A DNA stretch of 64,000 nt from Macrostomum lignano (lineage: Eukaryota). The position numbers and the translations under genes are program-made. Of the stretch, positions 1 through 64,000 are shown one piece after another. Position 1 is the stretch's first letter. Each line of letters opens with the position of its first letter. Location of the stretch: contig NIVC01000900.1 of the NCBI GenBank assembly GCA_002269645.1, positions 186,001 through 250,000 on the forward strand, given 5' to 3'. The notes beneath the pieces are model-generated. The model was not told the DNA's origin. It did not search any database and worked only from the letters and a program-made list of their open reading frames with translations.

Positions 1-760
1 AAATATGTGAGATTTTCGTCTGTAAATATGTGAGATTTCCGTCTGTAAATATGTGAGATTTCCGTCTTTAAATATGTGAGATTTCTGTCTGTAAATATGT
101 GAGATTTCCTTCTGTAAATATGTGAGATTTCCTTCTGTAAATATGTGAGATTTTCGTCTGTAAATATGTGAGATTTCCTTCTGTAAATATGTGAGATTTC
201 CTTCTGTAAATATGTGAGATTTTCGTCTGTAAATATGTGAGATTTCTGTCTGTAAATATGTGAGATTTCCTTCGGTAAATATGTGAGATTTCCTTCTGTA
301 AATATGTAAGATTTTCGTCTGTAAATATGTGAGATTTCCGTCTGTAAATATGTGAGATTTCCGTCTGTAAATATGTGAGATTTCTGTTTGGAAATATGTG
401 AGATTTTCGTTTGTAAATATGTAAGATTTCCGTCTGTAAATATGTCTTGTATGAGATTTCCGCCTATAGTTTTGTGAGAGTTCCGTCTGTAGTTGTGTGA
501 GATTTCCGTCTGTAAATACGTGAGAGTTCCGTCTGTAGTTGTGTGAGATTTCCGTCTGTAAACACGTGAGAGTTCCGTCTGTAGTTGTGTGAGATTTCCG
601 TCTGTAAATACGTGAGAGTTCCGTCTGTAGTTGTGTGAGATTTCCGTCTGTAAATACGTGAGAGTTCCGTCTGTAGTTGTGTGAGATTTCCGTCTGTAGT
701 TGTGTGAGATTTCCGTCTGTAAATACGTGAGAGTTCCGTCTGTAGTTTTGTGAGATCTCT
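1..760. repeat. 23-nt minisatellite filling the intron upstream of the Irx exon
   Basis: Unit AAATATGTGAGATTTCCGTCTGT. From about 465 it alternates with a GTAGTTGTGTGAG.../GTAAATACGTGAGAGTT... variant pair. It ends about 25 nt before the splice acceptor at 785. Confidence 0.97.
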
Positions 761-785
761 GTAACCCGAACCCGCTACCCCGCAG

Positions 786-1619
786 GTTTCAACTTGGTTC
801 GCCAACGCTCGCCGGCGCCTCAAGAAGGAGAACAAGATGACTTGGGCTCCCCGCAACCGTGGCGATGATGCTCCGAGCAGCGGAGGCGGCGGCGGCGGCG
901 GCGGTTCCAGCGCGGACAACAACACCTTCGATCAAGACGACGACGACCCTGAAGACATTCCAGACGACGGAGACGATCTCGCCGAACTCGACGGCGCCCT
1001 GGCCACGCGCGGTCGCACAAACGATGGATTGAAACGACGTGCCGAACTTGAATTCAACGTAGTTGAGAAGCGGGAACGCCTGGAAGGCACACAGACGCTC
1101 CAGCAGCCTCAGCAGCCGCCAGCTGGCAGCAAGCCAAGAATTTGGTCCATTGTCGACACGGCCACCAAGGCTGAGCCACCAAAGTCGTCTTCAGCGTCTT
1201 CAAACGCGGCTAACGCAGCTGCAGCCGCTGCCGCCGCAAACGCCTGGCTCAGTGGAGCAAAGCTGAGCAGTGGGGGGATGTTTTTCCCGCCAGCGCATCT
1301 GCAGCAGCAGCAGACTGCGCCCAGCAGCTCGCTGTTTCCTGGAATGCTTCATCATCAGCAGCAGCCGCCGCCACCGCCATTTCTCCCCCCGATGCTGGGC
1401 TTTCACCAGCCGCCGCAGCCTCCGCAGTCACCGTTCCAGCATCATCATCATCATCATCAGCAGGTTAGAAGCTTCATCGACTTTGCCGCAATGACCGGCG
1501 CTTTTGCCAGGCCGCCTCAGCTGCCACTGACACCTCAGCATCCAACGCAGCTGCATCATCAGCGCCGACTGAGCCCGGGAGGCAGCCCGACCCAGCTGGC
1601 AGCTTCACCAATTATTTGA
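786..1619 (+). CDS. irx: Iroquois-class TALE homeobox protein, last coding exon (partial gene, 5' exons outside the window)
   Basis: Acceptor cccgcag|GTT at 786 gives [20 protein letters not shown] (Irx helix 3, conserved intron position). An acidic stretch, the IRO box [11 protein letters not shown] and poly-G/A/Q/H tracts follow. Stop at 1617-1619. Confidence 0.97.
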
Positions 1620-2242
1620 AATGAAACACACCACGCAATCAAATTGATTATGAATTGAACTTCAAACAAGCGCGTACTAAAACAGTTTTAGTTACCATGG
1701 TGACTCCATGTTGGCTGGAGAGTTGTCGTTTTTTCGTACACAGATCACCGTAATCTCCTGTTTTCTCTTTCTATGAAACTCATCGCCTGTTTATGTATAA
1801 ATCTGTTCTAAATTGATTCCATATCAATTATTGCCTTATAGCATAGCATGTCTGTCTGTCTGGCTCATATTTATATCGCCTGCAAGTTTGGCCCTGTCGT
1901 CTGTTATCGCTTCTGATCTGATGTGTCCGACAGGTAATAACCGGATTTTATCTTGAATCTCTCAACTGTACATTATTTCATAAGTCTTAATTCTTCTATG
2001 AAATACTTTTATTCGTCTCATTGTAAACTCTGTTTCTATCTCAGCAGGACAAGTTGTTTTTGCTTCGTAAAAAAAGACAAGAAAATATTTGCCTGTTTGT
2101 TCAGTTTGAAATAAAAGCAATTCAAATTTGCCTTTGCCAACTTATACTGCCATTTCTTACTTTATCAAAGCAAACCCGGCATTCTGTGGCTTTTGTTTTA
2201 CTTTTTTATTCAATTTTAACTAGAGATAGAAAACAAGAAACA

Positions 2243-2410
<168 letters not shown>

Positions 2411-3196
2411 TAGATAGATGGATAGATAGATGGATAGACAGAGAGACAGACACAGATTAGATAGATGGATAGACAGAGAGACAGACACAGATTAGATAGA
2501 TGGATAGACAGAGAGACAGACACAGATTAGATAGATGGATAGACAGAGAGACAGACACAGATTAGATAGATGGATAGACAGAGAGACAGACACAGATTAG
2601 ATAGATGGATAGACAGAGAGACAGACACAGATTAGATAGATGGATAGACAGAGAGACAGACACAGATTAGATAGATGGATAGACAGAGAGACAGACACAG
2701 ATTAGATAGATGGATAGACAGAGAGACAGACACAGATTAGATAGATGGATAGACAGAGAGACAGACACAGATTAGATAGATGGATAGACAGAGAGACAGA
2801 CACAGATTAGATAGATGGATAGACAGAGAGACAGACACAGATTAGATAGATGGATAGACAGAGAGACAGACACAGATTAGATAGATGGATAGACAGAGAG
2901 ACAGACACAGATTAGATAGATGGATAGACAGAGAGACAGACACAGATTAGATAGATGGATAGACAGAGAGACAGACACAGATTAGATAGATGGATAGACA
3001 GAGATACAGACACAGATTAGATAGATGGATAGACAGAGAGACAGACACAGATTAGATAGATGGATAGACAGAGAGACACACAGATTAGATAGATGGATAG
3101 ACAGAGAGACAGACACAGATTAGATAGATGGATAGACAGAGAGACAGACACATTAGATAGATGGATAGACAGAGAGACAGACACAGATTAGATAGA
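2411..3196. repeat. 35-nt minisatellite built from GATA variants
   Basis: Unit GATAGATGGATAGACAGAGAGACAGACACAGATTA, about 22 copies. Confidence 0.97.
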
Positions 3197-3699
3197 CGGG
3201 AGCCCGCAGACTACACACCACTCAGAGCAAACGGCTCCGCAGAAAATGTTTTGCAAGACAACAATACGGAAATGAAATTCCGCACGCCAGCAGCAAATAA
3301 AACACGGATATTCCCAAAAGAAGTAGTCAGGGGCTCCTGTTCGCAGCTCTGAAGCCTCCGTCAGTCGCCGATGCGGACTGGAACCTGACACCGCATAAAA
3401 TTAGCATCTCGCACCGCTGCAATTCTGCAGATTGCATGCGATTAGATTAGCGTGTGAAGAAACTCGTTTTGAATATTTTGTTGAGTTTCCGTCGGCCATC
3501 GCTCATATTTAATACCCTGTTGCGAGCGAGTCCATTGTTAATCCCTTAGAGGGTTCGCGCAGACGGATTAATAAAACCTGCGGCTAGGATCAAAGAAATC
3601 CCAGAGTGTGGGATTTGGACACGATCGCAAATTAGCTTAAATTGTTGCCATTGCTTTTTTACAATTCTGGTCTGAACAGTAGTGCGGCTGAAAAAATGG

Positions 3700-4470
3700 A
3701 AATCTCACCCTCCTTTCGTCTCTAATTTCACCCTCTCCTGTCTCTAATCTTACCCTCCTTTCGTCTCTAATCTCATCCTACTCCTGTCTCTAATCTCACT
3801 CCTCCTGTCTCTAATCTCACCCTACTCCCGTCTCTAATCTCACTCCTCCTGTCTCTAATCTCACTCCTCCTGTCTCTAATCTCACCCTACTCCCGTCTCT
3901 AATCTCACCCTACTCCCGTCTCTAATCTCACCCTACTTCTGTCTCTAGTCTCACCCTACTTTTGTCTTTAATCTCACCTTACTTCTGTCTCTAGTCTCAC
4001 CCTACTTTTGTGTCTAATCTCACTCTATTCCCATCTCTAATCTCACCCTACTCTTGTCTCTTATATCACCCTACTCCTGTCTCTAATCTCACTCCTCCTG
4101 TCTCTAATCTCACCCTACTCCCGTCTCTAATCTCACCCTACTTCTGTCTCTAGTCTCACCCTACTTTTGTGTCTAATCTCACTCTATTCCCATCTCTAAT
4201 CTCACCCTACTCCTGGCTCTTATCTAACCCTACTCCTGTCTCTTATATCACCCTACTCCTGGCTATAGTCTCACCCTACTATCGTCTATAATCTCACCCT
4301 ACTCCAGTCTCTAATCTCAACCTCCTGAATCTAATCTTATTCTGCTCCCGTTTCAAAATTCATTATTTTCTTGTCTCTAATCGCACCTTCTTCCCGACTC
4401 TAATCTCACCTTCTCCCATCTTCATCTCGCCCTCGTGAATCTGATCTCACATCCTCGCGTCTCTAATCTC
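3700..4470. repeat. 21-23-nt degenerate minisatellite (left arm of an inverted array pair)
   Basis: Unit GTCTCTAATCTCACCCTACTCCT. Confidence 0.92.
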
Positions 4471-5199
4471 AGACAACTCCAATACCTGAATTACTCCAAT
4501 TATTTTGCGTCTCACATTCCCCCAATGGCCTTTAATTTTTAAGCAACACATTTAGCTGACACAAAATAAGCAAAAGTCAAATAAATTTTCATCTCTAATA
4601 TTTCACTGACACCTAATAAATTACCGCGTCGATTTCATTTCATTTTTTCAAGCAAATTTTACTCTCAAGTATCAACACAAAATTCCCTCTTCGGCATGCA
4701 GTCGCAATAATTTATCGTCAACATTCCCGGATAAGATGTGATGAGGAGACAATTCCCCTCTCTTTAGAATAAAACTGCTGCTGCAGAGCTACCGGCATGG
4801 TTTGGGGGGGGGGCTTATTTTTTAATCACATCAGCGCGCCAAAAACGCACACCGCCCCCCCCCCCAATAGCATGGCCAAATCAATAATTCACACCTTCAT
4901 CTGGGTAATTATCTGGGGCCTTTCACACTGCCGACTCCGGCACTGACACATCCTGAATGGAAGCAAGCCAGCGCACACCGCCCTGTGGGCACACGGGAGC
5001 GTGACAATCCGACTGGATCCCGCTCGCTAATCTGGGTCAGTCTTTTTTCCAAAAACTTCCCAACCAGATGAAGATCCCCGTTTGAGTCTGCGGTCTAATA
5101 GCAGATGATTTATAACCCAATATGGATTTTGTCTCTCTTTTCTAAGTGTTAGAGAAAGTTATTGTTGTCATATTCATTGTTTGTTTCAGGAGATAGACC

Positions 5200-5930
5200 T
5201 TAGAGGCTGGAGGGTGAGATAGAAAACACTAGAGAAATTAGCATGAGATTAGATACAGTAGAGTGAGATTTGATGCAGTAGGGTGAGATTAGATAGGGTT
5301 AGGTGAGATTAGATAGGGTTGGGCGAGATTAGATACAGTAGGGTGAGATTAGATAGGTTGGGTGAGATGCGAGTCAAAATAATGAGATAAGAGAGATTGC
5401 TGAGATTAGAGAGAGTTTAGTGAGATTAGAGATTGTATAGCGATATTAAAAACAGTAAGGTGAGATTAAAAACAGTAGAATTAGACTAGAGTAAAAAGAG
5501 TGACATTAGAAATAGTAGGGTGAGAGTAGGCAATAGTAAATGATATTAGAGAATGATAAGTGAGATTAGAGAATGGTAAGTGAGATTAGAGAATGATAAG
5601 TGAGATTAGAGAATCATAAGTGAGATTAGAGAATCATAAGTGAGATTAGAGAATCATAAGTGAGATTAGAGAATCATAAGTGAGATTAGAGAATCATAAG
5701 TGAGATTAGAGAATCATAAGTGAGATTAGAGAATCATAAGTGAGATTGGAGAATCATAAGTGAGATTAGAGAATGATAAGTGAGATTAGAGAATGATAAG
5801 TGAGATTAGAGAATGTTAAGTGAGATCAGAGAATGTTAAGTGAGATTAGAGAATGGTAAGTGAGATTAGAGAATGATAAGTGAGATTAGATAATGATAAG
5901 TGAGATTAGAGAATGGTAAGTGAGATTAGG
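5200..5930. repeat. 20-nt minisatellite (right arm, reverse complement of the 3700-4470 core)
   Basis: Unit GTGAGATTAGAGAATCATAA. Inner copies read AGTAGGGTGAGATTAGATAC. Confidence 0.92.
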
Positions 5931-6424
5931 ATGAAATTATATTTTCTTGAGGATGAGCGAGCCTCCATCCACCACTGATAAACAACCAAAACAATATTGA
6001 TAACCAAGGGAGATGCAGTGGAAGGCAGTTGACTCAGCATTTCGGATTAGCGATTTATTACAATATTCCCAATTTTTCAGACAGTGATTAAGAGACTCAG
6101 ATGAGAAAAAAATTAAAACAATGGATGACAAAACAGTTAATAAGCTGAATTCTTCCGCAGACGAGCAAATATTTTCACTCACTAATTGAAGATATCAATT
6201 ATATCTGAATCCGGGCCCCGCGCGCGGCAATTGAGCCAAGCCTGTCTATTAGTTTAATTGGCCCCGTATTGATCTCGATTGCCAGCAAATTTAGGTGTGA
6301 AAAAGCTAATTAAACACGGGAACAAAGGTTTCTAACTGGCATCGTTTGGGTTAATCAGTTTTATGGCTTCCGGCCGGGTTATGAAGCGCACAAGGGTGAT
6401 GATACTCAATGCTTTTCTTGATGA

Positions 6425-6855
6425 GCTATAGGGGGCGCCATTTCTGTGCTATAGGGGGCGCCGTTTCTGTGCTAAAGGGGGCGCCATTTCTGTGCTATAG
6501 GGGGCGCCGTTTCTGTGCTAAAGGGGGCGCCATTTCTGTGCTATAGGGGGCGCCGTTTCTGTGCTACAGGGGGCGCCGTTTTTGTGCTATAGGGGGCGCC
6601 GTTTCTGTGCTACAGGGGGCGCCGTTTCTGTGCTATAGGGGGCGCCGTTTCTGTGCTACAGGGGGCGCCGTTACTGTGCAATAGGGGGCGCCGTTTCTGT
6701 GCTATAGGGGGCGCCATTTCTGTGCTACAGGGGGCGCCGTTTCTGTGCTACAGGGGCGCCGTTTCTGTGCTACAGGGGCGCCGTTTCTGTGCTACAGGGG
6801 CGCCATTTCTGTGCTATAGGGGGCGCCATTTGTGTGCTATAGGGGGCGCCATTTT
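6425..6855. repeat. 23-nt minisatellite with GGGGCGCC core
   Basis: Unit GTGCTATAGGGGGCGCCGTTTCT. Degenerate GGCGCC copies continue to about 7010. Confidence 0.95.
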
Positions 6856-7669
6856 GAATACAATAAATTTGAGCGCTTGGTAGGCGAAGATTTTGGTTTC
6901 GAAAAACCATTTTTGAGTGTCAGGCGCTAATTACTCGTATTGTGTCAGACTCGGCGCCATTTTGAGTGTCAGACGGGGCGCCACTTTAAGTGTCAGGTGG
7001 GCGCCAATTTCGACCTCAAACTGAGACAAAACTTAACTTGCTAATCTCTATCAAGAGTGTTGAGTAGGCATTTCAATTTAGAGGCTGGCTGCATGAGAAC
7101 AACAGAAAAGCAACTGTGGAGACGCGATCTGCCGTGTCAGATTCAGCAGCTTCAAGGTGGCCGAGATTAGTGAGTGACTCAAACAGAAATGTTTGCGCAT
7201 GCCATCTCTCTCTCTCTCCTCGCTCCCTTTGAGCAGCTCAGGGCGTTACAAAAAGAAGACACACACACGAACACGAATGCAATACAAGCAGCAGGGACCT
7301 CTTGCAAAAAGGTAGGTATAAATATATGAAAACAGCCACAGCTCTCCAAGTTGTTCAACACAGCACAATGCAACCAGTACGGACTATGATAGCTTTAGAA
7401 AAGCATTCTTCTATTGTCAGGGAGGTAGGCTTTGATAATCTCTAAGGTGGGGTTCTCTTAAAGTTTATTTTTGTATAGCGAAATAACTTTGTTTTTACAA
7501 TCCTTCGGATTCGACTGAGATTGTTTGCACACGCCATGGATGCCTTGAGCGAAGAGTCTGGACTGGACTTCCAAATGAACATGCACTAAATTAATCTGAA
7601 TCTTAATATTTATGAATATTAAATATTGTTACAGTATTTCAACATTATGAGCAAATTTTGGGGAGCCTA

Positions 7670-7995
7670 GTGCTGGCGCCCCTGGTGCTGGCGCCCCTTG
7701 GTGCTGGCGCCCCTTGGTGCTGGCGCCCTGGTGTTGGCGCCCCTTGGTGCTGGCGCCCCTTGGTGCTGGCGCCCCTTGGTGCTGGCGCCCTGGTGTTGGC
7801 GCCCCTGGTGCTGGTGCCCCTTGGTGCTGTGCGCCCCTTGGTGCTGGCGTCCCTTGGTGCTGGCGTCCCTTGGTGCTGGCGCCCCTTGGTGCTGGCGTCC
7901 CTTGGTGCTGGCGCCCCTTGGTGCTGGCGTCCCTTGGTGCTGGCGCCCCTTGGTGCCGGCGCCCCTTGGTGCTGGTGCCCCTTGGTGCTGGCGCC
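7670..7995. repeat. 16-nt minisatellite with GGCGCCCC core
   Basis: Unit GGTGCTGGCGCCCCTT. Confidence 0.95.
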
Positions 7996-8859
7996 CATGG
8001 TACAGCTTCCACACCCACATGTTACAAACTTTATCCACTTGGTTCGGTAAAAGTCAGCATTTCCTCTTTACCAAATAAAATCTGAATTTGAAAAAAAACA
8101 AATTGATAAATTTCACAATACCACTGACTCCAGAATTTCTATTTCAATACTCCCCGACAGGGGTCGCATAGAGAAGCGTGGAGTGTAGAAAAGGAACATA
8201 GAAGAGAGAAGAATTATGGTATAAACGCACACAAAAGGGTGGGGACACACACACTAATGCACCGCGTTTTAGGAGGTGGAGGGAACAGCCCTCAGACAGT
8301 GAGGCGCCAGAGGGTGGCAGGCAGGCAGACCAGAGTGCTATTGGTAGCTCAAAACTCCACTATGAAATTTTTTCTCTTGACAGACTGCATGGCCAAACGG
8401 TAAATTGAGCAGAAATATTCCAATCAAATGAGAACTATAAACAGTATCTGGGGGCGGGGTGGGGTGCAGTTTGACACGCCGATTTCACACCTTGCAGAAC
8501 AGCTCTCGCCTCACTGCATCACCTTCTGGAGTCTGCCTGTCTGCCTGTCTGTAGAGACGAGTGCTAAGTTTTTAATTCCTCATAGCTAGGGGGCCGGCAT
8601 CTGGCACCGTGACACACCTTAGCGTCTCAGTGTGTGACAGCTGCGGACACGAGCGCCACGGACCAGTCTTTGACGTGTCGGAATTAATCTTATAGGGGAA
8701 ACAGATTTAATAATAACAATATGCTTGGCCTGTCTTTGAGTTTGACTGCTTGAGTAATGCAGGACAGTTTTAAAAATAAGAGTTGCAGAGGCGGTTGCCA
8801 TTTGGCTGTCACTCTGCATCTGTCTTCTATTTATTCTTCATCTGGCTTTGCTGTCCACC

Positions 8860-9930
8860 ATCCGCTCTCTACTTTCCGACCCTCTACCATCCGCTCTCCA
8901 ACAACCACTCTCTACTTTCCGCCCTTCCACCATCCGCTCTCTACTTTCCGCCCTTCCACCATCCGCTCTCCAACAACCACTCTCTACTTTCCGCCCTTCC
9001 ACCATCCGCTCTCTACTTTCCGCCCTTCCACCATCCGCTCTCCAACAACCACTCTCTACTACCCGCTATCCACCATCCGCTCTCTACTATCTGCTCACTA
9101 TACCACCCGCTCTCTACTATCTGCTCTCTATACCATCCGCTCTCTACTATCTGCTCTCTATACCATGCGCTCTCTACTATCTGCTCTCTATACCATCCGC
9201 TCTCTACTATCTGCTCTCTATACCATGCGCTCTCTACTATCTGCTCTCTATACCATCCGCTCTCTACTATCTGCTCTCTATACCATGCGCTCTCTACTAT
9301 CTGCTCTCTATACCATGCGCTCTCTACTATCTGCTCTCTATACCATCCGCTCTCTACTATCTGCTGTCTATACCATCCGCTCTCTACTATCTGCTGTCTA
9401 TACCATCCGCTCTCTACTATCTGCTCTCTATACCATCCGCTCTCTACTATCTGCTCTCTATACCATGCGCTCTCTACTATCTGCTCTCTATACCATCCGC
9501 TCTCTACTATCTGCTCTCTATACCATCCGCTCTCTACTATCTGCTGTCTATACCATCCGCTCTCTATTATCTGCTCTCTATACCATGCGCTCTCTACTAT
9601 CTGCTCTCTATACCATCCGCTCTCTACTATCTGCTCTCTATACCATCCGCTCTCTACTATCTGCTCTCTATACCATCCGCTCTCTACTATCTGCTGTCTA
9701 TACCATCCGCTCTCTATTATCTGCTCTCTATACCATGCGCTCTCTACTATCTGCTCTCTATACCATCCGCTCTCTATTATCTGCTCTCTATACCATGCGC
9801 TCTCTACTATCTGCTCTCTATACCATCCGCTCTCTATTATCTGCTCTCTATACCATGCGCTCTCTACTATCTGCTCTCTATACCATCCGCTCTCTACTAT
9901 CTGCTCTCTTTACCATCCGCTCTCCACAAT
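8860..9930. repeat. 30-nt minisatellite (two 15-nt half-units)
   Basis: Unit CTGCTCTCTATACCATCCGCTCTCTACTAT, preceded by a 29-nt variant block. It is the source of the spurious 421/417/371-aa ORFs. Confidence 0.96.
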
Positions 9931-10549
9931 CCGCTGCTCATCCAGCGGTCCATCAATTTCTGACACAACGCCAACAGGATATCCCGCGAGCTCTCCACCT
10001 CAGCCAACAATCTCAGAATTAAAATTGGAATTCTAAAACAAACATCAAAATAAAAATAACAGCCGGTTCACGGGTGCCAGACTGTCTGTCCCCCATACCT
10101 CTCCTTCCCTCTCCATCAGGAGCCTCTTCAACAAGTTTTGATTTCCAATATCACCGTCAACCCTAACCTTTTCCTCAATCGCTGTTAAGAAAACAAAGGA
10201 ACAATGCCCTGCATTGTTGAGAAGTTGAATTGACTCGACAGTAAAAAGAGCCGAGATAAAAAAATAAGAATAATTGAAAAGCCACTTGACTAGGCTTGAG
10301 TGCAACAGTCTCTTTTCTACCCAATTGTTATCAATCCATTGTGTGCTGCTCTGACGATAATAAGTCTGAGTGTTTTCCCAAACCCAATGATGTCATTCAT
10401 GACAAGTCAGTCAGTCAGGGAGTCGATCCTAGCCATAAAGTTACATCGTTAAGATAAATATTGGAATCACGGGAAAGGCAGCGGTGAGAAAATAATTTAA
10501 ATGTGCCAAAGGGTGATGATAGAATGATGGTAGGATGACCTTTATCTGC

Positions 10550-11045
10550 CATCTGCCTACTATCTAATCTACTATAAACTACCCACCATCTACCGTCAAA
10601 TCTACCCTACTTATCTACTTTCCAATTTACTCCACCATCTACCGTCAAATCTACCCCACTTATCTACCTCAAATCTACCCCACTTATCTACCTCAAATCT
10701 ACCCTACTTATCTACCTCAAATCTACCCCACTTATCTACCCTCAAATCTACCCCTCCATCTACTCTCCAATCTACCCTACCATCTACCTTAAATCTACCT
10801 CACTTATCTACCTCAAATCTACCATACTTATCTACCTCAAATCTACCCCTCCATCTACTCTCCAATCTACCCTACCATCTACCTTAAATCTACCTCACTT
10901 ATCTACCTCAAATCTACCCCACTTATCTACCTCAAATCTACCCCACTTATCTACCCTCAAATCTACCCCACTTATCTACCTCAAATCTACCCCACTTATC
11001 TACCTCAAATTTACCGCTCCATCTACTCTCAAATCTACCCCACTA
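10550..11045. repeat. 24-nt degenerate minisatellite (two ATCTACC half-units)
   Basis: Unit TATCTACCTCAAATCTACCCCACT. Confidence 0.9.
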
Positions 11046-12399
11046 TAATCTACAGTACAGTCTACTATCGACTCAACTGACAATACAATTGTGAGTTGTG
11101 AGACAGCAGTGAGGTTACACATTGATTGACAAACAGGATATCAAATAAGTAACAATAACTGACAGGCTGACAGACAGACCAATTGCCAGCTTGATCTAGC
11201 ATTATAGGATCTGGACTGACACGCGCTTAGCTAAACGCATGGGACATCATCTAGCTGTTTATTGCTGCTCAATTTGCAGTCCCGGGAATTAGCTGGGGTG
11301 GGTGCTGCTGCTTCGAGAGCTCAACTATTATAACAGCCTCCTCATACACACTTACTGACACACACACACGAAAGCTTAAAAAAAAATTGCAACCATCACA
11401 GCTAACCGTGACAATGCCAATTAATTTCAATTGCAGTCCTGGGCCCTTCCCCCACCCGCAGAGGAGAGCCTATATAGTTATAAATATAAGTTAGATGTGG
11501 GTAGGGGGTGTTAGCAGCAAGCCAGGAGCATTCCCTATAGCCTAGAATGCGACTGGGCTCTACCCCAGACAGCCTGGCGCCACGGACCCCCGCCCCAGCT
11601 CACTCAATATTGCTCTCCACTCCACTACTCTGCTCTGCTCTACCCTTTGTCAGGTGTGGATAGAGAGAAATATAAGCCGCTTGTGTGTGTGTGTGTAGTG
11701 TGCCCCCCCGCTTCTCTATTCTACACCCTTGAGTTCTTGAGTCGAGTGGATCAGTGCACACCAAACCAGCTACACTACATACACCATTCAGGCGTCAATG
11801 TGTGCACACATCAGCAGTATTTTCCTAGCACTGTGTATATATTTGACATAAATAGAGAGAAGACATGACTCTACACAGCAGCAGCAGTCCGCTGAGCTGT
11901 CTCTCGGCCCTGTAATAGTGAATGAGTAGCACAGGGGGGGGGGGACACACACGCAGAAGGGTGCTAGCGCGCGAGCGTATGTGCTCAAGTGAGGTGTTCA
12001 AGGCGTTTTCCTGCCAAAACTTTTATAACACCCACTGACGGTTTACCCTCTTTTTAACAATGCTCTCCAAGCACGTATTCTTTTGACTGACGTGACTACC
12101 AGCGCCTACACAGAGATTCTTTGCCAGCACTTCTACAATTAAACGACAGCACCCATGAGCAACACATTTTATGCTGTGTTTTTTCAAACTGAAAATGAAC
12201 CAAAAATTAAATTGACCATTTCTTTCTGTCAATTATGTAGGCAAAAGCGAGCTCTGAACTTGAACCCCCCCCCGCTGTGTTGGCTTAATTGAATTTCCTA
12301 TTTGTCAACGAGCTGAAAGAGCGACTTGAAGATGATGCACACTCTGTGTCATCGGCAGTACTGCAGGGCATGCTAGCGCCATGTCACCTTTATAGTACG

Positions 12400-12835
12400 T
12401 ATCCAGACAGACATCTAGAGACCCTAAGATCCTGACAGACATCTAGAGACCCTGAGATCCAGACAGACATCTAGAGACCCTAAGATCCTGACAGACATCT
12501 AGAGACCCTAAGATCCTGACAGACATCTAGAGACCCTGAGATCCTGACAGACATCTAGAGACCCTGAGATCCTGACAGACATCTAGAGACCCTGAGATCC
12601 TGACAGACATCTAGAGACCCTGAGATCCTGACAGACATCTAGAGACCCTGAGATCCTGACAGACATCTAGAGACCCTGAGATCCTGACAGCCATCTAGAG
12701 ACCCTGAGATCCTGACAGACATCTAGAGACCCTGAGATCCTGACAGACATCTAGAGACCCTGAGATCCTGACAGACATCTAGAGACCCTGAGATCCTGAC
12801 AGACATCTAGAGACCCTGAGATCCTGAAAGTTATC
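12400..12835. repeat. 28-nt minisatellite
   Basis: Unit ATCCTGACAGACATCTAGAGACCCTGAG. Confidence 0.96.
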
Positions 12836-13683
12836 TAGAGACCCGGACACTCATCTAGAGACCCGGACAGTCATCTAGAGACGCGGACACTCATCTAGAG
12901 ACCCGGACACTCATCTAGAGACACGGACACTCATCTAGAGACCCGGACACTCATCTAGAGACCCGGAAACTAATCTAGAGACCCGGACACTCATCTAGAG
13001 ACCTGGACACTCATCTAGAGACCCGGACACTCATCTAGAGACCCGGACACTCATCTAGAGACCCGGACACTCATCTAGAGACCCGGACACTCATCTAGAG
13101 ACCCGGACACTCATCTAGAGACCCGGAAACTCATCTAGAGACCCGGACACTCATCTAGAGACCCGGACACTCATCTAGAGACCCGGAAACTCATCTAGAG
13201 ACCCGGACACTCATCTAGAGACCCGGACAGTCATCTAGAGACTTAGACACTCATCTAGAGACCCTGACAGTCATCTAGAGACCCAGACACTCATCTAGAG
13301 ACCCGGACAGTCATCTAGAGACCCGGACAGTCATCTAGAGACACGGACACTCATCTAGAGACCCGGACACTCATCTAGAGACCCTGACAGTCATCTAGAG
13401 ACCCGGACAGTCATCTAGAGACAATGAAACTCATCTAGAGACCCTGACAGTCATCTAGAGACCCGGACAGTCATCTAGAGACAATGAAACTCATCTAGAG
13501 ACCCTGACAGTCATCTAGAGACCCGGACACTCATCTAGAGACAATGAAACTCATCTAGAGACCCTGACAGTCATCTAGAGACCCGGACAGTCATCTAGAG
13601 ACAATGAAACTCATCTAGAGACCCTGACAGTCATCTAGAGACCCGGACAGTCATCTAGAGACAATGAAACTCATCTAGAGACC
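12836..13683. repeat. 20-nt minisatellite abutting the 28-mer array
   Basis: Unit ACCCGGACACTCATCTAGAG, with an 80-nt higher-order block at the 3' end. Confidence 0.96.
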
Positions 13684-14209
13684 TACTAAGCAGAGCTGCA
13701 CAAAAGCTGAAAAGATTAGACTGCAGTTCACCCTTCACTGGTGCAGAAAAGAATGGAATATCCCACAGACAGTAAGGCGTCTAAGAATATAAATTAGGCA
13801 ATGCATTCTAACTACACTACTATAGAATCTTCTACTAAGTAGTGTAAGTAGTGTTTGAATGGAAAAATACAGAAAAATATAAAGAAACAATCGTCTGATT
13901 TAAGTTCAAGCAATTTTTTCACTACAGTATCAAGTTTTTATTAAGAAATTATAGACAAATAAAAGTATAAGAAAGCACAAAGTGAAGATAATTGTTAAAA
14001 ATTCAGTTTTATGTTGGCCAAATAAATAAGGAAGCATAGAAACGCAGTCAGATCTACAAAGTATAAAAACAGATTACAAACAGTTCTTAAAGAAGATGAA
14101 TAAAATTTAAAAATACATTGCTCAATGAATTCTTCAAATTTTTCATTTATGTACACAAACTGCAAGTTCGTAAAAGCGAAAATTTCTACGAGCTAATAAT
14201 GTCTTGGAT

Positions 14210-14600
14210 CTCAGAAATCTCTCAAATCTATCAAATCTCCTAAATCTTTTAAATCTCTCAAAATTCCGAAATCTCTGAAATCTTCTAAATCTCTCAAATC
14301 TTCAAAATCTTTCAAATTTCCAAAATTTCTTAAATCGCCAAAATCTCTAAAGTATCCCAAAATCTCTCAAATCTCCAAAATCTCTCAAGTCTCTGAAATC
14401 TTCTAAATCTCTCAAGTCTCTGAAATCTTCTAAATCTCTCAAATCTTCAAAATCTTTCAAATTTTCAAAATCCCTTAAATCGCCAAAATCTCTAAAATAT
14501 CCCAAAATCTCTCAAACCTCTCAGATCGCCAAAATCTCTCAATTTTTTAATTTAAATAGCCACCAAAATCTCAAGTCTCCAAAATTGATCAATTTAAAAC
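14210..14600. repeat. degenerate AAATCT-rich low-complexity repeat
   Basis: Recurrent AAATCTCTCAAATCTTC motifs just downstream of the LAP stop codon. Confidence 0.8.
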
Positions 14601-14716
14601 CCCTAAAATCTAAAAAAATTCCACCAAATGGCCAAAATCAGTCAGATTTATCAAAGCTACAAACTTTTAAAATGTTCAAACGCTTCAGAAACAGAATACA
14701 CTAAAAAATGCCCCAG

Positions 14717-15048
14717 TCAGTCATTCACGCCTCTGCTAACCAACAGATTAACCGGATCAGCCAGCGACTGCAGCCATCGAGCGGTTTCCGAGTGGCTCAA
14801 GCTGCCGAGTCTCCGCCCGTTGGCCTCGACCAGCCGGTCGCCCGGACGCAGTCGGCCAAATGCCGGTCCATCGGGCGACACTCGCGACACAGCGACCCCG
14901 CCGCCTGCTCCGCCACCAATCATACTACTATTAGCAATGCTGAATCCCAGGCCCCCTGTAGATTTCTGCTTCCAATTTTGACGACACAACGACACCCAAA
15001 CCAGTTGGCGACCATTAAGAATAAATTTGGCCCTGTCCAGAGCGTCCA

Positions 15049-15079
<31 letters not shown>

Positions 15080-18000
15080 ACTACTGTAACTGTAGCTGTG
15101 ACGGCCTCGACGAGGCAATGGCGGAGGGGGCAGCGGAGGGGGCGGCGGAGGGGGCGGCGGAGGGTTGGCAGGCATTGGTAGGCCAGTTTTCCGATCGTAT
15201 ACGAGGCCGCTAGAAATTCCGCAGGAGGAGTCTTCGCCTGTTTGACTAGCCGCAGATGCGACACTTCTTCGATGCTGTTGATGCAGATTCGTTGCGGTTA
15301 GCAACAGAGGTACGGCTTGATAAGCAGGGAATTGCGGCAGGCTTCTGTTACTAATAAACGGGCGAAAAGCGCTCCGGTGACTTTCGCAGGCTATCGAGCC
15401 GTCAATATGGCCAATGGGATTTACTGCGGACGGCGACTGGGGCGCGCTCTGATTGGCTAAGAATAGCGGCACGCTTTGATGTTTAGGCGAAGGCGGCACG
15501 CTTTGATGTTTGGGCGAAGGCGGCACGCTTTGATGTTTGGCTGTAGGCGGCATCCTTTGATGATTGGGCGAAGGCGGCACGCTTTGATGATTGGAAGAAG
15601 GCGGCACGCTTTGATGATTGGAAGAAGGCGGCACGCTTTGATGATTGGAAGAAGGCGGCATCCTTTGATGATTGGGCGAAGGCGGCACGCTTTGATGATT
15701 GGGAGAAGGCGGCATCCTTTGATGATTGGGCGAAGGCGGCACGCTTTGATATTTGGGCGAAGGCGGCAAAATTTCATAAGTGGACGAACGCGGCGCGCTT
15801 TGATCTTTAATTAACGAATTCGGCACACTTTGATAAGATGACAAAAGCGGCGGTGCAAAACCTGAGTCAACGCTGTGTCTGACAATGGAACTATTCGATT
15901 CGTTTGATCGTATAGGGATTTCGTAAGCATCGCTTGGATCTGCTTGAGCGCACGAACAGGAGACCTGGGGATTTGCGATGGCCTCCTCTGAGGTGACACA
16001 GTTTGCGGCGGCGATATTGCAGTAAACTGACGGCTCGGCTGATGACTCCGGAGCGGATGATTCCTGCAGGTTTCAGTGGTGCGAAGGCACACTTCAGGGG
16101 CGATGATCATTAATCAGGGACACTTCAGAGGCAAATAAATTTTCATGGCCACTTCAGGGACACTTCATGGCCGATTCCTCAGGAATACTTCAGGGACGAT
16201 TTTTCAGAGATACTTCGTACTTCATAGGCGATTTTACTTCAGGGACACCTCAGAGGCAATTTCTCAGGGGCGATTTTTCAGGGGTGATTCTTTAGGGATG
16301 ATTCTTCAGGGTCAATTCCCCAGGAACGATGTTTCAGGGGCGATTCTTCAGGGGTGATTCTTCAGGGGCGATTCTTCAGGGGTGATTCTTCAGGGGTGAT
16401 TCTTTAGATTTGATTCTTCAGGGGTGATTTTTTAGAAGTGATTCTTCAGGGGAGATTCTTTAGGGGCGATTTTTTAGAAGTTATTCTACAGGGCGATTCT
16501 TCAGGGGCGATTCTTCAGGGGTAATTCCTAGAAGAGATCCTTAAGACACAGTTCAGTACAGAATCTTCATGGGTCAGTTCAGGTTCGAAAACGATTTGAA
16601 ATGACTCACCAGACTCTCCTTCTGCACAGAATCGTCATCCTGAAGATCGCCAGCTCTTCGCTGCTGCATCAACAGGCGCCGGCGAGGCCTTCGCTCCGGC
16701 AGATCCTTCGGCAAGGACTGGCCAGTGGACGGTTCCGATGCAGAGGCGAGGAAATGAACTACCGCCGCTCGACTTCTAGGCGGCGGCGTCGGAGGCTGGT
16801 GGGTCTTGTCGCTGCTATTCAGCATCAGCAGGGCTGCGGCTTTGCTAGCGACTACGTCGTCTCGAGTTTGAGTAGGCCGGTCTCCGGCCGACAGCTGAGG
16901 CAGCAGGTAGCAGGTGAGCACGCGGATTGGGCCGCAACGGCTGGCAATGTCCTCGGGCTGCAGGCGGGGCATTGGCTCCGACTGGTTGTCACTGAGCCAG
17001 AGTGCCTGACGAGTTCGAATTAGTTAGGAGAGTCTTTAGGAAAACACTTCAGGGGAGAGTCTTCAGGAAAACACTTCAGGGGAGAGTCTTCAGGAAAACA
17101 CTTCAGGGAGAGTCTTCAGGAAAACACTTCAGGGAGAGTCTTCAGGAAAACACTTCAGGGAGAGTCTTCAGGAAAACACTTCAGGGGAGAGTCGTTAGGG
17201 AAACACTTCAGGGAGAGTCTTCAGAGAAACTTCAGGGAAGAGTCTTCAGGGACACTTCAGGAGAGTCATTAGGGACACTTCAGGGTAGAGTCTTCAGGGA
17301 AACTACAGGAAAGAGTCTTCCGGGGAAACATTTCAGGGAAGAGTCTTCAGGGGCACTTCAGGGTAACACTTCAGGGCAGCATTTTTAGGAGAATTACTTC
17401 CGGGGAGATGCTAGAGGAACACTTCAAAGGAGACACTTCAGGGGAACACTCTTCAGGGACACTTCCGGCAAGACCGAACACCAACACCCAGATGGCTTTT
17501 AACTATAGAAACTTCCCCGCTAAAAAAGCACACACAAACCGAGCTCACCCTCAGCTGAGGCAGCCTGAGCATAGAGATCGGCAGGCACCGCAGATGATTG
17601 CCACTCAAATTCAGCACCCTCAGCGAGGCCAAGCGGCCCAGCTCGTCCGGCACCAACTTCAACCGGTTATCCCTGGCTGACAGCACAGCCAAAGATCGAC
17701 AAGTGCCAATTGCTTGAGGCAGTCGCTTCAATCGGTTGCTATCGCAATAAACCAGCTCAAGCTGATGCAGCCGACCCAAACCTGCCGGCAGTTCGTCTAA
17801 TCTATTTTTAGCAACATGCAGTTCGCACAGACTGAAACAGCGGAAACTGCCACCTCCGGAGCTGTTGCAGTTAAACTGCAATCGCGTTATTCGATTGTCG
17901 CCAATTCTTAGACACAGCAGACTGGCTGGCAAACTCGAATCCGCAAGCTCTGCTATTCGATTCGAGCTGGCGTCCAGATCTGTGAGCTGCGGACAGCCGC

Positions 18001-21000
18001 CCAGCTGGTTGGGCAGGAAGTCCAACCTATTAGACGATATGTCCAGCTGCTGCAGACTGGGGAACAGGACGGACTGCCTGTTGCCATGGGGAAGCGCAGC
18101 GGATGACAGCGCCAGTCTGCCGAGGCGGTTGTGGTCGACGCAGAGGTCGGTCAGACAGGGTAACAGAGATACGGACTCGGGCTGCGGGGCAATGATGAAC
18201 TGAGCACTTCAGACTGAGCACTCATGACTTCTGATGACCTGATGAGTACTCTCATGATTTCTGATGACCTGATGAGTACTCTCATGATTTCTGATGACCT
18301 GATGAGTACTCTCATGACCAATAATGAATGACCCGATGAGTACTCTCATGATTTCTGATGACCTGATGAGTACTCTCATGATTTCTGATGACCTGATGAG
18401 TACTCTCATGACCAATAATGATTGACCCGATGAGTACTCTCATGATTTCTGATGACCTGATGAGTACTCTCATGATTTCTGATGACCTGATGAGTACTCT
18501 CATGATTTCTGATGACCTGATGAGTACTCTCATGACCAATAATGAATGACCCGATGAGTACTCTCATGATTTCTGATGACCTGATGAGTACTCTCATGAT
18601 TTCTGATGACCTGATGAGTACTCTCATGACCAATAATGATTGACCCGATGAGTACTCTCATGATTTCTGATGATCTGATGAGTACTCTCATGACCAATAA
18701 TGAATGACCCGATGAGTACTCTCATGATTTCTGATGACCTGATGAGTACTCTCATGATTTCTGATGACCTGATAAGTACTCTCATGATTTCTGATGACCT
18801 GATGAGTACTCTCATGACCAATAATGAATGACCCGATGAGTACTCTCATGATTTCTGATGATCTGATGAGTACTCTCATGATTTCTGATGATCTGATGAG
18901 TACTCTCATGATTTCTGATGACCTGATGAGTACTCTCATGATTTCTGAGGACCTGATGAGTGATATCATGATTTCTGATGACCTGATGAGTACTCTCATG
19001 ATTTCTGATGATCTTATGAGAACTCTTATGATTTCTGATGACCTGATGAGTACTCTCATGACCAATAATGAATGACCTGATGAGTACTCTCATGACCAAT
19101 ATTGAATGACCTGATGAGTACTCTCATGACCAATAATAAATGACCTGATAAGTAATCTCATGACTACTAATGACCCGATGAGTACTCTTGTGACCAATAA
19201 TGCCAGCTGAAAAATTCATTACATGCTACATATACATCGAGCACTCACCAAGCTCTCCAGCTGATTTTCGCCAACATCGAGCCTCTCCAATCGATCCAAA
19301 CGCCCAACAGACTCTGGCAGCAGTTTCAAATTGTTATCACGAACTTCCAGAACGCACAGACTTGTTAAACTGAAAATATCAACGGTAAAGTCGCTTTGTT
19401 TACAAAATAAAAATTATATAAATTTGAAAGTTCGATTAACAAATCAAGCCCTGAAATCAAAGGATTTTCAAACGTTTAGGCCCTTAAGCGGCCCTTGAGC
19501 AAGACACTTAAGCGCTCAACTTTCTACTGACTCAAGTAGACTAAATAGAGTTTTTAAATAAATGCGAAATGCGATTCTAATTCATTAAGTGACGCAGGTG
19601 CGGCTGTATAACTCCCAGACTTTCTTAAGTCACATCTTTCTTACAATATTTTACCTGTGTTATCTGCAACAAGTCTGGGGCGACGCAAAAGACTCTGGAT
19701 ACCATTTTCATCATGCGAGAGATGTTTGCAATAGTTTCAGTGAACGACACGAATGTCGATGTCAGAGAGCTACTAAAAGCATACCGTAATGTGCTACTTA
19801 AAGTAATACTCTAAGAAAAGCCTATAGATAGTGACTCAGAACCCTACGTGGGATAAACGTTTGTTTGATCAAGGAACCGGATTTCAGCAGCTGTGTTAGC
19901 TTAACACCATATATGGTAATGGCGCTTACCGGATTTAGTTCTTGATAGTTGGCGTTAATAAGTTGATTGATTAAGTTTATGAGAGCCGTTTATTGTCGCG
20001 AACATTTGAGAGAAAGGCTTATTTTGTTTCCTAGGATACATTCCTAGAGGATCTACTGATTGATTTGAGTTATCCGTTACGTTTCGGACGTAACGAAGAA
20101 GACGCCCTTCAGGAGGACCGATTACAGAAACTCATAGAATTCAATTGTTCATTAGGGCGCACGTTCTACGAGTATTGTTAATTCCGAGCTCCGGGACCGT
20201 CAAGACTTCTGAGATAAAGTCAAGGACCACTGGAGACAACAAGTTACCGAAGCCAATCGTCACTACAAGACCAAGACGTCTAAAAGATACAAGAAGAAAA
20301 AGAGATATTTGATTTTGCATATACCTGCGCATTTTTTCCTTAGTGTCTAGAAGTGGGAGTTTTCAAGTGACTGACCACCACCCCTAAACTTGTTGTCTAT
20401 TTGTCTATTTCACCCTTTGTAGTCTCATTCTTTTAAAGCAATTAACCAGGACAATAAAAATAAAAAACAATAAGAATTCTGCAAAAACAACTCACTTGCC
20501 AATACAGTGCGGTAGTTTAACAATGGAGCACTGGTTTAATAGCAGATGCTTCAGATTGACCAAATCAGTCAACTCGTCTGGCAGGCTGAAAGCAACAACA
20601 AATAAACAAAATTTAGATTTAAACACAGGTAAAAAACCAAACTAAATTTTAATATTAATGTTTGGGCATGCATCTAATTTCGTATAGAGGTAAATAAAAA
20701 TCGCGGAAAAAATGTCATTAGTAGCAAAGCAAACAGCCAAGTGCATTTAAACAAAATCAAAAGCAATTTAAACAACATATAAACAGGAATATTCGTATTC
20801 ATGCTTTTTATTCTCCGAGACAAAGCTTCCGGTTACCAAAAAAGGCGGGGGACAACGGTGCAAACAACATCACATGGGTACTTACTGATGGTTAATTTCA
20901 ATTTTTTCTGGAAAAAATTAAACAATTTCAAAAACAAATTTCAATTTCAAATCTGATTCCCCAGTCTGACATCATATCTGATTCCCCAGTCCGACATCAG

Positions 21001-22704
21001 ATCTGATTCCCCAGTCTGACATCAGATCTGATTCCCCAGTCTGACATCAGATCTGTTTCCCCAGTCTGACACCAGATCTGATTCCCCAGTCTGACACCAG
21101 ATCTAATTCCCCAGTCTGACACCAGATCTAATTCCCCAGTCTGACACCAGATCTGATTCCCCAGTCTGACATCAGATCTGATTCCCCAGTCTGACATCAG
21201 ATCTGATTCCCCAGTCTGACATCAGATCTGATTCCCCAGTCTGACATCAGATCTGATTCCCCAGTCTGACACCAGATCTGATTCCCCAGTCTGACACCAG
21301 ATCTGATTCCCCAGTCTGACACCAGATCTGTTTCCCCAGTCTGACATCAGATCTGATTCCCCAGTCTGACATCAGATCTGTTTCCCCAGTCTGACACCAG
21401 ATCTGATTCCCCAGTCTGACACCAGATCTGATTCCCCAGTCTGACATCAGATCTGATTCCCTAGTCTGACATCAGATCTGTTTCCCCAGTCTGACATCAG
21501 ATCTGATTCCCCAGTCTGACACCAGATCTGATTCCCCAGTCTGACACCAGATCTGGTTTTCCAGTCTGACATCACATTGGATTGCCAGTCTTATGCTTAA
21601 ATTTTTACTATTCAAAGATTAAAACAATTAAAACAAACCCACCATTCCAACAGGTTGGAACTTAAATCAAGACTGTGCAGGTATCTGCAGGCCTTTAGTT
21701 CCACCGGTAACTCAATCAGACCTAAAAATAAAGAATAAAGTTTAAATTTAATCCTTTGAAGCACATTTTCAGCTGACAAACACAGAAAAGGGTTAATCAT
21801 AATAGACAGCCAAATAAACTAGAAATCTTACAATTATTTCTGAGATTCAGTTCGCACAAGCTTGTCAATGATGCAATGCTTGGCGGCAGTGTGTGAATTA
21901 TGTTGTTAGACAGCGATAAGTGGTACAGACTTTGGCAGCACAGGAGCTCCTGAAATTTGTAATTTATAAATGAGGATCGACTGTCAAACAGGATTTTTGT
22001 GAACTGATTATTAATTACTGTTTTTTGAAGGTCGAACATTGATAGGATATTTTCTGAAGGACAATTATAGATTGAATATTTTTGAGGCCTAATAATTAAT
22101 GGCTCGATTATTAATAGGATATTTAGAAGGCCGATCATTGATTGGGATTTTGGAAGGCCGATTGTTGATTGGGATTTTTGAAGGCCGATTATTGATTGGG
22201 ATTTTTGAAGGCCGATTACTGATTAGAATTTTCGAAGGCCGATTATTAATAGGATATTTTGAAGGCCGATCATTGATTGAGATTTTTGGACGCCGATTAT
22301 TGATTGGGATTTTTGAAGGCCTATTATTAATTGGGATTTTTGAAGGCCGATTATTGATTGGGATTTTTGAAGGCCGATTATTAATTGGGATTTTTGAAGC
22401 CCGATTGTTGGTAGGATATTTCGAAGGACGATTTTTAATATCTAATTGTTAAAGGACGAATCCAAAATTGGGAATTTTATAGAGCCACTTCTCAATGCCA
22501 TTCTGAAGTTGAATTCTGAAAAGTTGATTTATTAATTACCTTTCGAATTTCTGCAATTTTATTATCATCCAACAGCAGCACTTCCAGGGTTGCTTCATTT
22601 TTAAAAGCGTCCATTGGCACCTCCAGTAGACGTTGGCCAGTGAAGTCCAGGGTTCGAATCTCAGCCAATCGCTTTGGCCGAAATGAGCATAACAGACGCT
22701 CCAT
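14717..22704 (-). CDS. LAP-family (LRR and PDZ) protein, Erbin/Densin/LET-413-like, about 982 aa, 8 coding exons
   Basis: Exons 22704-22540, 21949-21832, 21721-21643, 20585-20496, 19369-19249, 18181-17549, 17005-16610 and 16063-14717; all GT-AG and phase-consistent. LRRs align with Erbin (TLEVLLLDDNKI, LCVLEVRDNNLKLLPE). LAPSD reads ALWLSDNQSEPMPRLQ...LTCYLLPQ. There is one C-terminal PDZ (GLGFSI...LRPGDRLVEANG). A further acceptor at 22762 implies a 5'UTR intron. The specific ortholog cannot be assigned. Confidence 0.93.
15470..15780 (-). repeat. 27-nt coding tandem repeat inside the last LAP exon
   Basis: Encodes about 11 copies of (SV/RM)PPS(P/S)(N/K)HQ. Confidence 0.9.
16089..16545. repeat. 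14-nt CTTCAGGG-core minisatellite in LAP intron 7
   Basis: Unit GGGGTGATTCTTCA; degenerate CACTTCAGGG copies toward 16089. Confidence 0.88.
17030..17465. repeat. 27-nt CTTCAGG-core minisatellite in LAP intron 6
   Basis: Unit AAAACACTTCAGGGGAGAGTCTTCAGG (two half-units). Confidence 0.9.
18215..19200. repeat. 30-nt minisatellite with higher-order structure in LAP intron 5
   Basis: Unit ATGAGTACTCTCATGATTTCTGATGACCTG, punctuated by a 34-nt ...ACCAATAATGAATGACCCG variant. Confidence 0.96.
20950..21575. repeat. 25-nt minisatellite in LAP intron 3
   Basis: Unit ATCAGATCTGATTCCCCAGTCTGAC. Confidence 0.97.
22100..22435. repeat. 27-nt degenerate minisatellite in LAP intron 1
   Basis: Unit GGCCGATTATTGATTGGGATTTTTGAA. 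Confidence 0.92.
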
Positions 22705-24849
22705 TGATTAAACAATGGGCTTGAATATAAATTATGTTTACTGCAGTTTCTTGCTGGAGTTGCTAAAAATTAAAAAAAAACTTTTTATTTGAATAGAAAA
22801 AATTAACTAGGATAATTTTACAAATCTAAATGTCCAAGCAATTCCTAAACAAAAACCGCATGCTTAAGCAAATCAACTGACTGTTATTTAAGTCTCCAGA
22901 CTTTTATGGTGTATAGTACAGATTTATAACATCTCATATCTTAGGAAACATTTGTATATTCCATTAAATAAGTAATATATGTAATAATTATTTCAGACCT
23001 TCTTTAAATTTACACCAATCTATGACTCATGCTTGTAAAGAATATAGCTAGCTTGTTTTGGCTTGGTCTAACCACTCACTCTAGTATCTATACAAGAGAC
23101 TTGATGGTAAAAGTATTGCCAATTTGTCACACCAACATTAGACTATACACATTCTACCATTGAAAAATTGTGATTTCTTAAAAAAATTTGTTAGCAAGGA
23201 AGGAGACTAGGATATATAATAAGGAAAATAGAGTTCGTCACTCTCTGTACTTTACTCTGTTGAAATACTTTTCAAAAACCCATAGACCTGCATTAGGAGT
23301 TCTAGAAAACTTGAAGATGCACCTGACACCTAGAAAATATTAGGTATGCCATCCCATACCAACCATACCATTTTAACCATCCCATACACAGATTCAATCT
23401 AATGCGATTATATGATTTATACATGGTTTTAAATATATTAATTTCTATGGTAATATTTGTAATTACAATATATTTTTGTTTTAAGTGGACCAAAAAGTTT
23501 TTAAACAAGTTTTGGTCTGAATAAGAGCAACCTTGACTACAACCTTTCCTCATTTCAAAGAAGCCAACTACTAGGAATGAGCTAATAAGTAGTGTTTCAA
23601 GTAAATATCAAATATTGCATCTAACCTATAAATGTAGTTTTTTTTTTAAAATAAAGTTGAAAGAAATCATATAATATATGTGCAGGGCCCCTCCTGATTC
23701 TTTTACAAAATTGATAATTGTATAACTCATTTTGAATGTGTGCCAAATCTAGGAAAACACATTTGTTATAATACATGTATTTTTCATAATATTTTATGCA
23801 AACTAATTTTTGTTTAAACTAGCAATAAATTTTAGTATAAATAGAAGCATTTTTGGTGGAGGAGAGACCAACCTCATGCATTGTGGTTGCTTAAAAAAGA
23901 AAGCCAGTATCAAATAGTAAGAGTTCCAAGTAAACATTATTGAAGATTGTTTTCCAAGTTATTCATTTGCAGAAGAGAAGTGAAGTAGATGGAGGTATAC
24001 ACAGTATATACTACTAAGAAGCAGAAGTAGTGTAGAAGTAGAAGTAGTAGCTATCAAAATTTATAAAGACAGAAGTTAAGCCCTGTTACAACTTTGGTCA
24101 CCTCAGTAGGATTTTTAATAGAGAGAAGCTTTAGCCCATTACAACTTGGTGGCATTAATGGAATAGCTAAAAGAGGGAAGCAAACCCACTATGACAACTT
24201 TGGTAACATTGTGGGATTATTCATAAAGACAGAAGGTTAGCCCTTTGACATATATTAGTAGTAGGGAAGATATATACTCTGCTGCCAGAATTTTGTATAA
24301 AAGCCATAGGCCTAGTGTGTGAATATATGAGCCTATGTAAAAGAGGCCAAGATAGATTTTTTATAAATGATAACCAACTCAGTGAGTGACATTAAATTAG
24401 TTTTACAAAACAACTCTGCCCCAATAATTTTTGCAGATTGAACTTCAAAAATAAGTGAATCTGCTTCCAAATACTAGGGTATTTAAACTTTTTTGATAGT
24501 AGAAATACATGGACCTATGCTTTCTTAAATATGCTTGATAATGTATGCATGTATAAAGAAAAAGCAATGTAATTAATTGATCACAGAAATATGAGGGGTG
24601 TTTTATAAGTACTTGAACTTTTGTATGCTGCTCATAAACAACATAATCAATCATTACAAGTTAGATGTTGCTAGAAAGTGGCTTTTCCCTTTTACAATTT
24701 GCTACTAGAATCATTTGGTTCCATCATTTTTATCAAAATTTACAACTACATATGTAGCAAAAGGTCACCTATAGGCTTACTAGAAATTTGGAGAAGAGTA
24801 ATTGCAACATTAAACTGGGAAAACAGAGATGTGTGGTGATTAGCAGCAA

Positions 24850-25100
24850 CTTTTTTTACTCGAATAGATGCACTTGGACCATCTGGTAAGCATGCTATTA
24901 ATGGTGTCTATGTACAGCTGTTGAGAGATGATGTAGAGCAGAATTCCCCTAACTTCCTCATTGATCTGGTTCCTGTTTTCATACACTCATTCTTTCAGGT
25001 GGCACTTCAATTCTGGGAACAAAACAAAGTCTGCAAGTGCCAGATCTGGAGAGTATGGAGGATGAGAGAACCCTGATCTTTAGCTTTCCAATTGCTTCAA
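24850..25100 (-). mobile_element. Tc1/mariner transposase remnant (C-terminal part, decayed)
   Basis: The minus strand reads SHPPYSPDLALADFVLFPELKCHLKE*VYENR...SMLTRWSKCI, matching the YSPDL and RWxKCI motifs, with an in-frame stop. Confidence 0.8.
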
Positions 25101-27799
25101 CGGTCCTTTGGGCCATGTGAGGTCTTGTGTTGTCCTTCTTTTGAGTTCATGTTCATGGTGATGCAGCAGCCAAGGTGGACAATGTGCTCTTCAAACAGTA
25201 AGAAAAAGCAATGAAATTGATAGACCTCCCCCTTTGCGCTGTCAGTATATGTAGTGCCAAGAATGCCATCCACTGTGCCATCTAGGAACCCCCAATCAGC
25301 CATGACTGCTTAAATCTCACCTATAGCCACCTCAACATCACTTTAAGAAAAACCTCATCACTGAACAAGCCAATGCCATGCTCCTCACCTGCATCTATTT
25401 GGGGCATTATCTTTTCTTGAGCCTACTATAGTGTCATCAACCTGTCAGTCAATCTCTCATGCCTTCTCTATTGTCACCAATGCAATGACCTGGAATAGTG
25501 GTTTTACTGCTTGGCCTTTGCTAGTGATATGCTCCATTTCCTTTGGAGGACACTCCATTGATGTCAGCAGCATTTTAGATAACCCCTTTAAGCTAGTTAG
25601 GCACTGCTTCGTAACAGTGTCTAGGTACAATCTACCTCATATATACATACATACAATGATAGCAGGCAATCCCTATTCTTAAAAAAATATAGAACATGCC
25701 TAGATGCTAATATAAGTTAGCCTGTCCAATATTATTTGTGATCTTGAGTCAAGCCTTATGCCTCTACTACTACTACTACCATCACTATGATTCAATCTGC
25801 AGCTATAACTACTAATAGCTGCATTCTACTATTGGCATTCAACTTATTGAACTTTGCATACAGAGGGGCCTAGTGTGCCCTCTTGGCATATAGCTTAGCA
25901 TATAGAGTTTGCCAAGACAGCAAGTGGGACCAAAGTTCTGAGTCCCAATCAATGTATATAGTTAATATACATAAAAATGATTAAGTTTAAGTTTGGCAAA
26001 TTACATGTACATAGTTAGATTAGCTAAATTTTAATCAAAATGAGTAGCTCCTTGCCCTTTCAAAAAGAATAGAAAACTAAAAAAATGTATTTAACTTTTC
26101 TTAGAAGTTAAAAGTAAAACAAAAATGTTAAATTAAAATAAACTAGTTTTAACTGATCATTTTTTAATATTAAATTTTGTGAGCCCTAAATATTGAATTC
26201 TTATTTTTAATTTTTGTTTTGGCATTTATTTGTATATGATAAAAGTTCATTCATTGGCATACATGGGTTATACCAAATTCATCAACAACTAATTTGTCAA
26301 TAGACCTAAAATTTAAGAAATTGAAGGAAATCAAATTTGTCAACAATTAAACCAAGCTGGGTGATTTTGTCAACAATAAAACAGATTACTATAAAATTTA
26401 TTCCTTAATGCAATAATTGTAAATTTCTATTTACAATCTACAGGTTATAACAGGTTGTATAAAAATATCAAATAAAAACCATTTGCCTTTGTTATCTTAT
26501 ATGTATCTTCTCAATAGGCTTGTGTTTTTTGATTTTCAGTGTGTAATAAATATATACTAGCTAGTCAATAGTAATGTTGTGCATGATACTCAAAAAAGTA
26601 TCAATGAAAACTGATCCTCCAATACCCATTCTGAAAAAAATATTGCTAATAACTAAAAGTCTGATATCCCAATTTGAGTTTTGTCAATACCCTAATTCCA
26701 ATACTTTATTCCAATACTAGTTTTTTTTCAAAAAGCAATGTCCAACAAGTATAAATATATAATTTAAGCTTATCAGACCTTTTCCTAAATATATAGGAAA
26801 AAAGCAAGCTTAAAATTGTTTTAAATGAAGAAACCTTTAGTAAATCAAAAAATAAATCAAAAACAATCAGTTGGCATTATAGTCAATCAGATAACTACCT
26901 ATTAGCCACTGTAGTCAGTCTTCTTTATGTCTATTAGTATTATTATTGTTTTAGTATAGTATAGTAGCTTTAGGTCTATAATTGCTATACATGCACACTT
27001 AATTCCTTAGCCCTTAGTTGGGTATTGGATGTACTTAGTCAGCTAGCCAGATCAACTACTCTAACTGAGGTATAGACTTTAAAGCCTTATCTCTGATTTG
27101 GCAATATCTTGCCATGCTGCTCTTTATACATACATATAAACCTATATGCAAATTGAGTCATTTTCTCTTTCCTTGGCCAATTCAACTTGGCCTTACCCAA
27201 TATGTGCTTTTAATAGTGAATCTATTTATTTGTTGCTGACTAATTATTTATATCATTCACTAACTTGCTTATGTTATTATATCCTATTGGAAAAAATGTT
27301 GAAAACCTGCGGACAGATACTTTAGAAAAGAGTCAAATTATTTTACTGCGCTTTAGGATTGTAGATGTTCCATTTCATTGAAATAAAAGTTTGCTAACTT
27401 TCCAAAATTGAAATTGAAATTTTCCAAAACCAAAATTCAAAATAACAAAGTTTAGTATCACCAACACTCACTTATTACTTTCAATTTACTGCTAATGCAA
27501 AATGAAATACATGTACTGGTATATGTAGCAGAAATTAGTTTATTTTTAGCAAATTTTTTAGACACTTCTAAAATTTTGACTTCTAATTTTTTTAGAAATT
27601 GAACTTTACTCTTTGCCGTTTACAGTTTTACAACTTTTTCCTATAGGGTTACTATAGTGTAGTGCTAGTATATTTACTATTGTAGAAATTGTAAAATCAA
27701 TCGGCAATTGGTGACTGACAATGAAAGTATTGTAGAACTTGTGGCATGATAATTGATAAATAATTAATATAATTTTAATGATAATTACTAATTACCAAC

Positions 27800-27988
27800 T
27801 ATGAGCTCATACATGCACTTTGGGAATCACTTGGCTATTTCTATTGGCAACACACACATGTAAGTTGCTATTGGCTGAGACCAGTCATGTGACTACTTTT
27901 CCATCCAATAGCAACTTACATATGTGTGTTGCCAATAGAAATGGCCGAGTGAATCGCAAGGTTTTGCCCAAGCATGTATGAGCTTATA
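27800..27988. mobile_element. palindromic hairpin element / MITE remnant
   Basis: Arms of about 80 bp (...TATTTCTATTGGCAACACACACATGTAAGTTGCTATTGG / CCAATAGCAACTTACATATGTGTGTTGCCAATAGAAATGG...) around a spacer of about 29 nt. Confidence 0.8.
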
Positions 27989-28216
27989 ATTATACTATTT
28001 TAATCTAAAAACTGGTTTTAAAAAAGAAAATATCTATTTTTTACTTTTATTGACTAAAATGAAATATTTACATTACTTTCTATAAATTATGTCATTATTT
28101 CCTTTGTTTTAAAGAAATTTTTATTGTTTGCATGTTTAAAATTTCAAAAGTATCAGACTGTTAGACTAAAAAGAACATTTGAGAATTGTATTAGAAGTTA
28201 CCAAAGTCCGATATTG

Positions 28217-28525
28217 CAATGTTGTAGCCAGGAATTTCAATTGGAAAGGGCAGGTCCAAGGTTGGCTTGGCTAGCCATGTCTAATGCCATTGCCATTGCC
28301 ACTTTGCACATATATCAGCATTATACAACATGCTATACCATAGTGATAGCCAATGGCCCAATCTCAATGTTATGTTCTATTTGCATAATGGTTTTATAAT
28401 GGTATTGCATAGCATTACATCATGGTTCCTATTTCTCTCTTTGCTTTGTTTTTGGTACTTGCCATGCCTAACCCTACTTCCCAAGTGATTGGAGGGGGGG
28501 CAGCAGCCCCCTGGCTATGCCACTA
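28217..28525. mobile_element. non-autonomous hAT-type MITE, decayed
   Basis: TIRs CAATGTTGTAGCCAGG / CCTGGCTATGCCACTA (11/16 match). The 8-bp TSD reads CGATATTG (28209-28216) and CAATATTG (28526-28533). Confidence 0.72.
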
Positions 28526-31189
28526 CAATATTGTCGAAAAAATTATTGGTTTCTAATATTTTAATATACAAAAGGTATCATTAATAGTATTAAAGTATTG
28601 GAATTATACCCAGCATTGGTCAATAATATATTGTCAGGTAGGGGCCCAACTGAATTTGTCAATTTGGTAGCACTTAGATATATATATACATAGGGCCTAT
28701 ATGTATATTAGCATACATAAGCTAAAGAAGCAATTTATGTTTTAACATACACTAGTACACAATTGATAATCCTGACCCTAGTATTCTACTTGGCCCAATT
28801 CTAAAAAGCCTAGAGAATCTAAAAGCCTAATTTGAATTTAAATTAAGATGACATAAGTTAAGCTTGCCTTTTGGCTTTTGCCTTAAATAACACTAACAAA
28901 GAAAAGTGCCCTAGGTTTTTTTCATCCATAACTTTGCATTTTCAAGACCAGGATGCAGTCAAAAACTGGTCTAACATAATACTACTCAATATCCATAATA
29001 CTAAATTGTGAAATCCATATCACATCCTTGCAAAAAATTCTGGTGCACTTTTTGCACCCTGAGTCAAATTTCAGGGTGCGATTTTTAAGACCAGGATGCT
29101 ATTTGCACCCATTCGCACAAAAAACCCAGTAGAAAACCCAAGTTTAATCTAGAATATTGAAATTGAATTGCATATCATCCATAGTCAAGAAGGTGGCAAG
29201 TGCACGCGGGAATCAATTTATGAAAAAAAATCCTTGGTGCACGCCAATGTACGTCAATTTTTTAAAACCCTTAACATGATGTTTCTGTTGCACGCCAAAA
29301 ATCTTGAATACCAAAAATCATGTACGCCGAAAATTGTGTACACCGTATTAGATATGTAATGTATCTCCATATCTATTTTAAAAGGAAACATATTTTGTAC
29401 TTATTTCTCACTTATTATTTGTATTTCATATTTGTATTCTGTTTCTGCATTTACTGTACTTTTTAGTGTATATATATAATTTTGCATAATTGTTTTATAA
29501 TGTAGTTTGTTTTATTGCTCAATGTAACTAATATATAATAAATATTGCTTGTAAGAGTTCGCCGCGCTCTGATTTGGCATTTTCGACTGATCGTGATAAT
29601 TTAAGTGACAGTCCTCGGCATTCATTTCGTTACAGATACTATTTTTAAATAAATTTTCTACTTACGTTAAACAAAGTTTATATAAAAAAAGGAAATTCGC
29701 TACAAAGAACATAGTGAGTATCAAAAACTTTTTCTTCACATTTCAAGAAACAAATAAACTAAAAGTCTACAAGAGTCACAAAATAAGAGCGTTTAAAAGT
29801 TATTGGATATTTTAATTTTAATGTAGGCTGTAGAGTGTAGGCCTGGCTATAGGCTAGGCTGTAGCCTCAACTAGTTGGTTTAATCAATATTCAAATTCAA
29901 TTGTTCACGTTTAACTTTATATATTGTATATATATAGTGTATACATCTATATCTGACTTGTTGATATACTGTCAGTTTGTAATTGCACGCCAAGGTTACA
30001 CGCTAAGTAAAAAACTTATACGCTGAAAATTTAGGCGTGGCTTGAGACCCCTATTTGCACGCCAACTTTGCACGCCAAAATTTTAGCGTGGCTTGTGCAT
30101 GTGGGAAAATTCCCGCGTGCAGGCCACCTTCCTGAGTATGGCATATCATATATATGCCATACACCCATATGTAATATATACCAACATTGGAAAAGACTAA
30201 ATAAAATAAGTAAATTGAATATCAAGTCTTAAAATTTAAACTATGACTGAAAGTATTAATAAATAATAATTAATAATTAATAAAAATAAATATAATGAGA
30301 AAATATTTATAGACCATAATAATCCCATATGAAAGCTTAGATAAAGAAGGGGAGCCAAAAAGCAGGAATTAAAACTCAGCGGGCCTAGCTATTGGCATGG
30401 GCATGGCCATGAGCGGCGACAATTGTGTCGGCGTACGCATTTCCAGCCTGGCCTGGGCAGAGAAAATTACACAAAAGTAATATACACATGATTGAGTGTA
30501 TAGAAAAAAAGATAATAATATGTATAAAAGTAAGTGAATAAGAACAAGTAATAGTAGGGCCATGGCTTAAAATTTAATAGAATCGTTGATCCGATAAGCT
30601 CAACTTAAAAATTTCACACTTGGTGACATGCTAATTAATTGGAATGCAATCAAAATGCGCGAGTTATGCATGATACACGTACTTTGTGGTCGGAACGTAT
30701 CATCGATCCGGGACTCATTTAAAACAGTACGAAGAATTCTATGAAACAAACATTTTAGCTGTCAAAATATATCACGTAAAAATCATATTAATTTTATGCA
30801 TGCAATGCAAAAAACGGTTTAGTAGTCTTTTCCAAATTTAGTGAATGTCAAATTAAATTATTAAAAGTAGTACAGACATTTCATCACACATGTTAACAAA
30901 AGTGGGTAGTGCAACGGAATGAAACAGTGAAAATTGTACATTGTAAATATATTTAGGATTGTTCTTATTAACACCTCATACCTTGAAACAGAAAGAAGTT
31001 AGTCAAAAAGGCATATTTTACATAACTGACCTTCAAATCGGAAAACTCGTTTCATTGCTACATCCACAAGAAACTCCAAGCCTACAGTAGATCGACGTGT
31101 TTAACATGCATAGTCATATGCGTAATATAATTGTAAACTGGGGTCAAAAAATGTTTTAATTTTTAATTTTTAGAGAAGACCCTAAATCA

Positions 31190-31760
31190 ACATTTTAGTT
31201 TCTTAGACTTGCCAATGCATCTCGACCACAATCGGTCATCTTCAGGGCAGACATGCACGTCGATCAATTAATCACACAGAAACCATGTTAATATACTTTA
31301 TTTAAGAAATGAAAACTGTTCAATGTCATGTACAAATCAGTTTTAGTCCAGTCCGGTTAACAACAGAAAGAAAAACCTGAATAAAGTTAATGAGACTGCC
31401 AACCTAGCTAAAACACATTGAGTTAGCGGCTTGCACCCCCATGGCTCTAGCTGGATCATGTTCAAATTTGGTTTCTGAGCCTTAATGTACATCGCCTCGA
31501 GAATGTTCAGTTTGTTTTCTTTGCTATAGGAATCGATAACTTTAAACATATCACAACAGTTCATATTGCAGCAGGAGTTGCACGTGAGAAGGTGCTCATT
31601 GATGGCAGAATTTCTAATCCAGTGTTCCTTAACCCTTGTGTTCCAGTGTCGCTTAGTTTTACCAATTTAGGTGATGTTCTGATCCACAGAACAATGAAAT
31701 TTATAAACGACCTTGTAATCTGTTCTAGGAATGGATGAAGCCGTCAAAGTAATAATTAGC
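31190..31760 (-). mobile_element. Penelope-like retroelement remnant (GIY-YIG endonuclease plus terminal pLTR part)
   Basis: The minus strand reads VVYKFHC...T*IGKTKRHWNTRVKEH...SAINEHL...FKVID...LNILEAMYIKAQKPNLN (GIY-YIG with Y mutated to stop). A hammerhead-like motif typical of PLE termini follows. Confidence 0.85.
31210..31249 (-). ncRNA. degenerate minimal type-I hammerhead ribozyme in the Penelope pLTR
   Basis: UGCC-CUGAAGA-U-GACC(GAUUGU)GGUC-GAGA-UGCA-UU-GGCA. Stems I and II and a palindromic stem III are present; GAAA is mutated to GAGA. Confidence 0.62.
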
Positions 31761-32476
31761 TGCACTGACATTTACATGTAACTCGCGATTCTACTCATTT
31801 CGGAAGCTAACTGTTTTTGCACCTAAGATGTCGACATTGAATATACTGTATATCTTATATACAGTCTATAAGAAAGCGTTTATGTGCTTTTTATGGAGTT
31901 CTCAAACTCTACTAATGATAAACTGAGTTTAATATCTGATTAAAAAGATAATAACTTTCATTTGGTTGGATTATATTAACGATAGAAAAGTAGACAAAGC
32001 AACATTAATTGAATCGTAAAATCTCTCACAGCCCCCAATGATGAAGTAGAAGCGTCTTGCTGACTGTCGTGTACACTAAAAGAGTTGCGGGAGGGGGACA
32101 GTGTGCATGGCTATGGCCAATATTTAATTAACAGCTCCAGCAACTGGGATCTGGGAGGCTGGCCCAGCAACTGACATTCTGGGAGGCTGTCAAACATGAA
32201 GCCAGAAAACTGATCTCGTCCTGCGAGGTTTGAACCAATTTTTTACATGTAGTACGAGTATGCATGTAGTATGTCAAACGTTCTGCGTATTAGCTATAAA
32301 TGAATTATCACACCTGCAAACAGCCCGCATAACGGTAAACGAGTTAGCAAACAAGGCATCTGTCTGCAAATTTACCAAGACGCGATTCCATTTCACGATA
32401 TTTGACTTCAGTTTATATGCAATTGCAGCTTCATTTAATTAAAGCCAGCTCCCTATATAATAGCTGACGAAGTTTT

Positions 32477-34167
32477 TTATCGGTTCCATTTTTTCCTGTC
32501 GCACCAACGGCCGAATCCCTGAAGCTGAAGGCGATTGAGTTGCCCTTGAACAATTGCAAAGCATTCTAACCATCCCTTGATGAAGTTGTAGTTGGCATTT
32601 GGTCTCACTCCGAATCGTAGGCATTGAAAATTTTCAGCACTGCAGGTGTTGAGATCAAGGTTGTGACTTCGCTTTTTCATTTGAGTCACATTTCCATGCG
32701 CGTACAAGTTGCATTCGGAACTTTGCAGCGCAAAGCCAAGGTTTATTTCAGCAGCCTCATTTAAAGGACTCAAAGAAAACGCACCAGGGCTGCTGACGTA
32801 GTTATAGTAGCCTTCTAAGTTGGGTGGATGGTAACGGAAAACAGCACGGGTGTCTCTGCGTACCAGCATAGCATTGCCAACACGTTGAGCAGTGAAACAT
32901 TTTGTAAACAGATTGCACAGTGTTGCTGAAAAATGAAAATGAAAGAAAACATAAGGCTATAAGTTATGGTGATAGTAGAATTAAGGATTGACATATGCAG
33001 CTATTGAAACTTACTTCTTGTGTAAAAATAGTCTGGCTCGAATGAACAACGTCACGTTGGGCTCGGGCACAAACAGGTCCTCGATTCCGTCGGCCGTGCT
33101 CACACCGATGAAGGAGCCAGACTCTCCCGTCACGAACGCGCCCGCAGACCGGTTGAGCACAGCCGACACGAGCACCGGAGTGTGCGGATTCCGGTGCACA
33201 GGCGCCAAATTGAACGAGCCCACACGGAAGTGGTACAGAATCCGCAGCGAGCTCACCGCGATGCTGCTGGGCAGGTCGGTCGTGTGAGCTGCAATTCGAT
33301 AACGATGTAACGATGTGAGCACACCGGTGCCTGCATGGACTCGCCAGTGAATGAGCTGGGCACAGCTGCAGTCACGCACTGCATGGGCACAGCTGCAGTC
33401 ACTCACTGCATGGGCACAGCTGCAGTCACGCACTGCATGGGCACAGCTGCAGTCGCACACTGCATGGGCAGAGCTGCAGTCACGCACTGCATGGGCACAG
33501 CTGCAGTCACTCACTGCATGGGCACAGCTGCAGTCACACACTGCATGGGCACAGCTGCAGTCACACACTGCATGGGCACAGCTGCAGTCACACACTGCAT
33601 GGGCACAGCTGCAGTCACGCACTGCATAGGCACAGCTGCAGTCACGCACTGCATAGGCACAGCTGCAGTCACGCACTGCATGGGCACAGCTGCAGTCACA
33701 CACTGCATGGGCACAGCTGCAGTCACACACTGCATGGGCACAGCTGCAATGCACACACTCATGCATGCTCAGGCCTGACAGAATGACTTCTCACCCTGCT
33801 CGAACTTTGCCAGCCTCCGCCTGTTCACAAACGAGTCGCACTGGCCGTGTCCGTGCAGCCATGCAGTGAGGAAGGCCTCGGCAGTCGCCAGCAGACACCA
33901 GCGATGCTCAGCGACCATGCTGGCAGCTGCAGAGCTCTCTGTCGTGTGGCAGCTCAGCACGCAGACAGCGATGCTGCGGTCAGGCAGTTGATGAGGCTCC
34001 AGCTTCCACACTCCATCAGTGGGCAGGTCGTCAGGCGGACAGGCGACCAGTCTGTCGTAGTCGGTGAGCCCCACGATGGACGCTGACGAGACGGCGATGA
34101 GGCAGCAGAGGAGCACGAGAGTAAAAACTGTTTTGCGGCTTCTATAGATATCAGTTGGTTTCAGCAT
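32477..34167 (-). pseudogene. PAN/Apple + ConA/LamG-like secreted protein, copy A (apparent frameshift; pseudogene or assembly error)
   Basis: Exons 34167-33795, 33288-33015 and 32925-32477. Signal peptide, Cys-patterned PAN-like domain and ConA/LamG-like C-terminus (FIKGWLECFAIVQGQL). The phase-2 junction frame (NTVQSVYKMFHCS) differs from the frame of the rest of exon 3 (VGNAMLVRR...). One PAN Cys is Ser. Confidence 0.7.
33355..33755. repeat. 27-nt minisatellite in intron 1 of copy A
   Basis: Unit CTGCAGTCACACACTGCATGGGCACAG, about 15 copies. Confidence 0.97.
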
Positions 34168-34788
34168 GTTAGATTTTTACCTGAAACTGACTTGTCGCCT
34201 GAAACCAGCGCTGAAAAACAACTTTAATATCAGCTACTTGTAGGTTGCGACAGATTTTATATATGCCAAATCTTTAAGACTCTGATAGGCTCTATTCCTT
34301 CTCGACTAGTCGTGTAAGCCACTGTGTAATGGACTTCATCAAACCTTCCTTGCCACCAATTGGAGAATAGAAATGCAAGTCAGTTGTTCGTCTTAAAGTG
34401 CATTTAGAAGAATTTAGTTGCATAGATCGGCTTAGTTATCAACTTGACTGATAACTTGATGTGGGAACCTTGATGTGCAAAAGGGACAAAGCCTAATTTT
34501 ATTTGTCTATGGTCGCAAAGTCAGCGTTCGTGGCTGGCTGATTTTCCTCAAGAGTTCAACCATAGACAGCTTGACAGGCAAGCTACAATTGTGTCTCGCG
34601 CAGAAACTTTGTTTTAGTATAGAGACCTATTTTCCCATAGAAATCTAACACACTCCATGATGTTGGCCATAGACAATAGGTTAGCCGGAAATTTCTGTTG
34701 CAGAATCAAGCCTTAAGCGAAACTGACTGACAAATTTGCTAACGGACTAACTTGTTTCTTCGCATCATACCAAGTCAGCAAGTAAAAA

Positions 34789-37700
34789 ATGACTCAACTT
34801 ATTGTTCTCAGACTAGTAAATAAGATTTTCATCTGCTTACTATTACTAAATTGTACAGCAACCGCTACAAAGGAGGTCAAAATTTCCGACGAACGTGCAT
34901 TAAATGCTATGCTGGCTTTCTTTGCCCTTGAGCGCCAAAGAATTGACGTGCCTTTGTCGGACCTCCCAGACGGGCATTCAGTGGAGGACCGTGTGCTAAG
35001 TGGCTTGGCCTATGTGCCCTTAGCTGACCAGCCAATTCACGCCCTGTACGCTAGAGAAGGATTTCCAGACTTAAAGCGCATGTTCAGTGCCCCAGTTGTT
35101 CGTGACGGGTCAAGAACTTATCCAGCGATTCCCAGTCTGGACGCCAAGCGGAACAAAATCTACTTTCGGGTCTTTGGTAAGTTTTCCCAAAATTATTGAT
35201 TACGATACTTAAGTATATACATACTCACGGGTAGGGTTGTAGACGCAACACTATCAGGGGCCGATTTCATGAAGCAAGTACAAGTGACAAGTACAAACGG
35301 CCACTAAAAGTTGCGGCTGCATTACGACACCAGGACGTAACTCTCCCCGTTTGAGTGCGCCTTGTTCTTGTCTAAGGGTCTATCTGCTTCTAGCGATTCT
35401 TTCGTTTTTCATCCATCACGGTTTGGAATTCGTTGGTAGCTTTGAAAGTTGCATATTTTCTTCCTAGTAACGAATATTAGCGATTAAAAGTTCATTCAAT
35501 TCAACAACCAATTTCTAGGTAATTTGCTAACGAAGGTACCTAAAATTACAAGTTCATTGAAAAAGTATTGTCACATCAACGAAGGTAAGTAAATTTCTAC
35601 CGGGGTAATATATACCTATTTGCTTGTTTGCTGTGATTGAACTATTTACCAGATGGCCGATGAAATCTAAACTGATTGCGTGCTTGTTTCAGTTGAGTCA
35701 CAGCGAATCTAGTTTGTGCATCAGTTTGAGTCACATTGAATCCAGTGTGAGTCGTGCCCAAGGGATAGACTAGTGTGTGTGTAACAACAAACAACTTCAG
35801 GTCACTCATGTACCTTTGCTGCCGGCGACGCAATCGTATCCTGTGAATTAGTGTCGCATTCGAAGTCGCCAACTGAATTGATCGACATGTTCGGATATCT
35901 GGCCTTGCGTCTCGTTGGGGTGAGACAAACTGGTTAATCTGTCTGTCTTTAAAGTAGCATTTTACATTCTAACTAAAGTGCTTTACACCAGACTAATTGA
36001 CTCTCTTACGCTCGTATATCAAAATATTCCATTTTTGGGGATGGAAGTACCCGCAGTACCTTCAGTACCTTTGGGACCTTCAAGACCTTCGAGACCTTCC
36101 GGACCTTCGGGACCTTCGGGACCTTCGGGACCTTCAGGACCCTCGGGACCTTCGGGACCTTCAGGAGCCTCAGGACCCTTGATTAAGTGCATGCTTAAAA
36201 TTGTCTATAAAACGTAAGAGCATATTATATTTTATATGCAACACACTATGTAGTCTGCGAACGACGTCTACATGAGATTTTACGGCGTAAAAGTCTACCA
36301 ACCTGCCAAGAAGTTTAAAAGATTCGTTTTCACCTACGAAGACGAGCGCAATCACCCAAGGATTCTCTGGCCAGCCTGGGTTAATCTCTACTTGTTCTTC
36401 CGAAACAGCTACCAGGTCTGCCTGGAAGCTAAAAGATGCGGGTATAAAACTGACGATGACTGCGCGAACTTTTTCAGCAACGTTAACCAATTATCGCTGA
36501 CGTACGCTTATTTTGTGTGCCGAATTTTGTCAGGCAGCGCTTCGGACAGTCTGTGCCCTAATATTTGCCGGTTCGATCCTTGTGCCACCATACATCATGC
36601 TATTAAAGGTGAATTACTGGGGCTTCTTTATCACAGACACCCGAATACTTTACCAGATACCCGAATACTTTACCAGACACGGGAATACATTACCAGACAC
36701 CCGAATACTTTACCAGACACCCGAATACTTTACCAGACATGGGAATACTTTATCAGACACCCGAATACTTTACCACACACCCGAATAGTTTACCAGACAC
36801 GGGAATACTTTATCAGACACCCGAATACTTTACCAGACACGGGAATACTTTATCAGACACCCGAATACTTTACCAGACACGGGAATACTTTATCAGGCAC
36901 CCGAATACTTTACCAGACATGGTAATACTTTATCAGACACCCGAATACTTTACCACACACCCGAATAGTTTACCAGACACGGGAATACTTTATCAGACAC
37001 CCGAATAGTTTACCAGACACGGGAATACACTACCAGACACCCGAATAGTTTACCAGACACGGGAATACTTTACCAGACACGGGAATACACTACCAGACAC
37101 GGGAATACTCTACCAGACACGGGAATACTCTACCAGACACGGGAATACTCTACCAGACACGGGAATACTCTACCAGACACGGGAATACTCTACCAGACAC
37201 GGGAATACTCTACCAGACACGGGAATACTTTACTTATAGATACCTGCCATTTATCATGCGCGCTCTCTCTGCAGGCACCTGCTATCCAATCAGCTTGAAA
37301 ATACACCGGCATGATTATTTCTGCTTTTGCGAAGAGGGCTACAGGTGGGAGGCAAAAGACACAAGAGATTCCATTGGAGTCTGGCGAACTGGAAGGTGCG
37401 ACCATTCTGTATTTGAAGCATAGAAGAATGACAATCCTCTAGACTCGTAACAACAAAGATAACAAAGACTTATTTAACCCGTTCAGTAGACAGTAAGTAG
37501 ATTTATTTAGCTGCATTTTAAAAATGTTTATTTTTCAGGTGCACTTCCATGAAGCCCATGTCATCAGACACGGAGGCCTGTACCCCACTAGAGATGGAAA
37601 CGTTTTGCAATCGAGACGGCACTGCATCTTGCACAGTTATGCGTGCTACTTACAACCGTAGGGCCGTATGCATTTGCAAAACGGGCTATGGAAATCTGGA

Positions 37701-40700
37701 CTGTAGCTATAAGTTCAGAGACGCCTGCGATGCACACGAATTTAAGGGCCTATTGCTCTGCAGGAGCCACGAAAAAGTCGGCAAATGCAAACCCTATGGG
37801 ACAGGTCCAATTTCAGGACCGAAGCTCAATCTAAGGTAGACTTAATGAATATTTTGTTGACAGCTGAGTGTCTTGTTAAATACCTGGGTGTCTAGTTAAG
37901 CCACAGAGTACCACAGAATGCTCAGCCGACTAGTAAAATCGAATGTGTATCTAATTAAAACACCATAGATGCAACGTTTCCTGTGATGATTTATAATTGT
38001 CGTAACTACTCGTAATATATAATATCAAAGTAGCAGAGTTGACTGCTTGTAGAGCAGTCGATTCATATTGTTTTCATACAAAATATTAAAGCAGTACAGT
38101 TTACTTTTTCCTGAGCAAACAACGTGAACGATTGTCAGAAAACTTAAGTGGCAAGCTCTTGTGGTGCTTATAAATTAATAATGGATTCTACTGTATACCA
38201 AACAATTTAACCTAAGATCCAAGGACGACTTAAGTAGAAGGACGGGAAACCTCGTTTCTTAGAAAAGTTTTGAAGGCACTTTTTCCCGAAAAAATACACT
38301 ACGGAGATAGGAAGTTTTCATTTTTTCAGCACAAAAATTGTTATTGCGTTTGATAGGAGGCAGATCCAGTGTTCATCTTTTGATATGTTGTGCCTTTTTT
38401 ATTGCTCTATCGATATTTACAAAGCTCCTCGTTCAGAAAATTAGGATTCTATGCTAATTTTTGATTCTACGTATATTTCCTGTATCTAAAAATCACAAAA
38501 ATGCATGACACAGCTCCAATATTTGGTTTTATGAACCTATTTTATCATCTCTGTTACAAATATTTGCTACACAGTCGGGTAAGAATGATAAAAAAGACTC
38601 ATGAAGCTAAAGAGCCGAGCCGTGGCATTCTAATGTATTTCAAGCACAAGACACGCGAAAATATACGTAGAATAAAAAATTAACATGAATCCTAATTTTC
38701 TGAACGAAAAGCTTTATAAATATCGATAGAGCAATAAAAAAGGCACAACATATCAAAAGATGAACACTGGATCTGCCTCCTATCAAACGCAATAACAATT
38801 TTTGTGCTGAAAAAATGAAAACTTCCTATCTCCGTAGTGTATTTTTTCGGGAAAAAGTGCCTTCAAAACTTTTCTAAGAAACGAGGTTTCCCGTCCTTCT
38901 ACTTAAGTCGTCCTTGCTAAGATCACGTGGCTCTTTGCTGATCTATAATTATTCAAAAATACAAAACAATTAAAATCACAAGCCCATGCCAGTGATATAG
39001 TCTATGGTGATTCTTCTCCCTACTACTTTCCCACAGCTTCACAGGAAGAGTAGTACAAAGCGAAAGGAATTCAAAAAATTCTCATTGAGATTTTTTCTTC
39101 GTTCTGGGGTATTCTGTGGACTAAGCAGTAACTGAATAATTTTTTGTTGTCTAAATGGTTTTAGGCTTTGATAATGCTTTGATAATGGATAAATAATCAG
39201 CGGTCCCAGTGCGTGATAACGATTGTCTGGCGATCGCCGGCAGGCGCGAGCTTTAGACAAATCGTTGTCACGTGCTGCGACCGCTGATTCTTTACATTGT
39301 TTTTCTATTTGACGATCCTACAGACAATGCATTTTTGTAGTAATGGATTGTTCTGCATTAAAAATGTGAATAATGATCGCCAAATTGCTAAACAATGACA
39401 ATTAACTATGCCCAAATGAAGACAAATATTTGTGTGCGTTGGTGCATTGGTTTCAGTGCGTTGGCTTCTAGATAAACGTTCGCGCAACACTTATTGCGTT
39501 GTTGCAGTTATTACTTCTTTGATTTTAATCCCGACATAGGGCTTATCAGTGTCAGTGCTTCTCCTCCAAGTACATTCGATGGGTCGGAAAAACAGGCGAA
39601 GAATGCCGGCAGTGGATACCCAGCCTGTGGCACGACAGAAGCCAGCGCTGCGGCTACGACTTCTTACTAGCCAGACCTGACATGCTGGTCAAGCACTGCA
39701 ACCAGATCGGCTGCACCGAGGCCTCGATTCGCAGCTACATAGCCGACTTGGAGGCAGCTGGTCACGCCTGCGGCGGTCTCGGCTCCTGCAGTCCCGGTCC
39801 ATTGAACATGAGCACCGATATGCGGATGTCGGCCTATTGCCAGTGCAAGCTCGGCAAGGCTGGTAAACTTTGCGAAAGCGTTTACGCCTCTTATGTTGAG
39901 TGGACGCCATGGACCGTGTGTTACGATAAAGGACTTGGTGGGTTGTTTTCTTGTTTTATTACTACTAAGTCAGCTTTTTGCATTAGCTGTTTTGTTGGAG
40001 CAAACGCATCAGTGCTCAGATGGGATCCGCGGTGATGTCAGAAAGTCGCAATGAAAATTCCTAGCTCAGACATTTATCGAATCAAATCACTGAAATCCCA
40101 ACTGTCGGGTCAAAATATGACTTTCCAGGTTTCAGCCATCAAGGATGTTTGACCGCTACAATGCCCAGTCTTCACTTTCTAGCTATTTTTTTATTAGAGG
40201 CAGAGGTGTTGTGTGCACCCTGGCGCACTTTAAGCGACATAGGCACACAACCGGCGAGAGGCATTGCTGCCCATTCCGCCGACTCCCCTGAGCAGACATA
40301 CAAGCGCGCGGATACGTACGCAGGCACACACTCACACAGGAGTGTACAGCGGCCCTGATTTTCTGATTTTTGTTTTCGTCCGCAAGTCTCAAATGAATGC
40401 AGCCTGTCGTGGCTCTGTTCAACCCACCTCACAAACTTGACATTGCATTGAAAGAGTAACAAAAACAATTTTCAGTGCTAGCCAAGCAGAGAGGTCGGCT
40501 CCGATTCAGGCACTGCCAAGAATTGCATCAGAAACAAGTCGGCAGCCCGCCGCTCTGCGTCAATGGCAAAACTGAACAACTGCCCTGTCCAGATGTTGCC
40601 GAGCATCTGGAGGAGACTTTGACTCATTCGGACTATGGAGTGACATCGCAGGCGGTCATTTCAATGTGGCGAATCGTTGAACTATTGATCCTGACCGATC

Positions 40701-40819
40701 TACTGCTGGTTGGAATGCTTGCAGGAGCCCTGATCTACCACAGGATCGTGCTGGGCGGGTGGGGAGTTGAAGAGCCCAAAGCTGAAAAAGAAGCAGATTC
40801 TGCACCGCAGAAAGCTTGA
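34789..40819 (+). CDS. type-I membrane protein with signal peptide, several EGF-like modules, one TSP1-like repeat and a C-terminal TM helix
   Basis: Firm exons are 34789-35176, 36254-36608, 37275-37395, 37539-37835, 39540-39937 and 40476-40819, phase-consistent from 36254 on. Motifs: YFCFCEEGYRW, CICKTGYGNLDC, YQCQC, CQCKLGKAGKLCE, YVEWTPWTVC...RLRFRHC...C.NG...QLPC, and TM IVELLILTDLLLVGMLAGALIY. The linkage 35177-36253 is unresolved. Confidence 0.85.
36060..36180 (+). repeat. 9-nt repeat, possibly coding (GPS)n
   Basis: Unit GGACCTTCG/GGACCTTCA, flanked by acceptor-like cccgcag| (36056) and donor |gtaaga (36214). Confidence 0.8.
36635..37230. repeat. 20-nt minisatellite in an intron of the EGF/TSP1 gene
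   Basis: Units ACCAGACACCCGAATACTTT and ACCAGACACGGGAATACTTT. Confidence 0.96.
38220..38916. mobile_element. 697-bp non-autonomous DNA transposon with 230-bp TIRs (P-superfamily-like)
   Basis: TIRs 38220-38449 and 38687-38916, with about 3 mismatches. Termini CAAGG...CCTTG. Perfect 8-bp TSD CTAAGATC (38212-38219, 38917-38924). Confidence 0.9.
40181..40360 (+). repeat. ~185-bp dispersed element, copy 1 (last intron of the EGF/TSP1 gene)
   Basis: Reverse-complement match to 43336-43527, roughly 85% identical by eye. Confidence 0.88.
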
Positions 40820-41294
40820 GACTTAATTTGATGAAGCTTGATGTCAAATTTATATCTGATCGATATCTCATCAATATCTGATCGATTTCTAACCAATATC
40901 TAATCGATATCTATCCAATAACGAAGCAACAGTTACCTGTTCTCAATCTCTAATTAATCTATTAGATCATTTGTTGCTAGTTTTTCATTGTTTACATAAC
41001 CGCGAATACCGCTCACATGGAGTAGACAGATAGAAAACTTCTAACTAATGCTACAGTCTAACTGTTTAAGCAGAAAGTCGAATAAAAACGAGTTAGTTTA
41101 TTGATCGCGTTTTGTTTTATTTGGCACCTGGCCTAAGCAGGAGAGTCCTAATTGAAATTAAGCTAGTTTTCGTGTGCGTTTGATATATTTTTATGCTGTC
41201 TACTATTATTAGTCTGATAGGATTGCGAGTAATAGAAGCAAAAAGTAAATTTTCTCAAGTCCTTGGCACTAAAATTATAATATTCGTAGTTTTT

Positions 41295-44789
<3,495 letters not shown>

Positions 44790-45473
44790 TGCTACTCAAA
44801 CCGGACCAGTTCGGAACTAAAGCCACGTCAGCTTAATCTTAAAAGCAAGAACTTCTCAACGAGCATTGTTTGAAATAGTCGTCCACTTAAGAAGCATACT
44901 AGTAGAAGTCATTCAGCTATGAATTTCAGCTGCTTGAAACACTGCGCGTTCAGCATTGCCTGCTCTGTAGCCTCTGCATTGAAGTTGCAGAAACTTCTGG
45001 TGACGATTGGGGGCGCAATGTGCAGTTCTGAGCAGTCTGAGTCACTGTGGCCCGATAATTTGCTTGTCGGACTGCTTTGAGAAGAGAATACGCTCTTGCT
45101 GAGGCTACATGGGCAAATACAAAGCCCAAGTATGACCAACCGGCATTGGGCAGAGAGGCGTCGGGTGTTCTGCATGCATTTGCCTCTTTTCCTGTCAATT
45201 GTTAATATTTTAATCAAAATAACAGTAATCTTACTCAGCAAAATCAGTCAAAATCAGTCCTGGGTGGGTAACCAATACCTGAGATTTGTCCACCAATCAG
45301 ATTTTCCGGGTTTACCAATTCCAATGCAAGGGCAATACATTCACCCTATAAGTATCTCCGCAAGTTAAAGCGGTATCGAGTTCTGATGGCCAAGATCGAG
45401 TTCCACTCCCCCTGATGAATTTCAAAAACAATAAACTTTCACAGCTTACTGAATTTTTTTAGCTCTTGCCAGC

Positions 45474-47433
45474 ATGCTAGCTTTGTTGAGCACATTTGGG
45501 CAATTATTGTGCCTCATTGCCATCGCCTCGGCGTCCATCGTGGGGCTCACCGACTACGACAGACTGGTCGCCTGTCCGTCAGACGACCTACCCGCTGATG
45601 GAGTGCGGAAGCTGGAGCTTCATCAACTGCCTGAACGCAGCATCGCTGGCTGCGTGCTGAGCTGCCACACGACAGAGAGCTGTGCAGCTGCCAGCATGGT
45701 CGCTGAGCATCGCTGGTGTCTGCTGGCGACTGCCGAGGCCTTCCTCACTGCATGGCTGCACGGACACGGCCAGTGCGACTCGTTTGTGAACAGGCGGAGG
45801 CTGGCAAAGTTCCAGCAGGGTGAGGAGTCACGAGTGAATGCAGCTGTGCCCATGCAGTGCGTGACTGCAGCTGTGCCCATGCAGTGTGTGACTGCAGCTG
45901 TGCCCATGCAGTGTGTGACTGCAGCTGTGCCCATGCAGTGCGTGACTGCAGCTGTGCCCATGCAGTGTGTGACTGCAGCTGTGCCCATGCAGTGTGTGAC
46001 TGCAGCTGTGCCCATGCAGTGCGTGACTGCAGCTGTGCCCATGCAGTGTGTGACCGCAGTTGTGCCCATGCAGTGCGTAACTGCAGCTGTACCCATGCAG
46101 TGTGTGACTGCAGCTGTACCCATGCAGTGTGTGACTGCAGCTGTACCCAGTTCACTCACTGGCGAGTTCATCCATGCACCGATGTGCTCATATCGTTACA
46201 TCGTTATCGAATTGCAGCTCACACGACCGACCTGCCCAGCAGCATCGCGGTGAGCTCGCTGCGGATTCTGTACCACTTCCGTGTGGGCTCGTTCAACCTG
46301 GCGCCTGTGCACCGGAATCCGCACACTCCGGTGCTCGTGTCGGCTGTGCTCAACCGGTCTGCGGGCGCGTTCGTGACGGGAGAGTCTGGCTCCTTCATCG
46401 GTGTGAGCACGGCCGACGGAATCGAGGACCTGTTTGTGCCCGAGCCCAACGTGACCGTGTTCATGCGAGCTAAGTTCGACTTCAACGGAGAGTGAGTTCC
46501 AAGGAAAGGCATGTTTGAGTGTCATTCTGAACATCCCAGTGAAACTGTGTTTTTTACAAAAAATCTGTAGCTGGGTTTTTGGACAAAAAGGATTCAAGTG
46601 AATTTTCTTATTTGTGTTTCTTATACTTGTTATTGCTGTGCAACTGACTAAGAAACTTGTATATAATTACAGAGAAATTTACAACTACTTTTACTACTTA
46701 TTCAACTGCGAAGACAACGCATATGGTAATTACCTGGCTATGAAAAACGATGAACGGCTCAAGATGAGCTACCAGCAATCGAATTCGACAGCTTACTGGT
46801 ACTACGAATATCTAAGCAAACCAAACAGCTTTCCAACCAGCACCTCGGGCGCCTATCGCGGCTTTGGATTCGTTCTGGATGCAAGCGTCACTGAGGCGAA
46901 GTTTTACAACTCCGCTTCTGGCGGAACCTCAACCGTGGAAGTCGAGGCTTCCACTTCTGATTCCGGAATCAAAGAGGCCAATTTCAATTGCATGAGGTTC
47001 GTCTTTATGCACCAGTAAATCTTCTATCTGTGTAGCTAATTGCAAAGACAGAATGAAAAATCACAGGGCAGTCTTAACCTACACATATATACATGTATAC
47101 AATTAACCATCATAGAGTTTAGTGATTTTGTATCGTATTAACGACATATCTACGAAGGTATTAGGTACGGAAAGGCAAAGGATCCAACTACAAAATGATC
47201 TTGGTTTGTCACATTTAGAACTATTTTTTAAATATTGGATATTATTAATACGGCATTATTATAATCGTAGCACTTTCCAAATTCAACATCCCAGAATCGG
47301 AGTGTTCGAACCGGACGCAATCGGGCGCTGCCTTCGAGGCTTCGTCGAGTGCTTCGCCATCTTCAGCGGTCAGCTCAGTGCCGCCCAGTTCCAGCAGCTG
47401 AACGCCTGGTGCGCCAACAAGAATTCTGCTTGA
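45474..47433 (+). CDS. PAN/Apple + ConA/LamG-like secreted protein, copy B, 360 aa, 4 exons
   Basis: Exons 45474-45819, 46218-46491, 46673-46996 and 47295-47433; GT-AG and phase-consistent. Signal peptide, PAN-like Cys pattern, C-terminus LRGFVECFAIFSGQLSAAQFQQL. Confidence 0.9.
45838..46148. repeat. 27-nt minisatellite in intron 1 of copy B (same family as 33355-33755, inverted)
   Basis: Unit CTGCAGCTGTGCCCATGCAGTGTGTGA, about 11.5 copies. Confidence 0.97.
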
Positions 47434-47917
47434 AGCTGAAGAGGACACGGCAAACGTTTCAAGCTTGAAGTTTATTACCTGCGTTATTGTTGGAACTTTC
47501 ATAAACTAGTCTGAATCGATCTGCGGCATGGCAACAATATGTTTGTTTATCGACTGTTCGCAATTAAAAAACCGGGATTTTTTTGCTTTTTTAATTTTTT
47601 AGCTTAAACCAGCCGGATTTCCTTGTCCTTGCTTTCTGAAAATCAAGAGTTTGGTTCGGAAAAAAATTGAACAAAAATCTAAATCAGTTAGTGATGCATT
47701 GTTAAACTGAATCAAAAATAAAAAAACTGGAGGCGGTCTCTGAGTCAGACAATGGAAAAGAGGCTTTTTCAAATGAAATTTCCGAAAACGGAAGTTCGGA
47801 TGCAGCAGTTCAAAGAAAAACAAAGCGGGAAGCAAAAAAGTTTTTATTGCTGCTTCAACCATTGAATCGGGTTTTGTGATTAAAAAAGTTTAAATTAAAT
47901 GACAAAAGTTTGATTGC

Positions 47918-49126
<1,209 letters not shown>

Positions 49127-49647
49127 AGATAGCGAGAAAGAGCGAGCGAAGCGAGCTCTTTCGAGCTTGCTTGCCGCAGCCAGTCAAGCTGAAAGCACGC
49201 ACACAAGATCACCGGAAACGATTAAGGCAGCTGGAAAGCCAATGGGCGCGGTAAGCGCTTTTATACAGAGGAACTACCTGCTGGAACCAGCCATGCCGAA
49301 CGAAAATCAGACTACTCAAGTAGTGCAAAAGAGTACGTGCAACTACCGAGAAATCTAATTTTCGTAACCGCTCCGGTGCAGGTCCTGGCTATAGATAGAA
49401 GATAGGTACAGCGTATACATTAGCTGACACGAATTTTTTAATTAACATTTATATTGTTGACAATAGAATATATATTTATGCTGATAATATCCTTTTTTGT
49501 CAGTGTAATATATCGTATAATATAGAAAGTGACAGACATTTGTATCAGAGTAGCTCATATTGTTATTCAATTTCAAGTCAAGCTATAAGCAAGGCTTTTA
49601 ATTTTTTTCGAATTTTATTCTGCTATAACAGTACCTAGAAAGTTCCT

Positions 49648-49876
49648 GAGGTTGTAGCCTAGTGGTCAGAGCGTCGGACTTACAACTTGAAGGTGGGGGT
49701 TCGATTCTTGACTCACTCGAAACAATTAGTGTCCTTGAGCAAGACACTTAACTCTGCATTGCTTCAGTTCACCCAGCTGTAAAATGGGTGCCAGCATTAG
49801 CTGGGGTAATTGAGGCTGTGTGTGGCGACCCCACCCCCCCCCCCCAGTCCATGGACTGAACAGCCGAACGCAGCTT
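49648..49876 (+). mobile_element. tRNA-derived CORE-type SINE, copy 1
   Basis: A box TAGCCTAGTGG and B box GGTTCGATTC. The body GTGTCCTTGAGCAAGACACTTAACTCTGCATTGCTTCAGTTCACCCAGCTGTAAAATGGG resembles the MIR/CORE domain. A second copy is at 63527. Confidence 0.88.
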
Positions 49877-50145
49877 TCAGATGCGCCGCGCAATTGCTGC
49901 GGCTGAGCTTTCGGTTGCACATCTGGCCATTAGGGCAGGTGTAATCAGTCGAAGTTTAACTTCTTTATAGAAACATGCCCATGGCTACTTCACGTAATAT
50001 CTTTAAGAAGTAAATTTTAAGAAAACATTCATATCTTGCTGCAAATATTCTAGCTGCAGCCAGCACTGCTATCCACTCTTTTAATTAATCAATCAGCTGC
50101 TCTTGTTTTTCAACTCTTAATCTTGATCAATTAGGTGTCCTTGGC

Positions 50146-52089
50146 TCAGCCCATCGAGCAGTAGTCCTGCAGCTGCTGGAACTCCGATCCGGTGAGGCTC
50201 CGACTGCTCATACCGTAGCAGCGGATTGTGCCCTTGAAACTCCAATCATTTCTCAGGCTATAGCCAAGTTTCAGACACCCGAAGCGACCCTCAGGAGCGC
50301 TCCCGATGCTTCCATTTCGCGATGGCTCAGCGTGCGTGATGCTTCCGTTGAAATAAAATTTCACACTTTCGGCATTGGCAGAGAACGCAGAGCCAACTGA
50401 GATCAAACCGATTGAGTCATCGTTAGTAAACACGTTGTAAGCTGACCAACGTTGATACTGGAAATATCCGTTCATCCAATGAAAATAAGCGTACATCGTG
50501 CGACTATTTTTTGCCCAAGTGTTGGACGACTTGGTTCCGTTGCACTGTTGAATCCGGTGGTAGAATTTGTAGCTGAAAGTTTATTAATCAGGGTTTACGG
50601 GGTAAGACACTCAGATAATTTTTTTTTCAAACAGTCTTTACACCATGCAAGTATCCCCCAACTCACCTTCTGTCCAGTCCCCTCCTCACTCCCTGCCCCA
50701 GTCCCCCTCCTAACTCCCTGCCCCAGCCCTCCTCCTCACTCCCTGCACCAGCCCCCTTCCGGCACCAGTCCCCCTTCTCACTCTCTGCACCAGCCCCTCC
50801 CTCCTCACTTCCTGCCCCAGCCCTCCTCCTCACTCCCTGCACCAGCCCCCTTCCGGCACCAGTCCCCCTTCTCACTCTCTGCACCAGCCCCTCCCTCCTC
50901 ACTTCCTGCACCAGCCCCTCCTCACTCCCTGCCCCAGTCCCCCTCCTTACTTCCTGCACCAGCCCCCCTCCTCACTCCCTGCCCCATTCCCCCTCCTCAC
51001 TTCCTGCCCCAGCCCCCTCCTCACTCCCTGCACCAGCCTGCCTCCTCATTCCCTGCCCAGGCCCCCTAGTCCTTATTCTCTGCTCTGCTTATCTATATCA
51101 CTTTATCTCTTTCCTAATTGATCTCTAACTAATTAAACGATAGTTAAGATAGCGTTGAAATATTGTCTCACCCGCTCGTCATGTTATGCCTAGCTAGCAT
51201 GTAGAATGAATAATTTCTATTAAAGTCCAAATCGTGCTCAAGGCCAGGCGTCTTAGCAATCAGATAGGAGTCGTTGTGCCCCATCAGCTGGGCACCGTCG
51301 GTCCCAAGGTTCACGTTGCGAGCGGTGAGGCAATACTGCCTTGGATTCACCTCGTTCAGTAAGCCGCTGTGCGTGAATCGGTAAAACAATTTCATCTGCA
51401 GCTGGCTTAGTAGACCAGCGCGTTCTGAAATTATTCAAGAGGAATGCGTTGCGACAGCGACTCTATACGTGGGGGAAGTGTAGAGTCGAAGGATCGTCTG
51501 AGTTTCTTTTGCTGACCAAGAAGCGAAATCAAATCTTGTACAAGTTGGGTCTTCTTCGTCTTTGAATTGACTGCTCACAAACAACGGATAGACAAGTTTC
51601 TGAGCATCTTCTCACACAAATTGGCTTGCTGAAACAAGCACTCTCTGAATTTTTTATGTGAATCAAAAATATCGATGGGGCCAAGCGTGCACGAGTCAGT
51701 GTCGCTTCTTACGCAACAAAAAGAGCCCTTCTTGGCAGATTCACTCGTGCTAGCCACTTACTAGAAGCACCCGTATGCTGATAAGTGTCGCAGCTTCCAG
51801 ACGTCCATTGTTCCTCTGTCGAGCAGGAGTCGCCAGTGTAGCACAGCCGAGTGCCCGGATCAAAGTGGAAGGCGTCACAAAGCGGCTGCAGGCTGCAGTG
51901 CACCGAGCACTCAGCATTGCCGCTAACATTGGACGCCGCAATCACTGCAGCGTCGGTGGGGCAGAGCGAAGTGCGTTGGAATGTCAGACTGTCCGTTTGG
52001 AAGCCGAGAGCAGAAGACAGCTGGCACCAGCATGTCATTAGCATGGCAATCAGTAGACATAGCTTCGAAATTCGCGTGCAGTGGCACAT
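50146..52089 (-). CDS. PAN/Apple + ConA/LamG-like secreted protein, copy C, 335 aa, 3 exons
   Basis: Exons 52089-51762, 51424-51172 and 50572-50146, phase-consistent. Signal peptide, PAN (ECSVHCSLQPLCDAFHFDPGTRLCY), C-terminus FKGTIRCYGMSSRSLTGSEFQQL. Intron phases match copies A and B. Confidence 0.9.
50660..51065. repeat. C-rich degenerate minisatellite in intron 2 of copy C
   Basis: Recurrent CCTCCTCACTCCCTGCACCAGCCC motifs. Confidence 0.9.
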
Positions 52090-52369
52090 TTTCTAAAAAT
52101 TGTTGAGACAAAATGTTGACAAGATGGATTGGGAGTCCGCTTTAGCTCCATCATATTTTATCAGCACTGAGATTCCTACATGTGGGGAAATGTACGGGCG
52201 ATTCTATTGGCTCTTCGTCAAGTTGCCATTGGCTACGGAAGCTGCCTAATAAACCCCCACTTCATCCTAGTGTATTTCCTGTGTTTACTCTCAGATAATA
52301 CTGCTGAAGTTGCTTTCTCCGAGGAAATCAAATTTGCTCGGGAGTATCTGCTTCTACTGACATCGCGGC

Positions 52370-53970
52370 TATGATATGATATGACAGGCCTAAAAATCTA
52401 CATGAACTTGACTTACCTGACTTTGCTGCAGGGTGCTCCAGGCATCTGAATGCAGCGGGAGGCATTGAAGCCGAGTTCGCCTTAACCCTGGCGACGACGG
52501 GCAGCTGGTGCTGCGGTATAGCGCAGGGAGATCCGGTGGTGCCGGTGTCCGCAGCGCAGTCCCCCTCCGGGAGAGTCCAGAGGTAGATGGTCGCTCGCCC
52601 AAAAGCCCTCAGGTATCGGACGAGCAGCGAGCTGGCAAAAATGCTCGAGTCTGAAAACGTCGGAAAGGTCAGGAGTTGGGCGAGGTAGGTGAGCCTGTCC
52701 TTAGTAAATGTGGGGTATTCACAAATTAGATGAGAATGCTGAGAATGCTTTGCATTCTCAGAATCTAAGGGGATCTACCTTAGGAACACCTTGTTAGAGG
52801 CGCCTAAGCGGTTGAGCTGCCCGATACAGTCGAGGACTGTACGCGAGCAGGTGTTGGTTCGTTCAAGAGGGTGGATCGCCGCTTGACTGTCCAAGTGGGA
52901 GAGTAATCTCCTCCCGCAAGACTCGCAGATTGTAAAGCTTCATGGAGCAGGAGCTGATTGCGAGAACTTCATTCTGGAAGACGGTAGAGCAAGTGCCAGT
53001 GTGCTGGGAGAAGGTCGCCACGGTTCTCCCTCCAGAGTGGTGGAATGCTGGTTTTCAATTCAAGCAGAGGGCGGAGCTTGAACAGGATTCTGTCCAAAAG
53101 GGTCAGAAGGCCCTCCCGTAGCTTCTAGGTCTCTCAGGTTGAGGTCGCCGTGCGGCCGGAGGTTCCGTTTTCTGAAGGGGAACTGCTTCTGGGTGAGAAC
53201 ACCCGCGTCACGCAGTCTTTAGTCACAGACAAAGAAGTCCAGGGGCCGGGGAAGGTCCATGAAGGAGTTCACGCCAGCGAATGGCGTAGAGGGAGTCGCG
53301 CTCATGATGCCATGCGGCTTTAACTTACACCCTGTTGAGAGCATCAAGAACCCCTTTTACCTCTAGGGCACTGTTCGGGGTTGAGGCCCAGGTAGCGTCG
53401 AAAGCTCTGCGGATCTGCGCGAGAGTCGCGAGAGCTTTGCGGACTTTGATTTGGACGTGCGGGGTCCAGCTCAACCTGTGGTTGAGGGTGACGCCCAGAC
53501 ATCTGGTTTGTTTCTTCATGGTAACAGATTTGCCACAGAGAAAATCATCCAATTTCGGTGGCTGGTCTTCGGTGGTGAACACGGTGGTCACGGTTTTAGA
53601 CTCAGAGCTTAAGGCCGCAGCTGTGTGCCCAGCGCTTAGCACGGTGAATGAAGGCTTGGAAGAGGTCTCTTAGGACCACGGGTGATGTTCCAGCCACACT
53701 AGCGGTATAACATCATCCACATAGCCGATGTACCGGGTCCGGATATGGGCTGCTGAGTCATTAGTTTATGACCAAGTTCCAGAGAATCTGGCTAAGGACT
53801 CCACCTTTCTGAAGCTCCACAGAGCGGGACTGTCCGAGGAGATACTGGGATCAGGTGGCAGTCTGAAGTATCTGACGTGTAAATTTCGCCTTTGTTGACT
53901 CGCCGGGGAAGAATTTCCCGTTGGAGTTCCCCTTCAGCGTTCTCTCCAGCAGTCACTGCAGCCCAAAAAG
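52370..53970 (-). mobile_element. 5'-truncated, decayed non-LTR retrotransposon with RT and RNase H (LOA/R1/I-group-like)
   Basis: Broken minus-strand frames give GTPQ.EIL (~53920), YIGYVDD (~53720), CLGVTLNHRLSWTPHV, RNase H TVFQNEVLAI...DSQAAI...LNRLG, HLICEYP, and a (TCATA)n 3' tail at ~52375. Confidence 0.9.
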
Positions 53971-56339
53971 TTGATGAAAAAGTGGCATCTTTAATAGCCG
54001 TTCAACGATGCCGATTTATGAGCTAGGAAAGCTTTCAGTAGTGAAGAATTAACCTAAGCTTTTTAGCTCTTTTGTTTTTCGCACAGTTTCCCGGGGCTTT
54101 TGAAATATTGATTGAATGAAGCAGAATCGCCGGTTTTCTCTTTACAATGAATTTCTTTTTTGATTGAATCGATCGAGTTGGCTTCCCGTAAGCAATTTGT
54201 CTCTTAGTCTCTCGCACATTTTACGAGCGTAGATCGCAACACTTTTTTCAGGCTCCAAAGTCAGTCATCAATGTAAAAAGAATGCGCGGAGTGCGTCCTA
54301 AAAACGAAGTTTTTTACGGAAATTCAACGCAAAAAGCTGTACCGGAAGAATAGAATATAGAATAGATAGATGAGCTCCATTCTGTAGGACATCTAAAGTT
54401 TAAGCAAAAAAACTCGGAGCTGCAACTGCCTTCCGCTTGCAGAATGCTTCTTTTCCTAACATAATGAGCTTCAAACTACTTGCTGGGAGACATGGAGAGA
54501 GACGGCTGAAGCGTGAAAGCGTGAACACGCAATCGGGCACACGCAAAGGCGGCCAAAGCGGGTCGTAACGTTGACCTCCGCCTTGTCAATTTTGAGAAGA
54601 ACCCTATAGCTATCGTTTAGTCGCTAAATCTTTTTAAGCTCGTGGGTTTTCTTCAGTTTCACACATTTGCGATGCAGACATTCACGCGAAAATTACACAC
54701 TTTCAAAGACATTTACCACACGCAGTATTAATAAAACTTTAAAGGATGTTTAAGCAAATCATCCCACAAGTTACTTAAGCAAATTACTCAAAACCTTTGG
54801 AAATCATTTTGAATGGTACTAAAATTATATACGCGCTCCACATTAAAAACAGGACGAGAGCCTCATCTGCGGGCGGTCCCAGTTACAACACAATCCTTAT
54901 TTTTTATCTGGATTCAGGATTAAGTTGCTTGAGTTATGAACTCGTTAACACCTAAACAAAAGTGGACGGCAATGCTGATCTGTTTGTTGAGAAATCAGCA
55001 AGCGAAAGATAACTATACTCAGCAACATTAAAAAGTCGCCACCCGGTGCCCCAGTGAGCAGTGTCTTTCGACCAGTGTCTATCACCTGGCCAACCATTTT
55101 GATATAAAAAATGCTTGCAGAAACAATGAAAACCGGGTGAAGCTATTCAATCCATCCAATCTTCGTTCTCCGCTCTTCCCAATCCCTCCTCACCCAGCCC
55201 AACTCTGCGTCGCGTCGTGTGGCGCAAGTTGCGTCACTCAAAAGTCAATACTGAGCTACAATTCACTGCGCACTCTCAAAGGTGGCGACTTCTTAATGTT
55301 GTTGAGTATAGATGAATGTAGACTCAATTTAATCCAAATAATGACAAAATCGATGGGGATTATTTAAGAGCTGGAAAAGGTACATGTCATGGGTTTCGGC
55401 CTTTTCGGCCCCTTTCGGAAAGCCTTCGCGCCTCAGGTCTCAGAAATAAATCAATTAGAGTCCTGGCCCCCCACTCCTGTCAGATGGTCAGCCCCATGGT
55501 AGCTTGATCGTGTGGCGAGCAGTCTAGGTCCATAGCGCCTAAGAGAGGGACAGCGAGAGACAAGCACGGAGAATTTTGAAGGTAGAGATCAGCTAATCCG
55601 CAGATCAACTAACCCGCTGCCACCAGCCCGTGTGTCCTGGCTCACCAAACCAGAACTTTCGAAATCGGGCTTCCGACTAGAGGGGGCTTTGCACTTACCT
55701 GCCAACTAGTGTCTTTTTCTGTCAATCTCGAAGTCATAGCCGATGATAAGGGACACTGCTGGGACTAGATCGCATTGGCCATGCAGGTACAGAGGGGACT
55801 TGTGCAGGGGATTCTTGCAGTGGCGAGCCTATGGGGTAGCTACATGTACTATTACATTGCTTAATACGAAAATATGTACTTTTGGCATTCAACGCGCCAA
55901 CTAGCCTCTCATAGCCCTGATGATAGACTAACTCGAACATCGGAGACCGCATGATTCATTACCCGAGCCGCTTGGCGGACCTAGAGTGCACAGAAGTACA
56001 TCTCTGGCGCCGATTCTGCACTATTGGCAATTTTGCTCACTGATTTGATAGATTGATCGACTGAGAACTGCCTTGCCATTGGTCCACTGTGACCGGCGCC
56101 TACTAGCTTAGCTACTCATCTGAGCCATCGGCGAACAAAAAAATAAAACCGCGGATAAAAATAACTGTCAGATTTAACCTTCTCATTGAATCACTTCACA
56201 CCTCAGATTAAATTGGAGCTTCAGACTACTAGCAGTATTATTGAATGATTTCTGCCTCAGTACAGCACAGTACAGCTTTTGTTCAGTACAGCACTACTGA
56301 ACAAAATGAGCAAAAGTGTGCGCCTAATCCAGCTACTGA

Positions 56340-57730
56340 AATAGGGGACAGGTAAGGAATCACCCGATCAAGCAAGTCTAGGTAGCCTCTCACCCAACAA
56401 ATCAGAAACTCATCAGCCGGAGACCAGGTAATCCACAGTGACCGAATCGGCTTAGTGCTTCGCAGCTGGAGGCCCGGGATGATGCTGATGTCACAATCTT
56501 CGCAGATAGCTAGCAGGTGATGTTCTTAATCTTGATGTTCGCTGCTGACGACCAGGTGGATTCGTCCTTGATGGTGATGAGGGGAGTCGCGATCCGGGGA
56601 TCAAGAGACGACGGTCGGGCTCCGGAAGGTCTAAGTTAGGCCAAAGTCCCAGGAGGCGGAGCAGGCGGTTGAGTCCGAGCGGGCCAAAAACACCGGTTTA
56701 AATAGCCGCCAACTGGACTGCAATTTGTTATAATGGAACACCTCGACGCTGATTGGCTGAGCCGATTTGTTATAACGCACGTCGAATTTTCTGTTCGGCT
56801 GAGCTTCTTGCCACCCAAACTCACGTGACCAGAAGATCCTATCAGTTCCCTCGGGGCCATAAAAATACGACAGGTGCGGTCATAAATCACTCAAAATCAA
56901 TGATTTATGACCCAAAAGCCGCACCTATGTTATTATAACTACTGGTATGGCAAAATCATATAACTAGTATGAATTCTAGGAAAATTACATAAAGAGAAGA
57001 AAAAAGGCCCATAGCCTGTTGTTAGTATAGTAGGCTAGTAAGTTTGAAGCCCATGTGCGAGCGTGAAGTTTGGAAAAAGTGCGTCCTCATCACATGTAAG
57101 CAAGGCAGGGATCGAGTAGCCAGGGAAGAAAAAAATCGAAGAAATAAAATGCTCTTGTCTTTTGAAATATTGTACAACAACAGCAGCAAAAAACTTTGTC
57201 AATTAGGGTTTTTAGAAGGCTGCAGCATCATAGCGCGCGCCTCTGGGCCAGGTCGCGAATGCAGGCCACGCGGCCGACCGAATCCGAGGCGCCGGCGCCA
57301 GCAGGCAGATAACGAAATGCCCAGTGCGGACGACAGGACTGCCCTCACAGAACGAAAGGTAGCCGAGTCAATACCGCGGCGATGCCGCAGATCCTCGCGG
57401 ACGCCGGGAACCAGACCGTCGAGGCAGATGAACTTAGACTGGCAACGCGCACAGAAGCCCCCATCGCCTAGCCTGCAATTTTGTGCCGAGGTGCAAGATA
57501 GACAGTCATATTACATGTATATGTGTCATATTACATGTCGTTCGGCAAGCAGAGGCAGCAGAGCATGACTGGGGTCCAACAACCAGGCCGACATTGATCG
57601 CCGCAACAGCAACCAGCTTTTTATTCGTCGCTGGGTGCGCTCTCGAGGCGAAGATCGTCGGCTTAGGACGTCAAGTACGCTGATCGCGGGCCTCTTCGGT
57701 TGTCGGCGACCCAGAAAGCCGCAGAAAGTC
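56340..57730. promoter_or_regulatory. CpG-rich island, candidate (bidirectional) promoter of the Smad gene
   Basis: CpG-dense compared with its flanks, CCAAT box CTGATTGGC at ~56750, and candidate first exons diverging on both sides. Confidence 0.45.
57317..57358 (+). CDS. candidate first coding exon of the Smad gene (MPSADDRTALTERK)
   Basis: ATG inside the CpG island and a phase-0 donor AAG|gtagcc that matches the phase-0 acceptor at 62760. There is no homology support. Confidence 0.42.
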
Positions 57731-60700
57731 TTCGTTTGTAGGAAGAGAGAATTATTCACACCACAAAGTCAAGCACAAGAACAAAAAATTAAAAGTATCC
57801 TGAACTTGAACCCCTTGAATCTCTGCCATTGAGTAAAGAACTATATAGGTACATGTGTACGTTACATGTATACTACCGCGGTAGATCTGATCTTCCGCAA
57901 ACATTTCACAGAAAACAATGCATTAGCTTTTTTATCGAATTTCAAGCGTCTACAGCCATCAGCCTTACTCAGAGGGTCAGCCGACCACCTTACTCCCATA
58001 TTCACCATTAGTCTGAATAAAACACTTTCCTCTGTGTTCACTTCTGTCCTGAACTCTGTTTGTTGCCTGGTCTCTTGTCTTTTGAAAAAAATTAAATGCT
58101 CTCGTAGCTACAAGAAATTTCAAAAGTTTACAAACAAAAAAGACAGAATTATTTTATGTGGAATTTTTGCTAGCTACTACACGAGCTAAAAGTCCTGTAA
58201 TTCGGTTGCAAAGTTATGCTTTCCACAATAAGCCATCTGTAACGTTTTGTTAGTTAGAAGTAAGTTTAATCCTTATATTTAAATTCAATTTTTTAGACCT
58301 TAACTTTGCGCAAGTTCATTTAGCATTTTTTGATAAATACCAAATGTTGGTTTGTTGAAATCGAATAATTTCCAAGAAATTTTATTCATATTTGAACATG
58401 TAACTTAAAGTATTTTTGCTTAATTAGCTACTACTTTAATTACTACTGCTTTAATTACTTTGTGTAACCTCCGACCATGCGGGCCGGTCTTGGTTGAAGG
58501 ATCAGCCTTCATACGAATGCGACATCGTTATGTGTAATATTAAAAAATGACATTTCCTGCAGCATAACCTTAGCAACCTTTGCTAAGTAAATATATGCTA
58601 TTGCCATGGGCATAATCAATTCCAAAGAGAAAGTAGTAGTTTAAACTTTAAAGCAACTAAAATGTAACTGTGTAGTGTAGTTAGTAGAAGCAATCACTCC
58701 AATCTACAATGTAATTCAATCAGTGATTGTAGTCACATAAATGGCTTAATTGACAGTAAAAATAGGCCTTTACTCATTAGTAGTAGAACTCTTATGAGGG
58801 TAGGCCTATTAAAATCAGTGAAACTTTTAATTTAAAAATTATGAACTTAGTTTGCTAAACAAAAAAGAACATTATGATACTATCTGAACTGAATGCTGAC
58901 TGTCTTAACTGAATGTCTGACTGTCTAAATATATTATATTTGCATTAACTTTGCATTAAAAAGTTAAACTATAGTTTGATAGTTAAAATAGACCTAGGTT
59001 TATTATAATATGCAGTCTAGATATTCATAACAAGTCATAAATATTTTCTTTGTCTATGATATGACTATCATAGACAATAAATACCAGCTCAGTTTCTTAA
59101 AGCAAATAATAAATTTGGCATCATTTTCAAATAAAGTACATTTAACAGAGAAAAATGTTGGCTTTAGACCTAATCTAGATTTTTAAGTTTAATAATTTTT
59201 GTTTAAAATAATTTTTTAACTTAAATGTTTCTAATTCTGTTTTATTATCATAATTTAAGCCTAATATACCTATAGTAAAGGCATTTATTCTGTTTATGAC
59301 TAGGCCTAGGCCTATACCAGGTTGCGGATAGCCACCCAGCCACCCTAAGTGGATGAACAAAACAGCCACCCTAAGTTTTTACTCCTTGGCATACACAATC
59401 AGCGTACACAGCCCTTAGCAAACACTATTGATAATGGTATACACAAGTAACACAGCCACGTATACTTTTTTGGCGTATAAATTTTGGTAAATAAATTCAT
59501 GCCATGCATGAAAATTGTAATATAAATTAAGGTTTTTATGTAAGGTAATGGAAAATTCGTATTGTCAGTAAAAAAAATTTTGCTTCTTTGAAATTAACAA
59601 TAAATAAAATTAGTGTAAATTTTTGCTAAAAGTATCAATTTTTTTGCATCCCTTTTGGAATAAGTTTCAAAAACCTGTGCACGTGACATGGGTAGGGACT
59701 TCAGTGAGTTATAAGAAGTGCGTGCCAATGGCAAAAAAGTAAGAAAAAAGTTCAATTTTTCAAGGGCGATTTTAAAGAAACTATAGAAGCCAGGATGAAA
59801 GTAAAATATGCATTTAAAAGGTAAAAAGGAGCTCTTTCAAATGACACCAACTGCAAGTCTAGCTTTGTTATACTTTTTGCACTGTCTATTTTTAAAGTTG
59901 ACCATTTTTTAGGAGGAATATAAAATTGAAGCCAAAATGAATAAAAAAACAGTGGTTCAGAAAATGCTTTTTCTTAGCTGCAATGTGTTTCTTATAATGG
60001 AAACAAAGGTTTTATAGTGTAAAGGGATAATTTAGAAACATTTTTCTGGTGTTAAAAAAATTTTTTTTTCTTTTAATGCCCATATGGCTCTATGCAAAAT
60101 TTCAAATCCAAAATTTTCCATGAAATCCTTTTCCTGCATTGTTTCTCTTTATATTTTTCATTACCTATTGACAATACAAGCACAGTAAAAAAACCGCTTG
60201 CCAATAGCTATAGGCGCAAAAATTTTGTGGAGGTTTCTTTTTTTAATACGTTTACATGTAAAATACCCATTGAAACGTGTATTTCGTGTTTTTTGTGAGA
60301 CTCTGCCTTCCGGCAAACTAGTTCTCTGTGTCATTTAACTAATTCTGCTATGCTGAACACGATAGGCAAAACCGTTTTTTAATAAACCCATGCGCAAAGC
60401 CTGTACAGCACATTACATTGCAGTTGGGGTGTCTGTCATGCATTAAAAATTTAGGGCAAGAAGTAGAATAGTATTATAGTAGGTAAAAACCTGAACAAAA
60501 TGACACTAGCCTTGTATAAATTAAGCAAGCAGAACAGATGCTATTGTATTTTTAAAATTGCAATCATTGCGTATCTGGTTAAAATAGTCAAAATTTCATA
60601 CACCCATCCTGTTTCAATTAGCTTAGCAACTTGGGCATATAAAATAATATTAAAATATATAATTCATACAATTAACACTAAAAAACTGAACAAAATGACA

Positions 60701-62759
60701 CCAAGCACAGTCATTTTGGTTGGCTAGAAAATTAATTACAAGTGTTCAAAGACAAAAAGCCAACTTTTTGGCCAAAAATGATCACAAACCGTAATGTAAA
60801 AATTCCATTGGCTAAAGGCACAAATCGGGGTTACTAAAATAGCTGTAGTTTCCTTATTACTCAACCAAATCACTAAAGTTTGGCCATTTTGGAAATGGGA
60901 AAGTAAGATCTATCTAGTGAAATAGCAGCCTATAACAATTTCTGAAATTTAATTTTCTCACTGAAGTGCCTAACATGGGTGTCAAAATTGTGCCCTCAAA
61001 AGCGCAACGCAACACCAATGTCTGTTGACTGAATGACCAGGGGTAGAGGACGCCATAGCAGCCATGTTATAATTGACAATTCCCATTCTGGCATTAACTC
61101 CAGACATCGAGACCATGGGGCGAGGAACGAAAGTATTCCTTTCAATTTTGCGGAAAAAGAAGTAAAATTTAAAAACAATAAACAGTAAAACAACAAAGGT
61201 ACAACACTTGGAAAAATAGCGCATGCATTGTAACTAACAAGTAACATTTCTAAAAATTATATTTGAAGTATTAGTTATTTTACCATCAAAAAAAAGAACA
61301 ATTCAAGAACTAGTTATTATCAAACATGTTTGAAACATTTAAATACCAAGAAACAACCATGAACATATTACAATGAAACACAGTTTATAAGGTTTTGGCT
61401 ACAGATCCAGGCCACAATGCGTCACATGACGACGCCAGCCACCAAGTTGCCATACTGTTGCATCATGTGATGCAACACATGACGACACCAGGTTTCCACA
61501 GTTTCGCGCAACGTGATATACCACTTGACACCACTGTCGTGCGACGTGACACTAGGAGAATCCAAAAATGCGACAGACGGTCATCCACGTTTTGTCAACT
61601 TATTCCAATAGGGTTTTGCATTATATTATTTGTAGGTAATAATATTTTCATCATAGTGCTTTTCATAATATTTTAAAAACACATCATACAAAAGCCTTTC
61701 TTAGAAAACTCTACTTGTGAAAAACCATATTACCTTTTAAGAATTTTTGGTGTACATTGGCATACAAAGTCCTTGATGCCCAAATTTGGTCTAGCGTACA
61801 CGGATACATGATCCGCACACTAGGGCCTATAGAGAATATTTTGCTTCTATAGGCCATAGATAGGAAAATGGCATATATGCTAAAAATTTCTAGGTTAGGC
61901 CTTATACTTTAAAAATTGGCATACATATTAGGGTGTAAAACCAACATGGCCACATAACAAGATGGCCATAGCTGGGATAGGGTTCATAGAAAATGACAAC
62001 TGGTTTTATTATTTTATAGTGAGATGGGGGTGGAGAAAGAAAAATAAAATTTGAAGTTAGGTTTTCTTCAAAACCAGTCAGCGTTGCATTTGCACAAGTA
62101 AATCTAGAAAATCATGCAGACAAATCACAATTGATATAGTATACTATATCAATCTTCAATAGCCCCTCTGTTAATTTAACAACAGATAGTATAATTCTTT
62201 ACCTCATATAGCTCTTTATAACCTATAATTTCCTTTTTAAACTAAGACTAAAACAAGCTTTCCTTGAAGTTTGCTTCTAGAAGACTAAAGACAAAAAATT
62301 AATGTATCAAAAGATTTTAAGTATCTACCACTGAATTCATTTTTGAAAAGATATAACAAATAAAATTAAGTGACAAAAAGAAATAACTAAGAAAAATGAT
62401 AAGATTGGAATGGAATCATTGTGGAATGGAATAAAAAAGGTATAGATTAGAGCAATGTTAAATCTTTGCTCAATAGTCAAACTTTCAAGCCATAGACTCA
62501 AGGCAGCAGTTGTCTTGAGTATAGCACTCTGCCACTCTGAATTAACTCAATTGCTCATAAACTCAAACTGACTTCATAAAGCTGTGTTATATTATGATTT
62601 TTTTGTTGAAATTACTTATTACAAAACAAGTTGAAACCCATTTCACAATCAAGTTTTTTTTTTCAATTCTCAATGTATATTTGTCTGAGATCTTACACTA
62701 AGTATGAGTTAGCTTTGATTTATTGGCACTCAATCGATTTATTGCTGCTTGATTTCCAG

Positions 62760-64000
62760 CTGGTCCCAGAGAAGCAGCAACGCCAGGCAGTTGCAAGCTT
62801 GCTGCACTGGCTGGCCAGCTGCTATCAGCTTGATGAGGCAACTCTGACTGAAACAGCTGGTCAGCTCTCCAGTCTGTCAGATGGTCAGCTTCGCGACCTG
62901 TTAGCTGCAGCGACTGCTGCTAATGAAGTCTGTTTGGACTCTGTGCCACCATCCATACCCACCAGTTCATGCTGCATTCCACTGCCTATCAATCTTAAAC
63001 CGCGACTGCTGGTTTGTCGCCTGCGTAGATGGACAGATTTGGATGACAATTCAGAGGAACTGTTACGAGTTTGTCGATGCAGTGTAGAAAATGGGAATGC
63101 CAATGGTAACTCTTCAAGCGAGCCTGCTACTGAGAGTAGTAGCGTAGGTGCTGGATTTGATGTCTTTTGTTGGTAAGTTGAGTATCAACTTACCAAGAAT
63201 ATCAAGAATAGCCCATGCCCATGCTATGTTTTGGCCGTCTCAAAAGTTTACCCAAGTAGCCTATTTAGCTTTGTACTAACCGCGGCCATCTCTGCTTAAC
63301 TTTTGCCCAAATCAGGTTTCATCAGGAAGATTGTAAAGTCTATGAAAGTACTGTATATTTGCAAGTTTTTTAGAGCATATCCTAATCATACTACTTTTGT
63401 GGCCCATGCAGTCAGTAGTCTGGGTGGTTTCGTTTGAATCATGGTGTCATTTGGTATCCCAGGCCTAAAACCTCAGTGTTAAAATGAAGTTTGGTGGATA
63501 TCAGTGCCATATTTCGAGCTCCAATGGGGGTTGTAGTCTTAGTGGTGAGAGCGTCGGACTCCCGGCTGAAAGGTCGGGGGTTCGATTCCCGATCCCTGTC
63601 CAAACAATTTGTGTCCTTGAGCAAGACACTTAACTCTGCATTGCTTCAGTTCACCCAGCTGTAAAATGGGTGCCAGCATCAGCTGGGGTAATTGAGGGTG
63701 TGTGGCGACCCCCCCCCCCAGTTCTTGGACTGAACAGCCGTACGCAGCCTTTTCATTTTCGCTAAGGCAGGTAATACGGCATATTGGCAGTAGTATAGTG
63801 TGCGTTGAACAGTAGTGAATTTATTTTTTCCAATCAACTGCACTGCAGCGCCAATCCCATGCACTACACTCGCCGGGTCTGGTGCACGGCTTTCTATTAC
63901 GAACTGGATAATCGGGTTGGCGATGCCTTCAAGGCGAGCGAGCCCTGCCTGCGCATTGACGGCGGCGGTGGCGGCAGCTTTGATCGGGTCGGTCGCCGAA
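62760..64000 (+). CDS. smad: divergent Smad protein (MH1 exon 62760-63172; MH1 end plus MH2 start exon 63849 to beyond the window); subclass unassigned
   Basis: MH1 reads EKQQRQAVASLL...CIPLP...LLVCRLRRWTDL...VCRC...VFC|CANPMHY. MH2 starts WCTAFYYELDNRVGDAFKASEPCLRIDG. The phase-2 junction tg|gtaagt ... ctgcag|c is consistent. Confidence 0.92.
63527..63749 (+). mobile_element. tRNA-derived CORE-type SINE, copy 2 (Smad intron)
   Basis: A box TAGTCTTAGTGG and B box GGTTCGATTCC; the body is near-identical to 49730-49876. Confidence 0.88.

Follow-up and report, generated by a model that had tools for sequence, protein, structure and literature searches.

The window analysed here is a stretch of 64,000 nucleotides of the Macrostomum lignano genome that contains two members of one gene family in inverted orientation, 11.4 kb apart. 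Gene B (45474..47433, plus strand; exons 45474-45819, 46218-46491, 46673-46996 and 47295-47433) is a spliced open reading frame with GT-AG introns that is predicted to encode an intact, secreted protein 360 aa long with a hydrophobic, signal-like N-terminus. The acceptor of exon 4 was set at 47295, matching both the family alignment and database model P0001, a relative that carries the UniRef name "Apple domain-containing protein" from Macrostomum lignano. Gene A (32477..34167, minus strand; exons 34167-33795, 33288-33015 and 32925-32477) is a probable pseudogene. Between the two genes lies a spacer (34168..45473) with fragments of unrelated genes and a number of minisatellites.

The two genes are mosaics. 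They share a homogenised module that in gene B (45510..46470, plus strand) extends from codon 13 in exon 1 across all of intron 1 to nt 253 of exon 2, and that in gene A was located at 33036..34104 (minus strand) using blastn and an inverted-repeat search. Both methods found two inverted arms, one of 637 nt with 96% identity (33036-33672/45834-46470) and one of 321 nt with 95% identity (33784-34104/45510-45830), parted only by a 27-nt tandem array that differs in copy number. Overall, the module is 95-98% identical over about 1 kb, and blastn detected no DNA similarity between A and B past either of its ends. Its 5' limit is nt 37 of the coding sequence of B, within the signal peptide, and at the 3' side it stops at nt 253 of exon 2 (274 nt long), seven codons short of the donor. 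The remaining 3' part of A (32477..33035, minus strand), made up of the final 21 nt of exon 2, intron 2, and one 3' exon, has DNA similarity only with A homeologs (95-98%). That of B (46471..47433, plus strand) consists of the final 21 nt of exon 2 together with introns 2 and 3 and exons 3 and 4, and has DNA similarity only with B homeologs on contigs C346 and C211 (97-99%). A first-pass annotation of this DNA had proposed a near-identical 5' kilobase joined to a strongly diverged 3' half, a fall in identity a few codons before the exon 2 donor, and an upstream difference that includes the start of the signal peptide; all of this is borne out by the limits given above.

Divergence between A and B, taken segment by segment, is not uniform. 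The coding sequence of the module has 20 differences in 563 nt, with a dS of 0.029 and a dN of 0.013 in its core. By contrast, about 56% of nucleotides differ in the codon-aligned 3' half (Fisher p = 4e-84 against the module), where dN is 0.83, dS is saturated and hence not computable, and amino acid identity is 32%. No DNA similarity is shared in the 3' exons, in the flanks, or in introns 2 and 3, whereas intron 1 and the synonymous sites of the module are homogenised.

Intron 1 had been described as an intron of 27-mers. It is indeed shared by the two genes, but it is a GT-AG intron of 398 nt in B and 506 nt in A that contains a 27-nt minisatellite. Tandem Repeats Finder placed 11.7 copies of the unit GTGACTGCAGCTGTGCCCATGCAGTGT in B (45834..46149, plus strand) and 15.1 copies of a 27-nt unit in A (33357..33763, minus strand). 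The unit of B occurs in intron 1 of all six types of the family described below in 0-44 copies, the number differing between homeologs, and all of the matches listed in a 35-nt pattern search of the genome were at family loci. Minisatellites are abundant in the window (>25 arrays by Tandem Repeats Finder), so finding one in the middle of the tract is in itself unremarkable. The array is open in frame with exon 1, and a coding role for it was considered and rejected because intron lengths cover all three phases across copies and database model P0002 uses identical splice sites. The module has a GC3 of 74-76% and intron 1 a GC content of 57-59%, compared with 29-34% for the other introns and a GC3 of 46-63% for the 3' halves. 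This contrast is compatible with GC-biased conversion, but the case is weak because the GC content of intron 1 is mostly the composition of the minisatellite.

Exon 2 of gene A ends in phase 2, but exon 3 has a single long open reading frame, which requires phase 1. We checked other donors and acceptors by hand, and no canonical site among them mends the frame. This defect is common to all three homeologs. In the copy of A on C346, exon 2 also has a 16-nt deletion and exon 3 a 7-nt insertion, and the copy on C211 has a 6.6-kb insertion in exon 1. The database models of gene A (P0005 and P0006) are truncated products. Single-base frame defects of some copies could be long-read assembly errors. 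As judged from these defects, copy A is probably a decaying pseudogene in all three versions with a 5' module that still looks pristine. Since copy A is pseudogene-like, A and B do not form the pair of working recognition proteins that had been envisaged for them.

The family protein is predicted to consist of a signal peptide, a PAN/Apple-like domain, and a ConA-like or LamG-like β-sandwich, both domain assignments being sub-threshold. Pfam gave no match to gene B at E ≤ 1. Distant paralogs matched PAN_1 (E = 0.032) and PAN_3 (E = 0.16) below the cut-off. Laminin_G_3 (PF13385) was matched by distant paralog L051 with 26.6 bits against a cut-off of 27.6 (E = 7.4e-6, profile positions 4-150 of 151), by L050 (E = 0.019), and by one member of alignment A1 (E = 7.6e-4), with no match from gene B. 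AlphaFold2 gave an unusable model of B from the single sequence (mean pLDDT 34.6). A model based on an alignment of nine sequences has an α/β N-terminal domain at aa 25-115 (block-mean pLDDT 63-91), and its variable half stayed weak, with a pLDDT of 33-50 across most of the ConA-like domain and a pTM of 0.62 for the model. This α/β domain and the UniRef name of P0001 are indirect support for the PAN/Apple assignment. The top Foldseek matches were ConA-like lectin subdomains (E 4e-6 to 2e-4, TM only 0.3-0.4), namely the N-terminal half of the binding domains of clostridial neurotoxins, an accessory domain of GH43 arabinanase, and the lectin domain of trans-sialidase. The likeness appears to be one of fold only and does not imply toxin-like activity. 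The family may have a lectin-like function. The only matches from a PDB profile search, to XRCC4, were at chance level (E at least 0.29) and were rejected. The 3' limit of the module cuts the predicted ConA-like domain, the first strands of which are encoded by exon 2, and the shoulders of the module are graded and type-dependent, as detailed below. Both features argue against the earlier suggestion that one PAN module was shuffled onto differing ConA/LamG halves.

The module is not confined to A and B. The genome contains exactly 21 exon-2 cores, distributed over eight contigs, and the module of B is 92-100% identical to all 21 copies, and the 3' sequences of the family form six clusters without DNA similarity between clusters. 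There are at least six types, each present about three times because the Mlig_3_7 assembly holds three subgenomes, S, L1, and L2 (PMC10733133). The three copies per type correspond to these published subgenomes, most loci of the assembly have three subgenome copies, and such copies have 1-5% divergence and conserved synteny. This organisation accounts for the three copies per type and not for the identity between types, so exchange between paralogs is needed. Protein searches returned close relatives only, among them entries named M. lignano, and an HMMER scan of 1.84 billion representatives gave only 9 matches, indicating that the family is lineage-restricted and that a deep alignment cannot be built. 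The family appears to be Macrostomum-specific (flatworm-specific under a broader naming) and secreted. Our search of the literature on this family and on gene conversion in Macrostomum found nothing specific. The database gene models P0001, P0002, P0005, and P0006 of the family are fragmented or chimeric.

Comparisons between types gave the same contrast across the family. The 3' halves have 22-32% amino acid identity between types, the range also seen for that of B against other types, with a dN of 0.8-1.1 and saturated dS, versus a dN of 0.018 and a dS of 0.046 in the core (dN/dS 0.4). Within types dS is 0.025 in the core and 0.03-0.05 in the 3' halves; in the core, dS between types is thus about twice that within types. 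B and the E type have 99% amino acid identity in the exon-2 core and 23% in the 3' half, and for B and the distant paralog P0007 these values are 42% and 23%. The types would be ancient, their 3' halves being as far apart mutually as from distant paralogs.

The homogenised segment has a gradient of divergence centred on the minisatellite of intron 1. Between-type divergence is about 1% for roughly 170 nt on each side of the intron, 3-9% further out, and 10-36% at the edges. Most 35-nt windows within ~140 nt of the intron have 0.9-1.7%, and the other windows in that zone at most 2.7%. Shoulders of intermediate divergence occur at nt 79-171 of exon 1 (dS 0.18) and nt 176-245 of exon 2 (7-9% divergence). 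The 5' limits are type-specific, falling at nt 37, 55, 73, or 79 or within the 5' UTR. In all types the 3' limit falls at nt 248-274 of exon 2, no more than ~30 nt from the donor. Haplotypes at the ends of intron 1 cross between types. All three homeologs of the F type have different ends, two of which are identical to the end of another type (F_C691 to D2_C211 and F_C3410 to E_C3437), and the intron end of A_C346 is likewise identical to that of B_C211. The 457-nt core also contains 15 minor alleles that are common to several types yet polymorphic inside a type, and 19 that are fixed by type. Tract and flanks give conflicting groupings: the flanks give six clean types and the core, in which all types are within 1-3% of each other, mixes B, D2, and E, none of them monophyletic. 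The shared haplotypes, the shared alleles, and this mixing support exchanges later than the subgenome split. The core tree still recovers C, D, and F as monophyletic (SH-aLRT 98-100%).

We think it likely that non-allelic (ectopic) gene conversion homogenised one segment across all loci of a family whose types are ancient. The converted segment would comprise the second half of exon 1, intron 1 with its minisatellite, and exon 2 to nt ~245. Exchanges may begin at or near the minisatellite and have variable tract lengths, as the gradient suggests, and tracts may end where the divergence of paralogs is too high for a heteroduplex, which would produce the sharp outer boundaries. The bulk of homogenisation would date from about the time when the three subgenomes split or from slightly before, with a few short exchanges after the split. 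The presence of the module in all 21 copies makes this a case of ordinary partial concerted evolution and not of private exchange between A and B. Gene conversion or ectopic recombination, as put forward in the first-pass annotation, holds as a class of mechanism, in keeping with the mosaic and the homogenised synonymous sites and intron 1, but not as an event between these two copies.

Of the other explanations we consider a single burst of chimeric genes the best, though unlikely. It supposes that, not long before the subgenomes split, unequal or ectopic recombination close to the exon-2 donor joined one 5' module (exon 1 with intron 1 and exon 2) to 3' halves that had already diverged, with little or no conversion later. 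A single recombination point would be just as able to produce 3' limits that all lie near this donor, as is seen at nt 248-274 in every type. The monophyly of C, D, and F in the core, together with a core dS between types (0.046) twice that within types (0.025), means that one burst before the split could account for much of the pattern. It does not account for the graded shoulders in exons 1 and 2, for 5' limits that vary with type, for intron-end haplotypes that cross types yet differ among homeologs of one type, or for the 15 cross-type polymorphisms.

A recent conversion or recombination tract private to A and B, favoured by their inverted 11-kb layout and possibly linked to an inversion of the spacer, is very improbable. 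The inverted orientation, the 11.4-kb distance, and the high identity of the two copies fit such an event, but A ranks only 13th of the 21 copies listed in similarity to exon 2 of B. The 12 closer copies are mostly on other contigs, and the closest are D-type copies on C3895, C3437, and C211:348k. Copies of A from other contigs are as near to the B core of the window (5/410 and 10/441 differences) as is the A of the window (9/457), and in exon 1 A and B each cluster with their own homeologs. We found no effect of adjacency on exchange, between-type divergence being 2.92% for same-contig pairs and 3.19% for different-contig pairs (p = 0.21). The spacer is collinear in the three assembled haplotypes examined (C900, C346, and C211). 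These data already contradict a tract private to A and B or tied to their inverted arrangement, and none of the three assembled versions has an inversion of 34.1-45.5 kb.

We give even less credence to selection alone, by which both halves of the gene would be of equal age, purifying selection having kept the 5' half unchanged and diversifying selection having driven the 3' half apart. The 5' part is somewhat better kept than the 3' half in distant paralogs (21-42% versus 18-25% amino acid identity). However, synonymous sites and intron 1 of the module are as conserved as its replacement sites, the 3' half has a saturated dS, no similarity is shared in the 3' flanks or in introns 2 and 3, and the number of introns is not constant between types. 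The contrasts in introns and dS already contradict this explanation. Selection on the protein does not appear to be the cause of the pattern because intron 1 and synonymous sites are homogenised and introns 2 and 3 cannot be aligned. Least credible is an artefact of a repeat-rich assembly of a polyploid genome: between A and B, 4-5% of the sites in the module are different and the minisatellite arrays are unequal in copy number. The same mosaic junctions recur in the homeologous contigs C900, C346, and C211, each assembled independently, and for the other types on five further contigs, which makes a collapsed or mis-joined repeat very unlikely.

The ectopic conversion that we favour is a new example of a known process and reveals no new mechanism. 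The classic case of such conversion between tandem paralogs with a simple-sequence hot spot is that of the human fetal globin genes HBG1 and HBG2, where a (TG)n run in intron 2 limits the tract. The two systems have in common a near-identical, bounded tract that includes an intron and synonymous sites, much older flanks, and an intronic repeat at a key position. Unlike the globin pair, the tract described here unites 21 copies of six types at several loci in three subgenomes, its 27-nt minisatellite is at the centre and not at the edge, and the unconverted half is saturated in dS and not mildly diverged. CYP21A2 and CYP21A1P are a gene and pseudogene that undergo conversion. Similarly, the defective copy A retains a module almost identical to those of intact paralogs, so pseudogene and gene remain potential conversion partners, but here we saw no transfer of a defect from A into an intact copy. 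MS32 and CEB1 are human minisatellite-associated hot spots of meiotic conversion, with allelic events measured directly in sperm. They resemble the GC-rich minisatellite of variable copy number at the peak of the exchange gradient described here, where by contrast the events would be non-allelic and are deduced from sequence. Conotoxin superfamilies and some invertebrate lectin and immune families combine a conserved leader with a hypervariable mature part, a contrast usually ascribed to selection acting on the exons of duplicates that are about equally old. The family described here shares with these families a constant N-terminal and a very divergent C-terminal part and is likewise lineage-specific, clustered, and secreted. 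It differs in having a young constant and an old variable part, as indicated by the intron and synonymous sites, and in that the limit lies inside a fold and not between leader and mature peptide.

This locus offers a clean and quantifiable case of partial concerted evolution in which parts of one gene are >30-fold apart in dS, with a gradient on an intronic minisatellite. In this neopolyploid each paralog exists in three subgenome copies, which provides an internal clock for dating exchanges. A more speculative reading, which we hold to be improbable, is that of a recognition system with constant and variable parts, in which a hot spot seeded by the minisatellite would actively keep the N-terminal module uniform throughout the genome, the ancient lectin halves, which cannot be aligned with one another, would be shielded from exchange, and pseudogenes such as A would serve as conversion partners. 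The constant part would then be the PAN-like domain plus the first strands of the lectin fold. If true, this would be a germ-line analogue, in a flatworm, of constant and variable region organisation. The finding is also of use in annotating the M. lignano genome. Read mapping, orthology calls, and the design of RNAi and in situ probes will be led astray by the 21 near-identical 5' modules, and probes for this family are best aimed at the 3' halves.

Two oppositely oriented gene copies, A on the minus strand and B on the plus strand, share a near-identical 5' segment, as the first-pass annotation had proposed. A repeat search of the window returned two inverted arm pairs, 33036-33672/45834-46470 (637 nt, 96%) and 33784-34104/45510-45830 (321 nt, 95%), and sensitive blastn with 2.9 kb around each copy gave a single collinear match (A 34104-33036 with B 45510-46470) with no similarity past either end. 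Between the arms is a 27-nt tandem array with approximately 15 copies in A versus 11.7 in B. This array is located within a GT-AG intron whose length is 506 nt in A and 398 nt in B. Thus, what had been described as a 27-mer intron is an intron with a 27-nt minisatellite inside it. An extra array of this family-specific minisatellite occurs outside the catalogued copies on another contig (C211:349759-350252), approximately 1.4 kb downstream of a D-type gene, the types being defined by 3' sequence.

Gene B (plus strand) has a clean four-exon reading (45474-45819, 46218-46491, 46673-46996, and 47295-47433) that encodes 360 aa, and its last acceptor at 47295 is consistent with the database protein model P0001 and the family alignment. 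P0001 itself continues from a B-type gene into unrelated sequence, and another chimeric public model, P0002, is a repeat-rich 'Cadherin domain-containing' protein fused to a D-type 5' module. Close protein relatives were found only among UniRef entries from Macrostomum lignano. The homeolog (subgenome copy) of B on C211 (C211:654902, L036:1900) reads ATT at the position of the ATG start and is otherwise without indels. Gene A (minus strand) has exons at 34167-33795 and 33288-33015 and a single 3' exon at 32925-32477. The phases of its exons 2 and 3 do not match: exon 2 closes in phase 2, phase 1 is needed for the long ORF in exon 3, and no canonical alternative splice site that repairs this mismatch was found. 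The defect is common to all three homeologs; the copy on contig C346 also lacks 16 nt of exon 2 through a deletion and has 7 nt inserted into exon 3, and exon 1 of the C211 homeolog is split by a 6.6-kb insertion (C211:637646-644304, L034/L035), probably a transposable element. Two database models, P0005 and P0006, correspond to truncated products of A. From its sequence, gene A is most likely a pseudogene; at most, it would yield a truncated product.

We searched the whole assembly (764 Mb, 5269 contigs), which we take to be Mlig_3_7. Approximately 3 kb beyond the window end, the minus strand carries a third member of the family, of type C (C900:253013-253661, L049; C900 is the window's own contig), which completes a cluster, A(-) B(+) C(-), that was found three times, on C900, C346, and C211, with gene order and orientation kept and flanks that diverge by 1-5%. 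Mlig_3_7 contains three paralogous subgenomes, S, L1, and L2 (PMC10733133), and the three versions of the cluster are in line with these. The C900 type C exon 1 has only 90 open codons, without an in-frame start or signal peptide, and its intron-1 minisatellite has 2 copies versus 39 and 44 in the homeologs. Between E-type and D-type genes, at C211:344130-344393, C3437:27913-28176, and C3895:31307-31568, there are isolated pieces of exon 1 (nt 105-346). A genome-wide search found no exon-2 core belonging to them, and they appear to be remnants of disrupted copies.

More than 25 distinct minisatellite arrays, with periods of 12-35 nt, occur in the 64 kb. These include a perfect 15-mer x 29 at 41503-41943, which reads (PEAPA)n in one frame, (TAG)140 at 42472-42891, (ATAG)304 at 47918-49132, and a telomere-like 12-nt satellite (AAACCCTAGCAT) x ~45 at 44059-44605, approximately 870 nt upstream of the B start codon, that has just 80-90% alignment identity to the C211 homeolog. 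The A-B spacer holds a hairpin-forming, MITE-like 230-nt inverted repeat (38220-38449/38687-38916; 99% complementary, 237-nt loop) and, at 35924-40035, several unrelated coding-looking pieces, including collagen-like G-P-S triplets (36040-36183) and plus-strand EGF-like cysteine-rich ORFs (37522-37839 and 39529-40035). An EF-hand-like minus-strand ORF adjoins the (TAG)n run within ORF 42471-43241. Elsewhere, a LAP/Scribble-type gene is suggested by minus-strand exons at 14717-18208 that encode leucine-rich repeats (LRR_8, 2e-18) together with a PDZ domain (5e-9).

The near-identical module (the second half of exon 1, intron 1, and most of exon 2) is not confined to A and B. A DNA search of the assembly found exactly 21 copies of the exon-2 core with 92-100% identity. 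Sequence downstream of exon 2 falls into six clusters (A, B, C, D/D2, E, and F) with no DNA similarity between them. Between types, the 3' halves share 22-32% amino-acid identity, with dN of 0.8-1.1 and saturated dS; homeologs within one type share 97-99% (dN 0.004-0.012, dS 0.03-0.05). Divergence across exons was not uniform: dS for the core module is only 0.046 between types (dN 0.018) and 0.025 within type (dN 0.008). For example, type E is 99% identical to B in the exon-2 core versus 23% in the 3' half; the corresponding values for a distant paralog, P0007, are 42% and 23%. Judged from these sequences, the types are as old as distant paralogs in their 3' halves and about as young as the subgenome split in their 5' modules.

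The first-pass annotation had suggested gene conversion or ectopic recombination, and this class of mechanism holds: the module is homogenized, including intron 1 and synonymous sites. Its restriction to A and B does not. The copies nearest to B in exon 2 are of D type (on C3895, C3437, and C211:348k), and A is 13th of the 21 listed. Over a 457-nt core, the window's A and B differ at 9 sites; the C211 and C346 A copies differ from the window's B at 5/410 and 10/441. The inverted arrangement also fails as a driver, because pairs of different type are equally diverged on the same contig (2.92%) and on different contigs (3.19%; p = 0.21). The A-B spacer is collinear in all three versions, and thus no inversion was seen.

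Domain shuffling, in which one PAN module is joined to different ConA/LamG halves, had been offered as an alternative. These names are plausible, but profile scores are below threshold. B has no Pfam match, and distant intronless paralogs match Laminin_G_3 over the whole profile with up to 26.6 bits (cut-off 27.6) and PAN_1 and PAN_3 weakly. Two such paralogs, L050:1690-2655 (+) and L051:1423-2436 (-), are intact (322 and 338 aa). Each combines a signal peptide with a Cys-rich N-domain and a Laminin_G_3-like domain, and identity to B over the full length is 18-33%; the family therefore comprises intron-less and intron-bearing lineages. An AlphaFold2 model from a nine-sequence alignment (pTM 0.62) has a fairly confident N-terminal alpha/beta domain and a poorly resolved beta-rich remainder. 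With this model, Foldseek matched ConA-like lectin jelly-rolls at TM of just 0.3-0.4, including the lectin-like subdomain of clostridial neurotoxin binding domains, a GH43 accessory domain, and a trans-sialidase lectin domain, suggesting a likeness at the fold level only. Since the ConA-like domain begins within exon 2, the conversion boundary would cut through the fold rather than fall at a domain junction, which argues against shuffling. Selection alone is contradicted by the data: all types share intron 1, including its non-repeat flanks and minisatellite; within the module, conservation is as high at synonymous as at replacement sites; and neither introns 2 and 3 nor the 3' flanks can be aligned, with intron number varying between types (B has one extra). 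Identical junctions in independently assembled contigs make an assembly artefact very unlikely.

We compared between-type with within-type divergence in 35-nt windows. Over the stretch that begins at nt 211 of exon 1 and runs to nt 140 of exon 2, between-type divergence (~1-2.7%) is near the within-type level; outside this stretch it climbs to 3-9%, reaching 10-23% over nt 1-175 of exon 1 and 36% in the final 29 nt of exon 2. The 5' limit lies at nt 37 in A, 55 in D, 73 in E, and 79 in C, and within the 5' UTR in B, D2, and F; D2 and F have an additional 400 nt upstream in common. This gradient, centered on intron 1, suggests repeated conversion with variable tract ends that may have started near the minisatellite. 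In the core tree, C, D, and F are monophyletic and B, D2, and E are not. The informative sites include 15 minor alleles that are shared by different types and still vary within a type, compared with 19 that are fixed by type. Intron 1 ends in a structurally different way in each of the three F homeologs, and identical ends occur across types (F_C691 and D2_C211; F_C3410 and E_C3437; A_C346 and B_C211). These patterns suggest that most homogenization occurred before or alongside the subgenome split, with some short exchanges after. The module is GC-rich (exons 60-63%, GC3 74-76%; intron 1 57-59%) compared with other introns (29-34%) and the 3' halves (GC3 46-63%). This fits GC-biased conversion without proving it because the repeat itself is GC-rich.

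We found no published description of this family's conversion pattern in the literature searched. The pattern probably represents partial concerted evolution, through non-allelic gene conversion, across a lineage-specific family of secreted proteins in a neopolyploid flatworm. The process is already known, and this case is a good new example of it.

Follow-up and report, generated by a model that had tools for sequence, protein, structure and literature searches.

A candidate Smad2/3-class gene of the flatworm Macrostomum lignano predicted to lack both the linker and the DNA-binding hairpin

R-Smads read DNA via a hairpin, and their activity is tuned by MAPK, CDK8/9, GSK3 and the Smurf/Nedd4L ligases, for all of which the linker serves as the hub. 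In full-length vertebrate Smad2, which includes the exon 3 insert, the hairpin region is disrupted, the MH1 domain cannot bind DNA and the protein acts through partners. The I-Smads retain a linker with a PPxY motif for Smurf recruitment. EmSmadA and EmSmadC of Echinococcus and DAF-14 of C. elegans are R-Smads without an MH1 domain. EmSmadA and EmSmadC are AR-Smads phosphorylated by TGF-β type I receptors (PMC10073696). A literature search for natural linker-less Smads found no paper, and one for Macrostomum Smads found nothing beyond a smad4-like in situ probe.

The locus described here belongs to M. lignano, a free-living macrostomorph flatworm, and lies at the end of the window, the 64-kb stretch of DNA that was analysed (positions 186,001 to 250,000 of contig NIVC01000900.1). 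The gene resembles vertebrate Smad2/3 and the M. lignano paralogues P0090 and P0083 in its MH2 class (47-50% identity, with the motifs WCxxxYYELxxRVG, RFCL, VFVQSPN and GWHPATVC(K/R)(I/V)PP) and in an MH1 scaffold with candidate Zn ligands, and its exon layout is that of the M. lignano paralogue, with an intron immediately ahead of CxNPxHY. Unlike the Smad2/3 class, it has a linker of 4 residues rather than ~85-105, with neither SP/TP kinase sites nor a PPxY motif; its β-hairpin is deleted, the KKLKK patch is plausibly lost, the MH1 region carries two inserts, and its divergence is about twice the paralogue's. It shares with Smad6, Smad7 and Drosophila Dad a degenerate N-domain, the lack of a DNA-binding hairpin and Cys doublets near the Zn site, and if it were a decoy it would also have the I-Smads' role of pathway antagonist, but its MH2 is 30-35% identical to the I-Smad class and points to descent from an R-Smad rather than from the Smad6/7 lineage. 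As in EmSmadA, EmSmadC and DAF-14, which are receptor substrates, an R-Smad-type MH2 is present in a product predicted not to bind DNA by an MH1 hairpin; those three proteins have no MH1 at all and a low-complexity N-terminus, whereas here a Zn-site MH1 remnant is welded to MH2. In vertebrate Smad2 the alteration is an insertion, with the hairpin residues and the full linker kept, whereas in the window gene it is a deletion.

Two exons of the gene fall within the window, both on the forward strand. Exon A (62760-63172) encodes the divergent MH1-like domain in 137 codons plus 2 nt and is bounded, by direct reading, by the acceptor ccag/CTG at 62760 (tgatttccag/CTG) and by the donor TGT TG/GTAAGT, with 63172 as its last base. 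Its product has AVASLLHWLAS, which resembles helix 1; SSCCIPLP with the first Zn Cys; INLK, all that is left of the hairpin; the segment LLVCRLRRWTDL; RVCRC with the second Zn Cys; and a Ser-rich insert that closes with FDVFC. The intron (63173-63848, forward strand, 676 nt) runs from GTAAGT through a T-rich polypyrimidine stretch to CAG. The 5′ end of exon B (63849-63879, forward strand) encodes the motif that closes MH1, (C)ANPMHYTRRV, which supplies the third Zn Cys through a split codon, as well as the Zn His, and compares with canonical CVNPYHYQRV and with CVNPQHYTRL of the M. lignano paralogue. The same exon continues (63880-64000, forward strand) with the MH2 start WCTAFYYELDNRVGDAFKASEPCLRIDGGGGGSFDRVGRR and extends beyond the window end. 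The split codon TG/C specifies Cys, and the spliced product reads ...GFDVFC-C-ANPMHYTRRVWCTAFYYELDNRVGDAFKASEPCLRIDGGGGGSFDRVGRR, that is, ...RVCRCSVENGNANGNSSSEPATESSSVGAGFDVFC-C-ANPMHYTRRVWCTAFYYELDNRVGDAFKASEPCLRIDGGGGGSFDRVGRR.

The earlier note on this DNA had claimed that the MH1 end is joined to the MH2 start by TRRV only and within one exon, and this is confirmed by direct reading, as NPMHY (63853-63867), TRRV (63868-63879) and WCTAFYYE (63880-63903) lie in uninterrupted DNA. The NPMHY-to-WC spacer is thus 4 residues long; the 35 other Smads that have both motifs show spacings of 42-576 aa, several of the short ones being those of mis-spliced models. The canonical Pro/Ser-rich linker with kinase sites and PPxY is absent, and the 676-nt intron contains no linker-like ORF; with no linker, there are no MAPK/CDK/GSK3 sites and no PPxY motif. 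Protein searches matched the locus with one protein only, P0001 (263 aa), an alternative model of the same locus that reaches ~100 residues past the window end and carries exon B on for ~70 further MH2 residues, up to GWHPATVCRVPP. Residues 116-135 of P0001 are the exact +2-frame translation of 63848-63907, and because the same junction DNA is present in the source of this independent model, the junction is unlikely to be an artefact of an assembly deletion, for which the earlier note had advised a check. A tblastn comparison of human SMAD2 with the 64-kb window matched exon B at E=5e-7, which is well above chance. An MH2-like match at 61745-61801 (FWCTLAYKVLDAQ), with E=0.15-0.83 and a stop following, was rejected as a chance match.

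A GC-rich, CpG-rich block (57200-57750, forward strand), located 5 kb upstream, is a candidate promoter or first exon and could possibly serve the Smad gene as such; the candidate first exon has an ATG at 57318 and ends in phase 0 at MPSADDRTALTERK/GTAGCC. An alternative in-frame ATG at 62674 lies in AT-rich sequence. The 52-57 kb region is a decayed non-LTR retrotransposon, and the intron contains a dispersed SINE-like repeat at ~63500-63700, with copies at 19490, 49730 and 63612. A window-encoded protein, used as a multi-exon query, is 99% identical to the M. lignano hypothetical protein BOX15_Mlig001073g2, and positions 25118-51609 are collinear with contig NIVC01000346.1 of the same assembly (GCA_002269645.1) at 92-98.5% identity. 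Rfam and ARAGORN searches over the 64-kb window found nothing.

The public model P0001 differs from the gene model adopted here in its splice. Threaded on the window, it ends exon A at 63105 and leaves the acceptor unchanged, using an alternative donor G/GTAACT (63105-63106, forward strand) at the site homologous with that of the donor in the paralogue. From 63848 to 63907 P0001 follows the +2 frame (APIPCTTLAGSGARLSITNW) and then re-enters the MH2 frame via an extra residue, which requires TGGAATAAT where the window has TGGATAAT, one additional base after 63907. The added A of TGGAATAAT would create TAA right after YYEL in the WCTAFYYEL frame; no such base is present in the window, where the spacing YYEL-xx-RVG is exactly canonical. 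After VCRVPP, the tail of P0001 (PPAAACACSPTSSSSSTC...) is patterned like the +1 frame (PAAICVFSLTLTSARSC) of the paralogue's PPGCNLCVFSNADFGS (GCNLCVFS..), a pattern that suggests one more frame break in P0001's source, just past the window end. Every AG at 63790-63848 was checked as acceptor: none gives a productive frame with the GT at 63148 or with donor 63105, which has the same phase and for which each AG is out of frame or leads to TAG. Donor 63172 is in frame with the acceptor at 63848, and two weak AGs, at 63812 and 63815, share that frame. A splice of 63172 to 63849 rebuilds DVFCCANPMHYTRRV, compared with canonical DEVCVNPYHYQRV, and outscores the P0001 splice in Pfam (MH1 25.1 vs 17.8 bits; MH2 84 vs 69 bits). 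This motif reconstitution and the higher Pfam scores are the reasons why the 63172/63849 splice is accepted as the gene model, on the basis of homology. The last 36-50 nt of the intron read in frame as ..EFIFSNQLHCS, then ANPMHY, similar to TELCV-NPQHY of the paralogue, and the QLHCS stretch, in its resemblance to TELCV, has the look of a former exon start. Together with the place of donor 63105, which is that of the paralogue's donor, this suggests that the two splice sites have moved and that the Ser-rich insert of MH1 arose from intron sequence turned into exon.

The MH2 domain places the gene among R-Smads. The in-window residues alone score 23.7 bits over 32 residues against the Pfam MH2 profile (PF03166), and the exon model with the P0001 extension scores 84 bits (E=2e-23, profile 2-109/174). 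The MH2 compared comprised 110 residues, 41 of them in the window and the remainder from P0001, and represents the N-terminal 60% of the domain. Over these 110 aa, global identity is 50.5% to the M. lignano paralogue, 49.5% to SMAD2, 45% to SMAD1, 41% to SMAD4, 35% to SMAD7 and 30% to SMAD6, and blastp gives 103 bits for SMAD2, 90.5 for SMAD1, 61 for SMAD4, 41 for SMAD7 and 37 for SMAD6. The best solved relatives of the MH2 start are PDB Smad2/3 MH2 sequences. The core motifs YYELxxRVG, RFCL, VFVQSPN and GWHPATVC stand at exact canonical spacing; the R-Smad signature VFVQSPN..GWHPATVC(R)VPP is present, as is a strand of the GWHPATVCKIPP-type class, and the states RVGDA, DGG and VCR(I/V)PP are common to the window gene and the Macrostomum paralogues. 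A neighbour-joining tree built on 105 columns separates the gene from Smad6/7 (94% bootstrap) and pairs it weakly with the M. lignano paralogue (38% bootstrap), the AR versus BR split being unresolved in this tree. The phylogeny that the earlier note had called for thus agrees with its description of the MH2 start as R-Smad-like and not I-Smad-like, as do the identities of 50% to SMAD2 and 35% to SMAD7. A Co-Smad identity was also considered and rejected: at 41% identity and 61 bits, the domain has YYE and VFVQSPN..GWHPATVC and is not of the Smad4 type (YFE...VFVQSYYLDREAGR). A search of 1.84 billion representative proteins with P0001 as query found no orthologue in 394 hits; the best non-self hit reached 91 bits at 41-47% identity, and the top hits were vertebrate Smad2/3. 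P0041, the hit of highest identity, was tried as a linker-less relative and rejected, as its source is a metagenome contig and its linker (PSAYFSEDNADS) is normal.

The MH1 part is very divergent. The Pfam MH1 profile (PF03165) scores 25.1-25.7 bits, at a cut-off of 25, and aligns over profile positions 54-101 of 103 only, with the N-terminal half of the domain unrecognised. When the exon A/B product was aligned with 11 MH1 domains by MAFFT, the hairpin SLDGRLQVSHRKGL / SLDGRLQVSHRKG-L was reduced to INLK (62988-62999). The DNA-contacting β-hairpin (S)LDGRLQVSHRKG, which reads GTCT/GC motifs, is missing in an 11-14-residue gap that leaves INLK alone between CIPLP and PRLLVCRL. Two inserts also show in the alignment, one of 12 aa that precedes the first Zn Cys and one of ~18 aa (NGNANGNSSSEPATESSSVGAG) that separates the second from the third, and Cys/Cys/Cys/His align at the Zn-ligand positions (C71/72, C105/107, C137/138 and H143). 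The MH1 part is 26-30% identical to each Smad class, and no class assignment follows from it; its Cys doublets and the segment LLVCRLRRWTDL look I-Smad-like. Replacement of the hairpin by INLK, as the earlier note had proposed, is upheld by this alignment, and its four retained Zn ligands are found as putative ligands. Its further claim, that the basic helix KKLKK has become HWLAS (62805-62819), fares less evenly: AVASLLHWLAS lines up plausibly with AVKSLVKKLKK, but the match is alignment-dependent and MAFFT set helix 1 elsewhere, and the basic helix-1 patch is accordingly described here as plausibly lost. The structural reading as a whole, a hairpin-less MH1-like domain with an R-Smad-type MH2 and neither linker sites nor PPxY, was right.

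The closest genomic comparison is P0090 (L002), the representative hit encoded in the same M. lignano assembly, P0083 being another Smad2/3-like paralogue. Its exon 1 ends ...TARTQ/GTGAGC, and its exon 2 starts cag/ACC GAG CTG TGC GTG AAC CCG (TELCVNPQHYTRLP) and holds the MH1 end, the whole linker of ~85-100 aa (...PSVYMSEDNDG...) and the MH2 start (...SVHYTEPEHWCSVHYYEL...GRVGDAYHASSQFITVDGG...RFCLG). As the paralogue has all three in one exon, the linker was probably lost from the window gene by an in-frame intra-exon deletion, and the simplest history is probably the removal of ~85-100 codons inside that exon. HYTR is common to the MH1 ends of the two genes.

The explanation toward which we lean, with somewhat more confidence than doubt, is that the gene is a lineage-restricted, fast-evolving but constrained M. 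lignano paralogue of an activin/TGF-β-type R-Smad of the Smad2/3 class. An in-frame deletion within the shared exon would have taken out the whole linker and produced NPMHY-TRRV-WC; separately, MH1 would have lost the DNA-contacting β-hairpin and the basic helix-1 patch, while residues at the four Zn-ligand positions stayed. The resulting protein would be unable to touch DNA via MH1 and would be beyond the reach of linker phosphorylation and of PPxY-dependent ubiquitin ligases, and any activity would be exerted via MH2 contacts with the type I receptor, the Co-Smad and cofactors. If the C-terminal half has the L3 loop and SSxS, the type I receptor and the Co-Smad would be engaged through MH2, and the role could then be that of a DNA-blind co-transducer leaning on its partners' DNA binding, or that of a competitor for receptor and Co-Smad. 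The window ends before the L3 loop, SSxS and stop codon, so receptor coupling is here something we purely infer.

The divergence of the gene could also be that of a decaying duplicate of the M. lignano Smad2/3-like gene, either a pseudogene or a null allele that segregates, with an open frame that is a remnant, a reading we consider unlikely but deserving of serious weight. On this account the hairpin and linker deletions and the rapid divergence would be signs of lost constraint. It draws on the longest terminal branch in the neighbour-joining tree (0.33 vs a median of 0.13), on an MH2 that shares just 50% (50.5%) identity with a paralogue whose own identity to human SMAD2 is 70.5%, on a barely detectable MH1, and on a locus that is matched by a single protein, has no orthologue among the hits and, in P0001, its sole other public copy, implies one or two frame breaks. 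However, the 188 in-window codons contain zero stops and zero frameshifts, and in a neutral simulation of substitutions only, started from this coding sequence, the share of runs that kept a 188-codon frame free of stops was 0.85% at an aa divergence of 50% and 5.6% at one of 30%. An open frame at such divergence argues for past purifying selection, and the protein would appear to be under such selection now or to have been so until recently. Decay is also hard to reconcile with four filled Zn-ligand positions, canonically spaced core MH2 motifs and canonical splice sites. The frame breaks of P0001 lose force beside the conserved paralogue, as reading the conserved MH2 start from exon 2 of P0090 in the NIVC01 assembly needs three frame changes, which implies that indels in M. 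lignano assemblies are often technical.

The fusion of MH1 and MH2 would instead be a gene-model artefact if exon B were an ordinary first MH2 exon with a leader (xPVxYxEPxxWC), either in an MH2-only Smad initiated at the internal ATG 63859 (the M of NPMHY), comparable to the flatworm and nematode Smads without MH1, or with exon A joined via the out-of-frame donor 63105. NPMHYTRRV does resemble the R-Smad leader QPVxYxEPxxWC, HMMER pairs npmhytr-rvwc with Smad2 qpvtysepafwc, the fragment P0115 has QPVHYSEPKCWC, the vertebrate Smad2/3 MH2 exon begins with DLQPVTY at a similar distance from WC (P0003, P0007 and P0013), and P0001 takes donor 63105. The M. lignano paralogue, however, has no intron before its MH2 leader, and its intron directly precedes TELCVNPQHY; the position of this intron ahead of the MH1 end motif, together with the shared HYTR, identifies ANPMHYTRRV as MH1 end and not as MH2 leader. 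Joining donor 63172 to acceptor 63848 gives D-V-F-C-C-A-N-P-M-H-Y-T-R-R-V against canonical D-E-V-C-V-N-P-Y-H-Y-Q-R-V, which matches 6 motif residues and both Zn ligands; with this splice the MH1 score is 25.1 bits, up from 17.8. Donor 63105 yields no productive frame in the window. Even under the artefact reading, no linker is encoded between the exons. Taken together, these observations make an artefact improbable.

An orthologue of Smad6/7/Dad, the inhibitory Smad of this flatworm, is suggested by the hairpin-less N-domain, by the Cys doublets SSCC, CRC and FCCANP (compare CCC...VCCNPHH of Smad7 and VCCNPYHF of Smad6) and by the similarity of LLVCRLRRWTDL to LLLCKVFRWPDL, but is so improbable as to be rejected on MH2, which is 35% identical to SMAD7 and 30% to SMAD6 vs 50% to SMAD2 (37-41 vs 103 blastp bits), carries the R-Smad signature VFVQSPN..GWHPATVC and is excluded from the Smad6/7 pair at 94% bootstrap in the neighbour-joining tree.

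Within the favoured account of a constrained Smad2/3-class paralogue, the function may be transducing or inhibitory. DNA-blind R-Smads elsewhere are genuine transducers, so DNA-blindness need not mean inhibition, and the decoy role raised in the earlier note is an option and not the default. We regard as distinctly doubtful the specific proposal of an R-Smad-derived antagonist that titrates activin/TGF-β type I receptors and/or the Co-Smad, with MH1 and MH2 locked together without a linker, without the hairpin and without kinase or ubiquitin-ligase handles. If true, an inhibitory Smad would have been invented twice, the second time out of an R-Smad within a lineage of flatworms.

If the gene is a decaying duplicate, it is ordinary. 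If it is a naturally selected R-Smad without linker and hairpin, it would be a ready-made separation-of-function allele, which would reveal what an MH2 domain with a rigidly attached MH1 remnant still does, and this would be testable in M. lignano, where RNAi and transgenesis are feasible. Remodelled Smads form a pattern across flatworms and nematodes, MH1-less AR-Smads among them, and the gene adds a further case.

Whether the frame containing the YYEL motif is open or closed in the second visible exon of the linker-less Smad gene at the end of the window hinges on a one-nucleotide difference at 63905-63912, where the window reads TGGATAAT and the public 263-aa protein model of the same locus (P0001) needs TGGAATAAT. 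Beyond the VCRVPP motif, the tail of P0001 resembles a +1-frame reading, which suggests a second indel immediately past the window end. In the Smad2/3-like paralogue of M. lignano (P0090; locus L002 on NIVC01001450.1, positions 1361-1888 of L002), exon 2 yields the conserved MH2 start only with three frame changes, so that the annotated P0090 protein is out of frame in part, and these changes are probably assembly indels. The hairpin region of P0090 (ASQLRLLRATGAG) is of normal length and has diverged in sequence too. A further Smad2/3-like gene with a normal linker lies at 4252-5291 of locus L004, on a metagenome contig of animal origin (ENA ERZ25070786 ctg141326l), adjoined by a reverse-transcriptase ORF. 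It carries the IDGG and VCRIPP motifs common to Macrostomum Smads, and its source animal may be another flatworm.

Upstream of the Smad gene, a weak MH2-start-like match was seen at 61733-61897 (+) (FWCTLAYKVLDAQ, E 0.15-0.83), about 1 kb from the first visible Smad exon and interrupted by a stop. This match is probably due to chance, with a relic exon as a possible alternative. Between the Smad gene and a gene represented by a PAN-domain ORF (51709-52089), a GC-rich block at 52300-57000 contains the decayed reverse-transcriptase tail of a non-LTR type retrotransposon on the minus strand (LGVTLNHRLSWTPHVQ, e.g., 53325-53642).

Elsewhere in the window, an exon at 837-1619 (+) that has no Pfam match resembles the region following the homeodomain in an Iroquois (Irx) gene: it encodes MTWAPRNR, a run of acidic residues and a segment similar to the Iro box. 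On the minus strand at 14717-18025, a proline-rich SVPPSPNHQ repeat separates LRR exons, which match LRR_8 at 54 bits, from an exon with a PDZ match of 37 bits; the combination suggests an LRR-and-PDZ (LAP-like) gene. An inverted duplication of 91-94% identity, 33000-34200 (-) and 45470-46500 (+), comprises the start of a secreted-protein gene and a CAVTHCMGTAAV / CSCAHAVCD minisatellite, and the gene belongs to the M. lignano 'EGF-like domain-containing' family (P0154-P0156).

Repeats are numerous, and the long minisatellites and microsatellites (8750-10040, 41470-42100, 47890-49210 and others), exemplified by a SIYL repeat of about 1.3 kb and a PEAPA repeat of about 0.5 kb, generate long spurious ORFs in several frames. 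A dispersed SINE-like repeat shares the core TGTCCTTGAGCAAGACACTTAAC at 19490-19512, 49730-49752 and 63612-63634; in the Smad intron, the tRNA-B-box-like GGTTCGATTCCCG lies ahead of the repeat copy, and neither ARAGORN nor Rfam called a tRNA. At 42460-42900, a trinucleotide is repeated over about 430 nt. This very long run, read as poly-V, poly-T or poly-Y depending on frame, adjoins an EF-hand exon (DSDGDGRLTVEELADF) that is part of the 339-aa EF-hand gene annotated on the collinear contig. Window positions 25118-51609 align with that contig, NIVC01000346.1:159516-184567 (GCA_002269645.1), at only 92-98.5% identity and with many indels, so the window, which is M. lignano DNA, derives from another assembly, haplotype or homeologue of that genome.
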